Shown one piece after another: positions 1 through 64,000 of a stretch of DNA of 64,000 nucleotides. The stretch comes from Candidatus Rokuibacteriota bacterium. Lineage in GTDB: Bacteria; Methylomirabilota; Methylomirabilia; Rokubacteriales; DASRDR01. The notes under the pieces were generated by a model. The model saw nothing but the letters and a program-made list of their open reading frames with translations. It searched no databases and had not been told where the DNA came from. The stretch covers positions 2,354-66,353 of the forward strand of contig JBIOTN010000223.1 of the NCBI GenBank assembly GCA_044866005.1, read 5' to 3'. Numbering within the stretch: the stretch's first letter is position 1; the number at the start of each line of letters is the position of its first letter. The translations under genes and the position numbers were made by a program.

Positions 1-1198
1 CGTCCAGGTCCTTGAACGGGATCACCGCGAGGACGGGGCCGAAGATCTCCTCGCGGGCGATCTTCATCGCGTTGGTGACCCCGCTGAAGATGGTCGGCTG
101 GAGGAAGTAGCCCTTGCCGTTCCCGACCGCGGCCCGCCCGCCGCCGGTCACGAGCTTGGCCCCTTCCTTCTTCCCCGCCTCGACGTACCCGAGCACCGTG
201 TCGAGCTGCTGTCGGGAGACGACGGGGCCCATGCGGGTGGCCTTGTCGAGCGGGTCGCCGACCTTGAGGCCCTTGACGCGCTCGGTGAGCTTGTCCAGGA
301 ACTCGTCGTGGACCCGCTGCTCGAGGAGGAGCCGCGAGCCCGCCGCGCACACCTCGCCCTTGTTGTAGAAGATGCCGGTCAGCGCCCCGCGCACCGCGGC
401 TTCCACATCGGCGTCGGCGAAGACGATGTTGGGCGACTTGCCGCCGAGCTCGAGCGAGACGCGCTTGAGGCTGCCCGCGGCCTCGCGCATGATCGACTTG
501 CCCACCTCCGTCGAGCCGGTGAAGGCGATCTTGTCCACGCCCGGGTGCCGCACGAGCGCCATGCCCGCCTTGCCCCCGGGGCCGGGCACCACGTTGAAGA
601 CGCCCGCGGGAAGCCCCGCCTCGGCCGTGAGCTGGGCGAACTTGAGGGCCGTGAGCGGCGTGAGCGAGGCCGGCTTGAGGACCACCGTGTTGCCGGCGGC
701 GAGGGCCGGGGCGATCTTCCACGTGGCGAGGAGGAAGGGGAAGTTCCACGGGACGATGGCGCCGACGACGCCGATCGGCTGGCGGAGCGTGAAGGTGAAG
801 GCACCGTCCCGGAGGTTCAGGGTCTCGCCGTGGATCTTCGTCGTCCAGCCGGCGTAGTAGCGGAGGACCTCCGCGGCGAACGGCAGCTCGACTTTGCCCG
901 AGTCGAAGAGCGTCTTCCCCGTGTTGACGCTCTCCAGGCGCGCCATCTCGTCGAGGTTCGCCGTGACGAGGTCGGCGAGCTTCCACAGGAGGCGTCCCCG
1001 CTCGGCGGCCGGCATCTTCGGCCAGGGGCCCTGGTCGAACGCGCGCCGCGCGGCCTGGACCGCGAGGTCGATGTCGCGCTCGTCGCCCTTCGCCACACGC
1101 GCGCTCTCCTCCTCGGTCGCGGGGTTGATGGTCGCGTACGTTTCCCCGGAGGCCGGGGCGTGCCACTGGCCGCCGATGAAGACCTGATCCGTCTGCAT
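1..1198 (-). CDS. NAD(P)-dependent aldehyde dehydrogenase (C-terminal part runs off window start)
   Basis: Own translation of the minus strand from the ATG at 1196-1198, preceded by GGAGGAGG, gives MQTDQVFIGGQWHAPASGETYATINPATEEESARVAKGDE... with ALDH hallmarks: FTGSTEVGK, ELGGKSP, and catalytic-Cys region GEVCAAGSRLL. It is absent from the ORF track because it lacks a stop inside the window. Confidence 0.85.
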   Translation of the reverse strand, partial: MQTDQVFIGGQWHAPASGETYATINPATEEESARVAKGDERDIDLAVQAARRAFDQGPWPKMPAAERGRLLWKLADLVTANLDEMARLESVNTGKTLFDSGKVELPFAAEVLRYYAGWTTKIHGETLNLRDGAFTFTLRQPIGVVGAIVPWNFPFLLATWKIAPALAAGNTVVLKPASLTPLTALKFAQLTAEAGLPAGVFNVVPGPGGKAGMALVRHPGVDKIAFTGSTEVGKSIMREAAGSLKRVSLELGGKSPNIVFADADVEAAVRGALTGIFYNKGEVCAAGSRLLLEQRVHDEFLDKLTERVKGLKVGDPLDKATRMGPVVSRQQLDTVLGYVEAGKKEGAKLVTGGGRAAVGNGKGYFLQPTIFSGVTNAMKIAREEIFGPVLAVIPFKDLD

Positions 1199-1434
1199 GG
1201 GTCCTCCTCCGAATGCTGGCGCGGGGTGGTGGCTACGAGTCTACCGTGCCTCCGCAGCGACGAAAAGCGCCGGGGCGTCTCCGCGCCCATACAGGGGTGG
1301 TCGCTCGACTGGCCCGCGAAGTCCTTATGGAGGCTGACCTCGCGGCGCTGACGGACCCGTGGCACGGCGGTCGCAACAGGCCGGGCGGGGAAGCCGTGGT
1401 TCTTCGACCTTCAACCTGCACAGGGAGGTGGCGC

Positions 1435-1845
1435 ATGGTGTCGGCCGGTCATCGAGCGGTGCACGTGTTCATGGGGCTCCTGGTGCTGGTGACGGCGCTC
1501 GGGATCGGGCCGGCCTTCGCGGCCGACCCGGCCCCGCCGGCGCAGGCCCACTCGACCGAGCCCACGGTGCGGGGCGTCGTGCGGGCGTCGAGCGCCACGG
1601 CGCTGTCTCTCGACGTCGGCACGCCGGGGAAGGAGCGGCGCTTCGCCGTCAACGACCAGACCGTCGTCATGTCCATGAAGCCGATGAAGCGGATCGCGGT
1701 GACGGAGCTGCGGAAGGGCGATCTCGTGACCGTGGCCTACGTCGAGGACGGCGGCCGCGCGGTCGCGAAGCGCGTGTGGCGGCGGCCCGCCCAGCCCGAC
1801 GGCGGCGGCGCCGCCGGGAAGGTGGACGCGGCGGCGCGCCGCTGA
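1435..1845 (+). CDS. small secreted protein of unknown function (signal peptide; paralogue of 7237-7749)
   Basis: ATG at 1435 preceded by GGGAGG. N-terminal signal peptide MVSAGHRAVHVFMGLLVLVTALGIGPAFAADP. Shares pattern TV.GVV...D.....L.V....K..RF.V.D.T.V....GD.V.V.Y with the 7237 ORF. Confidence 0.5.
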   Translation: MVSAGHRAVHVFMGLLVLVTALGIGPAFAADPAPPAQAHSTEPTVRGVVRASSATALSLDVGTPGKERRFAVNDQTVVMSMKPMKRIAVTELRKGDLVTVAYVEDGGRAVAKRVWRRPAQPDGGGAAGKVDAAARR

Positions 1846-1939
1846 CGCCGCGGACGCGGCGGCGCGAAGGGGTGCGGCGGGCGCGGCGGCGACGGCCTCG
1901 GGAGGACGCCGGGGTCGCGATCGTCGGCGCGCCGCGCCC

Positions 1940-3007
1940 TCACCGCGCCGGGAGCCCCGAGCGCTCGGCGAGCTCGAGCGCGGCCTCGGCCAGGCCGACG
2001 ACACGGTCCTCGAAGGCGGCGAAGCGGGCGTCCTGCGTCTGCCCCCGGTGGTACCGGACGTAGATCTGCTGGACCACGACCGCGACCTTGTAGAGCGCGA
2101 AGGTCTCGTAGAAGGCGATCCGCGCGACGTCGCGGCCGCTCCGCGCGGCGTAGCGGGCGAGGACCTCCGCGCGCGTCAGGAAGCCCGGCTCCGCCGTGAC
2201 CTGGCTGACCGACTGCCGCCGCGCCGGTGGGTCGGTCGGGTCGGCCCAGTAGCAGAGGAGCAGCCCGAGGTCGACGAGCGGGTCACCGAGCGTCGCCATC
2301 TCCCAGTCGAGGACGGCCACGACGCGGCCCGGGTCGGCGGGGTCGAGCATCAGGTTGTCGAGCTTGAAGTCGTTGTGCAGCAGGGTGGGCGGGAGCGCGG
2401 GCGGGACGCGCTCGGCGAGCCAGCGCGCGAGGTCGCGGATCGCCGGGATCTCGCGCGTCCGGGCGCGCTCGTACCGCTCCGCCCAGCCCCGGACCTGTCG
2501 CTCCACGAAGCCGGCGGGGCGGCCGAGGCCCCCGAGCCCGGCCGCCTCCCAGTCGAGCGCGTGGAGGGCGACCAGCGTGTCCACCGTCGCCTCGCTCACG
2601 CGGCGGCGGAGGGCGAGGTCGCCCCCGATCTCCGGCGGCACGCTCGCGCGCACCACCAGCCCGCGGCGGCGCTCCATGACATAGAACGGCGCCCCGATGA
2701 TCGCGGGATCCTCGCAGAGGAGGTAGGGCCGGGGGGCGGGCGGGAAGACGCGCCAGAGCGGTGCCAGGACGCGGTACTCGCGCGCCATGTCGTGGGCGGT
2801 CGGGGCGATCGGCCCGAGCGGCGGGCGGCGGAGGACGTAGGCCTGGTCGCCGAAGCGCAGGAGGTAGGTGAGGTTCGAGTGCCCGCCGGGGAACTGGCCG
2901 ACGGCGAGCGGGACGTCCGCGCCGGGGAGTCGCCCCCGGAGGTAGCGGGCGAGCGCGTCCCAGTCCAGCGCCTCGTCGGCGCGGACCGGGGCGGTATCAG
3001 GCTCCAT
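1940..3007 (-). CDS. phosphotransferase family protein (APH/ChoK-like kinase fold), typical acyl-CoA dehydrogenase neighbour
   Basis: 355 aa ORF. Brenner-type catalytic motif [11 protein letters not shown] and [10 protein letters not shown]; sits directly downstream of the ACAD at 3047-4240. Confidence 0.8.
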
Positions 3008-3046
3008 CCTGCCGGGCCGCGAAGCGAGGACGCCGGGACGCGACGC

Positions 3047-4240
3047 CTATCGGCCCGGCTCCTGGAAGTCGCGAAGGATCCGACGGGCCACCACCATCCG
3101 GTGCACTTCGTCCGGGCCGTCGTAGATCCGTGCCGCGCGGGCCTCGCGATAGAAGCCCTCGAGCGGCGTGTCGGCCGAGATGCCGGCGGCGCCGTGAGCC
3201 TGGATCGCCCGATCGATGACGTCGATCAGGACCCGGGCGCCGAAGAACTTGATGAGCGAGATCTCGAGCCGCGCGTCGAGCTTCTGATCCATCTTCCACG
3301 CCGCGTGGAGCGTCATGAGCCGCGCCGCCTGGATCTCGGCGGCGGAATCGGCGATCCAGTTCTGGATCGTCTGCTTCTCCGCGAGCGCGGACCCGAAGGC
3401 CTCCCGCCGCGTCACGTGGCGACACATCAGCTCGAGGCTCCGCTGGGCGACGCCGATCCAGCGCATGCAGTGCTGGATGCGTCCCGGCCCGAGTCGGGCC
3501 TGCGCGATCTTGAAGCCCGCGCCGCGCGGGCCCAGGAGGTTGCCGGCCGGGACGCGGCAGTCCTCGTAGCGGATCTCGCAGTGCCCGCCGCGCGCCCGGA
3601 CGTGTCCCATGACGGGGACCTGGCGGACGATCCGGAAGCCCGGCGTGTCGGTCGGGACGATGATGAGGCTGAACCGGCCGTGGGGCCCGGCGTCGGGGTC
3701 GGTCCTGGCCATCACGATCGCGAACGCCGCGCCCACCGCGCCCGTGGTGAACCACTTGTGCCCGTTGATCACCCAGGTGTCGCCGGCGAGGACGGCCGTG
3801 GTCCGGAGGTCTGTCGGGTCCGCGCCCGAGACCTCCGGCTCCGTCATCGAGAAGCAGGAGCGGACCTCGCCGGCCACGTTGGGGCGGAGGTAGCGGCGCT
3901 TCTGCTCCTCGGTGCCGTAGAGGTGGAGGACCTCGCAGTTGCCGGCGTCCGGCGCCTGGCAGCCGAAGACGATCGGGCCGATCGGGCTGCGCCCGATGAT
4001 CTCGTTGACCAGGGCGAGGCCGACCACCCCGATCCCCATCCCGCCGACCTCCTCGGGCATGTGGGGCGCCCAGAGGCCGCGCGCCTTGACCCGCGCCTGG
4101 AGCGCGCGCAGCCGCTCGAGCGGGAGCCCTTCCCCCTCGTCCACCATCTCCCGCTCCGCCGGATAGACCTCGCGCTCCATGACGTCCGTCACGGCGGTCC
4201 GGATCTGGTCGAGCTCGGGCGGAATGCTGAAATCGATCAT
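3047..4240 (-). CDS. acyl-CoA dehydrogenase
   Basis: Start at the ATG 4238-4240 (MIDFSIPPELDQIRTAV...) with GAGGAGG upstream; the longer ORF in the track is an N-terminal over-extension. ACAD motifs: FGCQAPDAGN, TGAVGAAFAIVMART, YDGPDEVHRMVVAR at the C-terminus. Confidence 0.85.
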   Translation of the reverse strand: MIDFSIPPELDQIRTAVTDVMEREVYPAEREMVDEGEGLPLERLRALQARVKARGLWAPHMPEEVGGMGIGVVGLALVNEIIGRSPIGPIVFGCQAPDAGNCEVLHLYGTEEQKRRYLRPNVAGEVRSCFSMTEPEVSGADPTDLRTTAVLAGDTWVINGHKWFTTGAVGAAFAIVMARTDPDAGPHGRFSLIIVPTDTPGFRIVRQVPVMGHVRARGGHCEIRYEDCRVPAGNLLGPRGAGFKIAQARLGPGRIQHCMRWIGVAQRSLELMCRHVTRREAFGSALAEKQTIQNWIADSAAEIQAARLMTLHAAWKMDQKLDARLEISLIKFFGARVLIDVIDRAIQAHGAAGISADTPLEGFYREARAARIYDGPDEVHRMVVARRILRDFQEPGR

Positions 4241-4448
4241 GGAGGACGCCTCCTCGAGCGGGCCGCAGCGGTCTGGGCGGCCCCAGTATAGCCGAGCGCG
4301 GGCGAGCGCTGGCAGCGCGGACCGCGGCCGCGAGGCTCGCCCCGGCGGGGCCGCGCGTGTTTGGCGGCGCGCCGGATTTGCAGTAAGATCGGACGGCCGT
4401 GGGCCCGGGGCCGGCGCGCAGGCCGCCGCGTGCCCCGGTGGAGGTGAT

Positions 4449-5969
4449 GTGGGCCTAGCCATCTTCGACTTGCTGCGCGGGGGCGCCGCGCTCGCCGCGG
4501 TCGTCCTCGCGATCTCCGTCATCCGGACGGTCTGCCGGCGACCGCCCCTCCGGCGCCTGAGCCTCGCCCTCTCGCTCGCCGCCGCCGCCGGCGGCCTCGC
4601 CCTCTTCCGCTACCTCGTCCCGTCGAGCGCCGAGCGGCTCGCCCCGTACCTCTTCGTCGGCTACCTGTTCGCGCTGGCTTACACCGCCTTCAAGCTCGTC
4701 GAGGTGATCCTCCTCGACGTCGTCACGGTACGCCAGGGCGGCGCGCCGCCGCCCGCGATCCTGCGCGACATCGTCTCCGCCATGTTCGCGGCCCTGATGC
4801 TGGTCATGCTCCTCCGCGCCGGGCTCGGGGTCGACGTCACCACCCTCGTGGCCACCTCCGCGGCGCTCTCCATCGTGCTCGGCTTCGCGCTCCAGGAGAC
4901 CCTCGCCAACCTGTTCGCCGGCCTGGCCCTGATGATCGAGCGCCCGTTCGAGCCGGGCGACTGGGTGCGGTTCGGCGAGCGGGTGGGCCGGGTGAAGGAG
5001 GTGAGCTGGCGCGCCGTCAAGCTCCAGCTCCTCCGGCAGGAAGACTCCCTGGTCATCCCCAACAGCGTGGTGGCGAAGAGCGAGATCGTGAACCTGAGCC
5101 AGCCCACCCCCCTCCACGGCCAGTCCGTCGAGGTCGGCGTCGCCTACGGGGAGCCCCCGAACCGGGTCCGCCAGGTCCTCATCGACGCCGCCCTCGAGGT
5201 CGAGGGGGTGGCGCGGGAGCCGCGACCGCGCGCCGCCGTGCTCCGGTTCGACAATTTCGCGGTCGTCTACCGGCTGACCTACTGGATCCAGAGCTTCGCC
5301 CACGTCTACGACATCGAGGGCGAGGTCCTCGCCCACATCTGGTACGCCTTCCGTCGCCACGGCATCCAGATCCCCTTCCCCATCTCCGACGTGCACTGGC
5401 GGGACGCCGGCGTGGCGGAGAGCGCGGCGCGGCACCAGGAGCTCGCGCGCGTCGCCGGGCTGCTCCGGAGCGTGGACTTCCTCGCCGCGCTCACGCAGGA
5501 CGAGATCGACCGGCTGACCGCCGCGGTGCGGTTCGAGCCGTTCCCCGGCGGGATGGTCGTCGTCCGGCAAGGCGACGCGGGGGACAGCCTCTTCGTCATC
5601 GCCGCGGGGCGCGTCCAGGTGACCGCCCAGCCGCCGGGCGGCGGTGCGGAGCGCCTGATCGCGGTGATCGAGGCCGGCAACTACTTCGGCGAGATGTCGC
5701 TCCTGACCGGGGCGCCGCGCTCGGCGACCGTCCGGACCCTGGAGGACACGGAACTGCTCGTCCTGACCCGCGACGCCTTGCGGCCGCTCCTCGTCAGCGA
5801 CCCCGCCGCGGCGGAGCGGCTCTCGCAGACCCTGGCGAAGCGCAAGGCCGAGCGCGACGACACGCTGCAACCGGTGAGCGTGGAGTCCCCCGTGTCGGGC
5901 GGCGACGTCTCGCCGTTCCTGCTGAGCCGCATTCGCCGGTTCTTCGGCCTGCTCGGGGGCGAGAGCTGA
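4449..5969 (+). CDS. mechanosensitive channel MscS family protein with C-terminal cyclic-nucleotide-binding (cNMP) domain
   Basis: GTG start at 4449 preceded by GGAGGTGA. Three or more N-terminal TM helices. MscS beta-domain: LGFALQETLANLFAGLALMIERPFEPGDWV. C-terminal CAP-type cNMP-binding domain: FEPFPGGMVVVRQGDAGDSLFVIAAGRVQV...GNYFGEMSLLTGAPRSATVRT. Confidence 0.8.
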   Translation: MGLAIFDLLRGGAALAAVVLAISVIRTVCRRPPLRRLSLALSLAAAAGGLALFRYLVPSSAERLAPYLFVGYLFALAYTAFKLVEVILLDVVTVRQGGAPPPAILRDIVSAMFAALMLVMLLRAGLGVDVTTLVATSAALSIVLGFALQETLANLFAGLALMIERPFEPGDWVRFGERVGRVKEVSWRAVKLQLLRQEDSLVIPNSVVAKSEIVNLSQPTPLHGQSVEVGVAYGEPPNRVRQVLIDAALEVEGVAREPRPRAAVLRFDNFAVVYRLTYWIQSFAHVYDIEGEVLAHIWYAFRRHGIQIPFPISDVHWRDAGVAESAARHQELARVAGLLRSVDFLAALTQDEIDRLTAAVRFEPFPGGMVVVRQGDAGDSLFVIAAGRVQVTAQPPGGGAERLIAVIEAGNYFGEMSLLTGAPRSATVRTLEDTELLVLTRDALRPLLVSDPAAAERLSQTLAKRKAERDDTLQPVSVESPVSGGDVSPFLLSRIRRFFGLLGGES

Positions 5970-5995
5970 GGGCGGAGCGGCGGACGGATCGCGCC

Positions 5996-6316
5996 ATGGT
6001 GAGGCTCTCGGTGATCTACCAGGGCCGCCCGCAGGATCCCGCGGCCTTCGACGACTACTACTGGTCGAAGCACCTGCCGACGGTCGTCCGCTGGCCGGGG
6101 GTCCGGCGGGTCGAGGTGGCGCGGGGCGAGCCAGGCGACGAGATCTACCAGATCTGCGACATCTACTTCGACTCGACCGAGGCCTTGCGCGCCGCGCTCG
6201 CGTCGCCGGAGCGCAAGGTCTCCCTCGAGGACGCCCGGCGCTTTCCCGCCTTCGAGGGCCAGGTCAAGCGGCAAGTCTTCGAGGTCCGCCCCTTCTCCAC
6301 GCCGCCTGCCCGCTGA
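5996..6316 (+). CDS. EthD-family protein (Dabb-like small enzyme/domain)
   Basis: 106 aa: MVRLSVIYQGRPQDPAAFDDYYWSKHLP...YQICDIYFDSTEALRAALASPE matches the EthD family profile. Confidence 0.6.
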   Translation: MVRLSVIYQGRPQDPAAFDDYYWSKHLPTVVRWPGVRRVEVARGEPGDEIYQICDIYFDSTEALRAALASPERKVSLEDARRFPAFEGQVKRQVFEVRPFSTPPAR

Positions 6317-6355
6317 GCTCGACCGGAGGGGCCGCGACGGTCCCCGTCGACGGTC

Positions 6356-6961
6356 CTAGGGAGGCTCGATCAGGATCACCGTGACGTCGAAGAGCAGGGT
6401 CTGCCCCGCCAGCGGGTGGTTGAGGTCCAGCACGACCGTCCCGTCCTTCACCTCGCGCACCCGCGCCCACAGCTCCCGCCCGCTTCGGGTCTGAGCGAGC
6501 AGGCGCGCCCCGACGCGCCGGGCGGTCGGGGGCACGCGGTCCAGGGCTACCTCCGTGACCGCGTCGGGATCGACGGGACCGTAGGCCTCTGCCGGCGTCA
6601 CGGTGATCTGCTTCCGCTCGCCGACCTTCATCCCCAGGAGCGCGCGCTCGAGACCCGGGATCAGCTCGCCCCGGCCGATCGTCACGACGAGCGGCGCGCG
6701 GCCACGGGTTCCGTCGAGGAGCTGGCCCGTGTCGCTCCGGAGCGCGTATTCGAGGTGGACCACGGAACCGGGCTGGACATCATGGGCCTCGTCGATGGGG
6801 CGGAGCTCCGGCGCCGGCTCCGTCGCGCTGTCCGGTGAGGCGGCGGGGCCGTCCGCCGTCTCGGCGGCCGCGGCGCAGCGCAGGCCCGCCCCGCCGGCCA
6901 GCGCCAGGCCCACCAGCAGCACCATGGCGGCGCGGCGACCGCGATGCCGGGGCGCGAGCAT
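6356..6961 (-). CDS. FKBP-type peptidyl-prolyl cis-trans isomerase, secreted
   Basis: Signal peptide followed by FKBP domain: VVHLEYALRSDTGQLLDGTRGRAPLVVTIGRGELIPGLERALLGMKVGERKQITVTPAEAYG. The start may be the internal M (MVLLVGL) at 6925. Confidence 0.8.
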   Translation of the reverse strand: MLAPRHRGRRAAMVLLVGLALAGGAGLRCAAAAETADGPAASPDSATEPAPELRPIDEAHDVQPGSVVHLEYALRSDTGQLLDGTRGRAPLVVTIGRGELIPGLERALLGMKVGERKQITVTPAEAYGPVDPDAVTEVALDRVPPTARRVGARLLAQTRSGRELWARVREVKDGTVVLDLNHPLAGQTLLFDVTVILIEPP

Positions 6962-7236
6962 GGCGCCATGCTACACCGGGCGGCGGCGGACCCCGGCAAA
7001 GTGGGTGATTCCCGGGTGTCTGCCTGTCCGACGACCCCGTTCCCCTTGGAACATGAGACGGCCGACCCGCCCGCCGCGGGCGCCATAAGTCATCGGGCGA
7101 CAACGCCTCCCGGCACTGCGGGGCGGCTGGCAGCGGGGTTGCTGCCCTTCCTCCGCGACGGCGGGAAGAACTCTGTCCGGTGCGCGGACAGCCACCCGGT
7201 GGCCACCGCCGGAAACCGCTAGAGAAGGAGGATGTC

Positions 7237-7749
7237 ATGGTGCGATTCCTGACGGTTCTGGCCGCGAGCGCGGCGAGCCTCGCGCTGGTCGTTGCGCCGG
7301 TCATGGCGCAGACCCAGACGCCGACGCCGCGTCCGGCTCCTGGCGCGCCCGGGGCGGCCCCGGCTCCCGGCGTCGAGAAGCCGAGCATGAAGGAGGTCGA
7401 GGGGACGGTGAAGAAGGTCGACCCGGCGGCCAAGTCGGTCCAGGTCTCCTCGGGCCTGCTCGGCCTCTTCGGGGCGACCCTCGAGGTGACCGACGACACC
7501 AAGATCCAGGTCCAGGGCAAGGAAGGCGCGTCGCTCGCGGACATCCAGGAGGGGGCGAAGGTGAAGGCCTCCTACGAGAGCCGCGACGGCAAGAACCTGG
7601 CGAAGAGGATCGAGGTGATGCCGGCGGAGGAGAAGACCTCGAGCCCGGCCGGGTCGCCGGCGCGGCCGCTGCCGCCGGCGGGCAGCCCGAGCCCGGCCCC
7701 GAGCGGGTCGTCGGCCCCGCCGCCCGCGGGGCAGCCGAAGACCCCGTAA
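7237..7749 (+). CDS. small secreted protein of unknown function (paralogue of 1435-1845), Pro/Ala-rich termini
   Basis: ATG at 7237 preceded by GAAGGAGGA. Signal peptide MVRFLTVLAASAASLALVVAPVMA. Core EGTVKKVDPAAKSVQV....ATLEVTDDTKIQ..GKEGASLADIQEGAKVKASYESRDGKNLAKRIEV is similar to the 1435 ORF. Confidence 0.5.
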   Translation: MVRFLTVLAASAASLALVVAPVMAQTQTPTPRPAPGAPGAAPAPGVEKPSMKEVEGTVKKVDPAAKSVQVSSGLLGLFGATLEVTDDTKIQVQGKEGASLADIQEGAKVKASYESRDGKNLAKRIEVMPAEEKTSSPAGSPARPLPPAGSPSPAPSGSSAPPPAGQPKTP

Positions 7750-7860
7750 CGCCGCCTCGCGCGGGTGGACCCTAGGATCGCGGGCGTGGCCGGGGCCTCC
7801 TCCGGCCGCGCCCGTGCCGTCTCCGGGGTCGCCGCCCCGCGTGGAGAAGGAGGACCGAGG

Positions 7861-8316
7861 ATGAAGGTGCAGGACATCATGACCCCGAATCCCGCCTGCT
7901 GCACTCCCGAGGACACGGCGCAGCGCGCCGCGCGCCTCATGAAGAACCTCGACGTCGGCGCCATTCCCGTGGTCGACAGCGAGCAGGCGCGGCGGCCCGT
8001 CGGGATCGTGACCGATCGCGACCTCTGCTGCGGCGTCATCGCGAGCGGCGCCGACCCCACGACCGCGACGCTTCAGGACCACATGACGACCGGGCCCATC
8101 TGCTGCCGGCCCGACGACGAGGTCGAGCACGTGAGCGAGCTCATGCAGGAGCGGCAGATCCGCCGCGTGCCGGTCGTGGACGAACAGGGCGCGCTCTGCG
8201 GCATCGTGGCGATGGCCGACCTGGCCGTCAAGGCGCCTCGGCAGGGCAAGGCCGGGGAGACGATCCGCGAGGTGTCGGAGCCGAGCTCGCAGGCCGAGCG
8301 CCAGCGTGTGGCGTGA
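7861..8316 (+). CDS. CBS-domain pair protein
   Basis: ATG at 7861 preceded by GGAGAAGGAGGA. Two CBS motifs: IMTPNPACCTPEDTAQRAARLMKNLDVGAIPVV and HMTTGPICCRPDDEVEHVSELMQERQIRRVPVVD. Confidence 0.75.
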   Translation: MKVQDIMTPNPACCTPEDTAQRAARLMKNLDVGAIPVVDSEQARRPVGIVTDRDLCCGVIASGADPTTATLQDHMTTGPICCRPDDEVEHVSELMQERQIRRVPVVDEQGALCGIVAMADLAVKAPRQGKAGETIREVSEPSSQAERQRVA

Positions 8317-8561
8317 CGCGATGGGAGGCGGCGCGGACCGCCGCCTCCAGCACGCCGGGCCCGCGCGGCGGCCGCCGCGTCCCCGCGCGGCGCCGCGTTC
8401 GGATGCGCCCAGGGCCTCTACTACGCGGCGACCGGCGTGTGGCCGCTCCTCAGCATGCGGACCTTTCTGCGGGTGACCGGCCCGAAGACCGACCTCTGGC
8501 TCGCCAGGACGGTCGGGGTGCTGGTCGGAAGGGGGGCGAAGCCCCCCGTCCGAAGTAGCGG

Positions 8562-10271
8562 TCAGCGGCCCGCCCGCGCCCACTCGAGCAAGCCGGCGAG
8601 CGGGCGCGTGTTCACGACCTGGTCGGGCCCCACCCACGCCCGGCGGGCGGTGGCGACCCCCAGCGCGATGTTGTCGAGCTCCGAGAGGTAGTGGGTGTCC
8701 GTGTCCACGGAGAGGGTGAGGCCGAGGTCCCGCGCGCGTCGCGCGTGGACGTCCTTGAGGTCGAGCCGGTGGGGCGACGCGTTGATCTCCACCGCCTTTC
8801 CGTGCCGCTTCGCCGTGGCGAAGACCTCCTCCAGGTCGACGTCGTAGGGGTCCCGCGAGCCGAGCAGTCGTCCGGTCGGGTGCACGAGGATCCGGACGTG
8901 CGGGTTCTCGAGCGCGCGGCAGATCCGCCGGGTCATCTCGGGCCCGGCCTGCTTGAAGCGCGAGTGGACGGCGGCGAGCACCACGTCGAGCTCCGCGAGG
9001 ACGTCGTCCGGGAAGTCGAGCGACCCGTCGGCCAGGATGTCGCACTCCGAGCCCGCGAGGATCCGGATCCGATGGTTGGCCTGGAGCGCCCGGATCTGCC
9101 GGATCTGGTCGCGGACCTGCTCCGGCGTCAGCCCGCGCGCAATCGTCGCCGATCGCGAGTGGTCGGAGACGATGATGTACTCGTAGCCCCGCGTCTCCGC
9201 CGCGGCCACGAGAGCTTCCAGCGGGTGGTGGCCGTCGGACCACTCGGTGTGGGCGTGGAGGTCGCCGCGGATGTGGCCGAGCTCCAGGAGCGGGGGCAAC
9301 GTCCCCGCGAGCGCCGCCTCGATCTCGCCGGTGTCCTCGCGCAGCTCAGGCGGGATCCACGGCAGGCCAACCGCCGCATACACCTCCCCCTCGGTCGCCC
9401 CGGCGATCCGGCGGCCCGCCTCGTCGAAGACGCCGTACTCGCTGATCTTGAGCTTCCGCCGGACGGCCAGCTCGCGCAGCTTGACGTTGTGGTTCTTGGA
9501 GCCCGTGAAGTACTGGAGCGCGGCCCCGAAGGCCTCGGGCTCCACGACCCGCAGGTCCACCTGGATGTTCTCCCGGTGCTGGATCGAGGCCTTGGTCTCG
9601 CCGCGGGCCAGGACGCGGGCGACCGAGGGCAGGCGGACGAAGCGGTCGAGGACCGCCGCCGGCCGGTCCGACGTCGCCAGGATGTCGATGTCGCCCACCG
9701 TCTCGACGCGCCGGCGCAGCGAGCCCGCGACCTCGATGGCCCGCGACGCCGGCTCCCCGCGGAGGGCACGAACGAGGCTATCCGCCAGCGCGAGGGCCTT
9801 CCCGAGCGGCAGGCGCGCCTGACCGAGCTTCCAGGTCTCGATCCCGCGCAGGATGTTCTCGCACGTCTTCTGGCGGATGCCGGGGACCGTCAGGATCGTC
9901 CCGGCCCGGCAGGCCTGCTCCAGGCTCTCCACCGAGTCGATGCCGAGCCGCTCGTGGAGGAGCTTCGCCGTCCTCGGGCCGATGCCGGGCAGGCTCATGA
10001 GCTCGCGGACGCCCCGAGGCAGCCCCGTGCGCAGCTCCTCCACGTATCCCATGGTGCCGCGCTCCGCGTACTCGCGGATCTTGGCGGCGAGGTCCGCGCC
10101 GATCCCCGGGATCTTCTTCCCCGCCGCGAGGGCCTGGAGGATGTCCTCGCCGAGGCCTTCGAGCTGCTCGGCGGCCCGCCGGTACGCGCGGATGCGGAAG
10201 ACGTTCTCCTGGCGGATCTCGAGGAGGTCCGCGATCTCGTGGAAGAGCCCGGCGACCTCGAAGTTCCGCAT
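8562..10271 (-). CDS. polX: DNA polymerase X family protein with C-terminal PHP phosphoesterase domain (PolX)
   Basis: Start at the ATG 10269-10271 (MRNFEVAGLFHEIADLLEI...). PolX beta-like helix-hairpin-helix and palm: LPGIGADLAAKI, LPGIGPRTA, GSLRRRVETVGDIDIL. PHP domain: GDLHAHTEWSDGHH...YIIVSDHS. The 697-aa track ORF is over-extended. Confidence 0.85.
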   Translation of the reverse strand: MRNFEVAGLFHEIADLLEIRQENVFRIRAYRRAAEQLEGLGEDILQALAAGKKIPGIGADLAAKIREYAERGTMGYVEELRTGLPRGVRELMSLPGIGPRTAKLLHERLGIDSVESLEQACRAGTILTVPGIRQKTCENILRGIETWKLGQARLPLGKALALADSLVRALRGEPASRAIEVAGSLRRRVETVGDIDILATSDRPAAVLDRFVRLPSVARVLARGETKASIQHRENIQVDLRVVEPEAFGAALQYFTGSKNHNVKLRELAVRRKLKISEYGVFDEAGRRIAGATEGEVYAAVGLPWIPPELREDTGEIEAALAGTLPPLLELGHIRGDLHAHTEWSDGHHPLEALVAAAETRGYEYIIVSDHSRSATIARGLTPEQVRDQIRQIRALQANHRIRILAGSECDILADGSLDFPDDVLAELDVVLAAVHSRFKQAGPEMTRRICRALENPHVRILVHPTGRLLGSRDPYDVDLEEVFATAKRHGKAVEINASPHRLDLKDVHARRARDLGLTLSVDTDTHYLSELDNIALGVATARRAWVGPDQVVNTRPLAGLLEWARAGR

Positions 10272-10322
10272 GGGTCCATGATACCGGCGCGCCGCGCGCC
10301 GCGTTGACGGTTCGGCGCCCCC

Positions 10323-10730
10323 GTGGTAGTGCTCGAAGGCGTGACCGCGGACGGCGACGCCTTCATCCCCGCCTGGGCCTGGGTGCTGCTCGAGCCCTAC
10401 GTCGACAAGTGCCTCGACAGCCGGCGCGTCGTGGCGGCCTCGGCGCAGGAGACCCTCGCCGAGCTGGCGCGGCTCTGGCCCGACCTCTCGTGCACGCTCA
10501 TGGTCCAGGAGCCGTGGATGGGGACGATCCGCTTCAAGCGTCTGCTCCGGCTCCGTGGCGAGGAGATGCGGCCGTTTCTGGCGGCGCCCGAGGCGTTCCT
10601 CCGCGAGCGGTTCGGCGGCGGCAAGTTCAAGGTGAACTTCCACCACGGCCTGCACTTCGTCTCGACCAAGAACTTCAGGCCGGAGGGGCCGCCACGCTGG
10701 CGGGAGCTGCCGGAGCTCGACGAGGCGTGA
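10323..10730 (+). CDS. hypothetical protein
   Basis: 135-aa ORF with a GTG start at the PolX divergent junction and GC3-rich codon usage. No family recognised. Confidence 0.3.
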   Translation: MVVLEGVTADGDAFIPAWAWVLLEPYVDKCLDSRRVVAASAQETLAELARLWPDLSCTLMVQEPWMGTIRFKRLLRLRGEEMRPFLAAPEAFLRERFGGGKFKVNFHHGLHFVSTKNFRPEGPPRWRELPELDEA

Positions 10731-10760
10731 GAGCGGCGGCGCCGGGGCGCCGCGCGAGCG

Positions 10761-11316
10761 TCAGCCGGTCGTGGAGGCCGGGATCTCTTCCGCGCGGCGG
10801 ACGGCCTCGAGGATCTGCTCCGCCTCGTAGAGCCGGAAGCCGTCCGCCTGATAGATCAGGCGATAGCCGCTTTCCCGCCAGAGCGTTTCGTCGGTCGAGC
10901 TGAGGGGCTCGCGGCGCTCGCCGACGCGACGCTCCGCCTCGGCCGGCCACCCCGCCGGGTCGGGCTCCCCGGCGTGACGGTCGGGGATCACCTGGGCGCG
11001 GCCCTCGAACTGGTGTCGCATGAACGCGTAGAGCTCGGGTCGATCGCGGTCCACCACGATGAGCCAGCGAAACTGGGTCGCGACGAGCCAGTTCACCACA
11101 CGGGCGACGAAATACCCGCGCGTCTCGAGCGCGCCGTCCGGGCGCGCCCGCCGTTCTCCGGCCCGGCGGTCGGGGTACGCGTCGTCGGGCGCGCGGACGC
11201 GCCGGTCGCGCGTCCGGCGGTCCCAGATGACGCCGCCGATGGTGTCCTGGAGCTGCCGATAGATCCTGGTCTCTCCGCGACGGACGACGATGACGTAGCG
11301 TGAGCTCCGGCGCATA
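10761..11316 (-). CDS. hypothetical protein
   Basis: Own translation from the ATG 11314-11316: MRRSSRYVIVVRRGETRIYRQLQDTIGGVIWDRR...YRLIYQADGFRLYEAEQILEAVRRAEEIP. This is the C-terminal part of the 346-aa track ORF, taken from the internal M. No family recognised. Confidence 0.4.
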
Positions 11317-11561
11317 CCGGGTGGCGGATGAAGCACGTGGCGTGCCATCGCCGAGGGGCGCGGAAGCCCGCCCGCGCCGCGCCGATGGCGCCGCGTGCCG
11401 CCCCCCGAGGCCGGGCGCGGGCCGATCTTGACCGCGCGCATGGCCAAATCCCGACCATTTCCCAACTGAGAGACGGGCGGCGCGGCGCGCCGGCCGGGAC
11501 GGCTTGACGGCACCCGCGTCTTGGCTATGATGCCCGCAACGACCCCGGCGGAGGCGCCAGC

Positions 11562-11825
11562 ATGGCGGACGATTCGACCCGGAAGCTCCTCAAGGTCTTC
11601 GGCGTCGCGGTGACCGAGTGCGAGGATGCCCTCGCCGCCCTCACGGCGGCGCTCCGCGAGCCGTCCGGCGGCGGCCCGGCGCCGGTCGACGCGGTCGAGG
11701 CCTACGGCAAGGCGGCGCGCGAGCTGTCGGCGCGATGGAGCGAGGTGAGCCGCCTGATCCTCGACTACCACGTGCGCGCCCAGCAGGCCGTCGAACACCA
11801 CCTTCGCGCGCGCGGGTCGGCCTAG
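11562..11825 (+). CDS. hypothetical small protein
   Basis: 87 aa, ATG preceded by GGAGG. No family recognised. Confidence 0.3.
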   Translation: MADDSTRKLLKVFGVAVTECEDALAALTAALREPSGGGPAPVDAVEAYGKAARELSARWSEVSRLILDYHVRAQQAVEHHLRARGSA

Positions 11826-11826
11826 G

Positions 11827-11948
11827 ACATCGGGGGGGCCTCGGAAGACCCCCCCGATGCCCCCGTCGTTGCGGCGGCAAAGACGCCACTCGGAGTGGAA
11901 CGTCCCGAGCGTTGCGGTGCGCCGGCTTACTCCGACAGGCGCCTAGGT
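11827..11948. repeat. intergenic GC-rich palindromic repeat, family A (CATCGGGGGGG..TCGGAAGA..CCCCCCCGATG hairpin plus GTTGCGGCGGCAAAG module); near-identical inverted copy at 55388-55511
   Basis: Direct sequence comparison: the reverse complement of 55388-55511 matches 11827-11948 over ~120 bp with few mismatches. Core hairpin copies also occur at 32340-32380, 44270-44356, 45768-45848 and 56878-56950. Confidence 0.8.
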
Positions 11949-12083
11949 TTCTCGGGGGATCGGCGCACCCCGCGCCGTACAATGGGGGGGACGCTGGCGG
12001 CGCGCCCCCCGAACCGCGACCCGGCGCGCGTCGCCTCCCGGGTCGGGTCGGACAACGGCTGGGTCGCCGGGGAGGGCACTGGC

Positions 12084-12506
12084 ATGAGAGCTCGGCTCGT
12101 CACCTGGTTGCTCGTCGCCGTCACGCTGGCCCTGCTGGCGCCGACCGCCGGCCGCGCCGACGTCTCCGTCAACGTCAACATCGGCGCGCCGCCGCCGCCC
12201 GCCATCGTGGTACCGGCGCCGCCCGCGCTCGTGATCGTGCCGGGGGTGCCGACGGTCCAGTACGCTCCCGCGCTCCAGGTCGACCTCTTCTTCTTCGACC
12301 ACCGCTGGTACTACCCTCACGGCGGCTTCTGGTACGTGGGCCCCTCGTACAGGGGTCCCTGGCGGCCGATCGTGGTCGAGAAGCTGCCGCACGCGATCCT
12401 CGCCGTGCCGGTCAAGTACTACAAGGTGCCGCCGGGTCACTTGAAGAAGCTGGAGAGGGGCGGCCCCGGCGGCCCCGGGAAAGGCAAGGGCAAGGGACAC
12501 GACTGA
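12084..12506 (+). CDS. secreted protein of unknown function (signal peptide, Pro-rich, aromatic-rich C-terminal domain)
   Basis: ATG at 12084 preceded by GGAGGG; MRARLVTWLLVAVTLALLAPTAGRA signal peptide. The upstream part of the 11895 track ORF lies in the repeat and is spurious. Confidence 0.5.
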   Translation: MRARLVTWLLVAVTLALLAPTAGRADVSVNVNIGAPPPPAIVVPAPPALVIVPGVPTVQYAPALQVDLFFFDHRWYYPHGGFWYVGPSYRGPWRPIVVEKLPHAILAVPVKYYKVPPGHLKKLERGGPGGPGKGKGKGHD

Positions 12507-12537
12507 GCGCCGGGCACCGGCGACGAAAGGAGCGGAG

Positions 12538-12933
12538 ATGCTGCGGGAGCGGCTGCTCGAACCCCGGTGGCTCGTCTACCTCGTCGTCGCATGGGGCGTG
12601 ATGGTGGCGGCCGCTCCTCATCTGGCCGAGGCCGCGCCGCTGCCGCCGGCGCGGGCCGGGGACGCGAGCGGCGACCTCGAGACCGCGCGGGAGCTCCTCG
12701 AGCAGAAGATCGTCCGTGAGCGGCTCGGCGCGCTCGGCGTGTCGCCTGCCGACGTCGCAGCCGTGCTCGAGCGTCTGTCGCCGGCCGAGCGCGCGGAGCT
12801 CGCCGCCCGGGCCGACGAGCTCACCGCGGGCGGGGACAACGGCGTGACGTTCCTCGCCTTCGCCATCATCATCGGATTGCTCGTGATCCTCGTCCTCGAG
12901 CTCATGGGTCGGCGCGTCATCTCGCGGCCGTGA
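12538..12933 (+). CDS. small membrane-anchored protein of unknown function (N-terminal signal/TM, C-terminal TM)
   Basis: ATG preceded by AAGGAG. Hydrophobic N-terminus (WLVYLVVAWGVMVAAAP) and C-terminal TM (VTFLAFAIIIGLLVILVLELM). Confidence 0.45.
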   Translation: MLRERLLEPRWLVYLVVAWGVMVAAAPHLAEAAPLPPARAGDASGDLETARELLEQKIVRERLGALGVSPADVAAVLERLSPAERAELAARADELTAGGDNGVTFLAFAIIIGLLVILVLELMGRRVISRP

Positions 12934-12945
12934 CGGACGCGACGG

Positions 12946-13428
12946 ATGGCCGGGCGCGGGAGCCGGACCGGGTCGGGCAGGAGCGTCCTGGCCGCCGCGC
13001 TGCTCGCCGCCGGCTGTGCCGGCGCAGCGCCGGCCCCGTCGGCCGGCCCGGACGGGGGGACGCCGCCCGCCGCGGGTAGCGCGCCGCCGTCCGTCACCGC
13101 CCCCGCGCCGGCCGACGTCCCGCCGGCCCCCCCGCCGGTCTCGTCGGTCCCCCCGCCCCCGGCTGTCCCCGGGCCCGTGCCGGGCCCCGCCCCGGCGCCG
13201 GCGCTGGAAAGCGCGGAGGACCGCGCCCTGGCGGCGCGCGTCGAGCGCGCGCTCGCCACCGATCCGGCGCTCCGCGACGCGGTCATCGAGGCGGTCGTCC
13301 GCCAGGGGCAGGTGACGTTGAACGGAACGGTCCCGGGCTTCCGCGAGCGCGCGCGGGCGATCGAGGCGGCGCTCCGCGTCCCCGGCGTCCGGAGCGTCCG
13401 GCCGCGTCTCGTCATCCAGCAGCCGTGA
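12946..13428 (+). CDS. BON-domain lipoprotein
   Basis: Lipobox LLAAGC. Long Pro-rich linker. C-terminal BON domain: DRALAARVERALATDPALRDAVIEAVVRQGQVTLNGTVPGFRERARAIEAALRVPGVRSVRPRLVI. Confidence 0.6.
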   Translation: MAGRGSRTGSGRSVLAAALLAAGCAGAAPAPSAGPDGGTPPAAGSAPPSVTAPAPADVPPAPPPVSSVPPPPAVPGPVPGPAPAPALESAEDRALAARVERALATDPALRDAVIEAVVRQGQVTLNGTVPGFRERARAIEAALRVPGVRSVRPRLVIQQP

Positions 13429-14252
13429 CGGCGCGCACCCGACGCGACGCGAGCGGCGTCGACGTCGCGCTGCCCGAGCGCGCGTCCCGCATCGTCTCGC
13501 TGATCCCCAGCATCACCGAGCTCTTGTTCGCCCTCGACCTCGACGAGCGGATCGTCGGCGTCACGCGCTTCTGAACCGAGCCGCCGGCCCGGGTGGCCGC
13601 GAAGGCGAAAGTGGGGCGGGAGAAGGACCCCGACGTGGACCGGATCCGCGCGCTCGCGCCGGACCTCGTCGTCGCGAACGTCGAGGAAAACCGCCGAGAC
13701 GTCGTCGAGCGCCTCCGCGCGGCCGGGGTCCCGGTCTGGGTCACCTTCCCGCGGACGGTGCGGGAGGGGATCGCGCTCGTCCGCGAGCTCGGCGAAGTCA
13801 CGGGCACCGCCGCCCGCGCGGGCCCGCTCGCCGCCGATCTCACGGCGCGCTACGCGGCGACGGCGGAGGCGACGGCCGCGCGGCCGGCGGCCCGTGTGTT
13901 CTGTCCGATCTGGCGGGGTCCCTACATGACGATCAACCGCGACACCTACGTCGACGACATGCTCCGCGTCTGCGGCGGGGCGAACGTCTTCGCCGATCGG
14001 GCGGAGCGCTACCCGGCGGTCACGCTGGCCGAGGTGGCGGCCCGGGCGCCCGAGGTCATCCTGCTGCCGGACGAGCCGTACCGCTTCCGGGCGGCGCACC
14101 GGCGCGACTTCGAGCCCTATCCCGGGATCCCGGCCGTCGCGACGGGTCGCGTCCACCTCGTGGACGGGAAGCTCCTCTCCTGGTACGGGCCGCGGATCGC
14201 GGACGCGCTCGCGCGGCTTCCCGCGCTCCTGGGAGGGCCGCCGTCAGGGTGA
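13425..14252 (+). pseudogene. BtuF/TroA-like periplasmic binding protein (Peripla_BP_2, cobalamin/iron-siderophore type) interrupted by an in-frame TGA at 13572-13574
   Basis: GTG 13425 overlaps the stop of the BON gene (GTGA). N-terminal 49 codons give RIVSLIPSITELLFALDLDERIVGVTRF, then TGA, then TEPPARVAAKAKVGREKDPDVDRIRALAPDLVVANVEE... The reading frame continues across the TGA. The TGA sits where related proteins usually have the Cys of a CDYP-like motif. No signal peptide is evident. Confidence 0.5.
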
Positions 14253-14918
14253 GGGCGCGCCCGCGCCGGAGGCCAGCCCGGAGGCGGGCGGCGGCGGGCC
14301 GCTCCGCGTCGCGGGCTTCGGCGCGACGAGCTCGTCCCGCTTCGTCCGGAGCCGGTTGACGAGCTCGGCGTAGGACGAGTTGCGGATGATGCGGTCGAAC
14401 TGTGTCCGGTAGTTCGCGATGAAGCTGATGTGCTCCACCACGACGTCGTAGATCCGCCACCGGTCCCCGCGCTTGAGCATCCGCGCCTCGACGGGCACCT
14501 CCGTGCCCTTCCTGGTCAGGAGCGCGGCGCGCACCACGGCGAAGTCGCCCTCGATGGACTCGCCGGTATACCGGACGCGCTCGCCGCCGTAGAGGTCGAT
14601 CTTGCTGACGTACGTCCGCTCGAGCAGGTCGACGAACAGCTGGACGAATTCCGCCTGCTCCTCGGGCGTGCGGCCCGGCCAGTGGCGGCCCAGCGCTCGC
14701 CGGGCCGCTTCGGGCGCGTCGAACACCTCGATCGCCAGCTTCCGCACGGTCGCACGCTTGTCGGCCTGCGCGAGGGCCGGGTCCTCGAGGGTCCGGAGGA
14801 TCTGCTCGGTGTACTGCCGCACCTCCTCGGTCGGGCTGCCGGCCCAGGCGGGCGCGCCGGCCGCGAGCGAGAGGGCGACCAGGATCGCGGCGCCGGCGGG
14901 GGAACGTCGTCGCTTCAT
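14244..14918 (-). CDS. mlaC: MlaC/Ttg2D-family phospholipid-binding periplasmic protein
   Basis: Start at the ATG 14916-14918 (MKRRRSPAGAAILVALSLAAGAPAWA) with GGAGGA 7 nt upstream. Tgt2/MlaC motifs: YTEQILRTLEDP, ELVNRLRTKRDE. Confidence 0.75.
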   Translation of the reverse strand: MKRRRSPAGAAILVALSLAAGAPAWAGSPTEEVRQYTEQILRTLEDPALAQADKRATVRKLAIEVFDAPEAARRALGRHWPGRTPEEQAEFVQLFVDLLERTYVSKIDLYGGERVRYTGESIEGDFAVVRAALLTRKGTEVPVEARMLKRGDRWRIYDVVVEHISFIANYRTQFDRIIRNSSYAELVNRLRTKRDELVAPKPATRSGPPPPASGLASGAGAPSP

Positions 14919-14937
14919 CGCTACGTCCTCCATGCCT

Positions 14938-15531
14938 TCATTGTACCGGCGCGGAGGCGTGCGGGCGCGAGCCCCGGCGGCGACGGGTCGGCCGGAGGTG
15001 CCGGGGCCGCGCGCGCGCGACACGATCGAGGCGGGCGGGCCCGGGCGGCCGCAGCTCGAGGACCAGCTCGACCTCGACCGGCATGCCGCCGGCGAGGCCG
15101 CGGGCCGGCCGGAGCCAGACGAGGGGCGGACGCGCCGCGCCGAAGGCGCGGGCGAGCAGGGCCCGGGCGCCGCCGGTCAGCGAGGGGGTGAGGGCGCCCG
15201 GCGCGGCGTCGACGAAGCAGGTGACGGCCACGCAGCGCCGGACTCGCGCGAGCGAGCCGACGGTCGCCCGGGCCGCGGCGAGGGCGTTCCAGGTCGCCAG
15301 GCGCGCCGCCGCGCGCGCCTGGCGCAGCGTCAGGTCGGCGCCGACGCGCCCCCGGTAGACGAGCCGGCCGCGCGCTTCCGGGTCCTGCCCGGAGACGAAG
15401 AGGAGACCGCCCGCCGCCACGGCGGGCACGTATTGCGCCGTGGGACGGGGCGCTCGCGGTAGCGCGAGGCGCTCGCGGCTCCCGGCTGCGGATCGAGCCC
15501 GCCGGCCGGGCAGAGTGCCTCGCGCGGCCAA
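14938..15531 (-). CDS. RidA/YjgF/TdcF family protein (start uncertain, likely downstream of 15531)
   Basis: AVAAGGLLFVSGQ...GADLTLRQARAAARLATWNALAAARATVGSLARVRRCVAVTCFVD...PVEVELVLEL matches the RidA fold. Tandem paralogue of 15558-16121. Confidence 0.6.
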   Translation of the reverse strand: MAARGTLPGRRARSAAGSRERLALPRAPRPTAQYVPAVAAGGLLFVSGQDPEARGRLVYRGRVGADLTLRQARAAARLATWNALAAARATVGSLARVRRCVAVTCFVDAAPGALTPSLTGGARALLARAFGAARPPLVWLRPARGLAGGMPVEVELVLELRPPGPARLDRVARARPRHLRPTRRRRGSRPHASAPVQ

Positions 15532-15557
15532 AGGGGGGGCGAGGCCCCTCCGATCGA

Positions 15558-16121
15558 CTAGCGTCGGCGCCGGGCGCGGGTCCGGCGGACCGGGCCGCCG
15601 CGCCGCCGCGCCTTCGACCCCCGCGCCGCCGCGGCCGCGCGGGCGCGGCTCTCGCCGGCGCCGTCGGCGACCTCCAGGATCATCTCGATCTCGACCGCGA
15701 TGCCGAATGGCAGCTCGGCCATGCCCACGGCCGACCGGGCGTGCCGGCCGGCCTCGCCGAAGACGTCGACCATCAGGTCCGAGAAGCCGTTGATGACCTT
15801 CGGCTGGTCGCCGAACCCGTCGGCGGAGTTGACCATGCCGAGGACCTTCACGACCCGCTTGACCCGGTCCAGGTTGCCGAGCGCCTCGCGGGTCGAGGCC
15901 AGGAGGTTCAGGCCGACGAGCCGGGCCGCCTGCGCGCCCTCTTCCACCGAGAGGTCGCGCCCCACCTTGCCGACGAAGGCCATGCGCCCGTTTTTCTGGG
16001 GCCCGTGGCCCGCGAGGAAGAGCAGGTTGCCGACACGCACGGAGCGCACGTAGTTCGCCATCGGGGTGGGGACGGCGGGTAGCTCGATCCCGAGCTCTTT
16101 CAGCCTGGCCTCTGCGCCCAT
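15558..16121 (-). CDS. RidA/YjgF family protein
   Basis: Start at the ATG 16119-16121 (MGAEARLKELGIELPAVPTPMANYVRSVRVGNLLFLAGHG...) with AGGAGG upstream. RidA motifs through AVEIEMILEV; unusual Arg-rich C-terminal tail. Confidence 0.7.
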   Translation of the reverse strand: MGAEARLKELGIELPAVPTPMANYVRSVRVGNLLFLAGHGPQKNGRMAFVGKVGRDLSVEEGAQAARLVGLNLLASTREALGNLDRVKRVVKVLGMVNSADGFGDQPKVINGFSDLMVDVFGEAGRHARSAVGMAELPFGIAVEIEMILEVADGAGESRARAAAAARGSKARRRGGPVRRTRARRRR

Positions 16122-16218
16122 GGGTGTCCTCCTGGCGGTTCTGGCGGGGTGGGAGGTCCCGGTTGTGACGGCGGTCATCATCCTAGGAGTGCCCCGCGGG
16201 GCTGTCAAGGCGCCTGCG

Positions 16219-16767
16219 TCACACCGGCGCGGCGGGATCGGGGTAGGTGAGGCTCGTGCCCTCCACGCGGGCGAATGGGGTGAGGGTGTGCAGGCGCGAC
16301 GAGCGCGGGCCCATCAGGTGGCGCACCTCGACGCCGCGGATCGCGAGGGCGTCGGCGATCAGCGATCGATGACAGCGCCAGGGGACGGCCTCGGTGCAGG
16401 CGATTGCGGTCGGGGTGGCGGCGGCCAGCGCGAGCAGCTCCGCGAGCCCGGCGGTGAAGGCGGGCGTCGCCATGTAGTCCGCGTAGCCCCGGAAGGAGAG
16501 GTTCCGCCAGCCGGTGTTCGGCGAGTCCGGGCGCGGCTTCCGGAACCCGCCGAGCGCGGGGAGATGATGGTAGCGGATTCCGTGGGCGGGGAGCGCGGCC
16601 GCGACGGCCTCGCGGTTCCACTGCGGCGTGTGGCGCGAGCGGGGCACCGTGCGGACGTCGACCAGGAGCTCGACGCCCTCGGGGCGGAGGACGGCGAGGA
16701 AGTCGTCCACCGTCCGCGTCGAGAAGCCGACCGTGTGGAGAACCGCGGGCGCGGCTCCCCGCGTCAG
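16219..16767 (-). CDS. DUF488 family protein
   Basis: LHTVGFSTRTVDDFLAVLRPEGVELLVDVRTVPRSRHTPQWNREAVAAALPAHGIRYHHLPALGG matches the DUF488 consensus (TiGHStr...F...L....I..lvDVR..P.S). No canonical ATG/GTG/TTG lies at the expected N-terminus; the start is placed at a CTG immediately after the upstream gene's stop and is uncertain. Confidence 0.5.
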   Translation of the reverse strand: MTRGAAPAVLHTVGFSTRTVDDFLAVLRPEGVELLVDVRTVPRSRHTPQWNREAVAAALPAHGIRYHHLPALGGFRKPRPDSPNTGWRNLSFRGYADYMATPAFTAGLAELLALAAATPTAIACTEAVPWRCHRSLIADALAIRGVEVRHLMGPRSSRLHTLTPFARVEGTSLTYPDPAAPV

Positions 16768-17795
16768 GGGACGGTCACGACGAGCTTCCCGAACTGCTGG
16801 CCGTTCTTCAGATATGTCAGCGCCGCGGCCGTCTCCGCCAGCGGGAAGGTCCGGTCCACGACCGGCCGGAGGCGTCCCGCGAAGAGCTGACCCATGACGT
16901 CGCGGAACTCCTTGCGATTGGACATCGTCGAGCCGATGATCCGGAGCTGCTTCCAGAAGAGCATGGGGATGAGGGTCTCGCCGATCGGGCCCGAGGTGGA
17001 GCCGCACGTGACGAGACGGCCCCCCGCCGCCAGGGCGCGGATCGAGCCGGCCCAGGTGGCGGCGCCGACGTTGTCGAGGACGACGTCCGCGCCGCGCTTT
17101 CCCGTCCACTCGCGCACCGCCTTCGTCCAGTCGGTCTGCGTGTAGTTGACGCCCTCGTCCGCGCCGAGGGCCTTCGCCCGGCGGAGCTTCTCGTCGGAGC
17201 TCGACGTCACGAAGACCCGCGCGCCGCAGAGCTTGCCGATCTGCACGGCGGCCGAGGAGACCCCACCGCCGACCCCCAGCACCACCAGGTCCTCCGCCGG
17301 CCGGAGCGCCGCCTGGGTCACGAGCATGCGCCAGGCCGTCACGTTCACGAGGATGAAGGCGGCGGCGTCCTCGAAGCTCACGTGCGCGGGCAGGGGCAGG
17401 AGGTTCGCCGCCGGCACCGCGACCTGTTCGGCGAGGCCACCGGGGACGTGCTCGCCGATGATCCGGTACTGGACGCACATCGAGTCCTCGCCCCTGTCGC
17501 ACCACTCGCAGACGCCGCAGGAAAGGCTCGGGTTCACCGCCACCCGGGTGCCGGTCGCCACGCCGGTGACCCCGGGACCGACGGCGGCGACCTCGCCGGC
17601 GATGTCGCAGCCGGTCCAGAAGGGAAGCGGGGTCTTGAGCGCCGGGAGCCCTCCGAGCACCCAGAGGTCGAGGTGGTTCAGCCCGCACGCCCGGACGCGG
17701 ATCAGCGCTTCGCCCGGGCCGGCGGTCGGGGCGGGCACCTCCTCGATGCGGACCCGCTCGGGGCCGCCGAACTCGCGGAAGACGGCTGCCTTCAT
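16764..17795 (-). CDS. zinc-binding alcohol dehydrogenase / MDR-family oxidoreductase
   Basis: Start at ATG 17793-17795 (MKAAVFREFGGPERVRIEEVPAPTAGPGEALIRVRACGLNHLDLWV) with GGAGGAG upstream. GroES-like plus Rossmann: VVLGVGGGVSSAAVQIGKLCGARVFVTSSS. Confidence 0.8.
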   Translation of the reverse strand: MKAAVFREFGGPERVRIEEVPAPTAGPGEALIRVRACGLNHLDLWVLGGLPALKTPLPFWTGCDIAGEVAAVGPGVTGVATGTRVAVNPSLSCGVCEWCDRGEDSMCVQYRIIGEHVPGGLAEQVAVPAANLLPLPAHVSFEDAAAFILVNVTAWRMLVTQAALRPAEDLVVLGVGGGVSSAAVQIGKLCGARVFVTSSSDEKLRRAKALGADEGVNYTQTDWTKAVREWTGKRGADVVLDNVGAATWAGSIRALAAGGRLVTCGSTSGPIGETLIPMLFWKQLRIIGSTMSNRKEFRDVMGQLFAGRLRPVVDRTFPLAETAAALTYLKNGQQFGKLVVTVP

Positions 17796-18083
17796 TGGCT
17801 CTGGCTCCTCCGTGGTCAGTCGCGTGCGGGGACCAGCAGCGCGAGAGCAGCGGGCGGCGACGATCGGGCCCGCCGTCGGCACGGCAGGCCTATTCTAACG
17901 TCCGCCGGCCGGGCCGAGAAGCGAGCAGCCCCGGCGTACGCGGGAGCGGGCCGAGACCCGAGCAGGTCAAGGACGCGAAGAGCCCGGGGGGAGGCAGGCC
18001 CGATGCCGTCGCCGAAGGGCGACGGCCGCGGCTTTGCCGCGAGGGCCGTCGGAGGGGGCTGTCGAAGCCCCCTCCGAAGTGAA

Positions 18084-18518
18084 TCAGCGCCAGGAGCCGG
18101 GGACGAGCACCCACCCCCACCCATTCCAGATCCATTGCGGCGGGACGAAGACCGGGGGCGGCCCGGACGGCGAGCCGGCGCCGTGGCAGGCGCCACAGTG
18201 GTAGCCCCATCCGTGACCGTAGCCGCGACCGTAGTAGCCGAAGCCACGGTCGCCGGCGCCCCGGCCCCAGCTCCCGTCGCGAAAGCCGGGGCGCGCACGG
18301 TCGTCGACCCAGCCGGGGCGCTGGGGGATCGCGTAGGCCGGGGGCGACGCGGGCTCCCGCCCCGACCCGTACCCGGAGGGGTAGGCGGAGCCGCTCCCCG
18401 GCGCACCGCCGGCCAGGGCCGGCCCCGGCGAGGCGGACCCGACCACGACCCCGGCGAGGGCGAGCGCGACCCCGGTCGCCACGTGAGCCCGACGTCTCGA
18501 GCCAGTCGTCTCGCGCAT
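18084..18518 (-). CDS. glycine/tyrosine-rich secreted protein of unknown function
   Basis: Start at ATG 18516-18518 with GGGAGG upstream. Signal peptide MRETTGSRRRAHVATGVALALAGVVVGSASPGPALA. Mature part is low-complexity: GYGSGREP...GFGYYGRGYGHGWGYHCGACHGAG...WIWNGWGWVLVPGSWR. Confidence 0.45.
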   Translation of the reverse strand: MRETTGSRRRAHVATGVALALAGVVVGSASPGPALAGGAPGSGSAYPSGYGSGREPASPPAYAIPQRPGWVDDRARPGFRDGSWGRGAGDRGFGYYGRGYGHGWGYHCGACHGAGSPSGPPPVFVPPQWIWNGWGWVLVPGSWR

Positions 18519-18796
18519 CGCGATGCCTCCCGTCTTCCTCATGATGCCATCTTGGACGGACCAGCCGCCCGGCGTTATTCCGGCCCGAGCGCGACCGCCG
18601 CCCGCGTCACACGGGCGCCCCGCGCGCCGCCGGACGCGGCCCGCGGTGGGCCCGCGGCTTGACAAGCCGCGGGCGTGTCTGCTTAGATACCCGCAAGCAC
18701 ATCCCCTGTCTTGGCCGCCATCTACTCCGAGCTTTCGCGGGCCCCAACGGTCACGGCCGTCTGTCGTCTCCGGCAGACGGACTCCGGAGGCGAACG

Positions 18797-19987
18797 ATGA
18801 GACACGCGCGCGGGACCCTGCTCCTCCTCGGCAGCCTGGGCCTCCTGATGGCCGCACTCCTGGCGTCGCCGGGCTGGGCGCAGGCGCCGATCCGGATCGG
18901 CGCTTCGCTCTCGCTCACCGGCACCTACGCCGCGCCGGCCCAGAACCAGCACCGCGGCTACCAGCTCTGCGCCAAGCAGGTGAACGAGAAGGGCGGGGTG
19001 CTGGGCCGCAAGATCGAGTTCGTGTTCTACGACGACCAGTCCCAGCCGGGCACGGGCGTGCGGCTCTACGAGAAGCTCATCACCCAGGACAAGGTGGACG
19101 TCATCCTCGGCCCCTACTCGTCCCCCGTCAGCGAGGCCGTCGCGAACGTCAACGAGAAGTACACCATGCCCATGATCGCGCCGATGGCGTCGACGACCTC
19201 CATCTTCAAGAAGGGCCGGAAGTTCATCTTCATGGTGCAGTCGCCGGCCGAGGTGTACCTGGAGGGGCTGATCGACATCGCCGCCCAGCGAGGCCTCAAG
19301 ACGGTCGCGCTGGTCAACGAGGACACGCTCTTCCCCAAGGCCACGGTGCAGGGGACGATCGAGCTGGCCAAGAAGAAGGGCCTGCAGGTCGTCTTCGTCG
19401 AGGCCTACCCGAAGGGGAACACCGACTTCTCGGCGCTCCTGACCAAGGTCCGGGCGTCGAACGCCGACGTGCTGGGCGCGTCGACCTATTTCGACGACGC
19501 GGTGGCGATCACGCGCCAGATGAAGGAGCTGAACGTCAACCCCAAGATGTACGGGGTCACGGTCGGCGGCGACCTGCCGAAGTTCTACGAGCTGCTCGGG
19601 AAGAACGCCGAGTTCGTCTACGGCGCCTCCCAGTGGGAGCCCGAGCTCCCGTATCCCGGGTCCAAGGAGTTCGTCGAGGCCTACAAGAAGGAGTTCCCCG
19701 GCGCGGACCTCTCCTATCACTCGGCCGGCGGCTACGCCGGTTGCCAGATCATGGTGGAGGCGATCAAGCGGGCCGGGTCCCTGGATGGCGAGAAGATCCG
19801 GCAGCAGATCCTGAAGCTCGACACGAACACGGTCTACGGCGCGTTCAAGGTGGACCAGGACGGCTTCCAGGTCTCCCACAAGATGATCACGTTCCAGTGG
19901 CAGGACGGCAAGAAGGCGATCGTCTGGCCGGACGAGCTGGCGTCGGGGAAGGTCCGCTTCCCGACGCCGCCGTGGAGCCAGCGGTAG
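18797..19987 (+). CDS. livK: branched-chain amino acid ABC transporter substrate-binding protein
   Basis: ATG 18797 preceded by GGAGG. Signal peptide plus type I periplasmic binding fold: IRIGASLSLTGTYAAPAQNQHRGYQLCAKQVNEKGGVLGRKIEFVFYDDQS. First gene of the liv operon. Confidence 0.9.
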   Translation: MRHARGTLLLLGSLGLLMAALLASPGWAQAPIRIGASLSLTGTYAAPAQNQHRGYQLCAKQVNEKGGVLGRKIEFVFYDDQSQPGTGVRLYEKLITQDKVDVILGPYSSPVSEAVANVNEKYTMPMIAPMASTTSIFKKGRKFIFMVQSPAEVYLEGLIDIAAQRGLKTVALVNEDTLFPKATVQGTIELAKKKGLQVVFVEAYPKGNTDFSALLTKVRASNADVLGASTYFDDAVAITRQMKELNVNPKMYGVTVGGDLPKFYELLGKNAEFVYGASQWEPELPYPGSKEFVEAYKKEFPGADLSYHSAGGYAGCQIMVEAIKRAGSLDGEKIRQQILKLDTNTVYGAFKVDQDGFQVSHKMITFQWQDGKKAIVWPDELASGKVRFPTPPWSQR

Positions 19988-20063
19988 GCGCGTGACGCGC
20001 TGACGTCGCCGTGAACGGCGCCCGCCGGCCCTCCGGCGGGCGCCCGTGCGTTCGGGGACAGGT

Positions 20064-20942
20064 GTGAGCGTCTTCATCACGCCGACGATGGTCGGGCAGG
20101 TCGTCATCTCCGGCCTGCTGGCCGGCGCGCTCTACGCGATGGTGGCGCTCGGGCTCGCGCTCATCTTCGGGGTCATGCGTGTCATCAACGTGGCGCACGG
20201 CACGCTCCTGACGCTCGGCGCGTACACGACCTTCTGGTGGTTCCAGTGGCTCGGCGTCAACCCGTACCTGTCCCTCCTGGCCTCGATGCCGCTCATGTTC
20301 CTGCTCGGCGTGGTGCTCCAGCGACTGATGGTGAGCCGGGTCGTGGACGCGCCGGAGCTCTCCTCGCTCCTCCTCACCTTCGGCATCTCGATCGCGCTGG
20401 TCAACCTGATGCAGCTCGGCTGGAGCTCCGATCTCCGCTCGGTCGAGTTCCTCACGGGCGCGTTCCTCGTCGGGCCCTTCGCCTTCTCCAAGTCGCGGCT
20501 GGTCGCCTTCGCGTTCGCCGCCGCGATCACGCTCCTGGCGTTCTGGTTCCTCCAGCGGACGCGCTTCGGCAAGGCGATCCGCGCCACGTCGCAGAGCCGC
20601 GAGGTGGCCATGGTCTGCGGGGTGAACGTCCGGCAGGTCCACCTCTTCGCGTTCGGGATGGCGTCGGCGCTCGCCGCCGCGGGCGGGAGCCTGGTGGCCG
20701 TGATGGTGGCCATCCAGCCGGAGATGGGCCAGGTCTACACCTTCAAGTCGTTCCTGGTCATCGTGCTCGGCGGGGCGGGGAACTATCCGGGCGCGCTCCT
20801 GGGCGGGATGCTCCTGGGGCTCGTGGAGCAGCTCACGTCGCTCTTTCTGACCACCCAGCTCTCGGAGGCGGTGGCGTACGTGCTCCTGGTGCTCGTCCTC
20901 CTGGTGCGCCCGACCGGGCTCCTGGGAGGACGTGCGACGTGA
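20064..20942 (+). CDS. livH: branched-chain amino acid ABC transporter permease LivH (start 20046/20064/20088 ambiguous)
   Basis: Multi-TM with the LivH signature VINVAHGTLLTLGAYTTFW...GNYPGALLGGMLLGLVEQ. Confidence 0.85.
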   Translation: MSVFITPTMVGQVVISGLLAGALYAMVALGLALIFGVMRVINVAHGTLLTLGAYTTFWWFQWLGVNPYLSLLASMPLMFLLGVVLQRLMVSRVVDAPELSSLLLTFGISIALVNLMQLGWSSDLRSVEFLTGAFLVGPFAFSKSRLVAFAFAAAITLLAFWFLQRTRFGKAIRATSQSREVAMVCGVNVRQVHLFAFGMASALAAAGGSLVAVMVAIQPEMGQVYTFKSFLVIVLGGAGNYPGALLGGMLLGLVEQLTSLFLTTQLSEAVAYVLLVLVLLVRPTGLLGGRAT

Positions 20943-21859
20943 AGTGGGCGCTCCTCGGGGCGCTCCTGGCCGCGCTCGTCCTCCTCGCCGCCTACCCCGT
21001 CGTCGCCTCGGGGTACGGGATCCGCTTCATGCTCCAGCTCTTCATGTGGGTCGCGCTCGCGCAGAGCTGGAATCTCATCTCCGGCCTGACGGGCTACGTC
21101 TCCTTCGGCCACGTCGCGTTCTTCGGCACGGGCGCCTACGCGGCCGCGATCCTCGAGGGGAGCCAGGGCTGGCCCTGGGCCCTCGCCGCGGTCGCGGGCG
21201 GCGTCGCCGCCGTCGTCCTGGCGCTCTGCATCGGGTACCCCTGCCTGCGCCTGAAGGGTCCGTATTTCGCCATCGCCATGCTGGGGCTCAACGAGGTGAT
21301 GCGCGTGCTCGTGTCGTACTTCGAGGGGCTGACCGGCGGGGGGCTGGGGCTGTCGCTCCCCGCGCTCTACGCGAGCAGGGAGATCTACTACGCCATGGGG
21401 CTGGCGGCGCTCGTCGTGACGGCGGCCGCGCACCTCATCATCACGTCGCGGTTCGGCCTCCGCCTCATGACGATCCGGGAGGACGAGATCGCCGCCGAGG
21501 CCATGGGCATCGACACCGCGCGCTACAAGCTCTACGCGTTCCTCCTCTCGGCCTTCGTGCCGGGCGTGGTCGGTGGGCTGTTCGCGCGGGACCAGGGCTA
21601 CATCGAGCCGGTCGCGGTCTTCCCGCTCGCCTTCACCATCACCATGATCGTCATGGCGCTCTTCGGCGGCAAGGGCACCGTGTGGGGGCCGGTCCTCGGC
21701 GCCGCGGCGCTCTTCGTCTTCCAGGAGATCGTCTGGGCGCGGTTTCTCTTTCTCCACCAGATCCTCTTCGGCGGCATCATCATCCTGGTGGTCCTGTTCA
21801 TGCCGCGCGGCATCCTCGGCGTCCTGCAGCAGCGCTACCGGCTGCCGCGGTACGTGTGA
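20939..21859 (+). CDS. livM: branched-chain amino acid ABC transporter permease LivM
   Basis: GTG 20939 overlaps the livH TGA (GTGA). LivM-like: LISGLTGYVSFGHVAFFGTGAYAAAIL...FGGKGTVWGPVLGAAALFVFQEIV. Confidence 0.85.
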   Translation: MKWALLGALLAALVLLAAYPVVASGYGIRFMLQLFMWVALAQSWNLISGLTGYVSFGHVAFFGTGAYAAAILEGSQGWPWALAAVAGGVAAVVLALCIGYPCLRLKGPYFAIAMLGLNEVMRVLVSYFEGLTGGGLGLSLPALYASREIYYAMGLAALVVTAAAHLIITSRFGLRLMTIREDEIAAEAMGIDTARYKLYAFLLSAFVPGVVGGLFARDQGYIEPVAVFPLAFTITMIVMALFGGKGTVWGPVLGAAALFVFQEIVWARFLFLHQILFGGIIILVVLFMPRGILGVLQQRYRLPRYV

Positions 21860-21869
21860 CGCCCTGCCG

Positions 21870-22577
21870 ATGGAGCCGCCGATCCTCGAGATCTCCGACC
21901 TGACCAAGCGCTTCGGCGGCGTCACGGCGGTGAGCCGGTGCTCGCTCGCGCTCACGCCCGGACGCATCTACGGCCTGATCGGGCCGAACGGCTCGGGCAA
22001 GACGACGCTGTTCAACTGCATCACCGGGCTCGTCGTGCGCGACGCCGGCACGATCCGCTTCCGCGGGCAGCGCGTGGACGGCCTCCCCTCGCACCGCGTC
22101 GCGGCGCTCGGGATCGGCCGCACCTTCCAGGTCATCCGGGTCTTCCCCGAGCTCACCGCGCTCGAGAACCTCCTCGTCGTCTCGCGCGGCGAGCGGGAGG
22201 CGGCGCTCCGCCGGGCCCGCGAGCTCCTCGCCTTCGTCCGGCTGGACGGGCTGGAGGCCGAGTACGCGGGCAACCTCTCCTACGGGCAGCAGAAGCTCCT
22301 CGAGTTCGTCCGCGTGCTGATGATCGACCCGGCCCTGATCCTGCTCGACGAGCCCGCCGCCGGCGTCAACCGCACGCTGCTGAACGACCTGCTCGCGGCC
22401 ATCCGGCGCCTGCGCGCCGAAGGGCGGACGATCCTGATCGTCGAGCACGACATGAAGGTCGTGATGGGACTCTGCGAACAGGTCTTCGTCCTGGACCAGG
22501 GGGAGAAGATCGCCGAGGGTCCGCCCGAGGCGATCCAGCGGGACGAGCGGGTCGTCGAGGCCTACTTTGGGCGCTGA
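21870..22577 (+). CDS. livG: branched-chain amino acid ABC transporter ATP-binding protein LivG
   Basis: Walker A GPNGSGKTT, ABC signature LSYGQQKLLEF, Walker B ILLDEPAAGV. Confidence 0.9.
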   Translation: MEPPILEISDLTKRFGGVTAVSRCSLALTPGRIYGLIGPNGSGKTTLFNCITGLVVRDAGTIRFRGQRVDGLPSHRVAALGIGRTFQVIRVFPELTALENLLVVSRGEREAALRRARELLAFVRLDGLEAEYAGNLSYGQQKLLEFVRVLMIDPALILLDEPAAGVNRTLLNDLLAAIRRLRAEGRTILIVEHDMKVVMGLCEQVFVLDQGEKIAEGPPEAIQRDERVVEAYFGR

Positions 22578-22704
22578 CGGGGCGGTGCGCGCGCCCTACC
22601 CGCGTCCGCTCGCGGAGGGCGCGGCGAAGGGAGAGGCCGCCTCCTGGCGGAGGCCCGCGAGCCCCACCCCCGCGCCCCGGCCGTCGCCGCCGGGAGGGCG
22701 GGCG

Positions 22705-24174
22705 ATGCCCGTCCTCGCGGGCGTCGGCGTCGCGGGGACGGCGACGCTCGCGCTCGGCCTGACCGTGGGCTCGCTCGGCTGGCCGCTCGTCCACGACGCG
22801 CCGATCATGCACTACGTCGCGGCGCGCCTTCTCGGCGGCGCGACGCCGTACCGCGACTTCTTCGACATGAACTTCCCCGGCGTCTACCTGGTCCACGCGC
22901 TCGGGCTCGCCCTCCTCGGTGGGGGCGATGCCGGCTTCCGGGCCCTCGACCTCCTGCTCCTCGGCGGCACGGTGGCCGGGCTCGCCGTCACGCTCGTGCC
23001 CTTCGGGCGCGGCGCCGTCGCCGCCGGCGCGGCGCTCTTCTGGCTCTACCACGTGGCGGGGGGCGCCTGGCGCGCCGGGCAGCGGGACCTGATCCTCTGT
23101 CTGCCGCTGGCCTGGATGACCGCGGCCGCCCTCGCCGACGTCGCGAGGCCACGGCTCGGCCGCCTCGCGCTGGCGGGCGCGGCCCTGGGGGCGGCGGTCT
23201 GGATCAAGCCCCACGCCCTCCTGCTCCTCCCGCTCCTCGCCGCCCTGGCCTGGCGGCGGCCGCCCGGCTCGCGGGCCGCGGCGGTCGCGGCGCTGGCCGG
23301 CGGCATCGCCGCGCCGGCCGCGGGCGTCGTCGGCTGGCTCGCCGCAGCCGGCGCCCTGCCGGCGTTCCTCGACATCGTCTGGCACTACCTCGTCCCGCTC
23401 TACAGCCGCCTCGGGCGGACCCCGGTGCTCGCCGCCCTCCTCACGCACGACGTCGGGCCGCCGATCGTGGCGGGGCTCGGGCTCTGGGCGGTCGGCGGCG
23501 GCGTCGCGCTCTGGCGCGGCGGGGAGCGCGGGGCGCGGCTTTCCGTGCTCGCGGCGGGCGTGCTCTACGGCGCGCTTCACTTCGTCGTCCAGGGCAAGGG
23601 CTGGGAATATCACCTTTACCCCCTGGCCCTGTTCGCGGTGGCCCTCGGGGCGGCGGGGTTCGGGACGGCGCTCGCCGGCCACCGGCCGCGCGCCGCGGGG
23701 GCGCTCCTCCTGGCGCTCGTCCTCACGGCCGGGGCGCTCGGGGCCAAGGGGAGCCGGAACGTCGAGTCGGACTGGATCCGGCAGAAGCACGCGCGCGCGC
23801 TCGCGGTGGCGGCCGCGCTCGAGCCCGTCGCCCGGGCCGGCCGGTCGATCCAGGTCCTGGACACGACCGACGGCGGCGTCCACGCGCTCTACCTCCTGCG
23901 CGCGCGCCAGCCGACCCGCTTCCTGTACGACTTCCACTTCTATCACGACGTCGAGCACCCGTACGTCCGCCGGCTCCGGGCCGAGCTCCTCGCCGGGCTC
24001 ACCGCGCGGCCGCCGGGCGCGGTCGTGCTCTTCGAGCGCGGCTGGCCGCGGGGCGACTACGAGCGGCTGCGCCGGTTCCCCGAGCTGGCCGCGTGGCTCG
24101 CCGCCGGCTACCATCTGGTCCACGAAGGCGACGGCTACCGCCTCTATCTGCCCGTGGCGCCGTCACCGGGATAA
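22705..24174 (+). CDS. polytopic membrane protein, putative GT-C-fold glycosyltransferase-like protein (inserted between livG and livF)
   Basis: ATG 22705 preceded by GGGAGGG. About 12 predicted TM helices. N-terminal periplasmic loop DAPIMHYVAARLLGGATPYRDFFDMNFPGVYLVHAL resembles the Asp-containing first loop of GT-C enzymes (ArnT/PMT/DUF2029-like). C-terminal soluble domain. Confidence 0.45.
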   Translation: MPVLAGVGVAGTATLALGLTVGSLGWPLVHDAPIMHYVAARLLGGATPYRDFFDMNFPGVYLVHALGLALLGGGDAGFRALDLLLLGGTVAGLAVTLVPFGRGAVAAGAALFWLYHVAGGAWRAGQRDLILCLPLAWMTAAALADVARPRLGRLALAGAALGAAVWIKPHALLLLPLLAALAWRRPPGSRAAAVAALAGGIAAPAAGVVGWLAAAGALPAFLDIVWHYLVPLYSRLGRTPVLAALLTHDVGPPIVAGLGLWAVGGGVALWRGGERGARLSVLAAGVLYGALHFVVQGKGWEYHLYPLALFAVALGAAGFGTALAGHRPRAAGALLLALVLTAGALGAKGSRNVESDWIRQKHARALAVAAALEPVARAGRSIQVLDTTDGGVHALYLLRARQPTRFLYDFHFYHDVEHPYVRRLRAELLAGLTARPPGAVVLFERGWPRGDYERLRRFPELAAWLAAGYHLVHEGDGYRLYLPVAPSPG

Positions 24175-24176
24175 CG

Positions 24177-24821
24177 ATGCGACGCGAGGCGATCAGCCGG
24201 GTCATCGCGGCCTACGACGATCCGATCATCCGCGCCTACTCGTGGGGGCGGTTCCTGATCCTGCGCCAGCGCTTCCTGGACGAGATCGGGCAGTACCTGC
24301 CGGAGGAGGGGACGATCCTGGACATCGGGTGCGGCTTCGGGCTCTTCTCCCTCTACTACGCGCAGCTCTTCCCGGCCGCCCGCTTCCGCGGGATCGACCT
24401 CGACGCGCGGCGCGTCGCGCTGGCCAGCGACGCGGCGCGGCGACTGGGCCTGACCAACACGAGCTACGCGGTGGGGGACGCGCGGGAGTACCGGGCGGAC
24501 GCCGAGCACGCCGCCGCGTACATGCTCGACATCGTGCACCACGTGCCGCCCGAGACCGTCCCGCCGCTCCTCAGCGAGCTCCACAAGGCGATCCGCCCCG
24601 GCGGCCGGCTGATCGTCAAGGACGTGGACACCCAGCCCGCCTACAAGCGCTGGTTCACGCACGCGCTGGACCTCCTCATGAGCCCGCGGAGCGTCATCCA
24701 CTACTGGCCGGCCGGCGAGCTGCAGGCCCTCCTCGAGCGCGTGGGCTTCCGGGTCTACCGCCACCTGATGGTGGACATCCTGCCGTACCCCCACGTGCTC
24801 TACGTGTGCCACCGGGACTGA
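24177..24821 (+). CDS. class I SAM-dependent methyltransferase
   Basis: ATG 24177 lies 3 nt after the stop of the upstream membrane protein. Motif I ILDIGCGFGLFSLYYA, motif post-I RFRGIDLD, motif II-like RPGGRLIVKD. Confidence 0.75.
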   Translation: MRREAISRVIAAYDDPIIRAYSWGRFLILRQRFLDEIGQYLPEEGTILDIGCGFGLFSLYYAQLFPAARFRGIDLDARRVALASDAARRLGLTNTSYAVGDAREYRADAEHAAAYMLDIVHHVPPETVPPLLSELHKAIRPGGRLIVKDVDTQPAYKRWFTHALDLLMSPRSVIHYWPAGELQALLERVGFRVYRHLMVDILPYPHVLYVCHRD

Positions 24822-24831
24822 CGACCGGCCC

Positions 24832-25554
24832 GTGAGCCCGCCCGCCCCGCTCCTGACGGTCGAGGACGTCCACGCCGGCTACGGCCGGACCCCGATCCTC
24901 CACGGCGTGAGCCTGAGCGTGCGGGCGCGCGAGGTCGTGGCGATCATCGGTCCGAACGGCGCCGGCAAGTCCACCGCCTTCAAGGTCATCGTGGGCTTCC
25001 TGCGTCCGCAGCAAGGACACGTTCGGTTCGACGGGGCGCCCATCACGGCCCTCCGCCCCGACGAGGTGCTGCGGCGGGGGCTCGCCTACGTGCCCCAGGG
25101 GCGTATCGTATTCCCGCAGATGACCGTGCTCGAGAATCTGGAGATGGGGGCCTACATCGAGCGCGACCGGGGGCGGATCGCCGAGGCCCTGGAGCGCGTG
25201 TACCGGCTCTTCCCCATCCTCCGCGAGCGCGGCCGGCAGAAGGCCGGCACGCTGTCGGGCGGGGAGCAGCAGATGCTCGCCATCGGGCGCGCCCTGATGA
25301 CGCAGCCGCGGCTGATCCTGCTCGACGAGCCGTCGCTCGGGTTGTCCCCGAAGTTCCTCGGGATCATCTTCGAGAAGATCGCCGAGCTGAAGGCGGCCGG
25401 CATGACGATGATGATCGTCGAGCAGAACGCGGTGAAGGCGCTCGCGGTGGCCGACCGGGGCTACGTGCTCGAGCTGGGGCGGAACCGGTTCGAGGGCCCC
25501 GGCCCCGCGCTCCTGGCGGATCCCGAAGTGAAGCGCCTCTACCTGGGCGGCTAG
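24832..25554 (+). CDS. livF: branched-chain amino acid ABC transporter ATP-binding protein LivF
   Basis: Walker A GPNGAGKST, signature LSGGEQQMLAIGRAL, Walker B LILLDEPSLGL. Typical LivF N-terminus LLTVEDVHAGYG. Confidence 0.9.
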   Translation: MSPPAPLLTVEDVHAGYGRTPILHGVSLSVRAREVVAIIGPNGAGKSTAFKVIVGFLRPQQGHVRFDGAPITALRPDEVLRRGLAYVPQGRIVFPQMTVLENLEMGAYIERDRGRIAEALERVYRLFPILRERGRQKAGTLSGGEQQMLAIGRALMTQPRLILLDEPSLGLSPKFLGIIFEKIAELKAAGMTMMIVEQNAVKALAVADRGYVLELGRNRFEGPGPALLADPEVKRLYLGG

Positions 25555-25559
25555 CGGCC

Positions 25560-25735
25560 GTGCCGATAAGCATCGCATCCCGGCGTCCTCGGTCGTCGGC
25601 GGCCCTCAACGTACAACCGCGTACGCCTCGGGCCGCCTCCTCCCTGCGTCCTGGGGCTGCTCGCTTCTCGGCCCGGCCGATCGCGGCCGTGCCGATAAGC
25701 ATCGCATCCCGGCGTCCTCGGAAGACGCCGTGAGG
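25560..25735. repeat. intergenic repeat family B, two tandem units starting GTGCCGATAAGCATCGCATCCCGGCGTCCTCGG (25560 and 25689); related copies at 39906-40135 and 63229-63320
   Basis: A 33-bp direct repeat lies 129 bp apart. The 39906 copy shares the flanking GTGCCGATAAGC(A/G)TCGCATCCCGGCGTCCT and GTCGTCGGCGGCCCTCAACGTACA(A/C)CCGCGTACGC modules plus a 56-bp extra segment. That extra segment is also found at 63240-63310. Confidence 0.8.
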
Positions 25736-25742
25736 CCGGAAC

Positions 25743-27404
25743 GTGCCGATTGACCTCGAAGCGATCCTCAACTCCGCGATGCCCCGCGGGCCGTCGGACC
25801 TGCACCTGCGCCCGTGGCAGCACCCCATCGTCCGGCTCAAGGGGCGCCTGCTGCCGCTGGAGGACTGGCCGCCGATCGGGCTGGAGGACCTCGAGGCGCT
25901 CAAGCGCCGCATCCTCTCCTCCGAGCAGCTCGCCTACCTCGGCAAGTTCGGCGGCGTCAACCGGCCCCTCACGCTGGCGGGCCTGGGGCGCTTCCGGCTG
26001 ACGGTGTTCCACGCCCGCGGCATGCCGTGCATGGCGCTCCGAGCGCTGGCGCGCGAGATCCCCACGCTGGACGAGCTGAACCTGCCGCCCGTGGTCAGCC
26101 GCCTGGCCATGGAGCGGCGCGGCCTCATCCTCATCACCGGCCCCGCCGGCTCCGGGAAGTCCACGACGCTCGCCGCGATGGTGAACCTCATGAACCTCCA
26201 CCGCACCGAGCACATCGTCACGGTCGAGGACCCCATCGAGTACGTCTTCGAGAACCACACCTGCTACATCACCCAGCGCGAGATCGGGCTCGACGCCCCG
26301 AGCTACGCCCTGGCGCTCCGTCTGGTGCTGCGGCAGGATCCGAACGTGATCGTGATCGGCGAGATGCGGGATGCCGAGACGTTTCGCGCCGTCCTGACCC
26401 TGGCCCAGACGGGGCACCTCGTCCTCTCCACGCTGCACACGGGCTCGGCCATCGACACGGTCAACCGCATCATCTCGGAGTTTCCGGAGCACCGCGAAGG
26501 CTCCATCCGCGCCCAGCTCGCGCACGTGCTCAAGGGCCTGGTCTGCCAGCGGCTCGTCGAGCGAGCGGACGGCACGGGGCTGATCCCGGCGTGCGAGATC
26601 CTCGTCACCACGTCCAGCATCTACCGCGCCATCCTGGAGCGGGACCTCACCTCCCGCATCCCCCAGATTCTCGCGCGCGGGCGGGACCTCTTCGGCATGC
26701 AGACGATGGACCAGTGCGTGCTGGACTACTTCCTCCAGGGGCTCATCACGGAGGCGACGGCGATCCGTGCGGCGAACTCACCGATGGACTTCGAGGTCGA
26801 GCTGCGCCGCGCCCGGCAGGAACAGCGGCTGGAGGAGCTGGGGGCGCAGCAGGCGCCGCGCGCCGCCGCGCGCATGGAGGCGATCCTCGTCCTCGAGGTC
26901 GTCGGGATGACGGATCTGCTCGTCTCGCACGGCGATCAGCGCTTCCGGGAGTTCACGGAGCGGATGGAGGCCCAGCTGGGGGCCATCGCCAAGGAGTACC
27001 GCGCGCGGGCCATCGAGAAGCACCTCGACGGCTTCCTCCTGACGTTCCCCAACGTGGACTGGGCCGTCCTGGCCATTCGCGCCATCTTCGCGCGCCTGTC
27101 CGAGTTCAACCAGCTCTCCGAGATCGAGGTGGCCTTCCGCGGGGCCCTCCACTACGGCAGCACGTGGGTCGATCCGCACTCGAACCGGGTCGGCGCGGCG
27201 GTTCACAAGGCCTTCCGGGTCTGCAACGCGATCGCGGCGCCGGATCTCTGGCAGGCCGTGCGCCCGAAGGAGAAGGACGTCGTGGTGGCGACGGAAGAGG
27301 CTCGCGAGATGCTGATCCCCTACAACGTCTCGTCACGGCCCCTCGGCGGGGTGCCGCTCAAGGGCTTCGAGGGCGTGCACCACCTCTTCGAGCTCGACAT
27401 CTGA
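25743..27404 (+). CDS. PilT/PilU-type type IV pilus retraction ATPase fused to a C-terminal class III nucleotidyl-cyclase homology (CHD-like) domain
   Basis: GTG start. N-terminal ~350 aa: Walker A GPAGSGKSTTLAAM, Asp box HIVTVEDPIEYVF, Walker B DPNVIVIGEMRD, His box GHLVLSTLHTGSA, C-motif SIYRAILERD. From about aa 365 (ILVLEVVGMTDLL ... KHLDGFLLTFPN ... AFRGALHYGSTWVDPHSNRVGAAVHKAFRVCNAIAAPDLW) the sequence aligns with the adenylyl/guanylyl cyclase catalytic domain. The ORF is continuous. Confidence 0.8.
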   Translation: MPIDLEAILNSAMPRGPSDLHLRPWQHPIVRLKGRLLPLEDWPPIGLEDLEALKRRILSSEQLAYLGKFGGVNRPLTLAGLGRFRLTVFHARGMPCMALRALAREIPTLDELNLPPVVSRLAMERRGLILITGPAGSGKSTTLAAMVNLMNLHRTEHIVTVEDPIEYVFENHTCYITQREIGLDAPSYALALRLVLRQDPNVIVIGEMRDAETFRAVLTLAQTGHLVLSTLHTGSAIDTVNRIISEFPEHREGSIRAQLAHVLKGLVCQRLVERADGTGLIPACEILVTTSSIYRAILERDLTSRIPQILARGRDLFGMQTMDQCVLDYFLQGLITEATAIRAANSPMDFEVELRRARQEQRLEELGAQQAPRAAARMEAILVLEVVGMTDLLVSHGDQRFREFTERMEAQLGAIAKEYRARAIEKHLDGFLLTFPNVDWAVLAIRAIFARLSEFNQLSEIEVAFRGALHYGSTWVDPHSNRVGAAVHKAFRVCNAIAAPDLWQAVRPKEKDVVVATEEAREMLIPYNVSSRPLGGVPLKGFEGVHHLFELDI

Positions 27405-27411
27405 GCCCGGC

Positions 27412-28161
27412 GTGACCATCCGGGCGGTCACGTTCGACTTCTGGGGGACGCTCCTCTTCGATCCGCCCGCCACCGACGACCGCCACAAGCCGAAGCGGCT
27501 CGCGGACTTTGCGGCCATCCTGGCGGGGGCCGGCGTGGCGGCGCCCCCGGCGGCGCTCGAGCGCGCCTACGTGGATTCCGCGAACTTCCTGCGTCAGGTG
27601 TGGCTACGCGACCGGGACGTTCCGGTCGAGCAGCACGTGCGGGCGATCCTCCTGGGGGTCGACCCCGCCCTGGCGCGCCGGCTGTCGTCCGACACGCTGA
27701 CGGCGCTCGTCGACGCGTATGCGCGCCCCGCGCTCCTGGCGCCCCCGGCGGTGGCCGAGGGCGCGCGCGCGACGCTGGAGGCCGTCGCGGGGCGCGGCTA
27801 CACGCTCTGCGTGGTGTCCAACACGATGCGGACCCCCGGGACGATCCTCCGCGAGATCCTGCGGCACTACGGCCTGCTCGAATTCTTCTCGCACCTGACG
27901 TTCTCGGACGAGTGCGGCGTGCGGAAGCCGGACCCCGAGATCTTCCGTCGCACGCTCGCGGCCGCCGGCGTCCCGGCCGCGGCGGCGGTCCACGTGGGCG
28001 ACGATCCGATCCTCGACGTCGAAGGCGCGCGCGCGGCCGGGATGCGGGTGATCCAGGTCACGGCCAGCCGAGCGCCGTGGTTCGGAAGCCGGAAGCCGCA
28101 CGCGGCGATCCCGAAGCTGTCGGCGGTCCCGGAGGCCCTCGACCGGCTCGAGCACCGCTAG
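27412..28161 (+). CDS. HAD-superfamily hydrolase (subfamily IA)
   Basis: GTG start 8 nt after the PilT-cyclase stop. Motif I VTFDFWGTLL, motif II VVSNT, motif III K...(D/E) GVRKPDPEIF, motif IV VGDDPILDVEGARAAGM. Confidence 0.7.
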   Translation: MTIRAVTFDFWGTLLFDPPATDDRHKPKRLADFAAILAGAGVAAPPAALERAYVDSANFLRQVWLRDRDVPVEQHVRAILLGVDPALARRLSSDTLTALVDAYARPALLAPPAVAEGARATLEAVAGRGYTLCVVSNTMRTPGTILREILRHYGLLEFFSHLTFSDECGVRKPDPEIFRRTLAAAGVPAAAAVHVGDDPILDVEGARAAGMRVIQVTASRAPWFGSRKPHAAIPKLSAVPEALDRLEHR

Positions 28162-28163
28162 GG

Positions 28164-28640
28164 CTATACGGTACACGCGCCCCCGATCGTCGCAGTACAG
28201 CCCACCGCGCCTTCGGCGAAGGTCACCCCCGTAAGCTCGTCACTGAAGACCTCGACGTTACAGAGGGTCGTCAGGAGCGATGTCGCGGCGCCGGCGCTGT
28301 AGCCGACCACCACGGTCGAGATCTGCCAGCAGCCCGGGCGAAGCTCGGCGCTGTTCGGAAAGGTGACCAGGCCCCCCTGCTGGATCACCTCGGCGGGGGC
28401 CACCTGGCGCGCGTCGCCCGCTGCCATGGCCCCGACCTGGGAACCCCCTTGCGGGGCCCCGAGCCACGTGCCCGCCCAGGTGAGCTCGAGGAGATCGTAG
28501 GTGGCGGGCGAGCTGCCGATCCGAACCTCGAGCTTCAGCTTCCCGCCGCCGGGCACGTAAAAGCCGCTCCGTCCACATCCCAGCGCCGGAAGCGCGAGCG
28601 TGCAGGCAAGCAGAGCCAGCCGCCACGTGACGAGCTTCAT
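28164..28640 (-). CDS. lipoprotein of unknown function (paralogue of 28675-29163)
   Basis: Lipobox LPALGC. Shares GGLVTFP.S..LRPGCW....V.....A..S.L..LC..E.F....TGV.F.EG..GC....GGAC with its neighbour. Confidence 0.5.
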   Translation of the reverse strand: MKLVTWRLALLACTLALPALGCGRSGFYVPGGGKLKLEVRIGSSPATYDLLELTWAGTWLGAPQGGSQVGAMAAGDARQVAPAEVIQQGGLVTFPNSAELRPGCWQISTVVVGYSAGAATSLLTTLCNVEVFSDELTGVTFAEGAVGCTATIGGACTV

Positions 28641-28674
28641 GCACCGCTCCTACGAGGGGCGCGGCCCCCTGTGG

Positions 28675-29163
28675 CTAGGAACACGACGCGCCCCCCACGA
28701 GCGGCGCGCAGCCATCGAGCCCTTCGGTGAACTTCACCCTGGTGACGACCCCGGCAAAGATCTCCAGCTGGCAGAGCATGGAAAAGGACGGGGCGCCGTT
28801 CCGGGTGGTGGCGACGGCAAGCTCCCAGCAGCCCTGGCGCAAGGCCGGACTGGCCGGAAAGGTCACGAGCCCCCCGTTCTGCGCCGCCCCCGCCGGGGTC
28901 AGCTGGATCGTGCCTTCCCCGCTCGTCGCGCCATCGTCATCGGTGGTCCCGGTCAGCCATGCCCCGGCCCAGCTCACCTTGACCTGGTTCGGCACGGGGA
29001 TCGACGGGTCCAGCTGGACTTCGATCCCGACCCGCGGGGGATCGAGGTCCACGACGGCGGTCGGGCCACAGCCGGGCGCCCCCATGCCCAGGAGGGGGAC
29101 GATCCAGAACCACCTCCAGGACCGCCGCCCGCCGGCGTGCCCCGCCTCACCAGAGGCTGACAT
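28675..29163 (-). CDS. lipoprotein of unknown function (paralogue of 28164-28640)
   Basis: Start at ATG 29161-29163 (MSASGEAGHAGGRRSWRWFWIVPLLGMGAPGC, lipobox MGAPGC). Conserved GGLVTFPASPALRQGCWELAV...LCQLEIFAGVVTRVKFTEGLDGC. Confidence 0.5.
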   Translation of the reverse strand: MSASGEAGHAGGRRSWRWFWIVPLLGMGAPGCGPTAVVDLDPPRVGIEVQLDPSIPVPNQVKVSWAGAWLTGTTDDDGATSGEGTIQLTPAGAAQNGGLVTFPASPALRQGCWELAVATTRNGAPSFSMLCQLEIFAGVVTRVKFTEGLDGCAPLVGGASCS

Positions 29164-30421
29164 TCGCTTGCAGCTCGACATACCCGTTCCTCTTGACCAC
29201 CGCGAGGTGAGTAGGGCTCAGGCGGAGCGCCCGCGGCCCCTCGGCCGTCTCGAAATGAAAGGACGCCGTGCTGACCGGCAGGGGGGGCAGGGTCAGCGAC
29301 GGCGCCACGTTGATGTGAATCGGCAGCGCCACCTCGTATCCGGAGACGCGGAAGACCGGCTGAATGCTGGTCGGCTCCACCGTCACGCGGATGGCGGTCT
29401 GCCCCTGAAAGCGTCCAGGCGCTGGCTGTCCATGCGAGGGGTGGAGCTGGGGGACGACGACGAGCGTCGTCACGGCCCGCACGTCGGCGCTGGTCTCGAG
29501 GTTGGCGTTGAAGCCGACGTTACACCAGTGGGCCTCGACGTCCCCGGTGATGCGCACCCGGGCCGGGCTGATGCCAAACCGCAGGTCCTTGACCTTGGCG
29601 GTCCAGTCGGAGCTGCAGATCGTCGTGCATTGAGTCCCGAACGGCGTCCACGTGCACGCTTTGTAGGCGTAATGGCCCTTGAACTGGATCGGCTCGACTT
29701 TGTCCGCCAGCTCGTTGAACGCGGACTCGTACACCTTGAGGACGCCCCTCCCCGTCGGGACGAGGCTGCCCAGGTCGCTCCCGGCCAGCCCGACATCCGC
29801 CGCGCGGGCCAGGCGGAAGACGGGCGCGGGGGGAGCGAATCCCAGGTCGACGGTGATCACCAGCTTCCCGGGCAAATACTGGGGTGTCGCGCTGACGAGG
29901 CGCGCGATGAGGGTGCGAGTGCCCCCGTCCGGGAGCGACAGGGTGAGCTCCTGGGCCTCGATGGGCGTGGACACGCTGTACAGTCTGGCCACGTCCACCT
30001 GCGTGATGACGGCGCCGCCGACCTGGACCGGCACCGCGAACGTCCCCACGTTGATCCGCAAGCGATGGCTCGCGGCGTCGAAGCTCACGGAGGCCGGGAC
30101 CGTCCGGGTCTCCGTGCTCGGTTGGCCTCCCACGACGGCGTTCACGGTCGCGGTAAAGGTCATCGCCCCTTCGGCGAGCGTGAACGCGGCGTTCGTCACC
30201 GTCCACTGCCAGGGTACGGGGGCGCCCCCGCCCGCGGGCTGATGGAGGCCGGCGTTCGCGAGGGATCCCAGCCGCCCGATCAGGCCGTTCAGGGTCACCT
30301 GAGAGACCTCGAGCGTCGCGTTCTGGGCCGTCGGCGCCGGCGCCGATCCTGGCTGGGCCACACCGGCGGCGGGAAGGACCAGCGCGGCGCAAAGGAGGAG
30401 GACCGCCAACCGTGCTCTCAT
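29147..30421 (-). CDS. secreted protein of unknown function (424 aa), first gene of a three-gene secreted/lipoprotein cluster
   Basis: Start at ATG 30419-30421 (MRARLAVLLLCAALVLPAAGVAQP). Cys pairs: YKACTWTPFGTQCTTICSSDW, HWCNVGF. Overlaps the next gene's start by 17 nt. No family recognised. Confidence 0.5.
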   Translation of the reverse strand: MRARLAVLLLCAALVLPAAGVAQPGSAPAPTAQNATLEVSQVTLNGLIGRLGSLANAGLHQPAGGGAPVPWQWTVTNAAFTLAEGAMTFTATVNAVVGGQPSTETRTVPASVSFDAASHRLRINVGTFAVPVQVGGAVITQVDVARLYSVSTPIEAQELTLSLPDGGTRTLIARLVSATPQYLPGKLVITVDLGFAPPAPVFRLARAADVGLAGSDLGSLVPTGRGVLKVYESAFNELADKVEPIQFKGHYAYKACTWTPFGTQCTTICSSDWTAKVKDLRFGISPARVRITGDVEAHWCNVGFNANLETSADVRAVTTLVVVPQLHPSHGQPAPGRFQGQTAIRVTVEPTSIQPVFRVSGYEVALPIHINVAPSLTLPPLPVSTASFHFETAEGPRALRLSPTHLAVVKRNGYVELQANVSLW

Positions 30422-30595
30422 TGCCGACTCTCCCGGGGCCACCGGTCGGCCCGTGATGCGCGTCGCCGTCGATGGGACATCGAGATCGAGGGGTGGATTC
30501 GACGCTAGATCACGGTGGCGAACCTGTCAAGGAGCGGGGACTCCGCCGTCGCGAGCCGATCGTGGCGCGAGGCCGTCGCGGCCGGTGGAGCCGGC

Positions 30596-32263
30596 TCAGT
30601 CGCGGGGCGCCAGGCCGAGCGCGCGGAGGGCCTGCTCGCGGAGCTTGCCCTTCTGGACCTTGTCCCCGTGCGGCCCGGGCGTCCGCGGGACGTCCTCCAC
30701 GACCCAGATGTGGCGCGGGACCTTGAAGCCGGCGAGCTTCCCGCGACAGTAAGCGAGAAGCTCCGCCGCCGTCGCCGTCTGGCCGGGTCGCGGGATGACG
30801 TAGGCCGCGGCGACCTCCCCGAGCCGGGCGTCCGGCACGCCCACGACGAAGGCCTGCGCGAGCCGGGGGTGCTCCATCAGGAAGGCCTCGATCTCGGCCG
30901 GCGCGACCATGAAGTGGCCGATGCGGAGCGTCTCCTTGAGCCGGCCGAGGAAGAAGGTGTGCCCGACCCCGTCCTGCACGGCGAGGTCTCCCGTGTGGAG
31001 CCAGCCCGCGGCGTCGATCGCCGCGGCGGTCTCCTCCGGCTTCTCGTAGTAGCCGCGCGTGACGAGGGGCCCGCGGAGGAGCAGCTCGCCCGGCTCGCCC
31101 GCGACCCGGTCGGCGCCGGACGCCGGATCCACGACGCGCGCCTCGAGCGTCTCGGCCGGGCGCACCCCGGCGTGGCGGCGGAGCTCGAGCGGGTCGTCGG
31201 GGTAGGGGCAGAGGGCGAGCGCGTTCACCTCGGTCATGCCGTAGGGCTGGACCGCACCGGGCATGGGGAGCCGGTGCACGACCTCGTCGAAGAGGCCGTG
31301 ACGGCCGCCGCCGGTCATCGCCACGCCGCCGGTCCGCAGGCTGCGGCGGTCGTACCGGTCGCGCGCCGGGTGGTCCAGCACGGCCGTCAGCATCGCGTCC
31401 ACGGCGTTCCAGACCGTGATCCCCTCCTGCTCGATGAGCCGGAGGGTGTCGAGCGGGTCGAAGAACTCCTCGAGCACCAGGCTCGCGCCATGCGTCAGCG
31501 TCATGAGCGGGATGACCAGCCCACCCCAGGTGCCGGAGAAGGGCAGGGTGTGGAGCACGCGATCGCGCTCCGTGAGGCCGAGCCGCTCGCCGGAAGCCCA
31601 GCCGTGGGGCAGGCAGTTCTCGTGGCTGATCATCGCCCCCTTGGGGAACGAGGTCGTCCCCGAGGTGTAGAGGAGGGTGAAGACGTCGTCCGGCGCGATC
31701 CGCCGCTCGCGGTCGCGGAGCACGGGGGCGAGCGCGGGGTCGTCGCCGATCTCCACGACGTCCTGGTAGCGGAGAGTGCCCCCGTAGACGTCCTCGCTCA
31801 CGCAGATCACCCGGCGCAGCCGCGGAAACCGCTCGAACCGGAGGGCATCCGGATCGGCCGTGGGCAAGCCGGGCAACAGCTCGGCGAGGATCTCGAGGAA
31901 GTCGATCTGCAGGGCGTGGTCGAGGCAGACCAGGGTGGCCGTGTCGGACTGGCGCAGGATGTAGTCGAGCTCGCGCGTGCGGTAGCGCGGGTTGAGCGCG
32001 ACCACGACGGCGCCGATCCGCGCGCAGGCGTGCTGGACGACGAGCCACTCCGGCCGGTTCGTGAGCCAGAGGGCGACCTTGTCGCCCGGCCCGAGCCCGA
32101 GCGCCAGGAGGCCGCCCGCCAGGCGCCGGACCTCCCGGCGGAACGCCGCGTAGGTGAGCCGCCGCTCGCGGAGCACGATCGCCGCGCGATCGGCGAAGCG
32201 CTCCGCGACGGCCTCCAGCATCGCCGGGAGCGTCGCGTCCCGGTAGGGATTGGCCGCGATCAC
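30596..32263 (-). CDS. AMP-dependent acyl-CoA synthetase/ligase (long-chain-fatty-acid--CoA ligase-like)
   Basis: AMP-binding motif LLYTSGTTSFPKGAMISH, YGMTE, TGDLAVQDGVGHTFFLGRLKETLRIG, C-terminal GKLREQ. Start taken at GTG 32263 (VIAANPYRDATLP...); ATG 32221 is the alternative. Confidence 0.85.
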   Translation of the reverse strand: MIAANPYRDATLPAMLEAVAERFADRAAIVLRERRLTYAAFRREVRRLAGGLLALGLGPGDKVALWLTNRPEWLVVQHACARIGAVVVALNPRYRTRELDYILRQSDTATLVCLDHALQIDFLEILAELLPGLPTADPDALRFERFPRLRRVICVSEDVYGGTLRYQDVVEIGDDPALAPVLRDRERRIAPDDVFTLLYTSGTTSFPKGAMISHENCLPHGWASGERLGLTERDRVLHTLPFSGTWGGLVIPLMTLTHGASLVLEEFFDPLDTLRLIEQEGITVWNAVDAMLTAVLDHPARDRYDRRSLRTGGVAMTGGGRHGLFDEVVHRLPMPGAVQPYGMTEVNALALCPYPDDPLELRRHAGVRPAETLEARVVDPASGADRVAGEPGELLLRGPLVTRGYYEKPEETAAAIDAAGWLHTGDLAVQDGVGHTFFLGRLKETLRIGHFMVAPAEIEAFLMEHPRLAQAFVVGVPDARLGEVAAAYVIPRPGQTATAAELLAYCRGKLAGFKVPRHIWVVEDVPRTPGPHGDKVQKGKLREQALRALGLAPRD

Positions 32264-32339
32264 GCCCTCACCCCGCCCCGCCGACACGCGAGCCACTCCA
32301 CGCGACGCGCTCGACGTGCTAGCGCGTTCCAACTTCCGA

Positions 32340-32380
32340 GAGGGGCATCGGGGGGGTCTTCCGAGACCCCCCCGAAGAGC
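32340..32380. repeat. family A hairpin repeat (CATCGGGGGGGTCTTCCGAGACCCCCCCGA)
   Basis: Sequence identity with the cores at 45818-45848 and 55478-55508. Confidence 0.7.
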
Positions 32381-33877
32381 TCATACGTACGTGCGCTCGG
32401 CCCGGCGGAGGGCCCGGTAGCGCTCGAAGGCCCGGCGCTCGTCCTCGAGTCCCACGAGCGAGCGGAGCGTGCTGCCGCGGAAAGTGTGGGCGAGCATCTT
32501 CCACCAGTTCCGCAGGAGGAACCCCGGGCTGTGTCGGAGCACCGCCCCCATGTGGCGGAGCTTGAGCCACCGCTCGGCGCGCCAGCGCATGAACTCGATC
32601 TCGTCGGCCGCCAGGTGCGCGCTCCGCACCACGGCCGTCGTGCCGTCGTACTCGTCCACGTTCTCGTTGACGACCAGGCCGCGCTCGCGAAACTCCCTGG
32701 TCATGGGCGTCCGGGGATAGGGGGTGGGGTGCTGGATGTAGGGGTAGTCGACGTAGCGCCGGGCGAAGTCGAGGTTCGCGGTCACCGACTCCCGCGTGTC
32801 GTCGGGGTTGCCGACGATCAGCCCGCCGACCACGTACATGCCGTGCCGGTGCAGGTGGTCGATCGCCGCGAGGGTCGCGTTGCCGGCTCGCCGGCCGTTT
32901 TCCCGCCTGAGGTTCTTCGCGGTCGCCCGGAGGAAGCGGAGATCCTGCTCCAGGACGTTCTCGATCCCGAGGAAGACGTAGCGGAACCCGGCCCGCCGCA
33001 TCAGCGGCGCGAGGGTGTCGCCGTGGCTGGCGATCGCGGACGTCATGGCCTGCACGGTGTACTCGAGGTCGTCGAGCCCGGCGTCCACGATGGCGCGGCA
33101 GAGCGCCGCGAAGCGCCGGACGTCGAGCGTGATGTTGTCGTCCACGAGGAAGATGGCCCGCGCGCCGTGCTCCCGGGCGTCGCGGATGTCCGCCAGCACC
33201 CGGTCGAACGCGTAGCGGTGGAAGTTCCGGCCCCGCATCTCGATGATCGAGCAGAAGCTGCAGTCGAACGTGCAGCCCCGCGAGGTCTCCACGACGTCCA
33301 CGGGACGACCGAGCAGCGTGTAGCCGCTCAGCACGCGCGCGGCCCGGCGGGGCGGGCGGATCTCGCCGCCCTCGAGGCCGGTGACCGGGCGATCCGGATT
33401 GTGGACGAACCCGGCCCCGCGCCGGTGGGAGAGCCCCCCGATCCGGTCCAGGGGAAGGCCGTGCTCCAGCGCCCGGAGAAGCTCCCGGAACGTGAGCTCG
33501 CCCTCGCCGCGGACGATGAAGTCGACCGCCCCGCCCGCGGCCGCGGCGTAGGCCTCGGCGGCCAGGCTCGGGTCGTAGCCCCCCACGACGATGCGCGCGG
33601 CCGGTCGCAGCGCCCGGCAGAGCTCGATGAGCCGGACCGCCGTCTTCCGCTGGAAGGTCATGATGGAGAGGCCGACGACGTCGGGCGCGCGCTCGCGCAC
33701 GAGCCGCTCGACGGTCTCGCGCACCCGGCGCTGGACCAGGATGAGGTCGGCGACCGCGACCTGGTGATGCGGATCCACGTTGCCGGCCAGCGAGGTCAGC
33801 GCGCCGTTCGGCATGCGGATGCCGATGGTCGGCATGTGTTCGAACGAATCGGGCATGGAGAGGAGCAGGACGTTCAT
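32381..33877 (-). CDS. B12-binding-domain radical SAM protein (class B radical SAM)
   Basis: N-terminal cobalamin-binding Rossmann (MNVLLLSMPDS...VVGLSIMTFQ...IVVGGYD). Radical SAM cluster motif CTFDCSFC. 498 aa. Confidence 0.85.
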   Translation of the reverse strand: MNVLLLSMPDSFEHMPTIGIRMPNGALTSLAGNVDPHHQVAVADLILVQRRVRETVERLVRERAPDVVGLSIMTFQRKTAVRLIELCRALRPAARIVVGGYDPSLAAEAYAAAAGGAVDFIVRGEGELTFRELLRALEHGLPLDRIGGLSHRRGAGFVHNPDRPVTGLEGGEIRPPRRAARVLSGYTLLGRPVDVVETSRGCTFDCSFCSIIEMRGRNFHRYAFDRVLADIRDAREHGARAIFLVDDNITLDVRRFAALCRAIVDAGLDDLEYTVQAMTSAIASHGDTLAPLMRRAGFRYVFLGIENVLEQDLRFLRATAKNLRRENGRRAGNATLAAIDHLHRHGMYVVGGLIVGNPDDTRESVTANLDFARRYVDYPYIQHPTPYPRTPMTREFRERGLVVNENVDEYDGTTAVVRSAHLAADEIEFMRWRAERWLKLRHMGAVLRHSPGFLLRNWWKMLAHTFRGSTLRSLVGLEDERRAFERYRALRRAERTYV

Positions 33878-34023
33878 CGCGGTGACTCCCGCGGCCTCGG
33901 GCGGCGGGCCGCCCGCTTGCTCCGGGGCCTGGCCGGAGTCTAGGCTGGAGCCGCCAGACGTGTCAACGCGCGCGTCGCCCGGGGGCGCCGGCGCGGCCGC
34001 ACGCGGCGGAAGGGACGGGCGTC

Positions 34024-34491
34024 ATGGCGGAGAGCGCGGCGGCGACGCGGGCGGACGGGCCGGTCGAGTGCGCGGCGTGTCGCGGGGCGTGGCCGTCGCC
34101 GTCCCATCGCATCGCCGACTGCGGGCTGGCGGTCGCCTACCTCCACGAGGACCAGTTCTTCCCGGGCTGGAGCGTGCTCGTCCTGAAGCGTCACGCCACC
34201 GAGCTCTTCGAGCTCTCCCGGGAGGAGCGGGCGCGGCTGACGGAGGAGGTGACCACGCTGGCGCGGGCGCTGGCCACGGCCTTCGCCGCCCGCAAGGTCA
34301 ACTACGCGCTCCTCGGCAACCTCCTCCCCCACGTCCACTGGCACGTGATCCCACGACTCGCCGACGACCCCGTGCCGCGGGAGCCCGTGTGGAGCCTGCG
34401 TCACGAGCCGCGGCGCCTGGACGCGGGCGAGCTGGACGCGCGCCTGGCCCTCGTCCGCGGGCACCTCGCCCCGGCGGTGTCCCGGGCCTGA
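34024..34491 (+). CDS. HIT-family (histidine triad) protein
   Basis: Histidine triad PHVHWHVIPR. CxxC-like N-terminal motif CAACRG. Confidence 0.75.
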   Translation: MAESAAATRADGPVECAACRGAWPSPSHRIADCGLAVAYLHEDQFFPGWSVLVLKRHATELFELSREERARLTEEVTTLARALATAFAARKVNYALLGNLLPHVHWHVIPRLADDPVPREPVWSLRHEPRRLDAGELDARLALVRGHLAPAVSRA

Positions 34492-34532
34492 GCGGTCCCT
34501 CGGCGCCGGCCGCGCGGCCGGTCGGGCGTCGT

Positions 34533-35399
34533 CTACCGGAGCCCGTACAGGCGCTCGGCGTTGGTGTGGGCGATGCGCTCGGCCGCCTGCGGGGGCAGCT
34601 CGCCCAGCACGCGGCGCGTCCACCGCATGAGGCGGTCGAGCATCTCGGGCTTGAAGAGCTGCGGGGCCCACACGTCGAGCCCGACCAGCACGCGGTCGGC
34701 GTGCTCGCTCAGGAGCGCCTTCCACCCGGCGCCGAGCGGGCCGGTCTCGGTGGCGAGCGCCGGCGTGCGCAGGAAGTGCATCCCGGAGACGTCGAGGTAG
34801 AGGTTCTCGTGGCGCGCGAGCAGTGCGGCGAGCGCGCGGGGCTCGCCGCTGCCGGCGTGGGCGAGCACGATGCGGGCCTTCCGGTCGTGGGCGAGCGCCC
34901 GCTCCAGCTCGGCCGTCGTTTCGGGCGTCAGCTCGTCGTGGATCACGAGCGGCACGCCGTGCCGCGCGCAGGCGTCGAGGACGGCGAGGAACGCGGGCGC
35001 GTCCGCGGCGCGGCGGATCTTCCGCGAGGCCTGGTGGATGTGCACCTCGCCCGCCCCCTTGAACCGCCCCGTGGCCAGGAGCGCCTCGAGGCGCTTGGCG
35101 GCGTCGGCCGCCGTGGGGTCCGGCACCGGGGCGAACGGGATCACGCGCTCGGGGAGGCGCCGGGCCGCGGCCTCGATCCACGCGGCGTCGTCCTTCTGGA
35201 CCCCGCCGACGCCGAGCAGGGCGACGCGGGTGAGGCGGTGGCGATCCATCGCGGCGATCAGCGCGTCGAGGACCTGGGGGTTCGGCAGGTGCGAGTGGGC
35301 GTCGATCAGCGGCCCTTCGTACGGTGCCGCGGCGCGTGCGGCCGCGGGCGCCAGGGCGAGCGCGAGCAGGAGCAGGCACGTCGCGAGCACGCGGCGCAC
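34533..35399 (-). CDS. amidohydrolase-superfamily metal-dependent hydrolase (TIM-barrel), secreted
   Basis: Signal peptide. Metal-binding His motifs IDAHSHLP, GEVHIHQ, VLAHAG and Asp (GLDVW) typical of amidohydrolase_2/TatD-like folds. Confidence 0.7.
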   Translation of the reverse strand: MRRVLATCLLLLALALAPAAARAAAPYEGPLIDAHSHLPNPQVLDALIAAMDRHRLTRVALLGVGGVQKDDAAWIEAAARRLPERVIPFAPVPDPTAADAAKRLEALLATGRFKGAGEVHIHQASRKIRRAADAPAFLAVLDACARHGVPLVIHDELTPETTAELERALAHDRKARIVLAHAGSGEPRALAALLARHENLYLDVSGMHFLRTPALATETGPLGAGWKALLSEHADRVLVGLDVWAPQLFKPEMLDRLMRWTRRVLGELPPQAAERIAHTNAERLYGLR

Positions 35400-35527
35400 A
35401 GCCCGAGCCTAGCGGAGGGTCCGACGGCTGTCAAACCGGCGCGCGGCGGCACGTCGCGGTTTCCGGGCCGGCAGGGCTATACTGCGAGTGAGGACCGCGA
35501 CGCGACCCGGCGATCGCGGAGCCCGCC

Positions 35528-36697
35528 ATGAACTTCGCCCTGACCGAGTCCCAGGAGCTGATCCGTAAGGAAGTCGCCGCGCTCGCGCGGACGTTCGGCT
35601 GGGAGTACTGGCGCGAGAAGGACCGGAAGGGCGAGTACCCGACCGAGTTCGTGGAGGCCTTCGCCCGGGCGGGCTGGCTCGGGCTCGTCATCCCCGAGCC
35701 CTACGGCGGCGCCGGGCTGGGGGTGACGGAGGCCTGCCTCATGCTCGAGGCGATCTGCGCCTCGGGGGCCGGCCTGTCCGGGGCGTCGCCGGTCCACTTC
35801 GCCGTCTTCCCGCCGATGCCCATCATCAAGCACGGCAGCGAGTCGCTGCGCCGCCGCGTCCTGCCCGGCATCGCCGCGGGGACCGTGCGCCTCGCCTTCG
35901 GCGTCACCGAGCCGGACGCGGGGACCGATACGAGCCGGATCCAGACGACCGCCCGGCGCGACGGCCAGGGCTTCGTCGTGACCGGACGGAAGGTGTGGAC
36001 GTCGAACGCGCGGCATTCGCAGAAAATGCTCCTCCTGGCACGGACCACCCCGTACGACGCGGTCGGGCCGCGGAAGCTCGAGGGCCTGACGCTCTTCGTC
36101 GCCGACCTCGACCCGGCGACCGTGACGCTCCGCGAGATCGACAAGCTCGGCCGCGCGGCGGTCGACTCGAACGAGGTGGTCATCGACGGGCTCCGCGTCG
36201 CCGACGAGGACGTGGTCGGCGAGGTGGGCCGCGGGTTCTACCACCTGCTCGACTCGCTCAACCCCGAGCGGATCCTCGTCGCCGCCGAGGCGGTCGGCAT
36301 CGGGCGCGCGGCCCTCGACCGCGCCGCCGAGTACGCGCGCCAGCGCGTCGTCTTCGATCGGCCGATCGGGCAGAACCAGGCGATCGCTCACCCCCTGGCC
36401 GCGGCCTGGGCGCACCTGGAGGGCGCGTTCACGCTGGCGCTCCGCGCCGCCTGGCTCTTCGACCGCGGGCTTCCCTGCGGCGCCGAGGCGAACGCCGCCA
36501 AGCTCCTGGCTGCCGACGCCGGCTTCGCGGCCTGCGATGCCGCGCTCCAGACCTTCGGCGGCTTCGGCTACGCGAAGGAGTTCCACGTCGAGCGCCTGTG
36601 GCGCGAGGTACGCCTCTACAAGATCGCGCCGGTGTCCCAGGAGATGGTCCTGAACTACCTCGCCGAGCGCGTGCTGGGCCTGCCCAAGTCCTACTGA
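35528..36697 (+). CDS. acyl-CoA dehydrogenase
   Basis: MNFALTESQELIRKEVAALAR... with ACAD N, middle (AFGVTEPDAGTD) and C (QTFGGFGYAKEFHVERLWREVRLYKI) domains. Confidence 0.85.
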   Translation: MNFALTESQELIRKEVAALARTFGWEYWREKDRKGEYPTEFVEAFARAGWLGLVIPEPYGGAGLGVTEACLMLEAICASGAGLSGASPVHFAVFPPMPIIKHGSESLRRRVLPGIAAGTVRLAFGVTEPDAGTDTSRIQTTARRDGQGFVVTGRKVWTSNARHSQKMLLLARTTPYDAVGPRKLEGLTLFVADLDPATVTLREIDKLGRAAVDSNEVVIDGLRVADEDVVGEVGRGFYHLLDSLNPERILVAAEAVGIGRAALDRAAEYARQRVVFDRPIGQNQAIAHPLAAAWAHLEGAFTLALRAAWLFDRGLPCGAEANAAKLLAADAGFAACDAALQTFGGFGYAKEFHVERLWREVRLYKIAPVSQEMVLNYLAERVLGLPKSY

Positions 36698-36711
36698 CGG
36701 CCTGGAGGTTC

Positions 36712-39285
36712 GTGACTCTCGCGCGCTGGCTCCGCACCCATCGGGGCCTCGCGGCCTTCGCCGCGGGGGCCTTCCTCACGCTGGTCGCCCTCGCGGTGGT
36801 CGGGTACCTCGTGCTCTCGGACCAGCGCCGCTCGGCGCGCGTCCTCGCCGCGGCGCTCTCCCAGGCGCTGGCGCGCGAGGTGCGCATCGGGCGTGTGACC
36901 GACCTCAACACGCAGCGCGTCGTGATGCGCGGCGTCGAGTTGCCCCGGGAAGGGGGCTGGCCGGCGAGGGTCACGGCCGACCGCGTGGAGGCGACCGGGC
37001 CGCTCCTGGCGGCGGCGCGCGGGGAGGCGGCGCCCATCCGGCTCACCGTGAGCCGGCCCGTCGTGGAGCTCGGGCCCGGGGGCCCGGCCGCGGGCCTGGC
37101 CGCGCTGGAGACGGCGCGAACGGGCCTGGCGGGGTTTCTCCGCGGACCGATGCTGCTCGATCTCGCGCTGACGGGTGGGACCGCGCAGCACGGGGGCGAG
37201 GTCACGGTATTCGATCTGACCCTCCGCAAGGGACGCGGGGAGGCCAGGGGCGAGCTGGTCGCGCGCGACGCCCGCGGCGCGCCCCTGGTGGTCACGCTCG
37301 AGGGCCGGCTCGAGGGCGACACGGCGCGCCTCCTCGCGAGCACGCGCGGGCGCGCGGCGCCGCTCGCGGCCTGGCTGCCCGCCGCCAGCGCCGCGGCCCT
37401 CGGCGACCGCGACCTCGACGTGCGCCTGACGCTCGACCTGGCCCCCGGGGGGCAGCTCCTGGCCCGCGGGTCGCTCGCGCTCGGCGACGTCATCGGGGCG
37501 GAAGGGGCGGCGACCGTCCGGGATGGCCTCGTCGAGCTCAGCCTCGCGCGCACGGTGGCCGATCTGGCCTTCGCCGCCTCGGTGGCGCAGCTCGGCTGGC
37601 AGCCGGCGGGGCGCGTCGAGCTGACCGACGTGACGGCGGCGTGGCGGCCCGAGGCAGGCGTGCGGCCCACCGCGCGCGCCACCCTCCGGCTCGCCTCGCT
37701 CGGGCTGCCCGCCGCGGCCGTCGGCGCGGAGGTGGCCGCCGACGGCGTGGACGGTCGCGTCACGCTCGAGCCGGCCGGGGCCGGCTTCGCGCTGGACGGG
37801 GACCTCGGGGCGAGCCACGTGCGGGTCGGGGGCCTCGACGTGGCGCCGGCGCGGACGCGCTACCGCGTGACGCTCGACGCGCAGGGGGGCGTGAGCCGGG
37901 CCGACCTCGACGGCCTGAGCGCGCGCATCGAGGAGGCCGCGCTCCAGGGGCGGCTCCACTACGACGTCGCGGCGCGGCGACTCGAGGGACAGCTCGGCGG
38001 CGAGGACGTGGAGGCCGCCGGGCTCGCCCGGCGGCTCGCGCCGGGCTGGCTCGGCCCGCGCGACCGCCTCCGGCTGACCGGGCTCCGCGTCACGCTGACC
38101 GGCCTCGATCCCGTGGAGCGGCGCGCGGGCGCCGCGCGGCTCGAGGCGCGCGGCCTCCGGCTCGGCCGGCCGGACGGCGAGCTTGCGAGCGGCCCCGCGA
38201 CGGCCCGGGCCGACCTCGCGCGGAACGGGGCCACGGTCGCGCTCACCCTCGATGGCGTCACGGGGTCGCTTCCCGTGTTGAGCGGCAGCCTCCCGCGGGT
38301 CGTGGGCTCGCTCGAGCTCGGCCGCGGTGCGGACGGCGCGCTCGCGGCCGAGCGCGCGACGCTCGCCGCCCGCGACCGCCAGGGGACGGAGCTTCTCACC
38401 GCGGACCTCGTGCGCGCCGCGCCGGCCGGGCGTTTGCGGCTCTCCGCGCGCGCGCCGGCGCTCGAGCGGCTGGGGGGACTCTGGCCCGCGGTGAGCCGCC
38501 GGGTGAACGGATCGGCGCGGCTCGACGTCGAACTGCCAGGGCCCGGGCTCGAGGCGGCGGACGGCCGGCTCGCGCTGACGGTGCCGGAGGCCGAGCTCTG
38601 GGACGGGAAAGTGGCGGTGCGCGACCTGGAGGCCGATCTGCCCGTGCGGCGCGGCACCGCGATGCCCGGGGAGCCGCCGTGGGGACGCCTGGACGTCGGG
38701 GAGCTGATCGCCTACGGCGTCGTGGCGCGTGACGTGACGACGCCGGCGCGCGTCTGGAGGGACCGCCTGAGCTTGAACGACCTGAGCTACGCTCTGTATT
38801 CTGGTGACGGCAAGGGCTGGAGCGAGATCGAGCTCCAGCCCGCGGCGCTCGCCGCGCGCGGCCAGCTCACCGGGGAGCGGGTTCGGGTCGAGGAGTTCAT
38901 CGGCGCCTACGGCATTCGGGGCGGGACCATGACGGGCCTGCTCCGCTACAGCGTGGACTACGAGTATCGCGCGGGCCATCTCGGCGTGAACGGCCGCTTC
39001 GAGGTGCCGCGCGGGGGGACGGTGAACATCGAGCTCTTGAACCGGCTGCTGGTGCACGCCCAGGCGGACCCCACGGGCATCCTCCGCCAGACGCTCGAGA
39101 ACCTGACCGCCTTCGAGTACAAGGACGCGGCGGCCGAGGTGCACTCCGCGGCGGACGACCTGCGGGTGAGCTTGACCCTGCGAGGCCGGGAGCGGCTCCT
39201 GATCCTGCCGCCCAAGGTACGGGAGATCAACATCCGGAACATGCCGCTGTCGTTCGTGGCGCGGCAGTTCCCCGGATTGCACTGA
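36712..39285 (+). CDS. large membrane-anchored AsmA-like/YdbH-like protein (putative intermembrane lipid-transport protein)
   Basis: GTG 36712 preceded by GGAGG. Single N-terminal TM (GLAAFAAGAFLTLVALAVVGYLVL). ~850 aa, Ala/Leu/Arg-rich beta-rich body. C-terminal region (RYSVDYEYRAGHLGVNGRFEVPRGGTVNIELLNRLL...REINIRNMPLSF) resembles the YdbH C-terminal domain. Followed by a YnbE/YdbL-like gene, as in the ydbH-ynbE-ydbL operon. Confidence 0.5.
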   Translation: MTLARWLRTHRGLAAFAAGAFLTLVALAVVGYLVLSDQRRSARVLAAALSQALAREVRIGRVTDLNTQRVVMRGVELPREGGWPARVTADRVEATGPLLAAARGEAAPIRLTVSRPVVELGPGGPAAGLAALETARTGLAGFLRGPMLLDLALTGGTAQHGGEVTVFDLTLRKGRGEARGELVARDARGAPLVVTLEGRLEGDTARLLASTRGRAAPLAAWLPAASAAALGDRDLDVRLTLDLAPGGQLLARGSLALGDVIGAEGAATVRDGLVELSLARTVADLAFAASVAQLGWQPAGRVELTDVTAAWRPEAGVRPTARATLRLASLGLPAAAVGAEVAADGVDGRVTLEPAGAGFALDGDLGASHVRVGGLDVAPARTRYRVTLDAQGGVSRADLDGLSARIEEAALQGRLHYDVAARRLEGQLGGEDVEAAGLARRLAPGWLGPRDRLRLTGLRVTLTGLDPVERRAGAARLEARGLRLGRPDGELASGPATARADLARNGATVALTLDGVTGSLPVLSGSLPRVVGSLELGRGADGALAAERATLAARDRQGTELLTADLVRAAPAGRLRLSARAPALERLGGLWPAVSRRVNGSARLDVELPGPGLEAADGRLALTVPEAELWDGKVAVRDLEADLPVRRGTAMPGEPPWGRLDVGELIAYGVVARDVTTPARVWRDRLSLNDLSYALYSGDGKGWSEIELQPAALAARGQLTGERVRVEEFIGAYGIRGGTMTGLLRYSVDYEYRAGHLGVNGRFEVPRGGTVNIELLNRLLVHAQADPTGILRQTLENLTAFEYKDAAAEVHSAADDLRVSLTLRGRERLLILPPKVREINIRNMPLSFVARQFPGLH

Positions 39286-39297
39286 GGAGATCGCACC

Positions 39298-39909
39298 ATG
39301 ATGACGCGCGTGGGGCGCCGCCTGTTCCTCCTGGGCCTCGCCGGCCTTCTCGCCGCCTGTGTCCCCGTGACCGTCAACGTCAACTTCCCGCAGGAGAAGA
39401 TCGAGGGCGCGGCGGATCGGATCGAGGACATGGTCCGGAGCCCGGAGAATCCGAAGCCCGCGCCGGCCGCCCCGAAGAAGGGGCCGCAGGGGAGCCTCGG
39501 GCGTCGCGTGCTCGCCGCGCTCGCCCCGCGGCAAGCCGAGGCTCAGACCCGGAACGTCGACGTGATGCCCGAGATCCGCGTGCGGACGCCGGAGCTGATG
39601 AAGGCGATCGAGTCTCGTCGCGCCCGGCGGGCCGAGCTCGACCAGTGGAAGAGGCGTGGCTGCATCGGCGAGACCAATCAGGCGCTCCTGGAAGCCCGCC
39701 CGGGCCAGGACTGCTCGCCCGAGGTGGCACGACTGATCGGCGCGGAGAACGCCGACCGCCAGTACATCGTCCGGACGCTGATGGAGCAGAACAACATGCC
39801 GCAGGCCGACGCGCCGCGGGTGTATGCGGCCTTCGCCAAGATCCGGCGCGAACGGTCGAATCCGGGGGACTGGGTCCAGCAGGAGGACGGCTCCTGGGTC
39901 AAGAAGTAG
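39298..39909 (+). CDS. fusion of a YnbE-like lipoprotein module and a YdbL-like (DUF1318) periplasmic domain
   Basis: ATG preceded by GAGGAG. Lipobox LLAAC followed by VPVTVNVNFPQEKIEGAADRIEDMV (YnbE-like ITINMNVKIEHEI pattern). C-terminal ELDQWKRRGCIGETNQALLEARPGQ...AENADRQYIV...WVQQEDGSWVKK (DUF1318/YdbL-like). Confidence 0.5.
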   Translation: MMTRVGRRLFLLGLAGLLAACVPVTVNVNFPQEKIEGAADRIEDMVRSPENPKPAPAAPKKGPQGSLGRRVLAALAPRQAEAQTRNVDVMPEIRVRTPELMKAIESRRARRAELDQWKRRGCIGETNQALLEARPGQDCSPEVARLIGAENADRQYIVRTLMEQNNMPQADAPRVYAAFAKIRRERSNPGDWVQQEDGSWVKK

Positions 39910-40135
39910 CGCGCCGTGCCGATAAGCGTCGCATCCCGGCGTCCTGCATCACGGCCGGGACGCGCTCGGCCTGCGGGCTCGCGGCCGTCCCGGCCTCTGG
40001 GGTCGTCGGCGGCCCTCAACGTACACCCGCGTACGCTTCGGGCCGCCTCCTCCCTGCGTCCCGGGGCTGCTCGCTTCTCGGCCCGGCGCCTGCCACCGTC
40101 GCCGCCGTGCCGATGACCGTACTTCGGCCGGGCGT
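39906..40135. repeat. intergenic repeat family B copy (with 56-bp additional module)
   Basis: Aligns to 25560-25735 and to 63229-63320. Confidence 0.8.
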
Positions 40136-40150
40136 CCGGCTGGTCGCGTA

Positions 40151-40849
40151 GTGGCGCTCCGTGCCGTCTTTCTGGATGCCGGCAATACCCTGGTCGCGCT
40201 CGACTACGAGGTCATCGCCGACCGGGTGCGGGCCGAGGGTCACCCGGTGCGGGCCGCCGAGGTCCGGCAGGCCGAGCAGCGCGCGCGGGTTCGCCTCGAC
40301 CCCCACCTCGGAGGGACGCGGGCGACCGAAACGGCGGACACCTTCCGCCTCTACGTGCGCTACCTCCTCGACGAGCTGGGGCTTCCGTGGCACGGCACCG
40401 CGGACCGCCTCGCCGAGGAGCTGCGCGTCGCCAAGCCCCCCAACGGCCTGTGGTCGGTCGAGGTGCCGGAGGCCGCGCCGGTGCTCGACGCCCTGCGCCG
40501 CCGCGGCCTGCGTCTGGCCGTCGTGTCCAACTCGGGTGGGAACGTCGCCGACATCCTGGCCTCGGTCGGCCTCGCCGAGCGGGTCGACGTGATCGTGGAC
40601 TCGGGGCGCCTCGGCGTGGAAAAGCCGGACCCGCGGATCTTCGCCCACGCGGCCGCCGCGCTCGACGTCCGGCCGGAGGAGGCCGTCCACGTGGGCGACC
40701 TCTACTCGGTGGACGTCGTGGGAGCCCGGGCCGCCGGGTGCCGGGCGATCCTCCTCGACCCCCTGGGGGCCTGGAAGGCGGTCGACTGCCTGACGGCGCC
40801 GGACCTTCCCGCAGCGGCGCGGCTCATCGAAGCCCTCATCGACCCCTAG
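40151..40849 (+). CDS. HAD-superfamily hydrolase (subfamily IA)
   Basis: GTG start. Motif I AVFLDAGNTLV, motif II VVSNS, motif III GVEKPDPRIF, motif IV VGDLYSVDVVGARAAG. Confidence 0.7.
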   Translation: MALRAVFLDAGNTLVALDYEVIADRVRAEGHPVRAAEVRQAEQRARVRLDPHLGGTRATETADTFRLYVRYLLDELGLPWHGTADRLAEELRVAKPPNGLWSVEVPEAAPVLDALRRRGLRLAVVSNSGGNVADILASVGLAERVDVIVDSGRLGVEKPDPRIFAHAAAALDVRPEEAVHVGDLYSVDVVGARAAGCRAILLDPLGAWKAVDCLTAPDLPAAARLIEALIDP

Positions 40850-40981
40850 GGCGGCCGGGCGGACCGGCATCGTGTCCGCGGGCTGACGCGGTGTCTCCCC
40901 CTGGATGCGGCGCGATGGCGCGCCGTAACGGCGCGGGATGCCGCTGCCACGGCCCGAGGCCGGAAAATCCCGCCTCCTCTG

Positions 40982-41000
40982 CTGTCCAGATCATGGACAG
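40982..41000. promoter_or_regulatory. perfect 7-5-7 palindrome CTGTCCA-GATCA-TGGACAG, candidate transcription-factor operator
   Basis: Inverted repeat read directly from the sequence, ~185 nt upstream of the small ORF at 41185, in a 330-bp intergenic region. A CGTCGCA direct repeat at 41048-41066 follows. Confidence 0.35.
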
Positions 41001-41184
41001 CCGGGGTGAGCGGCGACAGCCGCTCGCGGTCGCCCCATCCGGTAACGTCGCAAAATGTCGCACGCGGCCCCCGACCGGGCGTGCCGGCCCAGGGGTTGGC
41101 ATTACAGTCGCATGCGCTCGCTGCCGACGGTAGTTGCCACCGCGACTGCGGCCCGACCCACACCGAGGCACGGGAGGACGAAAC

Positions 41185-41421
41185 ATGTTCGGGTTCATGC
41201 TCGACGAGACCGAGACCCACGATAACGGCACGGCGAGCGCGTCGTGCCAAATCTGCCACATCCGCCTGGCGCCTCGGGCTCCCCGGGTCGTGATCGCGGA
41301 GGCCGTCCACCATCGCGACTGCTACGAGGCGGTCCACCTGAAGAAAACCGGCAAGCGGCCTCGCCTGGTGTCCGCCTCGGCCGTCGGCGGAAACGGCCAT
41401 ACCTACCGCCCGGCGGCGTGA
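41185..41421 (+). CDS. hypothetical small Cys/His-containing protein
   Basis: ATG preceded by GGGAGG. 78 aa with CQICH (a CxxCH-type motif) and HHRDC. No signal peptide. No family recognised. Confidence 0.3.
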   Translation: MFGFMLDETETHDNGTASASCQICHIRLAPRAPRVVIAEAVHHRDCYEAVHLKKTGKRPRLVSASAVGGNGHTYRPAA

Positions 41422-41664
41422 GACGGGCTCTGCGGCGGGCTGAGGAGCCGGTGCCCGGACGACGTCCGCGGGGTGACCGGTCCCGCCGGGACGAGCCCCT
41501 GACTCGGCCGCTCGAGCCCCCGGCTCGGTCACCCGACCCGGACGTTCCCCCGCCCGTCCACCTGGCGGCGCGGCCGGCAGCGGCCGGCCGACCCCGGCTC
41601 CGCCCACCGCGGAAGCCGGCCGTCCGGAGACGGAGGGGTGCCGGGTAGCACGAAAGGAGCAGGA

Positions 41665-41898
41665 ATGAACCGCGACACTCTCAAGGGTCAGTGGATGCAG
41701 CTCAAGGGACGGATCCGTCAGCAGTGGGGCAACCTGACCGACGACGACGTCGACCGGATGCAGGGCACCGCCGAGGAGCTCATCGGCAAGATCCAGGAGC
41801 GCTACGGCCGCACCCGCGAGCAGGCCGAGCAGGAGCTCGACCGCTGGCTCGCCAGCCAGCGGCAGGAGGGCCCGGAGCGGCCTCGTAAGGTGTCCTAG
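41665..41898 (+). CDS. csbD: CsbD-family stress-response protein
   Basis: ATG preceded by AAGGAG. MNRDTLKGQWMQLKGRIRQQWGNLTDDDVDRMQGTAEELIGKIQERYGRTREQAEQEL is the canonical CsbD pattern. Confidence 0.65.
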   Translation: MNRDTLKGQWMQLKGRIRQQWGNLTDDDVDRMQGTAEELIGKIQERYGRTREQAEQELDRWLASQRQEGPERPRKVS

Positions 41899-41916
41899 CC
41901 CGTCCCGCGATGCGCC

Positions 41917-41948
41917 CTCGCGTGCCCCGCGCGCTCGGGGCACGCGAG
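41917..41948 (+). terminator. GC-rich hairpin (CTCGCGTGCCCCG-cgcgct-CGGGGCACGCGAG) 20 nt after the csbD stop; no U-tract
   Basis: Inverted repeat read directly from the sequence. Confidence 0.3.
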
Positions 41949-42132
41949 GAGGCGCGTACGCGAGCCGACCAGCGTCGCGATCCCCGTCCCGGCCCCGACC
42001 GCCAGCCTCTCCCCTCGTCGCCGTCCCGGTCTGTCCCGCCCTCCGTCGCCGACCCGCCTCGCTTGACCGTGTTCGCGCCGTCGTGCTACCAAGGGAGGGT
42101 CGTCGCGTCACGCCGCACCGACAGCGCCACTG

Positions 42133-43326
42133 ATGGACTTCCGCTACTCCGCCGCCGAGGAGGCCTTTCGGGCCGAGCTCTCCGCGTGGCTCGCCGCCGA
42201 GCTGCCCGCCCATCGCGCGGAGTGGCCGCCGACGGACGACGAGTTCACGCTCCACCCCGACCGCGCCTTCGACGCCTGCCTGGCGTGGCACCGGCGACTT
42301 CACAAGGGGGGCTGGGTCGGCATCGCGTGGCCGCGCGAGTACGGCGGGCGCGGGGCCACGCTCGTCGAGCAGATGGTCTTCCAGGAAGAGATGGTGAAGG
42401 CCGGCGCCCCCCCGGGGGTGAACACGATCGGCCTCATGCTGGTCGGCCCGGCGCTCATGGCGTGGGGAAGCGAGGAGCAGCGCCGGCGGTACCTGCCGCC
42501 GATCCTCGCCGCGGACGAGCTCTGGTGTCAGGGCTTCTCGGAGCCCGGCGCCGGCTCGGATCTGGCGTCCCTCCAGACGCGCGCCGTCGTCGACGACGGC
42601 GGCTTCCGCGTCTCGGGGCAGAAGGTCTGGACGTCCCACGCGCACCGCAGCCAATTCAGCATCCTGCTCGTCCGGACGGACCCGGCCGCGCCGAGGCACG
42701 AGGGGATCTCCTGCCTCCTGGTCGACATGCGAAGCCCCGGCATCACGATCCGCCCGCTCGTCCAGATCACCGGCGACGCCGAGTTCAACGAGGTCTTCTT
42801 CGACGACGTCCGCGTGCCCCGCGCCCACCTCGTGGGCCCGCTCCACGGCGGCTGGAAGGTCGCGATCACCGTGCTCATGTACGAGCGGGCCGGGCTCGGC
42901 AACCAGACGAACCTCCACCACTACACGCGCCTGCTCCTCGACCTGGCGCGCCGGACCCGGTGCGGCGACCGGCCGGCCGCGGCGGATCCCGTCACGCGAC
43001 AGGCGCTCGCCCAGTGCTGGATCGAGGCGGAGGCGCTGCGGCTCACGGGCCTGCGGTCCATCACGCGCCGGCTCCGCGGCGAGCCGCCAGGGCCCGAGGG
43101 CTCCATCCTGAAGCTGGCGTTCACGGAGGCGTACGTGCGGATGGCGGAGACCGCGGCTCACATCCTCGGCCCGCACGGCCTGCTCTGGCGCGGCACGCCC
43201 CGCGCCGTGGACGCCGGGCGCTGGGCCTTCCAGGCCCTCTTCGCCCGGCGGTTCGGGATCGCCGGCGGCACCTCCGAGATCCAGCGCAACATCATCGGCG
43301 AACGCATCCTTGGCCTCCCCCGCTGA
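42133..43326 (+). CDS. acyl-CoA dehydrogenase
   Basis: MDFRYSAAEEAFRAELSAWL..., ACAD middle domain (CQGFSEPGAGSDLASL) and C-terminal domain. Confidence 0.85.
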   Translation: MDFRYSAAEEAFRAELSAWLAAELPAHRAEWPPTDDEFTLHPDRAFDACLAWHRRLHKGGWVGIAWPREYGGRGATLVEQMVFQEEMVKAGAPPGVNTIGLMLVGPALMAWGSEEQRRRYLPPILAADELWCQGFSEPGAGSDLASLQTRAVVDDGGFRVSGQKVWTSHAHRSQFSILLVRTDPAAPRHEGISCLLVDMRSPGITIRPLVQITGDAEFNEVFFDDVRVPRAHLVGPLHGGWKVAITVLMYERAGLGNQTNLHHYTRLLLDLARRTRCGDRPAAADPVTRQALAQCWIEAEALRLTGLRSITRRLRGEPPGPEGSILKLAFTEAYVRMAETAAHILGPHGLLWRGTPRAVDAGRWAFQALFARRFGIAGGTSEIQRNIIGERILGLPR

Positions 43327-43452
43327 TCACCTCGGCGGGGGGCCGGGCCCCCCTCCGACGGCGCTCCGGGCGAAGCCCGGCCGGTCGCTCTTCAGCGACG
43401 GGCTCGCGCCTGCCTCCCCCCGCGCCGCCACCCCGTCGCGGGTCTCGCGTTC

Positions 43453-44241
43453 GTGACGCAGCCTCCGGACGCCCTACTGGAGGTCGCGGTCGAGGCGGCA
43501 CGCGGCGCCGGCGCGCTGGCCCTCCGCTACTTCACCGGCGGCTTCGACGTCACGCTCAAGGCGGACCGGACGCCGGTGACCCAGGCCGACCGCGAGGCGG
43601 AGGCGGCGATCGTGGCGCAGCTCGGCGCCGCGTTCCCCGACGTCGGGTTCCTCGGGGAAGAGTTCGGCGCCCGGGGGCCTCAGGCACGACGCTGGATCAT
43701 CGACCCGATCGACGGGACGAAGAACTTCGTCCGCGGCCTCCCGTACTGGGCCACTCTCCTGGCGCTCGAGGAAGAAGGCGAGGTGACGCTGGGCGTCGTC
43801 CACGCGCCGGCCACCGGCGACCTCTTGTGGGGGCGGCGGGGCCAGGGCGCTTTCGCGAACGGGACGCGGCTTCGCGTGTCGGGGGTCGACCGGCTCGGCG
43901 AGGCGACGGTGCTCCACTCGAGCCTCAAGTATCTGAGGCGCCTCGCCTCGGCCGGCTACTGGGACGGGTTCGTTCGGCTCGTGGAGGCGACCGAGCGCCA
44001 GCAGGGGTTCGGCGACTACCTCGCGTATACCGTCGTCCTGCGGGGACAGGCCGAGCTGATGCTCGACGCCGACGTCAAGCCGTGGGACCTCGCGCCGTTC
44101 GTGGTTCTCTTCCAGGAAGCCGGCGGACGGCTGACCGACTTCGAAGGCCGGCCGACAATCTACTCGGGCACGGCGCTGGCCTCGAACGCCCGCCTGCACA
44201 CGGCGGCGCTCTCCCTCCTCCACGGCGGCCGCCCCGGCTGA
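43453..44241 (+). CDS. inositol monophosphatase family protein (IMPase/HisN-like)
   Basis: Motifs FLGEE...WIIDPIDGTKNFVRGLPYWA and WDLAPFVVLFQEAGG. Confidence 0.8.
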   Translation: MTQPPDALLEVAVEAARGAGALALRYFTGGFDVTLKADRTPVTQADREAEAAIVAQLGAAFPDVGFLGEEFGARGPQARRWIIDPIDGTKNFVRGLPYWATLLALEEEGEVTLGVVHAPATGDLLWGRRGQGAFANGTRLRVSGVDRLGEATVLHSSLKYLRRLASAGYWDGFVRLVEATERQQGFGDYLAYTVVLRGQAELMLDADVKPWDLAPFVVLFQEAGGRLTDFEGRPTIYSGTALASNARLHTAALSLLHGGRPG

Positions 44242-44269
44242 TCCGCGCGCCGACCCCGGAAGATCGCGA

Positions 44270-44356
44270 CCAGAGTTGCGAAGCATCCGAGCGCCGGCTG
44301 GGCCGGCGCAACGAGGGGGGCCTCGGGGGGGTTTTCCGAACCCCCCCCGAAGGCTA
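44270..44356. repeat. family A repeat copy (GCAACGAGGGGGGCCTCGGGGGGGTTTTCCGAACCCCCCCCGAAGG)
   Basis: Similar to the 45768-45848 and 55441-55511 copies; lies between convergent genes. Confidence 0.7.
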
Positions 44357-45106
44357 AACCCAGCCGCCCGCGAACGGGATCACCTGGCCGCAGAAAAATT
44401 CCGCTTCGTCGGAGGCCAGGTAAACAGCCAGTCGCGCCGACTCCTCGGAACGCGCCAGCCGGCCGGCCGGGACGTGCTTGACCACGCGAGCGAGCTTCTC
44501 CGGGTTCCCCACGATGTCCTGCCCGAAGTAGGTGGGGTTCTCCACGAAGTTCTGGGCGATGGCGTTGACCTGGATGCCGTGGCGGGCGACCTCACGGCCG
44601 ACCGCCTTGGTCAGGCCGTTCGTCGCGGCGCGGGCGGCGGAGTACGCGGCGTAGTTCGGGAGGCCCGAGAGCGCGACGGCGGAGGTGAAGTTGATGATCT
44701 TGCCGCGGCCCTGCCGCCGCATCGCGCGGAGCGCGGCCCGCATGCAGAAGAACGGCTCGTCCACGAGCGCGGCAGTCAGCGAGCGCCAGGCCTCGTCCGA
44801 GGTCTCCTCGAACGGTCCGCCAAGCGGGGTGTGGCTGGAGTTGTTCAGGAGGACGTCCAGCCGGCCGAACCGCTCGACCACGGCGCGCACCACCCGCGCC
44901 GCTTCCGCCGAGCGGGTGAGATCGCCGGCCACGATCATCGCCTCGCGCCCGTAGGCCATCGTCACCTCGAGCGCCGGCTTCGCCCGCGCCTCCGCGCGGT
45001 CGTGGAGGGCGAGGATCGCCCCCTCTTTGGCGAACTCCTCCGCGCAGGCCGGCCCCATGAACTGGCTCACGTTCGTGATGAGGGTGACTTTGCCGGTGAG
45101 CTTCAT
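44354..45106 (-). CDS. SDR-family oxidoreductase (short-chain dehydrogenase/reductase)
   Basis: TGKVTLITNVSQFMGPACAEEFAKEGA (degenerate TGxxxGxG) and YAAYSAARAATNGLTK (YxxxK catalytic motif). Confidence 0.8.
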   Translation of the reverse strand: MKLTGKVTLITNVSQFMGPACAEEFAKEGAILALHDRAEARAKPALEVTMAYGREAMIVAGDLTRSAEAARVVRAVVERFGRLDVLLNNSSHTPLGGPFEETSDEAWRSLTAALVDEPFFCMRAALRAMRRQGRGKIINFTSAVALSGLPNYAAYSAARAATNGLTKAVGREVARHGIQVNAIAQNFVENPTYFGQDIVGNPEKLARVVKHVPAGRLARSEESARLAVYLASDEAEFFCGQVIPFAGGWV

Positions 45107-45267
45107 CGGGCGTATCGTACCGGCAAAGCCGGCCGCGTCGCAATCGGCGCCCGGCCGGAGAGCGAACGCGCGAGCGGCGCCTGCACCTATAATGGCCGCG
45201 ATGGCTGCGTGCAGCGGAGTCGGGGGAGGGGGGCTCCGCCCCCTCTGAAGAACAAGGGAGGGTACGC

Positions 45268-45705
45268 ATGGACTGGCTCCTCATCAGTTACCCGTCCTGG
45301 TCGACTTTGGTCATCCGCGTCGTGCTGGGCATCATCTTCTTCGCGCACGGCGCGCAGAAGGTCCTCGGATGGTTCGGCGGCCACGGCCTCAAGGGCACGA
45401 CCCAGTCTTTCACTTCCATGGGTCTGCCCCTCGCCGTCGCCTACCTCGTCTGCTTCTTCGAATTCCTCGGCGGGATCGGCCTCGTCCTCGGCTTGCTGAG
45501 CCGGCTGGCCGCGCTGGCGATCATCGTCGTGATGGTCGGCGCGATCGTGAAGGTCCACGCCCAGCACGGCTTTTTCCTCAACTGGTCGCTCACGCCGGGG
45601 AAAGGGCACGGATACGAGGCGAACCTCGCCTTTATCGCGATGGGGCTCGCCGTGCTGATCGCCGGCGGCGGCGCCCTCTCCCTCGACCGCCTGATTCTTC
45701 GCTAG
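45268..45705 (+). CDS. DoxX-family membrane protein
   Basis: ATG preceded by AAGGGAGGG. Four TM helices: RVVLGIIFFAHGAQKVLGWFGGHG...FEFLGGIGLVLGLLSRLAAL. Confidence 0.75.
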   Translation: MDWLLISYPSWSTLVIRVVLGIIFFAHGAQKVLGWFGGHGLKGTTQSFTSMGLPLAVAYLVCFFEFLGGIGLVLGLLSRLAALAIIVVMVGAIVKVHAQHGFFLNWSLTPGKGHGYEANLAFIAMGLAVLIAGGGALSLDRLILR

Positions 45706-45767
45706 CGAGGCGGAGGGGTCAACTCTTCCGGCCCTGAGGGAAGAGCGTCGAGCCCTCGGACCCCGGC

Positions 45768-45848
45768 CGGCAGCCGTCCGAGCGGCGGCTTTGCCGCCGC
45801 AACGAGGGGGGGGAATCGGGGGGGTCTTCCGAGACCCCCCCGAAGAAC
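45768..45848. repeat. family A repeat copy (CCGAGCGGCGGCTTTGCCGCCGCAACGAGGGGGGGGAATCGGGGGGGTCTTCCGAGACCCCCCCGAAG)
   Basis: Two consecutive hairpins; identical module order to the 55441-55511 copy. Confidence 0.8.
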
Positions 45849-48461
45849 TCAGCGCGGGGAGGGCTCGGTCGGGCGGCCGAAGAGGTCGAAGAAGCGGCGG
45901 AAGAGCGTGTCGATGACCTGGCCCGGCCCGTGCTCCGAGCAGGCCTCGCGCGGCTCGGTCGAGGCCAGGAACGCCTCGCGGAACACGACGGGACACCACC
46001 GGCCCGCCAGCTTGCCGTTCGTCGGGTCCACGTCGCGGAACGTCACCGTCGGCGGGACGACGAACGCTCCGCTCGGGAGCACGGCCGTCGCGGTGCGCAT
46101 GAAGTCGGCCCAGATCGGCAGGGCGGCCTGGCTGCCCGAGAGCCGCAAGACCTCGCGCTGGTCGAAGCCCACCCAGACCAGCGTGACGAGACGCGGCGTG
46201 TAGCCGATGAACCAGGCGTCGCGCCCGTCGTTCGTCGTTCCCGTCTTGCCGGCCACGGGCCCCTCGACGCCGAGGGCGCGCGCCGCCGTCCCGGTCCCGC
46301 GATCCACGACGCCGCGTAGCAGGTAGGTCACCAGGAACGCCTCGTCCGCCCGGATCACCGGGGTCACCGACGGGGCGCTCTCGTCGACCACCATCCCCTC
46401 GCGGTCCACCACCGCCCGGATGGCCGTCGGCGCGGTCCGTCGGCCGGCGTTCGCCAGGGTGGCGTACGCCGTGGCCAGCTCGAGCGGGGTGACTTCGAAG
46501 CTGCCGAGGCTCAACGCCGGCACGGGTTGGAGCGGGCTCGTGAAGCCGACCTGCCGCGCCGCCCGGATCACCGCGTCGAGCCCCACCTGGTCGGCGATGC
46601 GCACGGTCGCCGCGTTCAGCGACTGCTCGAGCGCCCGTCGCACGGTCACCGTGCCCTCGAAGCGGTCCTCGTAGTTCCGGGGCGTCCACTCGTCCCGCCC
46701 GTTCCGCAGCGTCACCGGCTCGTCCTTCACGAAGGACACGGGCGTGATGCGGGGCGGCTCGCCGTGGTCGCCGAAGCGGAGGGCGGCGAGGTAGACGAAC
46801 GGCTTGAACGCCGAGCCCGGCTGGCGCCGCGCGTGCGTGGCGCGGTTGAACTGGCTCGCCGCGTAGTCTCGACCGCCGATCATGGCGCGGATCTCGCCGG
46901 TGGTCGGATCGAGCGCGATCAGCGCGGCCTGGAGACGTCGCGCGGCGTCGCGGCGACGCAGGTGCGGGTAGCGACCCTCGAGCCGGTCGAGGCCGCGCGT
47001 CACGGCGGCCTCCGCCGCCCGCTGGAGCACGGGGTCGAGGCTCGTGTAGATGCGCAGGCCGCCGCCGGCCTGGAGGCCGTTGTCCGTCTGCGGCTGCTCG
47101 ATCTGGGTCCGCACGTGGTCGAGGAAGTAGGGGCCGAGGAGGCGCGGCGCCGCGCTGCCCCTGGCACGCACCCGCTCCTGGGCCGCCTTCGCCCGCGCGG
47201 CCTCGTCGATGAGCCCGAGCTCGCGCATCCGGAAGAGGACGGCATCGCGCCGCTCGCGCGCGCGATCGGGGTTCTGCAAGGGCGAGTGGCTGTTCGGCGC
47301 GCGGATCATCCCGGCGATGAGCGCCCCCTCGGCCAGCGTGAGCCGCTCGACGTCCTTGCCGAAGTAGCTCCGCGCGGCGGCGCCGACGCCGTAGACGGAC
47401 GCGGTGCCGTACTGGCCGAGGTAGACCGCGTTGAGGTAGGTCTCCAGGATCTCGGCCTTCGAGTACCGCCACTCGAGCATCACGGCGAGCGCGCCCTCGC
47501 GGAGCTTCCGGTCCCAGGTGCGCTTCGGCGTCAGCAGGAGGTTCTTGACGAGCTGCTGCGTGAGCGTGCTGCCGCCTTGGGTGACCTCGCCCCGCCGGAA
47601 GTTCACCCAGAGGGCCCGGAGGACGGCCTTGGCATCCACGCCCCCGTGCTCGTGGAAGCGATGGTCCTCGGCTGCCAGGATCGCGGCGGTCACGTGGCCC
47701 GGGACCTGGCTGAGCCGCACGGGGCGGCGCAGCTGGCCGATCGTGTCCGAGAGCCCGCTCACGATCTCGGGCTCGAGCTCGATCCCGTCGAGGCTCCCGC
47801 CGTCGGCGGGATCGACGACGGCCGAGACTCGACCGTCGTCCATGACCAGCCGGACGCGGAGCGGCGGCCGCTGGGCCCGCGGGTCGTCGCGCGGGTGAAG
47901 GAAGATCTCCCAGGCATTGTCCGCCCGCCGGAACTCCCCGGCGGCGCGCGGCGCGGCGCCGACCTCCTGGTAGCGGAGACGCTTGAGCGTCGTGGCCAGG
48001 TCCGTCGTCTCCACGGACAGTCCCGCCGTCAGGAGCTGCCCGGCCGCGTAGATGTAGGACGCTTCCTGGGCGCGGCCGAGGTCGAGACGCGAGACGGTCT
48101 GCCAGGTCCAGCCGGCGAAGACGGCGAGCGGGGTGACGATCAGGAGGACCAGGCCGAGCGCGACCCAGCGCCGGCGCCGCCAGACGGCGCCGCCGGCGCG
48201 GCGGAGCTGTCGGCCCCCGTGGTGGACGCCCCGGCCGACGTGGCGGCCGCCGGTGGCGAGCGCGCGCCGAGCGCCCGCGAGCAGGCGGCCGGCCCGGGCG
48301 CGGCGCTCCGCCCACCGGCCGCGGTCCGGTTCCGGCGCTGGCAGGCTCGAAGGCGTGGGTGCCCGGGGCGGCCCGGAGCTGTCGGCGTCTGGGGTATCCA
48401 GCGTCAGCTCGTGTCCTGGCGGCGCCGGTCCCGCCGGGCCCGGTCTTCCGTTTCGGGCCAC
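45849..48461 (-). CDS. mrcA: bifunctional penicillin-binding protein 1A-type (glycosyltransferase GT51 + transpeptidase)
   Basis: GT51 motifs: AILAAEDHRFHEHGGVD, GGSTLTQQLVKNL, RKLREGALAVMLE, YLNAVYLGQ. TPase motifs: SAFKPFVY (SxxK), SLN, KTGTT. N-terminal Arg-rich cytoplasmic tail plus TM. Confidence 0.85.
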   Translation of the reverse strand: MARNGRPGPAGPAPPGHELTLDTPDADSSGPPRAPTPSSLPAPEPDRGRWAERRARAGRLLAGARRALATGGRHVGRGVHHGGRQLRRAGGAVWRRRRWVALGLVLLIVTPLAVFAGWTWQTVSRLDLGRAQEASYIYAAGQLLTAGLSVETTDLATTLKRLRYQEVGAAPRAAGEFRRADNAWEIFLHPRDDPRAQRPPLRVRLVMDDGRVSAVVDPADGGSLDGIELEPEIVSGLSDTIGQLRRPVRLSQVPGHVTAAILAAEDHRFHEHGGVDAKAVLRALWVNFRRGEVTQGGSTLTQQLVKNLLLTPKRTWDRKLREGALAVMLEWRYSKAEILETYLNAVYLGQYGTASVYGVGAAARSYFGKDVERLTLAEGALIAGMIRAPNSHSPLQNPDRARERRDAVLFRMRELGLIDEAARAKAAQERVRARGSAAPRLLGPYFLDHVRTQIEQPQTDNGLQAGGGLRIYTSLDPVLQRAAEAAVTRGLDRLEGRYPHLRRRDAARRLQAALIALDPTTGEIRAMIGGRDYAASQFNRATHARRQPGSAFKPFVYLAALRFGDHGEPPRITPVSFVKDEPVTLRNGRDEWTPRNYEDRFEGTVTVRRALEQSLNAATVRIADQVGLDAVIRAARQVGFTSPLQPVPALSLGSFEVTPLELATAYATLANAGRRTAPTAIRAVVDREGMVVDESAPSVTPVIRADEAFLVTYLLRGVVDRGTGTAARALGVEGPVAGKTGTTNDGRDAWFIGYTPRLVTLVWVGFDQREVLRLSGSQAALPIWADFMRTATAVLPSGAFVVPPTVTFRDVDPTNGKLAGRWCPVVFREAFLASTEPREACSEHGPGQVIDTLFRRFFDLFGRPTEPSPR

Positions 48462-48495
48462 CGACCCGCCTCCAGGTCCAGTATACCGTGGCGGC

Positions 48496-49635
48496 TCACC
48501 GGCCCCGGTACGTGATGCGGTAGACGACCCCTTGATGGTCGTCCGAGACGAACAGGCTGCCGTCGGGGGCGACGGCCACGTCTACGGGCCGGCCCCACGC
48601 GCGCTGGCCGTCGAGCCAGCCGGTGACGAAGTCCTCGGCCCGGGGAGTGTCGCCGTCGAGGCGCACGCGGATCAGCTTGGCCCCGGTCGGGATGGTCCGA
48701 TTCCAGGAGCCGTGCAGCGCGACGAAGAGGGCCCCGCGGTACTCGGCGGGGAACTGGCTGCCGGTGTAGAAGGCGAGCCCGAGCGGCGCGGCGTGGGCCT
48801 GGTAGAGGAAGGTCGGCCGGCTCATCGCGCGACAGCGCGCGGGCTCGCCCAGGTCCGGGTCGGGGACCGGCCCGCCGGGCTCCCAGACGCAGTAGGGCCA
48901 GCCGTAGAATCCGTCGGCCTCGACGCGGGTCACGTACTCCGGGGGGCGGTCCTCCCCGAGCCAGTCGCGCCCGTTGACGGTCGCCCAGAGCTCGCCGGTG
49001 CCGGGCCGGAAGGCCAGGCCGACCGCGTTGCGGAGCCCGGTCGCGAAGCGTGTCCCGCCGCTGCCGTCGAGGTCGTAGCGGAGGATGGCCGCGCGCCGCG
49101 GGTCGCGTTCCTCGCACACGTTGCAGGACGACCCCACCGCCACGTAGAGGCGGCGGTCGGGTCCGACGGCGAGCGTCCGCGTCCAGTGGGCGCCTCGCGC
49201 CGGCAGGTCCGGCACGACCACCTCCGGCGCGCCCAGGGCCCGGCGCCCTGCCGGATCGTAGCGCAGGCGCAGGACGCGCCCCGTCTCCGCGACGTAGAGC
49301 TGATCGCCATCGAAGGCGAGCCCGTGCGGCAGCTCGAGCCCTTCGATCACGGTGACAGCCCGGTCGGCCCGGCCGTCGCCGTCGTCGTCGGGGAGCGCCA
49401 GGACGCGCCCCGCGCGCGGGACGGAGACGAGGAGCGTGCCCCGCGGGTCGAGCGCCAGGAGGCGCGCGTGCCCGAGGTCCCGGGCGAAGAGCCCGATGGC
49501 GAAGCCGGCGGGCAGGCGAAGGCGCGCCTGGTCGGCGGGCGGGGCGGGCGTGGGGAGGCTCGTGCAACCGGCCGCGACGAGGACGAGGAGGAGACGGCGG
49601 AGGCGGCGCCCCCAGGGCGCCGCGGGGCCCGGCAC
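48496..49635 (-). CDS. PQQ-dependent sugar dehydrogenase family protein (glucose/sorbosone dehydrogenase-type beta-propeller), lipoprotein
   Basis: GTG 49633-49635 lies 6 nt after the upstream gene stop. Lipobox LVAAGC. SGDH motifs: GLELPHGLAFDG, GSSCNVCEE, GLRNAVGLAF, ADGFYGWPYC, GSLFVSDDHQGVVYRITY. Confidence 0.7.
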   Translation of the reverse strand: MPGPAAPWGRRLRRLLLVLVAAGCTSLPTPAPPADQARLRLPAGFAIGLFARDLGHARLLALDPRGTLLVSVPRAGRVLALPDDDGDGRADRAVTVIEGLELPHGLAFDGDQLYVAETGRVLRLRYDPAGRRALGAPEVVVPDLPARGAHWTRTLAVGPDRRLYVAVGSSCNVCEERDPRRAAILRYDLDGSGGTRFATGLRNAVGLAFRPGTGELWATVNGRDWLGEDRPPEYVTRVEADGFYGWPYCVWEPGGPVPDPDLGEPARCRAMSRPTFLYQAHAAPLGLAFYTGSQFPAEYRGALFVALHGSWNRTIPTGAKLIRVRLDGDTPRAEDFVTGWLDGQRAWGRPVDVAVAPDGSLFVSDDHQGVVYRITYRGR

Positions 49636-49640
49636 GGACG

Positions 49641-50405
49641 TCAGGGGGCCCGGCCGTCCTCCGAGACGCCCACGATGACGTAGGTGCCGCTCCGCTCGTC
49701 GCGCTTGAGACTCACGACCTTGTGCTTCACCGCGTCCTCGAGGAGCTTCGAGAAGGTCGAGTAGCCGTAGTAGGACTCGTTGAAGGCCGGGTTCTTCCGG
49801 ATCATCGTCTGCTTGACCATCGAGCCCCAGAGGACCTCCTTGTTCTCCCGCTGGAGGGCCTGCACGGCGTCGATGAGCTGGGCGAAGACCTCCGACTTCT
49901 TCTCCGGCAGGCCCTTGAGCAGCGTGCCCTTTTTCGCCTCGCGCGTGAGGTCCTCGTAGAAGATGAACTCGTCGCAATTCGCGACGAGGAGCTCCGAGGA
50001 GGAGTTCTTCACGCCGAGCCCGATCACGTACTTGTCGTTCTCGCGGAGCTTCGAGACGAGCGGGGAGAAGTCCGAGTCGCCGGACACGATGGCGAAGGTG
50101 TCGATGTGCTCGTTCTTCTGCGTGAGGTCCATGGCGTCGACGACCATGCGAATGTCCGCCGAGTTCTTCCCGCTGTAGCGGCTCTGCGGGATGTCGATCA
50201 GCTCGATGGCGGCCTCGTGGAACGGCCGCTTGTACTCGGTGTAGCGGTTCCAGTCCGCGTAGGCCCGCTTCACCATGATCTTGCCCTTCTCCACCAGCCG
50301 CTCGAGCACGAGCTTGATCTCGAAGCCCTTGTACTGGGCGTCCTTGATGCCGCGGGCGATGTTCTCGAAATCGATGAAGAGGGCGAGCTTGCGTTCTTCG
50401 TTCAT
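49641..50405 (-). CDS. NYN-domain (LabA-like, PIN-fold) protein with C-terminal OST-HTH/LOTUS domain
   Basis: Start at ATG 50403-50405 (MNEERKLALFIDFENIARGIKDAQ...). NYN core: VKRAYADWNRY...AIVSGDSDFSPLVSKLRENDKYVIGLG. C-terminal OST-HTH: FAQLIDAVQALQRENKEVLWGSMVKQTMIRK...YGYSTFSKLLEDA. Confidence 0.7.
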   Translation of the reverse strand: MNEERKLALFIDFENIARGIKDAQYKGFEIKLVLERLVEKGKIMVKRAYADWNRYTEYKRPFHEAAIELIDIPQSRYSGKNSADIRMVVDAMDLTQKNEHIDTFAIVSGDSDFSPLVSKLRENDKYVIGLGVKNSSSELLVANCDEFIFYEDLTREAKKGTLLKGLPEKKSEVFAQLIDAVQALQRENKEVLWGSMVKQTMIRKNPAFNESYYGYSTFSKLLEDAVKHKVVSLKRDERSGTYVIVGVSEDGRAP

Positions 50406-50690
50406 GGGGCGGTTCCTCTGCCGGCTCCGGTCACGGCACGGGCGGCTCGCGACGGCGGCGGGTTCGCGGGTCGGCCGGAACGGCGCGGGGATCCGTGCTC
50501 CGGGCTCGATCGGCCCACGCTGGTAGGGTCGGTCATACCTTCGGCGCTCATTATACGCCGTCGCCGCGGCGCGCCCAACAGGAAGTCGGACGGCGCCTTG
50601 ACGCCCCGGCCGGGTTTGGCGTAGCGTCGGAACGCTCTGGACCTCGTCGATTCGATCCGCGTTCGGCCTGCGAGCCAGGAGGATCACGCC

Positions 50691-51188
50691 ATGCACCGTT
50701 TCTCGTTCCGCGCCATCCGCTCATGCGTCGCCATCGCCGTGCTCGTCCTCGGTGCAGCGGCGCTCTGGCAGGCCACCGCGTCGGCCGGCAAGGACGACGC
50801 GGAGGTGCGCGCCCTGGTCCCCCGGATCGTCGCGGCGTGGGAGACGCTCACCATCACGAAGGTCGATCCCTACTACGCCACCGATGCCGACCTGGCCTTT
50901 TTCGACATCGCGCCGCTGAAATACGCCAACTGGGCGGAATACCGCGCGGGCGTCCAGAAGATGTTCTTCGAGCCCAACCGGAGCCTCAAGTTCAAGCTCA
51001 ACGACGACCTGCGCGTGCGCGGCCAGGGCACCGTGGCCTGGGTGACGTTCACCTTCGGCGCGGACGTCGTCGCCAAGCAGGGCGCCGCGTCGCATCTGGA
51101 CGGCCGGTGGACGATGGTCCTCGAGAAGCGCCAGCGGGGGTGGATCGTGGTGCACGAGCACGTTTCGGTCCCGCTGGCCGGCGGCTGA
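50691..51188 (+). CDS. NTF2-like (SnoaL/DUF4440-type) secreted protein
   Basis: ATG preceded by AGGAGGA. Signal peptide. IVAAWETLTITKVDPYYATDADLAFFD...VRGQGTVAWVTFTF...DGRWTMVLEKRQRGWIVVHEHVS is the typical NTF2-like cone pattern. Confidence 0.55.
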   Translation: MHRFSFRAIRSCVAIAVLVLGAAALWQATASAGKDDAEVRALVPRIVAAWETLTITKVDPYYATDADLAFFDIAPLKYANWAEYRAGVQKMFFEPNRSLKFKLNDDLRVRGQGTVAWVTFTFGADVVAKQGAASHLDGRWTMVLEKRQRGWIVVHEHVSVPLAGG

Positions 51189-51193
51189 GACCG

Positions 51194-51805
51194 ATGCCCT
51201 CCACGCCCGCCGTGGCCGCGGCGGATCCGGTCGCCGAGCTCGTGGCCGACCGCGAGCGCGCCCGCGCGGCGGGCGATCCGTTCACCGACCTCTGCGTGCT
51301 GGCGACCGCGGACGGGGCGGGCGCCGCGGCGGTGCGGACGCTCGTCCTCCGCGACGTCGGCCCCGACGGCGTGGGCCTTCTGGTGAGCGCCCGGAGCCCG
51401 AAGTGGGCGCCGCTCGAGGCGGGCCGCTACGAGTGCCTGCTCGTGTGGCTGGCGATTCGGCGCCAGTACCGGATCCGCGGTCGGCTGGCCGCGATGGCGG
51501 ATGCGCGGCTCGAGGGGTACTGGCGCCAGAAAGTGTACGAGTCGCGGCTCCTCGACCTCTACTACGAGGCCGTTCAGCCTCAGAGCAGTCCGATCGCCTC
51601 GCGCGACGCGTTCCTCGGGGGCATCGGTCGCCTTCGCCAGCGCTACCCGGCCGCCGACCTCGTCCCGCGGCCTGCGGCGTTGCGTGGCGTCTACCTGGTC
51701 CCGGACCGCGTCGAGGTCTGGCGCGGCTCGCCCGACCGCCTGCACGACCGTCGCCTCTACCATCGGGCCGCCTCCGGCTGGCGCGAGGAGGTCCTGGTTC
51801 CGTAG
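51194..51805 (+). CDS. pyridoxamine 5'-phosphate oxidase family protein (PdxH-like FMN-binding split barrel)
   Basis: ATG 51194. VRTLVLRDVGPDGVGLLVSARSPKWAPLEAGRYECLLVWLAIRRQYRIRGRL...YWRQKVYESRL, compared with the PdxH pattern RvVlLkgvd..G.vFfTny.S.Kg.el..NP.a.l.F.W..l.RQvRveG. Confidence 0.6.
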   Translation: MPSTPAVAAADPVAELVADRERARAAGDPFTDLCVLATADGAGAAAVRTLVLRDVGPDGVGLLVSARSPKWAPLEAGRYECLLVWLAIRRQYRIRGRLAAMADARLEGYWRQKVYESRLLDLYYEAVQPQSSPIASRDAFLGGIGRLRQRYPAADLVPRPAALRGVYLVPDRVEVWRGSPDRLHDRRLYHRAASGWREEVLVP

Positions 51806-51896
51806 GCGCCCATTGACACGCGGTCGACAATGAGGGAAGGGAGCGCCCGACGGGGCGCCGCGCGGATCCCTCACGAGCGGCGCGGAGAGGGCCCAC

Positions 51897-52529
51897 ATGA
51901 AGATCGCGATCATCGGCGCCGGCAACGTCGGCGGCACGCTGGGCACGGCGTGGGCGGCGAAGGGGCACGACGTCGTCTTCGGCGTGCGGGACCCGCGGGA
52001 TACCCGGGTGCAGGCGCTGGTCAAGGCCGCGGGCGACCGGGCACGCGCGGCGAGCGTGCAGGAGGCCGCGGCCGCGTGCGACCTCGTCGTGCTGGCCACG
52101 CCGTGGGACGCCACCCAGGACGCCATCAAGTCGGCGGGGCCCCTGGCCGGCAAGATCCTCGTCGACGCGACCAACCCGCTCGAGCCGGATCTGTCCGGGC
52201 TCGCCCTCGGCCACCACACCTCGGCCGGGGAAGAGGTCGCGCGCCGGGCGCCGGGGGCGAAGGTGGTGAAGGCGTTCAACACGATCGGCGCGCAGCACAT
52301 GGCCAACCCGCGATTCGGGAGCCAGCGCGCGAGCCTGTTCCTCTGCGGGGACGATGCCGGCGCGAAGAAGACCGTGGCCGGGCTGGCGGAGGCGCTCGGG
52401 TTCGAGGCCGTCGACGCGGGCCCCCTCGCCCAGGCGCGGCTGCTCGAGCCCCTGGCGATGCTCTGGATCTCCCTGGCCTACGCCCAGGGGCAGGGGACCG
52501 ACATCGCCTTCAAGCTGCTGCGGAAATAG
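51897..52529 (+). CDS. NADPH-dependent F420 reductase-like / NAD(P)-binding oxidoreductase (Npd family)
   Basis: MKIAIIGAGNVGGTLGTAWAAKGHDVVFGVRDP Rossmann motif and ...DATNPLEP...KAFNTIGAQHMANP, typical of the Npd/F420-dependent NADP oxidoreductase family. Confidence 0.7.
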   Translation: MKIAIIGAGNVGGTLGTAWAAKGHDVVFGVRDPRDTRVQALVKAAGDRARAASVQEAAAACDLVVLATPWDATQDAIKSAGPLAGKILVDATNPLEPDLSGLALGHHTSAGEEVARRAPGAKVVKAFNTIGAQHMANPRFGSQRASLFLCGDDAGAKKTVAGLAEALGFEAVDAGPLAQARLLEPLAMLWISLAYAQGQGTDIAFKLLRK

Positions 52530-52541
52530 CGAGGGAGGACG

Positions 52542-53546
52542 ATGAGCGACTCGACGACGAACGGCGCGCAGCGGATCACGCCGCCGGCCCTCGACGCCGC
52601 CCTCCGGCGCGGCGAGCGCCTGGCCGTCCTCGACGTCCGCCGGCGCGAGGCGTGGACCTCGGATCCCGCGCGGATTCCCGGCGCGATCTGGCTCCCGCTC
52701 GAAGAGGTCCCGCAGCGGGCGCGCGAGCTGCCGGCCGACGCTCACCTGGTCGTCTACTGCTCCTGACCCGGCGAAGCGACCAGTGCCCGGGTGGCACGGT
52801 GGCTGTCGGGGCAGGGGTTCCCCCGCGTCTCCGTCCTGAAGGGCGGTCTCGCCGGGTGGCGTGACGCGGGGTTCGCCGTGGACCGGCTCGAGGGCGAGCC
52901 GCCGGCGCTCGGCGAGCCGGGAGACGGCCGCGGTCGGCTCGAGCACGGCCGGGCGTCGTTCCTGCCCAGCCTGGCCGACCGGTACCTCCTCGACGGGGCG
53001 CTCCCCAGCCGACGCCGCCTGACCACGCTCTTCGTCGACATCGCCGGCTCGACGCGGCTTCTCGCCCACTATCCGCCCGAGAAGGTCCTCGGCGTCGTCC
53101 AGCGCTTCATGCGGCTCGTCACGGACGTCGCCATCGCCTACTGCGGCGACGTGAAAGACTTCGAGGGCGACGGCGCGCTGCTCTACTTCGAGTCCACGGC
53201 GGAGGCCGCGGCGGCGGCGTTCGCGATCCGCGGGGCCCTCGCCACCGGGAGCTGTGACACCCAGCACCCCGTCACGGCCCGCATGAGCCTGACGACGGGC
53301 GAGGTCGTCGTGGGGATCGTGGGCTCGACGATGCGCCAGGCGATCACGCTCATCGGCCCGAGCGTCAGCATCGGCGCCCGGCTGCTCAAGCAGGTCGACC
53401 CCGGGGGGATCATCGCGAGCGGCGAGGTCGTGGAGGCGCTCCGCTCCGAAGCGTCGGCGCTCGCCGCGGAGTTCCGGCTCCTCGACCCCGCCTTCGAGGT
53501 GCAAGGCGGCGACGGCATCACCGTGGCGAGCTACGTCACGGCCTGA
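52542..53546 (+). CDS. rhodanese domain - class III adenylate/guanylate cyclase fusion, interrupted by in-frame TGA at 52764-52766 (possible selenocysteine, pseudogene, or sequencing error)
   Basis: Own translation: ...LAVLDVRRREAWTSDPARIPGAIWLPLEEVPQRARELPADAHLVVYCS-TGA-PGEATSARVARWLSGQGFPRVSVLKGGLAGWRDAGFAV... The rhodanese fold continues in the same frame across the TGA. The CHD domain follows: TLFVDIAGSTRLL, CGDVKDFEGDGALLYFES, RMSLTTGEVVVGIVGS, GPSVSIGARLL...GIIASGEVVEAL. The ORF track splits it into 52542-52766 and 52791-53546. Confidence 0.6.
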
Positions 53547-53577
53547 CCCCGGCGGCGTCGCGGCGGCGGGTCACTGG

Positions 53578-54567
53578 ATGCTATACTGGCCGCGGATGAT
53601 GCCGCGCGCGCCTGTCCTCGTCCTGTTGCTGCTGAGCCTCCTCGTCCTGCCGGCGGCGGCGGCCGGCGCGGTCGAGCTCTTCGTCACCAACACCCACTCG
53701 GGCACCATCGCCATCATCGACACCGCCCGCGACGAGGTCGTCGGGACGATCCCGCTCGGAGGCGGCGTGCCGAACCGGACCGTCGCCACGCCGGACGGCC
53801 GGCAGGTGTGGGTGATCCACGACAAGACGCGCAAGATCAGCATCGTGGACACGGCGACGCGGAAGGTCCAGCGCCAGGTCAAGATCGGGCAGTGGCCGTA
53901 CAACCTCGCGTTCTCGCCCGACGGCCGCTACTGCTGGGTCCTCGACTGGGGCGACACGAGCCAGCTCATCGTCTACGACATCGCCAAGGGCGCCATCGAG
54001 AGTGCGATCGAGGTGAGCACGTGGCCGGCGCACGGGATCTTCTCGCGTGACGGCCGGATCTTCTGGGTGACGAGCGAGACGGCCGGGAACGTCGCCGTCG
54101 TGGACGCCGTGCACCGGAAGATCATCGAGACCCTGCCCTCGGGTGGGGACGCCATGGGCCTGGCGCTGACGGCCGATGGCCAGTACGTCTTCGTGGGGAA
54201 CGGCGAGGAGAAGACGGTCTCCAAGGTGGACGCCCGCACCTACCGGATCGTGGCGACGGTCAAGCTCAAGGGCCCCGTGCACGACGTGGTGCTGACCCCG
54301 GACGGCCGGTTCCTCTACGCGACGCTCCGCACGGTGAACACGATCGCGGTCATCCGGACCCAGGACCTCGAGGTCACGACCCAGATCCCGCAGCCGGGCT
54401 ATCCGGACCTCGTCCTCATGGCGCCGGACGGCACCAAGGCGTACGCGACCAACCGGCGCGCCGACGTGGTCTCGGTCATCAGCCTGGCCGATCACCGGGA
54501 GGTCAAGCGCATCGCGACCGGCAAGGGGCCGCACGGGATGGCCCTGGTCCCGCCGCCCCATCCGTGA
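53578..54567 (+). CDS. YVTN-family beta-propeller repeat protein, secreted
   Basis: Signal peptide. Repeated ~40-aa units: TPDGRQVWVIHDKTRKISIVD, SPDGRYCWVLDW, SRDGRIFWVTSETAGNVAVVD, TADGQYVFVGN, TPDGRFLYATLRTVNTIAVI, APDGTKAYATNRRADVVSVI. Confidence 0.7.
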   Translation: MLYWPRMMPRAPVLVLLLLSLLVLPAAAAGAVELFVTNTHSGTIAIIDTARDEVVGTIPLGGGVPNRTVATPDGRQVWVIHDKTRKISIVDTATRKVQRQVKIGQWPYNLAFSPDGRYCWVLDWGDTSQLIVYDIAKGAIESAIEVSTWPAHGIFSRDGRIFWVTSETAGNVAVVDAVHRKIIETLPSGGDAMGLALTADGQYVFVGNGEEKTVSKVDARTYRIVATVKLKGPVHDVVLTPDGRFLYATLRTVNTIAVIRTQDLEVTTQIPQPGYPDLVLMAPDGTKAYATNRRADVVSVISLADHREVKRIATGKGPHGMALVPPPHP

Positions 54568-55079
54568 CGCTGGCGGGCGTGTCCCGCGTCGTCCACGTGG
54601 GCGCCCTGGCCGCCGTCCTGCTGGGCGCGCCGGCCGGCGCGCAGGACGCGGGAGGGCCGGGCCGGCTGCGGCCGGACGCGGGGCGAGACCACGTCGCCGA
54701 GGGGACCCGCGTCACCTACACCGAGTACCCGCCGACCTCGGGCCCCCACTGGCCGCGCTGGGCGGCGTGGGGCGTCCATCCCGAACCCGTGCCCGAGGAG
54801 GCGTTCGTCCACAATCTCGAGCACGGCGGCGTGGTCCTCCTCTATCGCTGCCCGCCACCCTGTCCGGAGGTCGTCCGCCAGGTCGAGGAGATTTTCGGCA
54901 CGCTGCCGCGGAGCAAGTACGGCCACGTGAAGGTGGTCGTCACGCCGAACGCCCGGATCAAGAGCCGGTTCGCGCTCCTGGCGTGGACCCGGCTCGACGA
55001 GTTCGAGCGCTTCGACGCGCAGCGCATCGCCCGCTTCGTCCAGGCCTGGCAGGACAAGGGCCCCGAAGACGTCCCCTGA
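54564..55079 (+). CDS. DUF3105-domain protein
   Basis: GTG overlaps the upstream stop (GTGA). YTEYPPTSGPHWPRWAAWGVH...VHNLEHGGVVLLY...VVTPN matches the DUF3105 consensus. Confidence 0.6.
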   Translation: MTLAGVSRVVHVGALAAVLLGAPAGAQDAGGPGRLRPDAGRDHVAEGTRVTYTEYPPTSGPHWPRWAAWGVHPEPVPEEAFVHNLEHGGVVLLYRCPPPCPEVVRQVEEIFGTLPRSKYGHVKVVVTPNARIKSRFALLAWTRLDEFERFDAQRIARFVQAWQDKGPEDVP

Positions 55080-55387
55080 GAGTTTCGGAGAGGGCCCTCG
55101 ACGGCCCCCTCCGATTCCTCCCCCAGGACTGTTGCGCGGGAGAGGCCCGCGCTGGGAGCGCTTCGTTGAAGGGAGCCCGAGGGTATCTGGCGGTCAGCGT
55201 CCTTGCCGCGGTGCCGACCGCGGGTGACGGAGCCCCCCGGAGCGGGACAAGCCGGCGGCAGGACCCGCGGTCGGGACGGTGGGATGACGGGGCGTCCGGA
55301 CCCGCGCGGGTCCCTGCTCGCCCGGCGGCAGGACCCGCGGCCGCCAGCGTGGGCTGCGGCGCAGGACCCGGCCACCAGCGCGTTCGG

Positions 55388-55511
55388 CTAGGGGCCTGTC
55401 GGAGTAAGCCGGCGCACCGCAACGCTCGGGACGTTCCACTCCGAGCGGCGGCTCCGCCGCCGCAACGACGGGGGGGCATCGGGGGGGGTCTTCCGAGACC
55501 CCCCCGATGCC
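55388..55511. repeat. family A repeat, ~120-bp near-identical inverted copy of 11827-11948
   Basis: Reverse complement matches 11827-11948 nearly base for base. Track ORFs 55194-55439(-) and 11895(+) share the identical repeat-derived N-terminus MERPERCGAPAYSD. Confidence 0.8.
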
Positions 55512-56483
55512 TTAGGGGACCAGGAGGACTTTGCCGGTGGCGCGGCGCGCGGCCAGGTAGGCGTGCGCCTCCTCGACGGCGGCCATCGGGAAGGTGCGGT
55601 CCACGACCGGCGTGAGGCGCCCGGCCGCGGCGAGCTCGACGATCTCCCGCAAGGCGTTCCCGTGCATGTCGAGCCGCCACGGTCGCCGTCCGAGGTGAAG
55701 GCCGCGGACGGCGAGGTTCCGGGTGAGGATCACGTCCCCGCCGAGGGCCCCCGGCTCGCCCGACGCGCGGCCGTAGACTACGAGCCGTCCGCCCGGAACG
55801 AGCGCCTTCGCGCTCTGCGCGAGCACCTCGCCCCCCACGCACTCGAGCACGACGTCGACCCCGCGGTTGTCCGTCCTCGCGAGGACTGCGGTCACGAAGC
55901 TGTCTCGCGCGTAGTTGATCGTCTCGTCGGCGCCGAGCGCCCGCACGGCGGCGAGCTTCTCGTCGGTCGAGGCGGTCGCGAAGACGCGGGCGCCCCGCTG
56001 CTTGGCGAGCTGTACCGCGAGCGTGCCGACACCGCTCGCGGCCGCGTGGATCAGCACCGACTCGCCCGGCCGCACGCCGGCTGCCGTCTCGAGTAGGTGG
56101 TAGGCGGTGACGCCCGCCAGCGGGAGCGCGCCCGCGGCTTCCAGCGAGAGGCCGGCCGGGAGTCGCTGGACGAGCGCCGCGGGCGCCAGCACGTACTCGG
56201 CCTGACACCGCTGACCGAGCATCGTCAGCACGCGATCCCCTGCTCGCAGGCCGGTCACGTCGGTCCCGACGCGCGCGACGGTCCCGGCGACCTCGACACC
56301 CTCGGCGTGGGGGAGCGGCAGCTCCGGATTGTAGACGCCGGCGCGGCGCATGAGGTCCGAGAAGTTGACGCCGGCCGCCGCGGCGCGGATGAGGACGTCA
56401 GTCGGGCCCACGGCGGGCTCGGGGACGTCCTCGTAGCGCAGGACCTCGGGGCCGCCGAACCCGTGAAACCGGACCGCCTTCAT
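55512..56483 (-). CDS. NADPH:quinone oxidoreductase / zinc-binding MDR-family dehydrogenase
   Basis: MKAVRFHGFGGPEVLRYEDVPEPAVGPTDVLIRAAAAGVNFSDL. Rossmann AASGVGTLAVQLAKQRGARVFATAST. Confidence 0.85.
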   Translation of the reverse strand: MKAVRFHGFGGPEVLRYEDVPEPAVGPTDVLIRAAAAGVNFSDLMRRAGVYNPELPLPHAEGVEVAGTVARVGTDVTGLRAGDRVLTMLGQRCQAEYVLAPAALVQRLPAGLSLEAAGALPLAGVTAYHLLETAAGVRPGESVLIHAAASGVGTLAVQLAKQRGARVFATASTDEKLAAVRALGADETINYARDSFVTAVLARTDNRGVDVVLECVGGEVLAQSAKALVPGGRLVVYGRASGEPGALGGDVILTRNLAVRGLHLGRRPWRLDMHGNALREIVELAAAGRLTPVVDRTFPMAAVEEAHAYLAARRATGKVLLVP

Positions 56484-56565
56484 CGGGCCCTCCCCCCGGA
56501 TCGTTGCGCGGGCAAAGCCCGCGCGCGGACGGCTCCGCGGCGCAGGGCCAAAGGCGTCTTCACCG

Positions 56566-56826
56566 TCACCCCGGCGTGGGCGGGGCGTCGCGCTCCCGGG
56601 TGAACCAGGCGTCGAGCGCCTCGTCGTGGTAGAGGGTCAGCTCTTCGGCGGACGCGAGGCGGACGCGGAACCATCGCCGGACGCCGCGCGCCGGATCGCT
56701 GCCGGCTTCGAGCCAGGCCCAGAGCACGTCGGTCACGGCGACCGTCTCCGCCCCGCGCCAGACCCCGCGCGGGGCCTCTTGCCCCCGCCCGCCCGCGTAC
56801 GCCAGCACGCGGATCAGCCGGTCCAC
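56566..56826 (-). CDS. hypothetical small protein
   Basis: 86-aa ORF with GTG start and GGAGGA 12 nt upstream. No family recognised. Confidence 0.3.
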   Translation of the reverse strand: MDRLIRVLAYAGGRGQEAPRGVWRGAETVAVTDVLWAWLEAGSDPARGVRRWFRVRLASAEELTLYHDEALDAWFTRERDAPPTPG

Positions 56827-56877
56827 GTCAGTTGCGTCCTCCGTCGGGAGAATCGTGCGACACCAGTGCGTAGGCTA

Positions 56878-56950
56878 CCTGAGCCGTCCGAGCGGCGGCT
56901 TTGCCGCCGCAACCGAGGGGGAGGATTCGGAGGGGGCCGTCGAGGCCCCC
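56878..56950. repeat. degenerate family A repeat (CCGAGCGGCGGCTTTGCCGCCGCAACCGAGGGGGAGGATTCGGAGGGGGCCGTCGAGGCCCCCTTCGATGGG); inverted relative of 55085-55125
   Basis: Shares the GCGGCGGCTTTGCCGCCGC hairpin with 45781-45800. Its second half is the reverse complement of 55085-55125. Confidence 0.6.
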
Positions 56951-56960
56951 TTCGATGGGA

Positions 56961-57266
56961 CTACAGCTCGACGAGGATGGCGCCCCCCTCCACCTTCACC
57001 GGATAGCAGCTCATCTTGATCGTCGGGTTCAGAACGTTCTCACCGGTGGTGACGTCGTAGCGCCAGCCGTGCCAGGGGCAGGTGACGATCCGCCCCTCGA
57101 GGTCGCCCTCGCCGAGCGGCCCGCCCCGGTGGTGGCAGGCGTTGTCGATCGCGTAGATCGTCCCGCCGACGTTGAACAGGGCGAGCGTCTTCCCGTCGGC
57201 CTCCACCACCGCGGCGCTGTCGGCCGGCACGGCCGTGGCGTCCGCGACCTTCGTCCACTTCGCCAT
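56961..57266 (-). CDS. Rieske [2Fe-2S] domain protein (small ferredoxin-type)
   Basis: Start at ATG 57264-57266 with GGAGGGGAG upstream. Cluster ligands CHHRGGPL ... CPWHGW. 101 aa. Confidence 0.75.
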   Translation of the reverse strand: MAKWTKVADATAVPADSAAVVEADGKTLALFNVGGTIYAIDNACHHRGGPLGEGDLEGRIVTCPWHGWRYDVTTGENVLNPTIKMSCYPVKVEGGAILVEL

Positions 57267-57295
57267 CAGGATTCTCCCCTCCGGTACACCGCGGC

Positions 57296-58447
57296 CTAGC
57301 CGCTCAGGAGCTGGCGCGCGATGATCAGGCGCTGGATCTCCGACGTCCCCTCGTAGATGCGCGCCGCGCGGGCCTCGCGGTAAAGGCGCTCGATCGGCGA
57401 GCCCCGGAGCACCCCTTCGCCCCCGTGGATCTGGACGGCCTGGTCCACCACGCGCTGCGCCATCTCGGTGGCGTAGAGCTTCGCCATGGACGACTCGAGC
57501 GTGACCCGCGGGGCGCCGGCGTCCTTGAGCCGGGCCGCCGCGTAGACGAGCAGGCGCGCGGCGCGGAGCTCCGTGGCCATGTCGGCGAGCTTCGCCTGGA
57601 CGAGCTGGAACTCGGCGAGCGGGTGGCCGAACTGAGTGCGGCGCCTGGCGTGGGCCAGCGCGAGGTCGAAGGCCGCCTGAGCCAGGCCGACCGCCTGCGC
57701 GCCGACGGAGGCGCGGAACACGTCGAGCGTCGCCATCGCGATGCGCCAGCCCTCCTGCGCGCCCCCCAGGAGACTCTCGGCCGGCAGCGGGCAGCGATCG
57801 AACGTGAGCTCGCCGATGACGTGCGGGGCCATGGTGCGCATCGGCCGGCCTGCGAGGCCCGGTGTCCCCTTCGGGACGAGGAAGGCCGAGATCCCCTTCG
57901 AGCCGGAGTCGGCCGCGGTCCGGGCGAAGACCACGTAGAGGTCGGCCGCGGGCGCGTTCGAGATGAAGCGCTTGCTCCCCGTGAGGATCCAGCCGTCGGG
58001 GCCGCGCTCCGCGCGTGTCGCCAGGGCCGCCGCGTCGGAGCCGGCGCCCGCTTCCGTGAGGGCGAAGGCGGGGACCTGCTCCCCGCGCGCGAGCGGCGGA
58101 AGGTACCGCGCCTTCTGCGCCTCGGCGCCGGCCAGGAGGATCGGGTAGCTGCCGAGCCCCTGGATGGCGAAGAGCTCCTCGGCGGGCGGACAGGTCCGCG
58201 CGAGCTCCTCGCGGACCAGGCAGAGCGTCATCGCGCGGAACGGCCCGTCCAGGGCGCCGCCGTGGCCCGAGGGGATCAGGAGCGGGAACACGCCCTCCTT
58301 GCCCATCGCGCGCGCCAGCTCCCAGTTCATGTCGTCGCGTTCCCCCCACGCCTCGGCGAGGGGCCGAAAGACCTCGGTGCCGGCGCGAGCGACGAAGGCC
58401 TGGAGCGCGCGCTCCTCGGCGGTGAGCGTCGGGTCCGTCCCGGTCAT
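57296..58447 (-). CDS. acyl-CoA dehydrogenase
   Basis: MTGTDPTLTAEERALQAFV..., middle domain ALTEAGAGSDAAAL, C-terminal QIHGGEGVLRGSPIERLYREARAARIYEGTSEIQRLIIARQLL. Confidence 0.85.
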   Translation of the reverse strand: MTGTDPTLTAEERALQAFVARAGTEVFRPLAEAWGERDDMNWELARAMGKEGVFPLLIPSGHGGALDGPFRAMTLCLVREELARTCPPAEELFAIQGLGSYPILLAGAEAQKARYLPPLARGEQVPAFALTEAGAGSDAAALATRAERGPDGWILTGSKRFISNAPAADLYVVFARTAADSGSKGISAFLVPKGTPGLAGRPMRTMAPHVIGELTFDRCPLPAESLLGGAQEGWRIAMATLDVFRASVGAQAVGLAQAAFDLALAHARRRTQFGHPLAEFQLVQAKLADMATELRAARLLVYAAARLKDAGAPRVTLESSMAKLYATEMAQRVVDQAVQIHGGEGVLRGSPIERLYREARAARIYEGTSEIQRLIIARQLLSG

Positions 58448-60078
58448 CCGGGCGCGGGCGGGGCGACGTAGCGGACGAACGTGAGCGCGCCGCGCTCGAC
58501 GGTGAAGAGCGCGAACGGTCGCGCGAGCGTGCCGTCGTCGCGCAACACGAGCCGGCCGCCGTAGAGGGAGGGGAAGCCGCGCTGCGCGAGCAGGGCCTCG
58601 CGAAGCTGCCGGCCGCCCGGCAGCTCGTGCCCCTGGCTTCGGGCCGCCCGGAGCCCCTCGGCCACGACGACGACGGCGTCGTAGGCGTTGGCGGCGTAGC
58701 GGGAGGGCGCGCTGCCGAACCTGGCCGTGTACGCGGCGGCGAAGCGCGCGGCGCGCGAGTCCGGCTCGGGGACGAAGGCGTCCGTGAGGATCGCCGCGTC
58801 GTCGAGCGCGCCGCCGGCCGCGAGGAGCGCGCCGCGGTCGTCGTCGAGCGCGAGAAGCGGCCCCCGGTAGCCGGCGCGGCGGACGGCCGCCGCCATCTCG
58901 CCGAGCTCGGCGCCGCGGAAGCCGAGCAGGACGCCGTCGGGCGCGAGCCGGACGAGCTGCCGCAGCCGCGCGGCGAGGTCGGGCGCGTCCGGGCCGAAGC
59001 TCTCCGCCAGGACCAGGCTCGCCCCGCCGTCCCGCCAGCGTGCCGAGAGCTCCGCACGCACCGCCTTGCCGGGATCGTCGCCGGCCGCGATGACGGCCAG
59101 ACGGCGGATCCCGCGCTCGCGGGCGTGCGCGAGGAGCGCGCCCGTCCGGCCGGCGAGCGAGGGGCGGGCCTGCAGGAGCGTGCGGCTCTGGACCGGGAGC
59201 CGTCCGGTCGGCATGCCCTGGTGGATCAGCAGGACGTCGTGGGTCGCCGCGAGGGCGTGGACCGCGACCGTCGGCGTCGCCGAGGCCGTGAACACGACCG
59301 GCACGCGCGCCGCGGCAAGACGGGCGAGCTCGCTCGTGGCCTGCTTGACGTCGAGCGCGTGCACGTCGGCGGCATCGAGGACGAGGTGGGCGTCGACGAT
59401 GGGGAGTTCCGCCTCGCGCGGCGGCTCCGGGGCCTTGGGCGGCTGACCGTCCGGGGTCCGCCCCGCCTCGCCCGGCAGGGCCTTGCCGCCCTCACCCGCG
59501 GTCTTCGGCGCGTCCGAGGCGGCGGCCTTCGGCGTGGCGGGCGGGGCCGCCTTTGGCGCGTCGGCCGCGGGTGTCCTGGCGGCGGGCGCCTTGGCCGCTT
59601 CGCTTCCGGCCGGCTTGGAGGTCTCGGCCCCTGCCTTCGGCCCCGCGCTCGCAGGGGCGCTCGGTGCGTCCGCCGCGGGTGTCTCCTGCGCGCCGCCCGC
59701 GGCCGGCGTGGGCGCGTCGCCGGCAGGGGAGCCCGGCGGGCGGTTCAGGTCGGCGATGGCCAGCTCCATCGCCTGGCGCATCTCCTTGCCGAACCACGCC
59801 GCGGCGCCCGTGAGCGGCAGGAGCGCTCCGATGCGGACCGTCGGCACGCCGGGCGGCGGCACGCCCGGCTCCGGCGTCTTCGGCGCGGTCGGCGTGCTCG
59901 GCGTGCTCGGCGTGCTCGGCGTGGTGGATGGGGCGTCGGGCGATCCGAAGATGCCACGGCCCGAGTCGGGCGTTCTCGGCTGACGAGGGAGTCGCTGGGC
60001 GACTCCATCCCCGGCGAGGAGAAGCACGGCAAGGCCCGCGAGGGCGAGACGCGCGGGAATCCCCATGCCGGAAGGCAT
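58444..60078 (-). CDS. type I periplasmic binding protein (Liv-like ABC substrate-binding protein) carrying a ~150-aa Pro/Ala/Thr/Lys-rich low-complexity insertion
   Basis: Signal peptide MPSGMGIPARLALAGLAVLLLAG. PBP fold start VRIGALLPLTGAAAWFGKEMRQAMELAIADLN. Then the run GSPAGDAPTPAAGG...APKAAPPATPKAAASDAPKTAGEGGKALPGEAGRTPDGQPPKAPEPP. The fold resumes at IVDAHLVLDAADVHALD... through YGGRLVLRDDGTL. Confidence 0.65.
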   Translation of the reverse strand: MPSGMGIPARLALAGLAVLLLAGDGVAQRLPRQPRTPDSGRGIFGSPDAPSTTPSTPSTPSTPTAPKTPEPGVPPPGVPTVRIGALLPLTGAAAWFGKEMRQAMELAIADLNRPPGSPAGDAPTPAAGGAQETPAADAPSAPASAGPKAGAETSKPAGSEAAKAPAARTPAADAPKAAPPATPKAAASDAPKTAGEGGKALPGEAGRTPDGQPPKAPEPPREAELPIVDAHLVLDAADVHALDVKQATSELARLAAARVPVVFTASATPTVAVHALAATHDVLLIHQGMPTGRLPVQSRTLLQARPSLAGRTGALLAHARERGIRRLAVIAAGDDPGKAVRAELSARWRDGGASLVLAESFGPDAPDLAARLRQLVRLAPDGVLLGFRGAELGEMAAAVRRAGYRGPLLALDDDRGALLAAGGALDDAAILTDAFVPEPDSRAARFAAAYTARFGSAPSRYAANAYDAVVVVAEGLRAARSQGHELPGGRQLREALLAQRGFPSLYGGRLVLRDDGTLARPFALFTVERGALTFVRYVAPPAPG

Positions 60079-60268
60079 TGTACCCCAGCGGCGCGCGTCA
60101 GTCCCAAGTGAGAGAGCTGGAGACACCGGCCAGGGCGCAGAGGGCGGTCACGATCCCCGTCGCTGTCGCGACCTGCGACAGCAGGTCAACGGGGTGGATG
60201 TCGTTTGCGAAAAATCGCGGTATCTATCGGAATTCTCGACTGCGAGCGGCGTTCCGATCCGGATTAGT

Positions 60269-60298
60269 TTGGGGGCATCATGACCCTTCGCTTATAAA
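60269..60298 (+). promoter_or_regulatory. candidate sigma-70-like promoter TTGGGG-N18-TATAAA upstream of the Ser/Thr kinase gene
   Basis: Lower-GC stretch at 60180-60300. -35/-10-like hexamers read directly; ATG at 60334. Confidence 0.3.
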
Positions 60299-60333
60299 GG
60301 AGCGAGGCGCGGAAGAGGACGGCGAGACAGCCC

Positions 60334-61767
60334 ATGAGCCCGATGCTCGACACACGCCCGAAGCGGATCGACCGCTACGAGGTGCTCGCCCAGCTGGGGC
60401 AAGGAGCCATGGGCGTGGTGTACCGGGCCCGGGATCCTCAACTCGAACGCGTCGTCGCGATCAAGACCCTGCGTCGCGATCTCGGGCTCCCGCCCGAGCA
60501 ATTCACCGAGCTGAAGACGCGCTTCTATCAGGAAGCCACGGCTGCCGGTCGCCTGAATCATCCCAATCTCGTGGCGATCTACGACGTGGTGGAGGTCGAG
60601 GGCGTCCCGCACATCGTGATGGAGTACCTGGAGGGGCGGACGCTGGCCGAGATCATCACGCGCGAAGGCCCGCTCCCGCCGCGCCGAGCCGTCGACCTCA
60701 TCACACAGATCTGCAGCGCCCTGGAGTACGCCCACGCGCACGGCGTGGTCCACCGTGACATCAAGCCGGGCAACATCCTGGTGAATGCGAGCGGCGGGGC
60801 AAAGCTCAGCGACTTCGGCATCGCGCGAATCTCCGGCAGTCACCTCACCCAGACGGGCGTGCTGGTGGGGACGCCCGCGTACATGTCGCCCGAGCAGTTG
60901 AACGGGGCCATGGTCGACGGGCGCAGCGACCTGTTTTCCCTCGGCGTGGCGCTCTACGAGGCGCTGACGGGCGTGAACCCGTTCAAGGCCGACGAGCTGG
61001 CCGCGACCCTCTACCGCGTGGTTCACGCCGATCCCGTGCCGCTGCAGGCGAAGAACCCGACGGTTCCGCCGGATCTGGACACGGCCGTGACGCGCGCGCT
61101 GGCCAAGACGCCGGACGAACGGTATCCCGACGCTGGTGCCTTTGCCGCCGCGCTCACCCAGGCCCTCGGCGAGCGGAAGGCATCCTGGGCGCCGACGGCG
61201 CTGGGCGCCGCCGTCAGCCGGCGCCTCCGGGGGCCCCGCGCCGCCGTGATCGGCGCGGGATGCCTGCTCGTCCTCGGCGTCGCCACCTGGGCGGTCTGGG
61301 ATGGCGCCTCCGGTCGGGATCCCGGCGCGCGCTCGCGACCGCCGGCCAGCACGACCGATGCGCGGCCGCGGGCCGACGCGCCCGGGCCGCGGTCGTCGGC
61401 CGCGGGCCAGCCGTCGGACCCGGCACGGTCGGTGCCGCTGGCGACCGCGCCGCAGGCGCGCCCCGAGAAGCGCCCCGAGGCGCCCGGCGACGAGGGGACC
61501 AGCGCCCGGGCCCCGGTCCCGAGCGGCGCCTCGGGCTGTCTCAGCGTGAACGCCCTCCCGTTCGCGGCCGTCTACGTCGATGGTCGGTATGCCGGCGACA
61601 CCCCGCGCGCCTGCCTGCGGATCGCGGTCGGACAGCGGCGGGTGTACTTCGAGGCCGGCGGCGAGCGGAGTCCCGAGCGCGTGGTCCGGGTCACGGACCA
61701 GCACACGCCGGCAGAGCCCTTGCGGCTGAGCTACGACTTCAAGGCCCGCGCCTTTCTCCAGCCATGA
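60334..61767 (+). CDS. Ser/Thr protein kinase with TM segment and C-terminal PEGA-like domain
   Basis: Hanks kinase subdomains: LGQGAMGVVYRA, AIKTL, HRDIKPGNIL, DFGIA, GTPAYMSPE. TM at aa ~300 (AAVIGAGCLLVLGVATWAVW). C-terminal LSVNALPFAAVYVDGRYAGDTP (PEGA). Confidence 0.85.
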   Translation: MSPMLDTRPKRIDRYEVLAQLGQGAMGVVYRARDPQLERVVAIKTLRRDLGLPPEQFTELKTRFYQEATAAGRLNHPNLVAIYDVVEVEGVPHIVMEYLEGRTLAEIITREGPLPPRRAVDLITQICSALEYAHAHGVVHRDIKPGNILVNASGGAKLSDFGIARISGSHLTQTGVLVGTPAYMSPEQLNGAMVDGRSDLFSLGVALYEALTGVNPFKADELAATLYRVVHADPVPLQAKNPTVPPDLDTAVTRALAKTPDERYPDAGAFAAALTQALGERKASWAPTALGAAVSRRLRGPRAAVIGAGCLLVLGVATWAVWDGASGRDPGARSRPPASTTDARPRADAPGPRSSAAGQPSDPARSVPLATAPQARPEKRPEAPGDEGTSARAPVPSGASGCLSVNALPFAAVYVDGRYAGDTPRACLRIAVGQRRVYFEAGGERSPERVVRVTDQHTPAEPLRLSYDFKARAFLQP

Positions 61768-62480
61768 CGCCATCACCCCGCTGGCTCCGGTGCCTGATGG
61801 CCGCGGCGTGCATCCTGGCGACCGCCGGCTGCGCGACCTTCCAGGGCGTCGGCCGGGGTCTCCCCAGGGCGACGAAGCCCGTCAAGTACAAGATGGCGGG
61901 CGCCGACATCGAGCTCCGCAAGCACCTGGACCGGGGGCTGACGCAGATCAAGGAGGAGAACTATCGCGGGGCGCTCGGCTCCTTGAACCGCGCGGTCTGG
62001 GACCTCGAGCGGGTGGAGAGCCGCTGGCTTCGCCTGGAGGACCTCGCGGAGGTTCACCAGGCGCTCGCGGATGCGTATGCCGGGCTCCGCAAGCCGAGCT
62101 GGGCGGAGGAGGCGCGGAAGCTCTCGCTCGCGCTGACCGAGCAGGTCCGGCGGGATCCGGAGGGAGACTGGCCCGAGCGGTCGCTGGCGCGGGCCAAGGA
62201 AGCGTACGCGAAAGCGCAGTTCCGGGCGAGCCTGGGGATCCTGGGCCAGGCCCTGGTCGACCTCGAAGACGTCGCGCAGACGGCGCTGCGGGTGAGGCGA
62301 CTCGAAGAAACGCGATGCTACCTGGCGTTCACCTTCCTGGCGCTCGAGGAGGAGGATCGGTCGAAGGAGGAGCTGGAGCGGCTGTGGACGCTGGATCCCA
62401 CGCTGGCGTTCTGCTCGCGGGAGGCGCCGCCGGCGATTCGCCGGCTCGTCGGCGAGGTACGGCGCGCGGCGCCGCGCTAG
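61764..62480 (+). CDS. lipoprotein with TPR-like helical repeats
   Basis: ATG overlaps the kinase stop (ATGA). Lipobox ILATAGC. Helical repeats with YRGALGSLNRAV / AYAKAQFRASLGILGQAL patterns. Confidence 0.5.
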   Translation: MTPSPRWLRCLMAAACILATAGCATFQGVGRGLPRATKPVKYKMAGADIELRKHLDRGLTQIKEENYRGALGSLNRAVWDLERVESRWLRLEDLAEVHQALADAYAGLRKPSWAEEARKLSLALTEQVRRDPEGDWPERSLARAKEAYAKAQFRASLGILGQALVDLEDVAQTALRVRRLEETRCYLAFTFLALEEEDRSKEELERLWTLDPTLAFCSREAPPAIRRLVGEVRRAAPR

Positions 62481-62509
62481 CGGGAGCGGCAGGAGGGGGG
62501 GTGAACGCG

Positions 62510-63217
62510 ATGCCGAAGCTGACGCTGGTCGTCGAGCGCAAGCCGGTGCAGGTCTACGACCTCAAGCACCCGGTCATCCGGATCGGCCGCGTCGACGGCA
62601 TGGAGATCATGATCGACAACATCTCCGTCTCCCGCCGGCAGGCCGAGATCCGGCAGGAGGCGGACGGCAGCTGGACGGTGCGGGATCTCGGCTCGGCCAA
62701 CGGCACCTTCCTGAACGGCCGGCGCCTGACGGCGGCCCAGCCCGTCACCTCCGGCGACGAGATCTCGTTCGGCAAGTTCGCCCTCTTCTTCGATCGGGTC
62801 CTGTCGGAACCCCTCGTCCAGACCGACGTGGCGCCCCGCCAGGGGTTCGACCAGGCCGCCGGCACCTTCCGATTGAGGACCGAGGACGTGGACGAGCTGC
62901 AGCGGGCGGCCGGCCTGAAGCGTCGGGCCCAGCTCCAGTGGGAGGTCGGCCGGATCCGCGATACCCACTACCTGGAGCGCGGCCCGCGTGCCGCCGTGCT
63001 CATCGGCCGGTCCACGCTCTGCGATCTGCAGGTGCCCGCCGGTCCCAAGCATCATCTCCTGGTGATCCGCAACGCCGAGGCCTTCGAGGCCCGGAATCTC
63101 TCCGGGTGGCATCGGATGCGGGTGAACGGCCAGGTGACCCGAAAGGCCGTCCTGCGGAGCGGCGACGTCATCGACATCGCCGGGCTCCGGGTCACCTTCC
63201 TCGACGAGGTCCGCTGA
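62510..63217 (+). CDS. FHA-domain protein (two FHA domains)
   Basis: ATG preceded by GGAGGGGGGG. FHA 1: VIRIGRVDGMEIMIDNISVSRRQAEIRQEADGSWTVRDLGSANGTFLNGRRL. FHA 2: VLIGRSTLCDLQVPAG...HLLVIRNAEAFEARNLSGWHRMRVNGQ. Confidence 0.75.
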   Translation: MPKLTLVVERKPVQVYDLKHPVIRIGRVDGMEIMIDNISVSRRQAEIRQEADGSWTVRDLGSANGTFLNGRRLTAAQPVTSGDEISFGKFALFFDRVLSEPLVQTDVAPRQGFDQAAGTFRLRTEDVDELQRAAGLKRRAQLQWEVGRIRDTHYLERGPRAAVLIGRSTLCDLQVPAGPKHHLLVIRNAEAFEARNLSGWHRMRVNGQVTRKAVLRSGDVIDIAGLRVTFLDEVR

Positions 63218-63228
63218 GGCGGCCCGGG

Positions 63229-63320
63229 CCGAGACCCTTCGCATCCCGGCGTCCTGCATCACGCCCGGGACGCGCTCGGCCTGCGGCCTCGCGGCCGTCC
63301 CGGGCTCTGGGGCCCGGGTC
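63229..63320. repeat. partial repeat family B copy (CGCATCCCGGCGTCCTGCATCACGCCCGGGACGCGCTCGGCCTGCGGCCTCGCGGCCGTCCCGGGCTCTGGGG)
   Basis: Matches 39928-40000 with few mismatches. Confidence 0.75.
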
Positions 63321-64000
63321 AGTGCGCGGTGGGGCCCGCCGCGCGCGAGGTCGCCTCGACCAGCGCCGGCTCCCGCCGCGGCGCCGGCTCGGCCGTCGGC
63401 CCGTGCCCCCCGCCGTAGCCCGAGACGTCGAAGGCGTAGGCGGTCTCGGAGTGCTGCGAGAGGTCGAGGCCGACGAACTCCTCTTCTTCGCTGACCCGAA
63501 GGCCCACCAGCGCGTCCACCACCTTCAAGAGCACGATGGAGCCCACGAAGGCGAACACCCACGTCGCCAGGACCCCGATCGCCTGGATACCGAGCTGCCG
63601 GGGGTTCCCGTAGAAGAGACCGTCGGCCCCCGCCTCGTTGATCAGCTTGGAGGCGAACAGGCCGGTCGCCAGGGCGCCCCAGGTGCCGCCGATGCCGTGG
63701 ACGCCGACCACGTCGAGGCTGTCGTCGTAGCCGAAGCGCGTCTTGAGGTTGCAGGCGGCGAAGCAGAAGACGCCGGCGCCGAGGCCGATGAGAATGGAGG
63801 GCACCGGCCCGACGAAGCCCGAGGCCGGGGTGATCGCCACGAGCCCCGCCACCGCGCCGGAGGCGGCCCCGAGCACCGTCGGCTTGCCGCGGCTCAGCCA
63901 CTCCGCCAGCATCCAGCCGAGCGTGGCGGCCGCGGCGGCCGTGTTCGTCACCACGAAGGCGCTCGTGGCGAGCGCGCCCGCGGACAGGGCGCTCCCGGCG
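63319..64000 (-). CDS. amt: ammonium transporter (Amt family), C-terminal part; gene continues beyond window end
   Basis: TM helices with Amt motifs: GAASGAVAGLVAITPASGFV, DDSLDVVGVHGIGGTWGALATGLF, and the C-terminal cytoplasmic tail. Confidence 0.85.
   Translation of the reverse strand, partial: AGSALSAGALATSAFVVTNTAAAAATLGWMLAEWLSRGKPTVLGAASGAVAGLVAITPASGFVGPVPSILIGLGAGVFCFAACNLKTRFGYDDSLDVVGVHGIGGTWGALATGLFASKLINEAGADGLFYGNPRQLGIQAIGVLATWVFAFVGSIVLLKVVDALVGLRVSEEEEFVGLDLSQHSETAYAFDVSGYGGGHGPTAEPAPRREPALVEATSRAAGPTAH

Follow-up and report, generated by a model that had tools for sequence, protein, structure and literature searches.

Bacterial MITEs with sequence-specific targets include the Correia/NEMIS elements of Neisseria, derivatives of IS630/Tc1-mariner elements, which duplicate a TA that classically lies within CTAG, and IS5-type elements, whose target is YTAR. 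In high-GC hosts, the Rhizobium-specific intergenic mosaic elements (RIMEs) are modular and combine two large palindromes with linkers, and the mycobacterial interspersed repetitive units (MIRUs) are tandem direct repeats with small ORFs that lie between operon genes, their ends overlapping the neighboring stop and start codons. To our knowledge, no subfamilies specific to a type of stop codon have been reported for RIMEs or MIRUs. REPs are short, G/C-rich imperfect palindromes that occur extragenically in hundreds of copies, mostly downstream in tandem or convergent gene pairs (PMC3733652, PMC8266576, PMC12306157). Many E. coli REPs are found no more than 15 nt from a stop codon, a distance at which they stall ribosomes (Liang, Rudd and Deutscher 2015, summarised in PMC12306157); other REPs stabilize the upstream mRNA (PMC12306157, PMC3733652, PMC8266576).

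Here, we describe family A, a set of intergenic repeats from the window (the whole stretch of 64,000 nt analyzed here) and from related MAGs of Rokubacteria/Methylomirabilota, uncultured bacteria that are abundant in soil and have large genomes of high GC, for which a literature search found no description of intergenic repeats. Family A belongs to the REP/MITE-like class that is already known, but it is a new family with an unusually exact position. Like MITEs, its members are small, high-copy and intergenic, lie at gene 3' ends and can fold into long hairpins; they also have direct repeats at both ends, a CTAG-containing target (in one subfamily, sub2), and sites that are filled or empty between related genomes. 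Unlike MITEs, whose repeats are 2 or 4 bp, they have a direct repeat that begins exactly at the stop triplet and appears to span about 6 bp, the second subfamily (sub1) is tied to TCA (TGA), a triplet lacking TA, the terminal inverted repeats are weak, and no parent IS was found in about 0.74 Mb of collected DNA. Family A shares with RIMEs and MIRUs the modular build of intergenic elements in high-GC bacteria, but has no sequence similarity to either and, unlike MIRUs, is a hairpin mosaic. As in an intrinsic (Rho-independent) terminator, a G/C-rich hairpin stands just past the gene; however, there is no U-tract on either strand, the hairpin starts inside the footprint of the terminating ribosome, and copies at unrelated genes share the sequence of the loop, the flanks and the extra modules. 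The REPs and BIMEs of Enterobacteria and Pseudomonas are likewise high-copy, extragenic, palindromic, mosaic and downstream of genes. Family A differs from them in having flanking direct repeats and a subfamily-specific type of stop codon, in lacking a GTAG/CGTC tag, in occurring mostly as single units, and in that no RAYT was found in the same 0.74 Mb. Stop-adjoining placement is also more frequent, at 77%, than in E. coli, where it is 11-52% according to which REPs are considered (PMC12306157).

Copies of family A in the window

The window contains eight copies (Table 1), and family A makes up a large share of its intergenic DNA. The preliminary description had listed seven, all of which are present where it placed them. 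A repeat search added the eighth, on the minus strand at 43327-43425, as the inverted-repeat partner (pair I2) of the distant relative at 18020-18080, and sorted the window copies into repeat families D1/D2 and inverted pairs I1, I3, I10, I15 and I20. The H2 hairpin motif GCGGCGGCWTTGCCGCCGC (≤2 mismatches) has six matches on both strands at four loci, compared to 0.08 expected from shuffled sequence, and the 32-nt motif of the H1 hairpin (≤3 mismatches) has three matches in the window, compared to 0.00 expected.

Table 1. Family A copies and adjoining features in the window (positions count from the first nucleotide of the window).
Feature	Position	Strand	Description
Copy	11826-11940	-	Full-length, long form, sub2-type, 115 nt; left module, degenerate H2 (11871-11889), C/G-run, H1 (11828-11859); comes after TAG stop (11823-11825) of + gene 11562-11825
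GCCTAG direct repeat	11820-11825 and 11941-11946		Candidate 6-bp target-site duplication of copy 11826-11940
Copy	about 18018-18083	+	Diverged, subfamily A'; H2-like hairpin 18024-18047; H1 variant GTCGGAGGGGGCT-GTCGA-AGCCCCCTCCGAAG (18048-18079); folding z = -5.0; TCA next (18084-18086)
Copy	32319-32380	+	Truncated: CTAG, left-module remnant (GTTCCAAC TTCCGAG), no H2, H1 32346-32377; adjoins TCA (32381-32383), stop of radical-SAM gene 32381-33877 (-)
Copy	43327-43425	-	Diverged; 77 nt 82% complementary to the 18018 copy; H1 variant 43330-43359, beginning 3 nt past TGA stop (43324-43326) of acyl-CoA dehydrogenase gene 42133-43326 (+)
Copy	44242-44353	+	H2 variant GCGCCGGC-TGG-GCCGGCGC (44291-44309); H1 variant with G7/C8 arms (44321-44353)
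Copy	45706-45848	+	Full; H2 45782-45800, H1 45814-45845
PBP1A gene	45849-48461	-	Stop TGA (TCA 45849-45851)
Copy	55394-55511	+	Full-length, long form, sub2-type, 118 nt; H2 55445-55463, H1 55477-55509; beside TTA (55512-55514), TAA stop of Zn-ADH gene 55512-56483 (-)
Copy	about 56875-56960	+	Diverged; canonical H2 56892-56910; H1 variant TTCGGAGGGGGCC-GTCGA-GGCCCCCTTCGA (56926-56955); adjoins CTA (56961-56963), TAG stop of Rieske gene 56961-57266 (-)

An element is frequently the whole spacer between adjacent genes. Copy 44242-44353 is all that separates the convergent genes 43453-44241 (+, inositol monophosphatase-like) and 44354-45106 (-, short-chain dehydrogenase), and copy 45706-45848 fills the space from the TAG stop of a DoxX-like gene (CTAG, 45702-45705) to the TGA stop of the PBP1A gene. 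The truncated copy at 32319-32380 sits within a 93-nt spacer ahead of a co-directional AMP-binding gene. The two long forms are an inverted pair (I1; the 11826-11940 copy is 94% complementary to the 55388 copy). At the first, the GCCTAG at 11820-11825 is the last codon GCC plus the stop TAG, and its repeat at 11941-11946, with CTAG at 11943, lies at the opposite end of the element, on the left-module side; the second is flanked by CTAGGG (55388-55393) and TTAGGG (55512-55517).

Architecture and hairpin structure

Alignments of 93 oriented copies show that the element is a mosaic of 50-200 nt, made up of a variable left module, the H2 hairpin, a G-run and the H1 hairpin. H2 is an 8-bp hairpin of 19 nt whose loop at times holds nested extra hairpins; its loops are triloops and not UNCG tetraloops. 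H1 has a stem of 12-14 bp and a 4-nt loop, (CA)TCGGGGGGGTCT-TCCG-AGACCCCCCCGA(TG), and not the G7/C7 stem with a 10-nt loop that had been proposed earlier. It is 28-32 nt long and alone folds at about -26 kcal/mol. The family is modular and has at least two subfamilies, sub1 and sub2.

Both hairpins show compensatory base changes. Across H2 and H1, 88.6% of cells pair, compared to 47-57% with slid partners, and the covariation score is 0.123, compared to ≤0.048 for slid partners; none of 500 shuffles reached it. At two H2 base pairs, G-C and C-G replace one another (14 and 6 of 35 sequences, respectively), and the stem of the window copy at 18018-18083 has a compensated change from G-C to A-T. 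The loop is flipped in two copies (L074 and L077). Neither the balance of G-U and A-C mismatches nor the loop types showed any strand asymmetry among the aligned copies. The structure could therefore work at the DNA level or in an RNA transcribed from either strand.

No GTAG or CGTC tag is conserved beside the hairpins. H1 is preceded by CATC, AATC, CCTC, TGTC or TCTC, the TC pairing with GA, and H2 is preceded by T(C/T)CGAG. The left module starts with a TGTCGG motif that has no adjoining palindrome, and the distance from the left-end motif to H1 is always 87-155 nt in the collected loci. Terminal inverted repeats are weak, approximately CTAGGnnnTnTCGGRG in sub2 and TGA(G)AACC in sub1. By eye, the sub2 ends CTAGGnnnTGTCGGAG and, as reverse complement, CTAGGTCATTTCGGGG match at about 12-14 of 17 positions, and the sub1 ends are TGAACC and TGAGAACC; both matches are imperfect and come partly from the palindromy of H1. 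Copies mostly occur one to a locus; L089 is the one head-to-head dimer and L024 the one tandem pair.

Distribution of family A

A scan of one genome per species found the exact 22-nt H1 core in at least 88 stretches, and all of those listed are Candidatus Rokubacteria/Methylomirabilota MAGs. The loci collected by this exact core contain at least 95 exact cores in about 0.74 Mb, a small part of each genome. The preliminary description had held that confinement to the window, or duplication in assembly, would refute it; instead, the core is dispersed through MAGs of this lineage. There were no matches in viral contigs and none in plasmids, and a phage or plasmid origin was rejected. Around the orthologous radical-SAM genes of more distant relatives (metagenome loci at 70-80% amino-acid identity, GC 52-73%), we found no family A copies in 557 kb; of these loci, most of them too divergent for comparison, L099 alone served, as an arrangement without the element. 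Rfam 15 gave no matches at gathering score in the window, and the copy at 55350-55550 had only sub-threshold chance matches; a search for tRNA and tmRNA genes was negative. Integron attC sites and CRISPR were set aside, as the copies form no co-oriented cassette array and have no regular spacing.

Position at stop codons

Every window copy had been placed at a gene end, and this holds: TCA, CTA or TTA follows within a few nt of each H1 end. Six copies adjoin the stop of an identified opposite-strand gene; at 18018-18083 the ORF is of uncertain reality, and at 43327-43425 the stop-adjoining arrangement was read directly from the sequence. The same arrangement appears across the collected loci: for 73 of 95 copies (77%), a long, high-GC3 ORF runs toward the element on the other strand, and its stop codon begins 6-14 nt (mode 9) beyond the core. 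Genes on the H1 side are directed into H1 in 66 of 87 cases, H1 points toward the stop in 33 tandem gene pairs and toward the start in 10, and none of the 95 copies in context lies within a called gene.

The type of stop codon differs between the subfamilies. Sub1 adjoins TGA in 35 cases, TAG in 3 and TAA in 2, while sub2 adjoins TAG in 28, TAA in 4 and TGA in 2 (Fisher p = 4e-13), counts that may be biased since the loci were chosen by the exact H1 core, which also limits the H1 variation seen. The element ends match these preferences, with a terminal ...TCTCA (TGA-linked) in sub1 and ...CCTAG (TAG-linked) in sub2. Thus, placement is far more exact than a gene end: the H1 end adjoins the stop codon, and the type of stop depends on the subfamily. 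Reading by eye, we found that about 11 of the 20 copies without an abutting gene still have CTAG where H1 ends. In the window, CTAG occurs 21 times compared to 154 expected (7-fold depleted, in a genome of about 73% GC), almost always at ORF ends. Because CTAG persists almost only at TAG stops, an element that seeks CTAG would land at gene ends.

A different repeat family, family B, likewise begins at stop codons.

Flanking direct repeats and filled or empty sites

The hexamer formed by the stop triplet and 3 nt is repeated exactly at the left boundary of 12 of 80 copies, compared to 2.8 ± 1.6 by chance (0 of 2000 permutations reached 12). This looks like a target-site duplication, which the preliminary description had named as something to look for. 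Examples are CTCACTG, TCAGTG, TCAGCG, CTAGAAG and CTATGG, as well as GCCTAG in the window. Intact direct repeats are found in only about 15% of copies, and their lengths vary (5-9 nt, and 62 nt at locus L007), a spread that one DDE transposase would not usually produce. IS481 elements make a 6-bp duplication centered on NCTAGN; this pattern is a misfit here, as the repeat begins at CTA and not one base earlier.

Gain and loss of copies can be followed between the window and the genome MFD10007, which are only about 80% identical in nucleotides, so exact insertion points are unreadable. Two MFD10007 loci (L006 and L025) are filled where the matching window sites are empty. Conversely, window site 45706-45848 is filled and the orthologous site at L040 is empty, and site 32319-32380 is filled in the window and empty in the relative L099, where the radical-SAM and AMP-binding genes have no spacer. 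Window site 44242-44353 and its L040 counterpart are both filled, with H1 conserved and different left and H2 modules. In all, there are four filled/empty orthologous sites and one filled in both with different modules. The stop codon differs at one filled/empty site (TGA when empty, TAA when filled). At the strain level, look-ups by exact protein brought up nothing beyond the window's own arrangement and short contigs whose sequence stops within H1.

Origin of the elements

Altogether, the dispersal through the lineage, the compensatory changes, the filled and empty sites and the flanking direct repeats support a mobile-element reading, and with it the earlier description of a dispersed REP/MITE-like intergenic repeat with strong secondary structure, for which a terminating or stabilizing role and a small non-autonomous mobile element had been the two options. 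Family A probably consists of lineage-specific, high-copy, small, non-autonomous MITE-like mobile elements with REP-like hairpins in one group of Candidatus Rokubacteria (Methylomirabilota) genomes. Several searches for the mobilizing enzyme covered the collected loci, about 0.74 Mb selected by the H1 core. There, no transposase was found, no full-length IS shares the ends or the left-end motif of family A, and the spaces between inverted pairs and the long left-hand gaps hold only ordinary high-GC3, housekeeping-like genes. Within the window and the same loci, a scan for the HUH...YxxxNP motif of RAYT proteins returned no hits, and the best tblastn match to E. coli RayT had an E value of 0.9.

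These last two results bear on whether family A is a true REP/BIME system, in which H1 and/or H2 would be recognized as single-stranded DNA hairpins by a once-per-genome domesticated HUH tyrosine transposase (RAYT/TnpA-REP) and spread without classical transposition. Much resembles such a system: the copies are extragenic, abundant, G/C-rich imperfect palindromes, mostly downstream in tandem or convergent pairs, as in published surveys (PMC3733652), and the mosaic build, the head-to-head dimer and the tandem pair recall BIMEs. In addition, the hairpin tail covaries with the adjacent triplet, loosely like the guide and cleavage-site pairing of IS200/IS605 and RAYT systems (PMC8266576), and flipped loops would be expected if the hairpins extrude. 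However, neither hairpin has a conserved tag (the bases before H1 are partly stem), the copies are mostly singletons and not inverted pairs, and HUH enzymes do not produce direct repeats such as those found above chance here. The direct repeats favor a MITE-type origin over a RAYT/REP-type one, and together with the negative RAYT searches of about 0.74 Mb, they leave a true REP/BIME system unlikely. The possibility that the source metagenome assembly created the repeats, as an artefact or a local duplication limited to the window's contig, is negligible: the element recurs at many loci, each with its own unique flanks, in three or more MAGs that different projects assembled independently, and two more assemblies of the species from which the window comes also carry it.

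Two functional readings treat the structures as RNA. The copies could be 3'-end modules, i.e., U-tract-free terminators or mRNA stabilizers, selected at gene ends and homogenized by gene conversion rather than transposition. Their placement directly after stops, their orientation in tandem pairs (33 toward the stop and 10 toward the next start), the extreme stability of hairpins kept through compensatory changes, the retention of H1 at the shared 44242-44353/L040 site while the other modules differ, and the similar start of family B at stop codons would all fit. Furthermore, canonical terminators are no more common than in shuffled sequence (3 versus 3.8), so another 3'-end signal is needed. 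A convergent need for structure, though, cannot explain why loops, tails and non-pairing modules are conserved at unrelated genes, and the U-tract is absent. Sites that are filled or empty between related genomes, direct repeats specific to each copy, and copies that keep their terminal CTAG upstream of gene starts or without any gene on the H1 side also argue against this reading, and we regard it as improbable. Alternatively, small RNAs or cis-antisense RNAs might be expressed from the element's own strand, which is usually antisense to the 3' end of the abutting gene and has a conserved structure with covariation. Such genes are very improbable, since the left end has no conserved promoter-like sequence (one site in 15 kb, with 0.4 expected, lying off the elements), the left module varies greatly and is frequently cut short, and there is neither an Rfam match nor a G-U strand bias.

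A possible insertion mechanism and role at 3' ends

Within the MITE-like reading, the placement suggests how insertion might proceed. An element would insert exactly at a stop codon, so that H1 comes to lie a few nt past the end of the gene running toward it, and the hexamer of last sense codon and stop codon would appear again beyond the left module, giving a target-site duplication. One subfamily is tied to TGA, with a ...TCTCA end, and the other to TAG, with ...CCTAG, where seeking CTAG would lead to gene ends. A highly stable hairpin lacking a U-tract would then be present in the mRNA of the abutted gene, no more than about 10 nt from the stop. In the 3' UTR, this hairpin could be a barrier to 3' exonucleases, a U-tract-free terminator, or a staller of ribosomes at termination, as stop-proximal REPs are in E. 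coli.

A function at the RNA level (terminator, stabilizer or ribosome stalling) may thus be envisaged. The hairpins are followed by a C-run or GAAGATC-type tails instead of a U-tract, which sets them apart from canonical intrinsic terminators; a terminator scan of 43-58 kb flagged none of the copies and found three canonical intrinsic terminators, compared to 3.8 expected in shuffled sequence. In its strongest form, the idea is that these are stop-codon-homing elements, with sister subfamilies that recognize TGA or TAG, integrate exactly at its 3' edge, duplicate the last codon plus stop, and install a very strong U-tract-free hairpin 3-7 nt downstream at hundreds of genes. We put this forward tentatively, as possible rather than likely. 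If stop-codon homing is true, a selfish element would have come to provide most 3'-end structures of a lineage that is high in GC and lacks canonical terminators, and those structures would serve U-tract-free termination, mRNA protection or ribosome stalling at termination. If the link to stop codons reflects target choice, family A would be a natural example of base composition steering a mobile element to gene ends, as extreme composition leaves CTAG almost only at TAG stops. It would also offer hundreds of natural constructs with a hairpin at a set distance (n nt) from the stop, for studying termination-coupled regulation and U-tract-free 3'-end formation.

Assembly breaks and spurious ORFs

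Family A also matters for MAG assembly and annotation because it produces assembly breaks and false ORF starts (e.g., 11895-12506). Short-read contigs end inside H1. As proposed in the preliminary description, the copies give rise to spurious ORFs: the codons GTG GAA CGT CCC GAG CGT TGC GGT GCG CCG GCT TAC TCC GAC, starting at 11895, lie within the element and translate as MERPERCGAPAYSD.

Copies and distribution of family A

The preliminary description listed seven loci of the hairpin repeat family A, and all of the listed sequences are present in the window. Repeat finding recovered the family as groups D1, D2, I1, I3, I10, I15, and I20, and the inverted pair I2 exposed an eighth copy. The two hairpins of the element, H1 and H2, are highly enriched: the H2 motif GCGGCGGCWTTGCCGCCGC (≤2 mismatches) has six matches in the window versus 0.08 expected, and a 32-nt H1 motif (≤3 mismatches) has three versus 0.00 expected. 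The window has a GC content of ~73% and yielded no tRNA genes and no Rfam matches.

Using the 22-nt exact core of H1, GGGGGGTCTTCCGAGACCCCCC, as a probe, we found at least 88 stretches in a one-genome-per-species collection. All core matches listed are from Candidatus Rokubacteria/Methylomirabilota MAGs (MFD10007.bin.2.196, hereafter MFD10007; SMAG_U4595; MFD06229.bin.1.275), so family A is neither confined to the window nor an assembly duplication. The core had 0 matches in viral contigs, and family A was not found in plasmids or in 557 kb around the orthologues that one window gene has in less closely related genomes (70-80% amino-acid identity). Parts of MFD10007 share gene order with the window at ~80% nucleotide identity, and one window protein is identical in two NCBI MAGs (GCA_044870165.1 and GCA_044867585.1).

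Family A also affects assembly and annotation. Logan short-read contigs with family A-neighbouring genes break off 31-34 nt past the stop, within H1, as expected when a high-copy repeat is assembled; the family thus breaks short-read assemblies. One longest-ORF start falls within an element (GTG, MERPERCGAPAYSD...); the downstream gene presumably begins further along, and longest-ORF gene callers will over-extend at this site.

Coordinates of repeats and related features (window positions unless a comparison locus, L, is named)
Feature	Position	Strand	Remarks
Family A	11826-11940		directly after stop (11826); GCCTAG perfect at both flanks
Family A, "distant relative"	18020		pair I2 with 43327-43425 (77 nt, 82%)
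Family A, shortened	32319-32380		directly after stop (32380/1)
Family A, eighth copy	43327-43425	-	directly after stop (43327)
Family A	44242-44353		fills entire intergenic spacer; contig L095 (Logan SRR30692709), with genes beside this copy, ends inside H1
Family A	45706-45848		fills entire intergenic spacer; MFD10007 site (L040) empty
Family A	55394-55511		directly after stop (55511/2); flanks CTAGGG / TTAGGG; contig L093 (Logan SRR30692723), with genes beside this copy, ends inside H1
Family A	56960/1		directly after stop
Empty sites	16689-16764; 22577		filled in MFD10007 (L006, L025)
ORF starting in family A	11895-12506	+	start at 11895
MERPERCGAPAYSD feature	55439	-	same as at 11895
Family B	25546-25601		CTAG at 25551
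Family B	25675-25730		
Family B	39902-40087		TAG at 39907-39909
Family B	63212-63312		TGA at 63215-63217
Family B	3016-3059		inverted
Inverted H1 centre	L074:892-938; L077:4962-4997		
62-nt duplication	L007:5886-5947; L007:6073-6134		3 mismatches; flanks one element

Structure of the element

Comparison of 93 copies, each oriented as left module, H2, G-run, and H1, revealed a mosaic build. H1, (CA)TCGGGGGGGTCT-TCCG-AGACCCCCCCGA(TG), has a 12-14 bp stem and a predicted folding energy of ~-26 kcal/mol on its own, while H2 has an 8-bp stem and a loop of 2-4 nt. Subfamily sub1, found in MFD10007, is ~175-200 nt long, with GCCGCGGC as H2 and ...GTGAACCAATGCCGGCGGCTCCCATTCCCACCGCCCGTCGGCTTCTCGCAAC... 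in its left part. Subfamily sub2, found in both MAGs and in the window, is ~115-125 nt long, starts at the left with CTAG(G)-5 nt-TGTCGGAGTAACC, and has GCGGCGGC or GCGCCGGC as H2. Shortened forms, down to solo H1, also occur (window 32319-32380; L080). An extra 26-nt hairpin (CCAAAGGCCGAAGGCCGTCCAACAGT) is nested in the H2 loop of ~15 copies of both subfamilies (L008, L011, L021, L025, L031, L032, L036, L039, L040, L053, L055, L062, L073, L079, L081, L086), and two other copies (L041 and L059) carry a different insert of ~45 nt there. The H2 loop is an insert hot spot, which suggests module exchange or secondary insertion.

Both hairpins covary. When 35 sequences are aligned, pairing in both helices together is 88.6% versus 47-57% with slid partners, and the covariation score is 0.123 versus ≤0.048 and was reached by 0 of 500 shuffles. 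Two base pairs of H2 are G-C in some sequences and C-G in others (19:14 and 27:6). H1 variants likewise show compensated changes (TCGG-A-GGGGG/CCCCC-T-CCGA; GTGT/ACAC). G-U and A-C mismatches are balanced and do not point to either strand as the acting one, so a DNA-level hairpin is equally possible. In two copies the central 10 nt of H1 (TCT-TCCG-AGA) are inverted relative to the remaining element. Extrusion of the palindrome in vivo, or recombination between its arms, would be expected to produce this "flip" form.

Placement at stop codons

In 73 of 95 copies, the stop of a long opposite-strand ORF (≥60 codons, GC3 ≥0.8) starts 6-14 nt (mode 9) past the core; counted from the base of the 12-bp H1 stem, the distance is 2-10 nt (mode 5). 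Among 87 H1-side genes, 66 are directed into H1, and gene contexts are tandem (33), convergent (22), other-orientation tandem (10), and divergent (6).

The adjoining stop differs by subfamily: TGA adjoins the end of sub1 in 35/40 copies, and of the 34 sub2 copies with a stop triplet in this place, 28 have TAG (Fisher p = 4e-13; p = 7e-11 in MFD10007 alone). Reading the sequences by eye, we found CTAG kept at the H1 end in ~11 of 20 copies without an abutting gene, so the triplet is part of the element end or of a duplicated target, and more than a stop of the host. The window shows a 7-fold depletion of CTAG (21 versus 154 expected from base composition), nearly every CTAG site coincides with an ORF end, and TTAA has 0 occurrences. 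A CTAG-seeking element in such a genome would land on TAG stop codons. We infer both the target specificity of family A (CTAG or TCA) and the causal direction between element end and stop codon.

Direct repeats and turnover

Of 80 copies, 12 carry at their left boundary an exact repeat of the hexamer formed by last sense codon and stop (on the antisense strand, the stop triplet and the 3 nt after it), versus 2.8 ± 1.6 in permuted pairings (maximum 9; ≥12 in 0/2000). Flanking matches of ≥6 nt number 20 versus 7.2 expected, and in sub1 the repeat sits consistently a few nt ahead of GTGAAC. These repeats appear to mark insertion accompanied by duplication of the target; they vary in length and are intact in ~15%. 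The 62-nt duplication in L007 copies the last part of an ABC-permease-like gene together with its stop codon. It is far longer than the usual 6 nt and may reflect another route of insertion or repair, or an effect of assembly.

Orthologous sites are filled in one genome and empty in another, in both directions between the window and MFD10007. In relative L099, the radical-SAM stop is directly joined to sequence aligning with the AMP-binding gene start; in the window, a spacer containing the 32319-32380 copy splits these genes. After an orthologous dehydrogenase gene, both the window and MFD10007 are filled, with different left and H2 modules.

Nature of family A

Altogether, the best-supported view of family A is that of a non-autonomous mobile element restricted to one lineage, with REP-like hairpins arranged in a MITE-like mosaic, that inserts at stops. 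The REP/MITE-like reading of the preliminary description was thus correct in outline, and the placement is now more precise. A RAYT-driven REP family is possible. The tag test is negative for family A, and this origin leaves the direct repeats unexplained. The window and collected loci contain no RAYT-like ORF and no long element with a family A left end; in the collected loci, neither the stretches between inverted pairs nor the long left-hand gaps hold a transposase. That the hairpins are purely selected terminators is unlikely, as selection of this kind does not account for loops, tails, and non-pairing modules being conserved among copies beside unrelated genes. Terminator-like sites (hairpin plus T-run) in window 43000-58000 number 3 versus 3.8 in shuffled sequence, none of them at family A copies or family A-bearing gene ends.

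The mobile element may also have some RNA-level function. In function, its nearest counterparts are E. coli REPs lying ≤15 nt from a stop codon, described in PMC12306157 as stalling terminating ribosomes, and REPs generally, to which PMC12306157 and PMC3733652 attribute protection of upstream mRNA. Family A is a new family of an already known kind of repeat.

Other repeat families

The window lacks any match (≤3 mismatches) to family C (CCCCCCTCCCCC...GGGGGGAGGGGGGAGCCGGAG), a third repeat that forms hairpins. Family C often lies immediately left of MFD10007 sub1 copies (L018, L036, L056, L066, L081, L088), forming BIME-like clusters of different repeats. A second, unrelated family in the window, family B (core GCCGTGCCGATAAGCATCGCATCCCGGCGTCCT...), has three copies (25546, 39902, and 63212) whose first bases coincide with a stop codon or lie only a few nt from one; repeats abutting stop codons may be a general feature of this genome.

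Follow-up and report, generated by a model that had tools for sequence, protein, structure and literature searches.

With few exceptions, the selenoproteins catalogued from bacteria are redox enzymes or transport-linked proteins. A CxU motif has been listed for the rhodanese family of the NF041203 type (PMC13188914), and the rhodanese-like selenoprotein 'form 3' appears in that listing as a prediction of Kryukov and Gladyshev (2004). The same paper already lists a predicted BtuF-type selenoprotein (cd01144), and it reports a Methylomirabilota metagenome-assembled genome with 63 predicted selenoprotein genes. The bacterial SECIS consensus model of Zhang and Gladyshev, as quoted in PMC13188914, comprises an upper stem of 4-16 bp, an apical loop of 3-9 nt with a G in its first two positions, a spacing of 16-37 nt and a minimum free energy (MFE) of -7.5 kcal/mol or below.

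The locus compared here with these systems was found in the window, that is, the whole 64 kb stretch of DNA that was analysed. The segment 52542-53546 very probably (probability about 0.85) represents one gene for a selenoprotein of 334 residues containing a rhodanese and a cyclase domain, as judged from the sequence and its homologues. From ATG 52542 to the TGA that ends at 53546 one frame of 334 codons is read, with a single internal stop. This internal TGA (52764-52766) directly follows ...HLVVYCS and has the local context VVYC-S-TGA-PGEATS, inside the rhodanese active-site loop, while the frame has its own terminator at TGA 53544-53546. An earlier note on this DNA had read one frame through the internal TGA into the cyclase and had placed the rhodanese N-terminal to it; the translation agrees with the former and the Pfam matches to both domains with the latter. 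The predicted tryptic peptide across the UGA of the 334-residue protein would be ELPADAHLVVYCS-U-PGEATSAR. A two-sided coding test was passed by only three sites in the window, namely this TGA, the TGA 13572-13574 of a BtuF-like gene, and an ordinary stop after which a gene in the same frame follows. Reassignment of the genetic code was ruled out, because 24 of the 43 ordinary stops in the window are TGA, more than of any other kind. The features of the locus are collected in the table.

Table. Positions of the observed and predicted features in the window, with the evidence for each
Feature	Position	Strand	Evidence
Predicted complete selenoprotein gene, rhodanese domain-linker-class III cyclase homology domain	52542..53546	+	translation, Pfam, homologues
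Shine-Dalgarno-like purine-rich GAGGGAGGA, ahead of ATG 52542	52531..52539	+	sequence reading
Rhodanese domain (residues 16-108), split by TGA in active-site loop	52587..52865	+	Pfam PF00581, E 1e-13
Cys73 (TGC), first residue of C-x-U motif	52758..52760	+	Cys or TGA in every homologue examined
UGA with predicted reading as selenocysteine (residue 75)	52764..52766	+	translation, homologue alignment, independent assemblies
SECIS-like hairpin within larger fold	52773..52807	+	MFE -18.3 kcal/mol, covariation, SECIS model fit
Class III cyclase homology domain (residues 159-305)	53016..53456	+	Pfam, fold model, alignment
Metal-binding Asp166	53037-53039	+	alignment to CyaC, CyaB
Metal-binding Asp210	53169-53171	+	alignment to CyaC, CyaB
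Ser276 at canonical Asn column	53367-53369	+	alignment
Transition-state Arg280	53379-53381	+	alignment
Second candidate selenoprotein gene, TroA/BtuF-like binding protein	13425..14252	+	coding test, homologues, hairpin

The Pfam domain search was run with Cys placed at the TGA. The match to PF00581 scored 51.9 bits against a gathering threshold of 22.2, with Cys73 and residue 75 both in the active-site loop. The nearest NCBIfam model was NF041203, rhodanese_LYCAU (seleno)protein (E 2e-23; next best 5e-9), whose Y-C-x-U motif is present as VYCS-U; the score of 82.4 bits lies below the curated cut-off of 115. By this comparison of sequences the domain is related to the NF041203 equivalog and is not a member of it. 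The canonical catalytic column falls on Cys73 in the BLASTP alignment with GlpE and on residue 75 in the HMMER alignment with domain 2 of 1yt8, and the earlier placing of the TGA two codons after the active-site Cys stands for the first of these alignments and fails for the second.

The rhodanese-cyclase fusion was compared in the loci of 48 species-level genomes. The column of residue 75 is TGA in 39 of them, distributed over several phyla, and TGT or TGC in the remaining nine; this is the outcome of the alignment of rhodanese-cyclase homologues that had been proposed as a check. A second TGA two codons earlier (TGA-ACN-TGA, U-T-U) was found in 13 of the 39 TGA genomes, and the 48 loci together contain 52 in-frame TGA codons, with no TAA and no TAG. 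Among full-length metagenomic or database homologues, seven of eight have Cys in the motif VVYCSCPGEATSARVARWL. Public annotation divides the gene into a 'rhodanese-like' ORF of 73-74 aa and an 'adenylate/guanylate cyclase domain-containing protein' of 251 aa, a split seen in more than 100 sequence clusters from Methylomirabilota, Binatia, Myxococcota and others. Of the best 120 database homologues, 112 are fragments, about 250 aa long and beginning just past the TGA, and 61 of the 69 matches to an N-terminal query had been called as separate rhodanese fragments of 72-74 aa. The subfamily is narrow, with 50 representatives at E<=1e-30 among 1.84 billion. Carriers of the fusion include the closed Binatia chromosomes OZ246887.1, OZ241744.1 and OZ243961.1.

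Downstream of the TGA a conserved hairpin is located at 52779-52800. Its upper stem of 5 bp is formed by 52783-52787 (GUGCC) with 52793-52797 (GGCAC) and closed by the 5-nt apical loop CGGGU (52788-52792), which has G at loop position 2; a lower stem of 3 bp pairs 52779-52781 with 52798-52800, and A52782 is bulged. The loop lies 21 nt downstream of the UGA, and the hairpin agrees with the published bacterial SECIS model in every respect. The stem CCCGG/CCGGG suggested in the earlier note is absent from the minimum-free-energy fold, and the conserved helix is a different one. In the window sequence alone the hairpin has a z-score of -1.85, and a simple SECIS-like hairpin occurs 3' of about half of all TGA trinucleotides in this window of 73% GC; taken by itself, the hairpin of this sequence is not diagnostic.

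The hairpin is present in all 40 Sec forms. Among these 40 Sec loci 85% of the cells are paired, and 97% in the Binatia-type subset. Pair 24-36, both partners of which are synonymous third positions (Ser AGY and Ala GCR; AGU..GCA vs AGC..GCG), is never unpaired (CG:23, UA:12, UG:4), and pair 21-39 shows an exchange of CG to UA; these counts overstate the number of independent events, because the loci are related to one another. In each of the two alignments the observed covariation score was reached by none of 500 shuffles; it was measured on a hand-specified helix, the automatic RNAalifold consensus of the 40 loci being poor (-2.2 kcal/mol). All five apical pairs are present in 10 of 10 Methylomirabilota-type Sec forms vs one of the seven nearest Cys/Ser forms, and the hairpin is degraded in most of these seven Cys/Ser forms, even where the peptide SARVARW is identical. 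The Cys form L066 still has nearly the whole hairpin.

The second candidate gene of the window, separate from the cyclase gene, has its in-frame TGA (13572-13574) at a column with Cys in full-length homologues, in agreement with the Cys position assigned to it before. It is followed by a hairpin at 13585-13599 whose loop is likewise CGGGU. As read from the sequence, this gene is evidence that the organism would decode UGA as Sec. The 9-mer CCCGGGTGG is common to both Sec sites; a single further copy, a chance occurrence, lies at 17548 on the minus strand, in an uninterrupted ORF. Pfam scans, including about 40 further ORFs, found no selA, selB or selD in the 64 kb window; ARAGORN found no tRNA-Sec in the window or in 60 related loci, and no RNA family was detected in the window at Rfam gathering thresholds.

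These results bear on the alternatives to selenocysteine. A recent pseudogene, produced by a nonsense mutation in a former Cys-type rhodanese-cyclase gene, would be in keeping with the single base between TGA and TGC/TGT, with the existence of Cys-type homologues and with the lack of Sec machinery in the 64 kb window. It is nevertheless very improbable, since 39 species-level genomes, belonging to several phyla, have a stop in the same column and it is TGA in every case, the sequence 3' of it contains a conserved structured element, and both halves are under coding constraint, as seen from GC3 (0.93 upstream of TGA 52764 and 0.88 downstream) and from the amino-acid identity of both halves (59-76% with the closest Methylomirabilota-type relatives and about 38-48% with more distant clades). 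The TGA in 39 of 48 genomes and the conserved hairpin in effect exclude the pseudogene offered as an option in the earlier note. Its further option, a sequencing or assembly error at 52764-52766, is a general possibility in a metagenome-assembled genome; here its probability is negligible, as the same 81 nt including the TGA were found in two independent Logan assemblies from different runs (SRR30692723 and SRR30692726), both equal to the NCBI contig, and the same TGA recurs in dozens of unrelated assemblies. It is also improbable that the UGA is real and is not decoded as Sec, giving either two products (74 aa, and 251 aa from GTG 52791) or a read-through product with Trp or Cys inserted by a near-cognate tRNA. 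Gene callers do yield exactly these two ORFs, and the Sec machinery of the genome is not among the genes found in the window. However, neither fragment would hold a complete domain, because the break comes midway through the active-site loop of the rhodanese, and GTG 52791 has no upstream Shine-Dalgarno motif comparable to that ahead of ATG 52542. Moreover, the use of TGA only, its exchange with Cys and a SECIS-fitting hairpin that decays in the Cys forms are the signature of Sec and not of leaky termination. Decoding of the UGA as selenocysteine, the first option of the earlier note, is strongly supported by the TGA/Cys conservation, the covarying hairpin and the identical assemblies.

The remaining alternative accepts the selenoprotein and concerns its C-terminal domain. 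The match of residues 159-305 to Guanylate_cyc (PF00211) has an E-value of 2.8e-6 and scores 27.5 bits, above the cut-off of 21.9. To examine the fold, the AlphaFold model of a Cys homologue, P0002 (62% identical, pLDDT 88), was compared with known structures. It matched CyaC, CyaB, Cya2 and Rv1900c, and the chains checked, those of CyaC, CyaB and Rv1900c, gave TM-scores of 0.74-0.86 when normalised to the target. According to this model the domain is a complete class III cyclase homology domain fold. The base-specifying residue, four before the second metal-binding Asp, is Lys in adenylyl and Glu in guanylyl cyclases; here Asp206 aligns with the base-specifying Lys of CyaC and CyaB, Lys205 stands one residue earlier, and the motif KD[FY]EGDG is conserved family-wide. 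The transition-state Asn of the GxxxN..AAR motif is replaced by Ser276 here and by Ser in most Methylomirabilota-type relatives, while the column is His or Pro in other clades; Rv1900c has His at this column. The domain had been described as an intact class III cyclase, which holds for Asp166, Asp210 and Arg280 and does not hold for the Asn (Ser276) or the Lys (Asp206), and on the sequence its cyclase activity is uncertain. A selenoprotein in which this domain is a degenerate nucleotide-binding or dimerisation module, and in which catalysis is left to the rhodanese as a sulfur or selenium transferase, is an unlikely reading that keeps an appreciable weight. It is suggested by Ser276 in place of Asn, by Asp206 at the Lys/Glu column and by the low Pfam score, whereas the family alignment shows no variation at either metal-binding Asp, at Arg280 or at Arg247, the Asn is kept in Binatia-type relatives (GPSINLAARLL) with His in other clades, and the domain has the fold of a full cyclase homology domain.

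If the gene encodes a selenoprotein with a working cyclase, its action may be envisaged as follows. SelB bound to Sec-tRNA(Sec) would bind the hairpin and insert selenocysteine at UGA 52764, and owing to this insertion translation would run on through the linker and into the C-terminal class III cyclase homology domain. The Cys-x-Sec pair (C73-S-U75), which would be Sec-x-Sec in the Binatia-type relatives, could form a selenenylsulfide, a persulfide or a perselenide; the state of this switch would alter the geometry of the cyclase dimer and hence the cyclic nucleotide output, and the cNMP signal might be read by cNMP-binding proteins, either Crp/FNR regulators or the MscS-type channel of the window. 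The protein is probably a redox- or sulfane-sulfur-sensing cyclase. That the Cys-x-Sec pair itself is the redox- or sulfane-sulfur-reactive switch steering the cyclase output is a possibility given somewhat less than even odds.

The gene context lends this sensing model little support, because no neighbour is conserved across the family. An npdG-like F420_oxidored gene (51897-52529) and a YncE-like beta-propeller gene (53578-54567) flank the rhodanese-cyclase gene and are common only to its closest relatives. The Binatia-type loci have conserved neighbours of their own, i.e. an ABC-F gene, a luciferase-like monooxygenase and an NAD_binding_2 dehydrogenase, which offer no clear functional link, and no operon partner conserved family-wide was found. 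Crp/FNR cNMP-binding regulators adjoin the genes of two Cys-type homologues, L064 and L065. A cNMP-binding MscS-type channel is encoded elsewhere in the window.

Rhodanese selenoproteins of the CxU type are already known, and their fusion to a cyclase appears to be undescribed. In the literature searched nothing relevant was found on a rhodanese joined to a cyclase, with or without selenocysteine, and the word 'cyclase' is absent from the selenoproteome literature searched (reviews, the BSepDB paper and the deep-Sep paper). Tentatively, and with more doubt than confidence, the family may be proposed as an uncatalogued selenoprotein family in which Sec is the sensing residue of a one-component signalling protein, the rhodanese Cys-x-Sec switch (Sec-x-Sec in Binatia) directly gating a non-canonical class III cyclase. 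If this is true, selenium-dependent redox or sulfane-sulfur chemistry would be linked to cyclic-nucleotide signalling, and in the U-T-U forms two UGA codons, separated by 6 nt, would depend on a single SECIS. A Sec-containing sensor fused to a second-messenger cyclase would carry the use of selenocysteine into signal transduction, and rhodanese would be added to the regulatory domains known from class III cyclases. Because annotation splits the gene into two ORFs, this domain architecture is under-counted in the soil and groundwater phyla concerned, and so is their selenoproteome. The family forms a natural series, from Cys-x-Cys over Cys-x-Sec to Sec-x-Sec, and offers a ready system for studying the role of Sec in a sensor.

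Compared with the known systems, the predicted protein shares with rhodanese 'form 3' (NF041203) the Cys-x-Sec pair in the active-site loop and the character of a predicted selenoprotein family with Cys homologues. It differs in that NF041203 is a single domain of about 126 aa, whereas here a linker and a cyclase domain follow the rhodanese in the same protein, and the U-x-U of some relatives is listed for none of the rhodanese forms in PMC13188914. The second candidate resembles the BtuF-type selenoprotein (cd01144) in being TroA/BtuF-like with an in-frame TGA where homologues have Cys; the motif given in PMC13188914 is CxxU, unlike the local sequence GVTRF-U-TEP. The putative SECIS element is similar to the E. 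coli type (the fdhF/fdnG paradigm) as a stable in-CDS hairpin just 3' of the UGA, with a small apical loop, G followed by G/U, and a spacing within 16-37 nt. Unlike that type, its primary sequence is specific to the rhodanese-cyclase family, because the hairpin also encodes the peptide S-A-R-V-A-R-W, and both UGAs of the U-T-U relatives would have to share one hairpin.

Among class III cyclases the closest structures are CyaC of Spirulina (1wc0), CyaB of P. aeruginosa (3r5g), Cya2 (2w01) and Rv1900c (1ybt), together with the BLUF-regulated cyclases OaPAC and bPAC. The differences from them are the motif CGDVKD[FY]EGDGALLYF, with Asp instead of Lys/Glu four residues before the second metal-binding Asp, and the Ser that occupies the canonical Asn position in the rhodanese-cyclase clade of the window. 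The domain fold, the two metal-binding Asp, the transition-state Arg and the sensor-linker-catalytic layout are the same, the place of the sensor being taken here by a rhodanese domain with a predicted Sec.

The rhodanese-cyclase gene was read in a single frame of 334 codons from the ATG at 52542 to the TGA at 53544-53546, the sole internal stop being the TGA at 52764-52766, immediately after ...HLVVYCS. With Cys set at this codon, Pfam recognized a rhodanese domain at residues 16-108 (E 1e-13) and, at residues 159-305, a class III cyclase domain that scored 27.5 bits where 21.9 is the gathering threshold, and GC3 was 0.93 upstream and 0.88 downstream of the TGA. Translation, domains and GC3 on both sides bear out the claim of the earlier note that the rhodanese frame passes through this codon into the cyclase domain. 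No ribosome-binding site comparable to that of the ATG was found in front of GTG 52791, used by gene callers as the start of the downstream fragment. Coding signal flanking a TGA within one gene was detected at two places only in the entire 64 kb window, here and at 13572-13574 in a BtuF-like gene. Sequence comparison makes the decoding of the cyclase-gene UGA as selenocysteine (Sec, U) a well supported reading.

Features in and around the rhodanese-cyclase and BtuF-like genes
Feature	Position	Strand	Remarks
MscS-type mechanosensitive channel, C-terminal cNMP-binding domain	4167-5969	+	PF00924, PF21082, PF00027
TroA/BtuF-like substrate-binding protein gene	13425-14252		NF038402, E 1e-55; TGA 13572-13574; hairpin 13585-13599
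npdG-like F420_oxidored gene	51897-52529		ends 12 nt upstream of cyclase-gene start codon
Ribosome-binding site, purine-rich	52531-52539	+	ahead of ATG 52542
Lower stem	52779-52781 (ACC) with 52798-52800 (GGU)	+	fold; bulged A between stems
Upper stem	52783-52787 (GUGCC) with 52793-52797 (GGCAC)	+	fold
Apical loop	52788-52792 (CGGGU)	+	fold; begins 21 nt past UGA
YncE-like beta-propeller gene			downstream of cyclase gene

A sequencing error and a recent pseudogene had also been offered as explanations of the TGA. The first is contradicted by the 81 nt around the codon, which were base-for-base identical in two Logan assemblies from different runs (SRR30692723 and SRR30692726). Among the best 120 homologues in a collection of 5.8 billion proteins, only 8 were full-length and 112 were fragments of about 250 aa starting with 'MARWL' just past the TGA; a search with the N-terminal domain returned separate ORFs of 72-74 aa ending in ...YCS in 61 of 69 matches, some carrying the name 'rhodanese-like domain-containing protein' or 'hypothetical protein' in records of Methylomirabilota and Rokubacteria. 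When a single genome of each species was scanned, 62 loci came up, and the 48 with the fusion were each read in frame. The residue-75 column was occupied by TGA in 39 of these 48 and by TGT or TGC in nine, and an extra TGA two codons earlier (TGA-ACN-TGA, U-T-U) was present in 13 of the 39, mostly labelled Binatia. In-frame TGA codons numbered 52 in the fusion loci, TAA and TAG none; a column that holds TGA across species, Cys otherwise and never another stop argues strongly against a recent pseudogene. A reassigned genetic code was ruled out because TGA is the commonest ordinary stop in the window (24 TGA, 16 TAG, 3 TAA) and also terminates the cyclase gene itself.

The fusions come from genomes with the labels Methylomirabilota/Rokubacteria/NC10, Binatia, Myxococcota, 'Deltaproteobacteria' and Tectomicrobia; Myxococcota and Nevskiales-like gammaproteobacteria are among the carriers of Cys forms. 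The alignment suggested earlier placed Cys in the TGA column not only of the nine loci but of seven of the eight full-length metagenomic homologues, which read VVYCSCPGEATSARVARWL, the eighth having Ser. Over the 48 loci and these eight proteins, loop position 1 (residue 73) was always Cys or Sec, and position 2 (residue 75) was Sec or Cys, with Ser in this one case. The U-T-U loci are L014 (3202-3210), L015, L017, L018, L020, L024, L025, L028, L029, L031, L033, L034 and L035 of the scan, and in them one hairpin follows both TGA codons. Close relatives may differ solely in the codon of the first loop position, TGC in one and TGA in the other, as do L021 and L031. The U-x-U motif of these 13 homologues is given for none of the rhodanese forms listed in one review (PMC13188914).

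The CCCGG/CCGGG stem proposed directly after the UGA is absent from the folded, conserved structure, whose stems lie at 52779-52787 and 52793-52800. This hairpin (-18.3 kcal/mol for 52773-52811) agrees in all respects with the published bacterial SECIS model, namely a loop of 3-9 nt with G in its first two positions, usually then G or U, an upper stem of 4-16 bp, a spacing of 16-37 nt and an MFE <= -7.5 kcal/mol (PMC13188914). Since its z-score against shuffles was only -1.85 and roughly one in two TGA trinucleotides of the window (73% GC) has a simple SECIS-like hairpin downstream, the fit of a single hairpin carries little weight. The evidential weight lies in the comparison among sequences rather than in the single fold. 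The helix columns 20-27/33-40 were 85% paired in 40 Sec-type loci and 97% paired in 25 Binatia-type loci, pairing falling to 15-27% when the partner strand was shifted by one column. Pair 24-36, formed between the synonymous third positions of a Ser (AGY) and an Ala (GCR) codon, occurred as CG (23), UA (12) or UG (4) and was never unpaired, and pair 21-39 switched from CG to UA via the codons AGU and CUA; codons ending in A or U co-occurred at paired positions, third positions being otherwise mostly G or C (>90% in the window). The covariation score was reached by none of 500 shuffles in either alignment, the loci being mutually related and the counts ignoring kinship. In the Methylomirabilota-type clade all five apical pairs were kept in 10 of 10 Sec forms versus one of seven Cys/Ser forms. 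Cys forms with the identical peptide SARVARW used other codons (e.g. Val GUC for GUG), by which the helix was broken or the loop altered; one Cys form, that of locus L066, retains almost the whole hairpin. The conserved TGA/Cys column and a covarying hairpin that is relaxed in most Cys forms thus strongly favour selenocysteine among the three options.

The 64 kb window gave no tRNA or Rfam matches, and selA, selB and selD were absent among about 50 ORFs scanned by Pfam. The evidence that the organism uses Sec is indirect but good. The nearest relatives of the fusion protein (75-76% identity) are labelled Methylomirabilota, and a Methylomirabilota MAG is reported to contain 63 predicted selenoprotein genes (PMC13188914). 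The BtuF-like gene, of a type already on the published selenoprotein list (PMC13188914), adds another candidate selenoprotein to the contig: its in-frame TGA does occupy a Cys position, as had been noticed, being at the exact Cys column of full-length homologues (GVTVF-C-TEP), and its closest relatives are likewise shortened by gene callers. Its hairpin CGGCC/CGGGU/GGCCG has the same loop as that of the cyclase gene, at a spacing of 15 nt, one below the usual minimum of the SECIS model.

The best NCBIfam model for the N-terminal domain was NF041203, 'rhodanese_LYCAU, rhodanese-related (seleno)protein' (E 2e-23; runner-up family 5e-9). This is a known CxU rhodanese selenoprotein, 'form 3' of a 2026 review (PMC13188914), in line with the mention of rhodanese-type selenoproteins in the earlier note. 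The note's description of the TGA as two codons after the active-site Cys holds under one of two alignments. BLASTP against E. coli GlpE placed Cys73 on the catalytic Cys65, a lead only, whereas HMMER against domain 2 of 1yt8 placed residue 75 on the loop Cys, an assignment also favoured when residues are counted back from the GGLxxW motif with no gap. In the AlphaFold model of a Cys homologue the strand ends at Tyr and is followed by the six-residue loop C-S-C-P-G-E. Separated by a single residue in the active-site cradle, residues 73 and 75 would, judged by sequence distance, be close enough for a selenenylsulfide, and the two Sec of the U-T-U forms could form a diselenide.

The cyclase domain is preceded by a linker, of low confidence in the model, and a conserved FLPSLAxRYL helix. 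The model was that of P0002, a Cys-type homologue 62% identical to the window protein (pLDDT 88), and its matches to CyaC, CyaB, Cya2, Rv1900c and Ma1120 had a probability of 1.0 and target-normalised TM-scores of 0.74-0.86 (chains checked), values that refer to the homologue and not to the window's own protein. In a profile alignment to CyaC and CyaB, both metal-binding residues (Asp166, Asp210) and the transition-state Arg280 were invariant; Asp206, adjacent to Lys205, takes the place of the Lys that precedes the second Asp by four residues, and Ser276 that of the canonical Asn. The cyclase homology domain is therefore complete but non-canonical, and the class III cyclase called intact earlier is so in its extent, not in its Asn and Lys columns. 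The Asn is retained in Binatia-type relatives (GPSINLAARLL), its column holds His, Pro or Asn in the Myxococcota and Nevskiales-like ones, and the motif CGDVKD[FY]EGDGALLYF is kept across the whole family. The subfamily is narrow (50 representatives at E<=1e-30 among 1.84 billion) and is found also without the rhodanese domain, in loci L036, L045-L048, L053-L057 and L059-L061 (KD[FY]EGDGALLYF, FLPGL..YL helix). Several stand-alone paralogues share a genome with the fusion, e.g. L047 with L019 and L054 with L015.

The neighbours of the cyclase gene in the window are common to its closest relatives only, and no partner conserved family-wide was found among the homologous loci. The upstream npdG-like gene differs from the conserved same-strand order of the Binatia-type loci L013-L035 (e.g. 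L023 1-4917), which is ABC-F ATPase, luciferase-like monooxygenase, small ORF, rhodanese-cyclase and a 3-hydroxyisobutyrate dehydrogenase-like NAD_binding_2 gene. Two Cys-type homologues adjoin divergently transcribed Crp/FNR regulators with cNMP_binding and HTH_Crp_2 domains (L064 2910-3623 and L065 751-1455, both minus strand), followed by CopD-like and COX1-like genes. Two others lie directly downstream of type II DMSO reductase-like operons (L063 1-3606, L068 541-2562) with Molybdopterin, Fer4, Nitrate_red_del, EB_dh and Haem_bd domains in a Nar/Ser/Clr/Ebd-like layout. The same genome has a possible cNMP effector in the MscS-type channel, whose gene and that of the cyclase are 46 kb apart. 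Upstream of the cyclase gene, at a distance of 2 kb, an NYN-domain protein with C-terminal OST-HTH/LOTUS is encoded (49641-50717, minus strand); its part inside locus L003 shows 98% protein identity, the cyclase gene of that locus only about 75%. Long high-GC3 ORFs without a Pfam match at E<=1e-5 were seen at 35569-39285 (+), 22465-24174 (+) and 29147-30526 (-), the first having 1238 codons stop to stop and ending with TGA 39283, directly after which comes an in-frame DUF1318 gene whose start resembles a signal peptide. At 30596-34021 (-), a B12-binding radical SAM gene adjoins an AMP-binding (acyl-CoA synthetase-like) gene.

In the most economical model the fusion would be a one-component signalling protein acting on its own, in which the Cys-x-Sec loop would react with an oxidant, sulfane sulfur or selenium species and the reaction would alter the cyclase dimer and so set the cyclic-nucleotide output; both the mode of sensing and the activity of the cyclase are inferences. 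The word 'cyclase' was absent from the selenoproteome literature searched (reviews, the BSepDB paper and the deep-Sep paper), the literature search gave nothing relevant on rhodanese together with cyclase, and no model of NCBIfam release 20 captures the whole fusion. The combination of a Sec rhodanese with a class III cyclase was accordingly not found in that literature; it may already stand in the supplementary tables of large-scale screens (Deng et al. 2026, BSepDB). Its parts are known already: CxU rhodaneses with Sec, SECIS elements of bacteria, and class III cyclases coupled to sensors. With CyaC and CyaB the window protein shares the metal-binding Asp pair and the Arg, differing at the Lys and Asn columns, and with the NF041203 family it shares the CxU motif, its domain scoring 82 bits, under the equivalog cut-off of 115.
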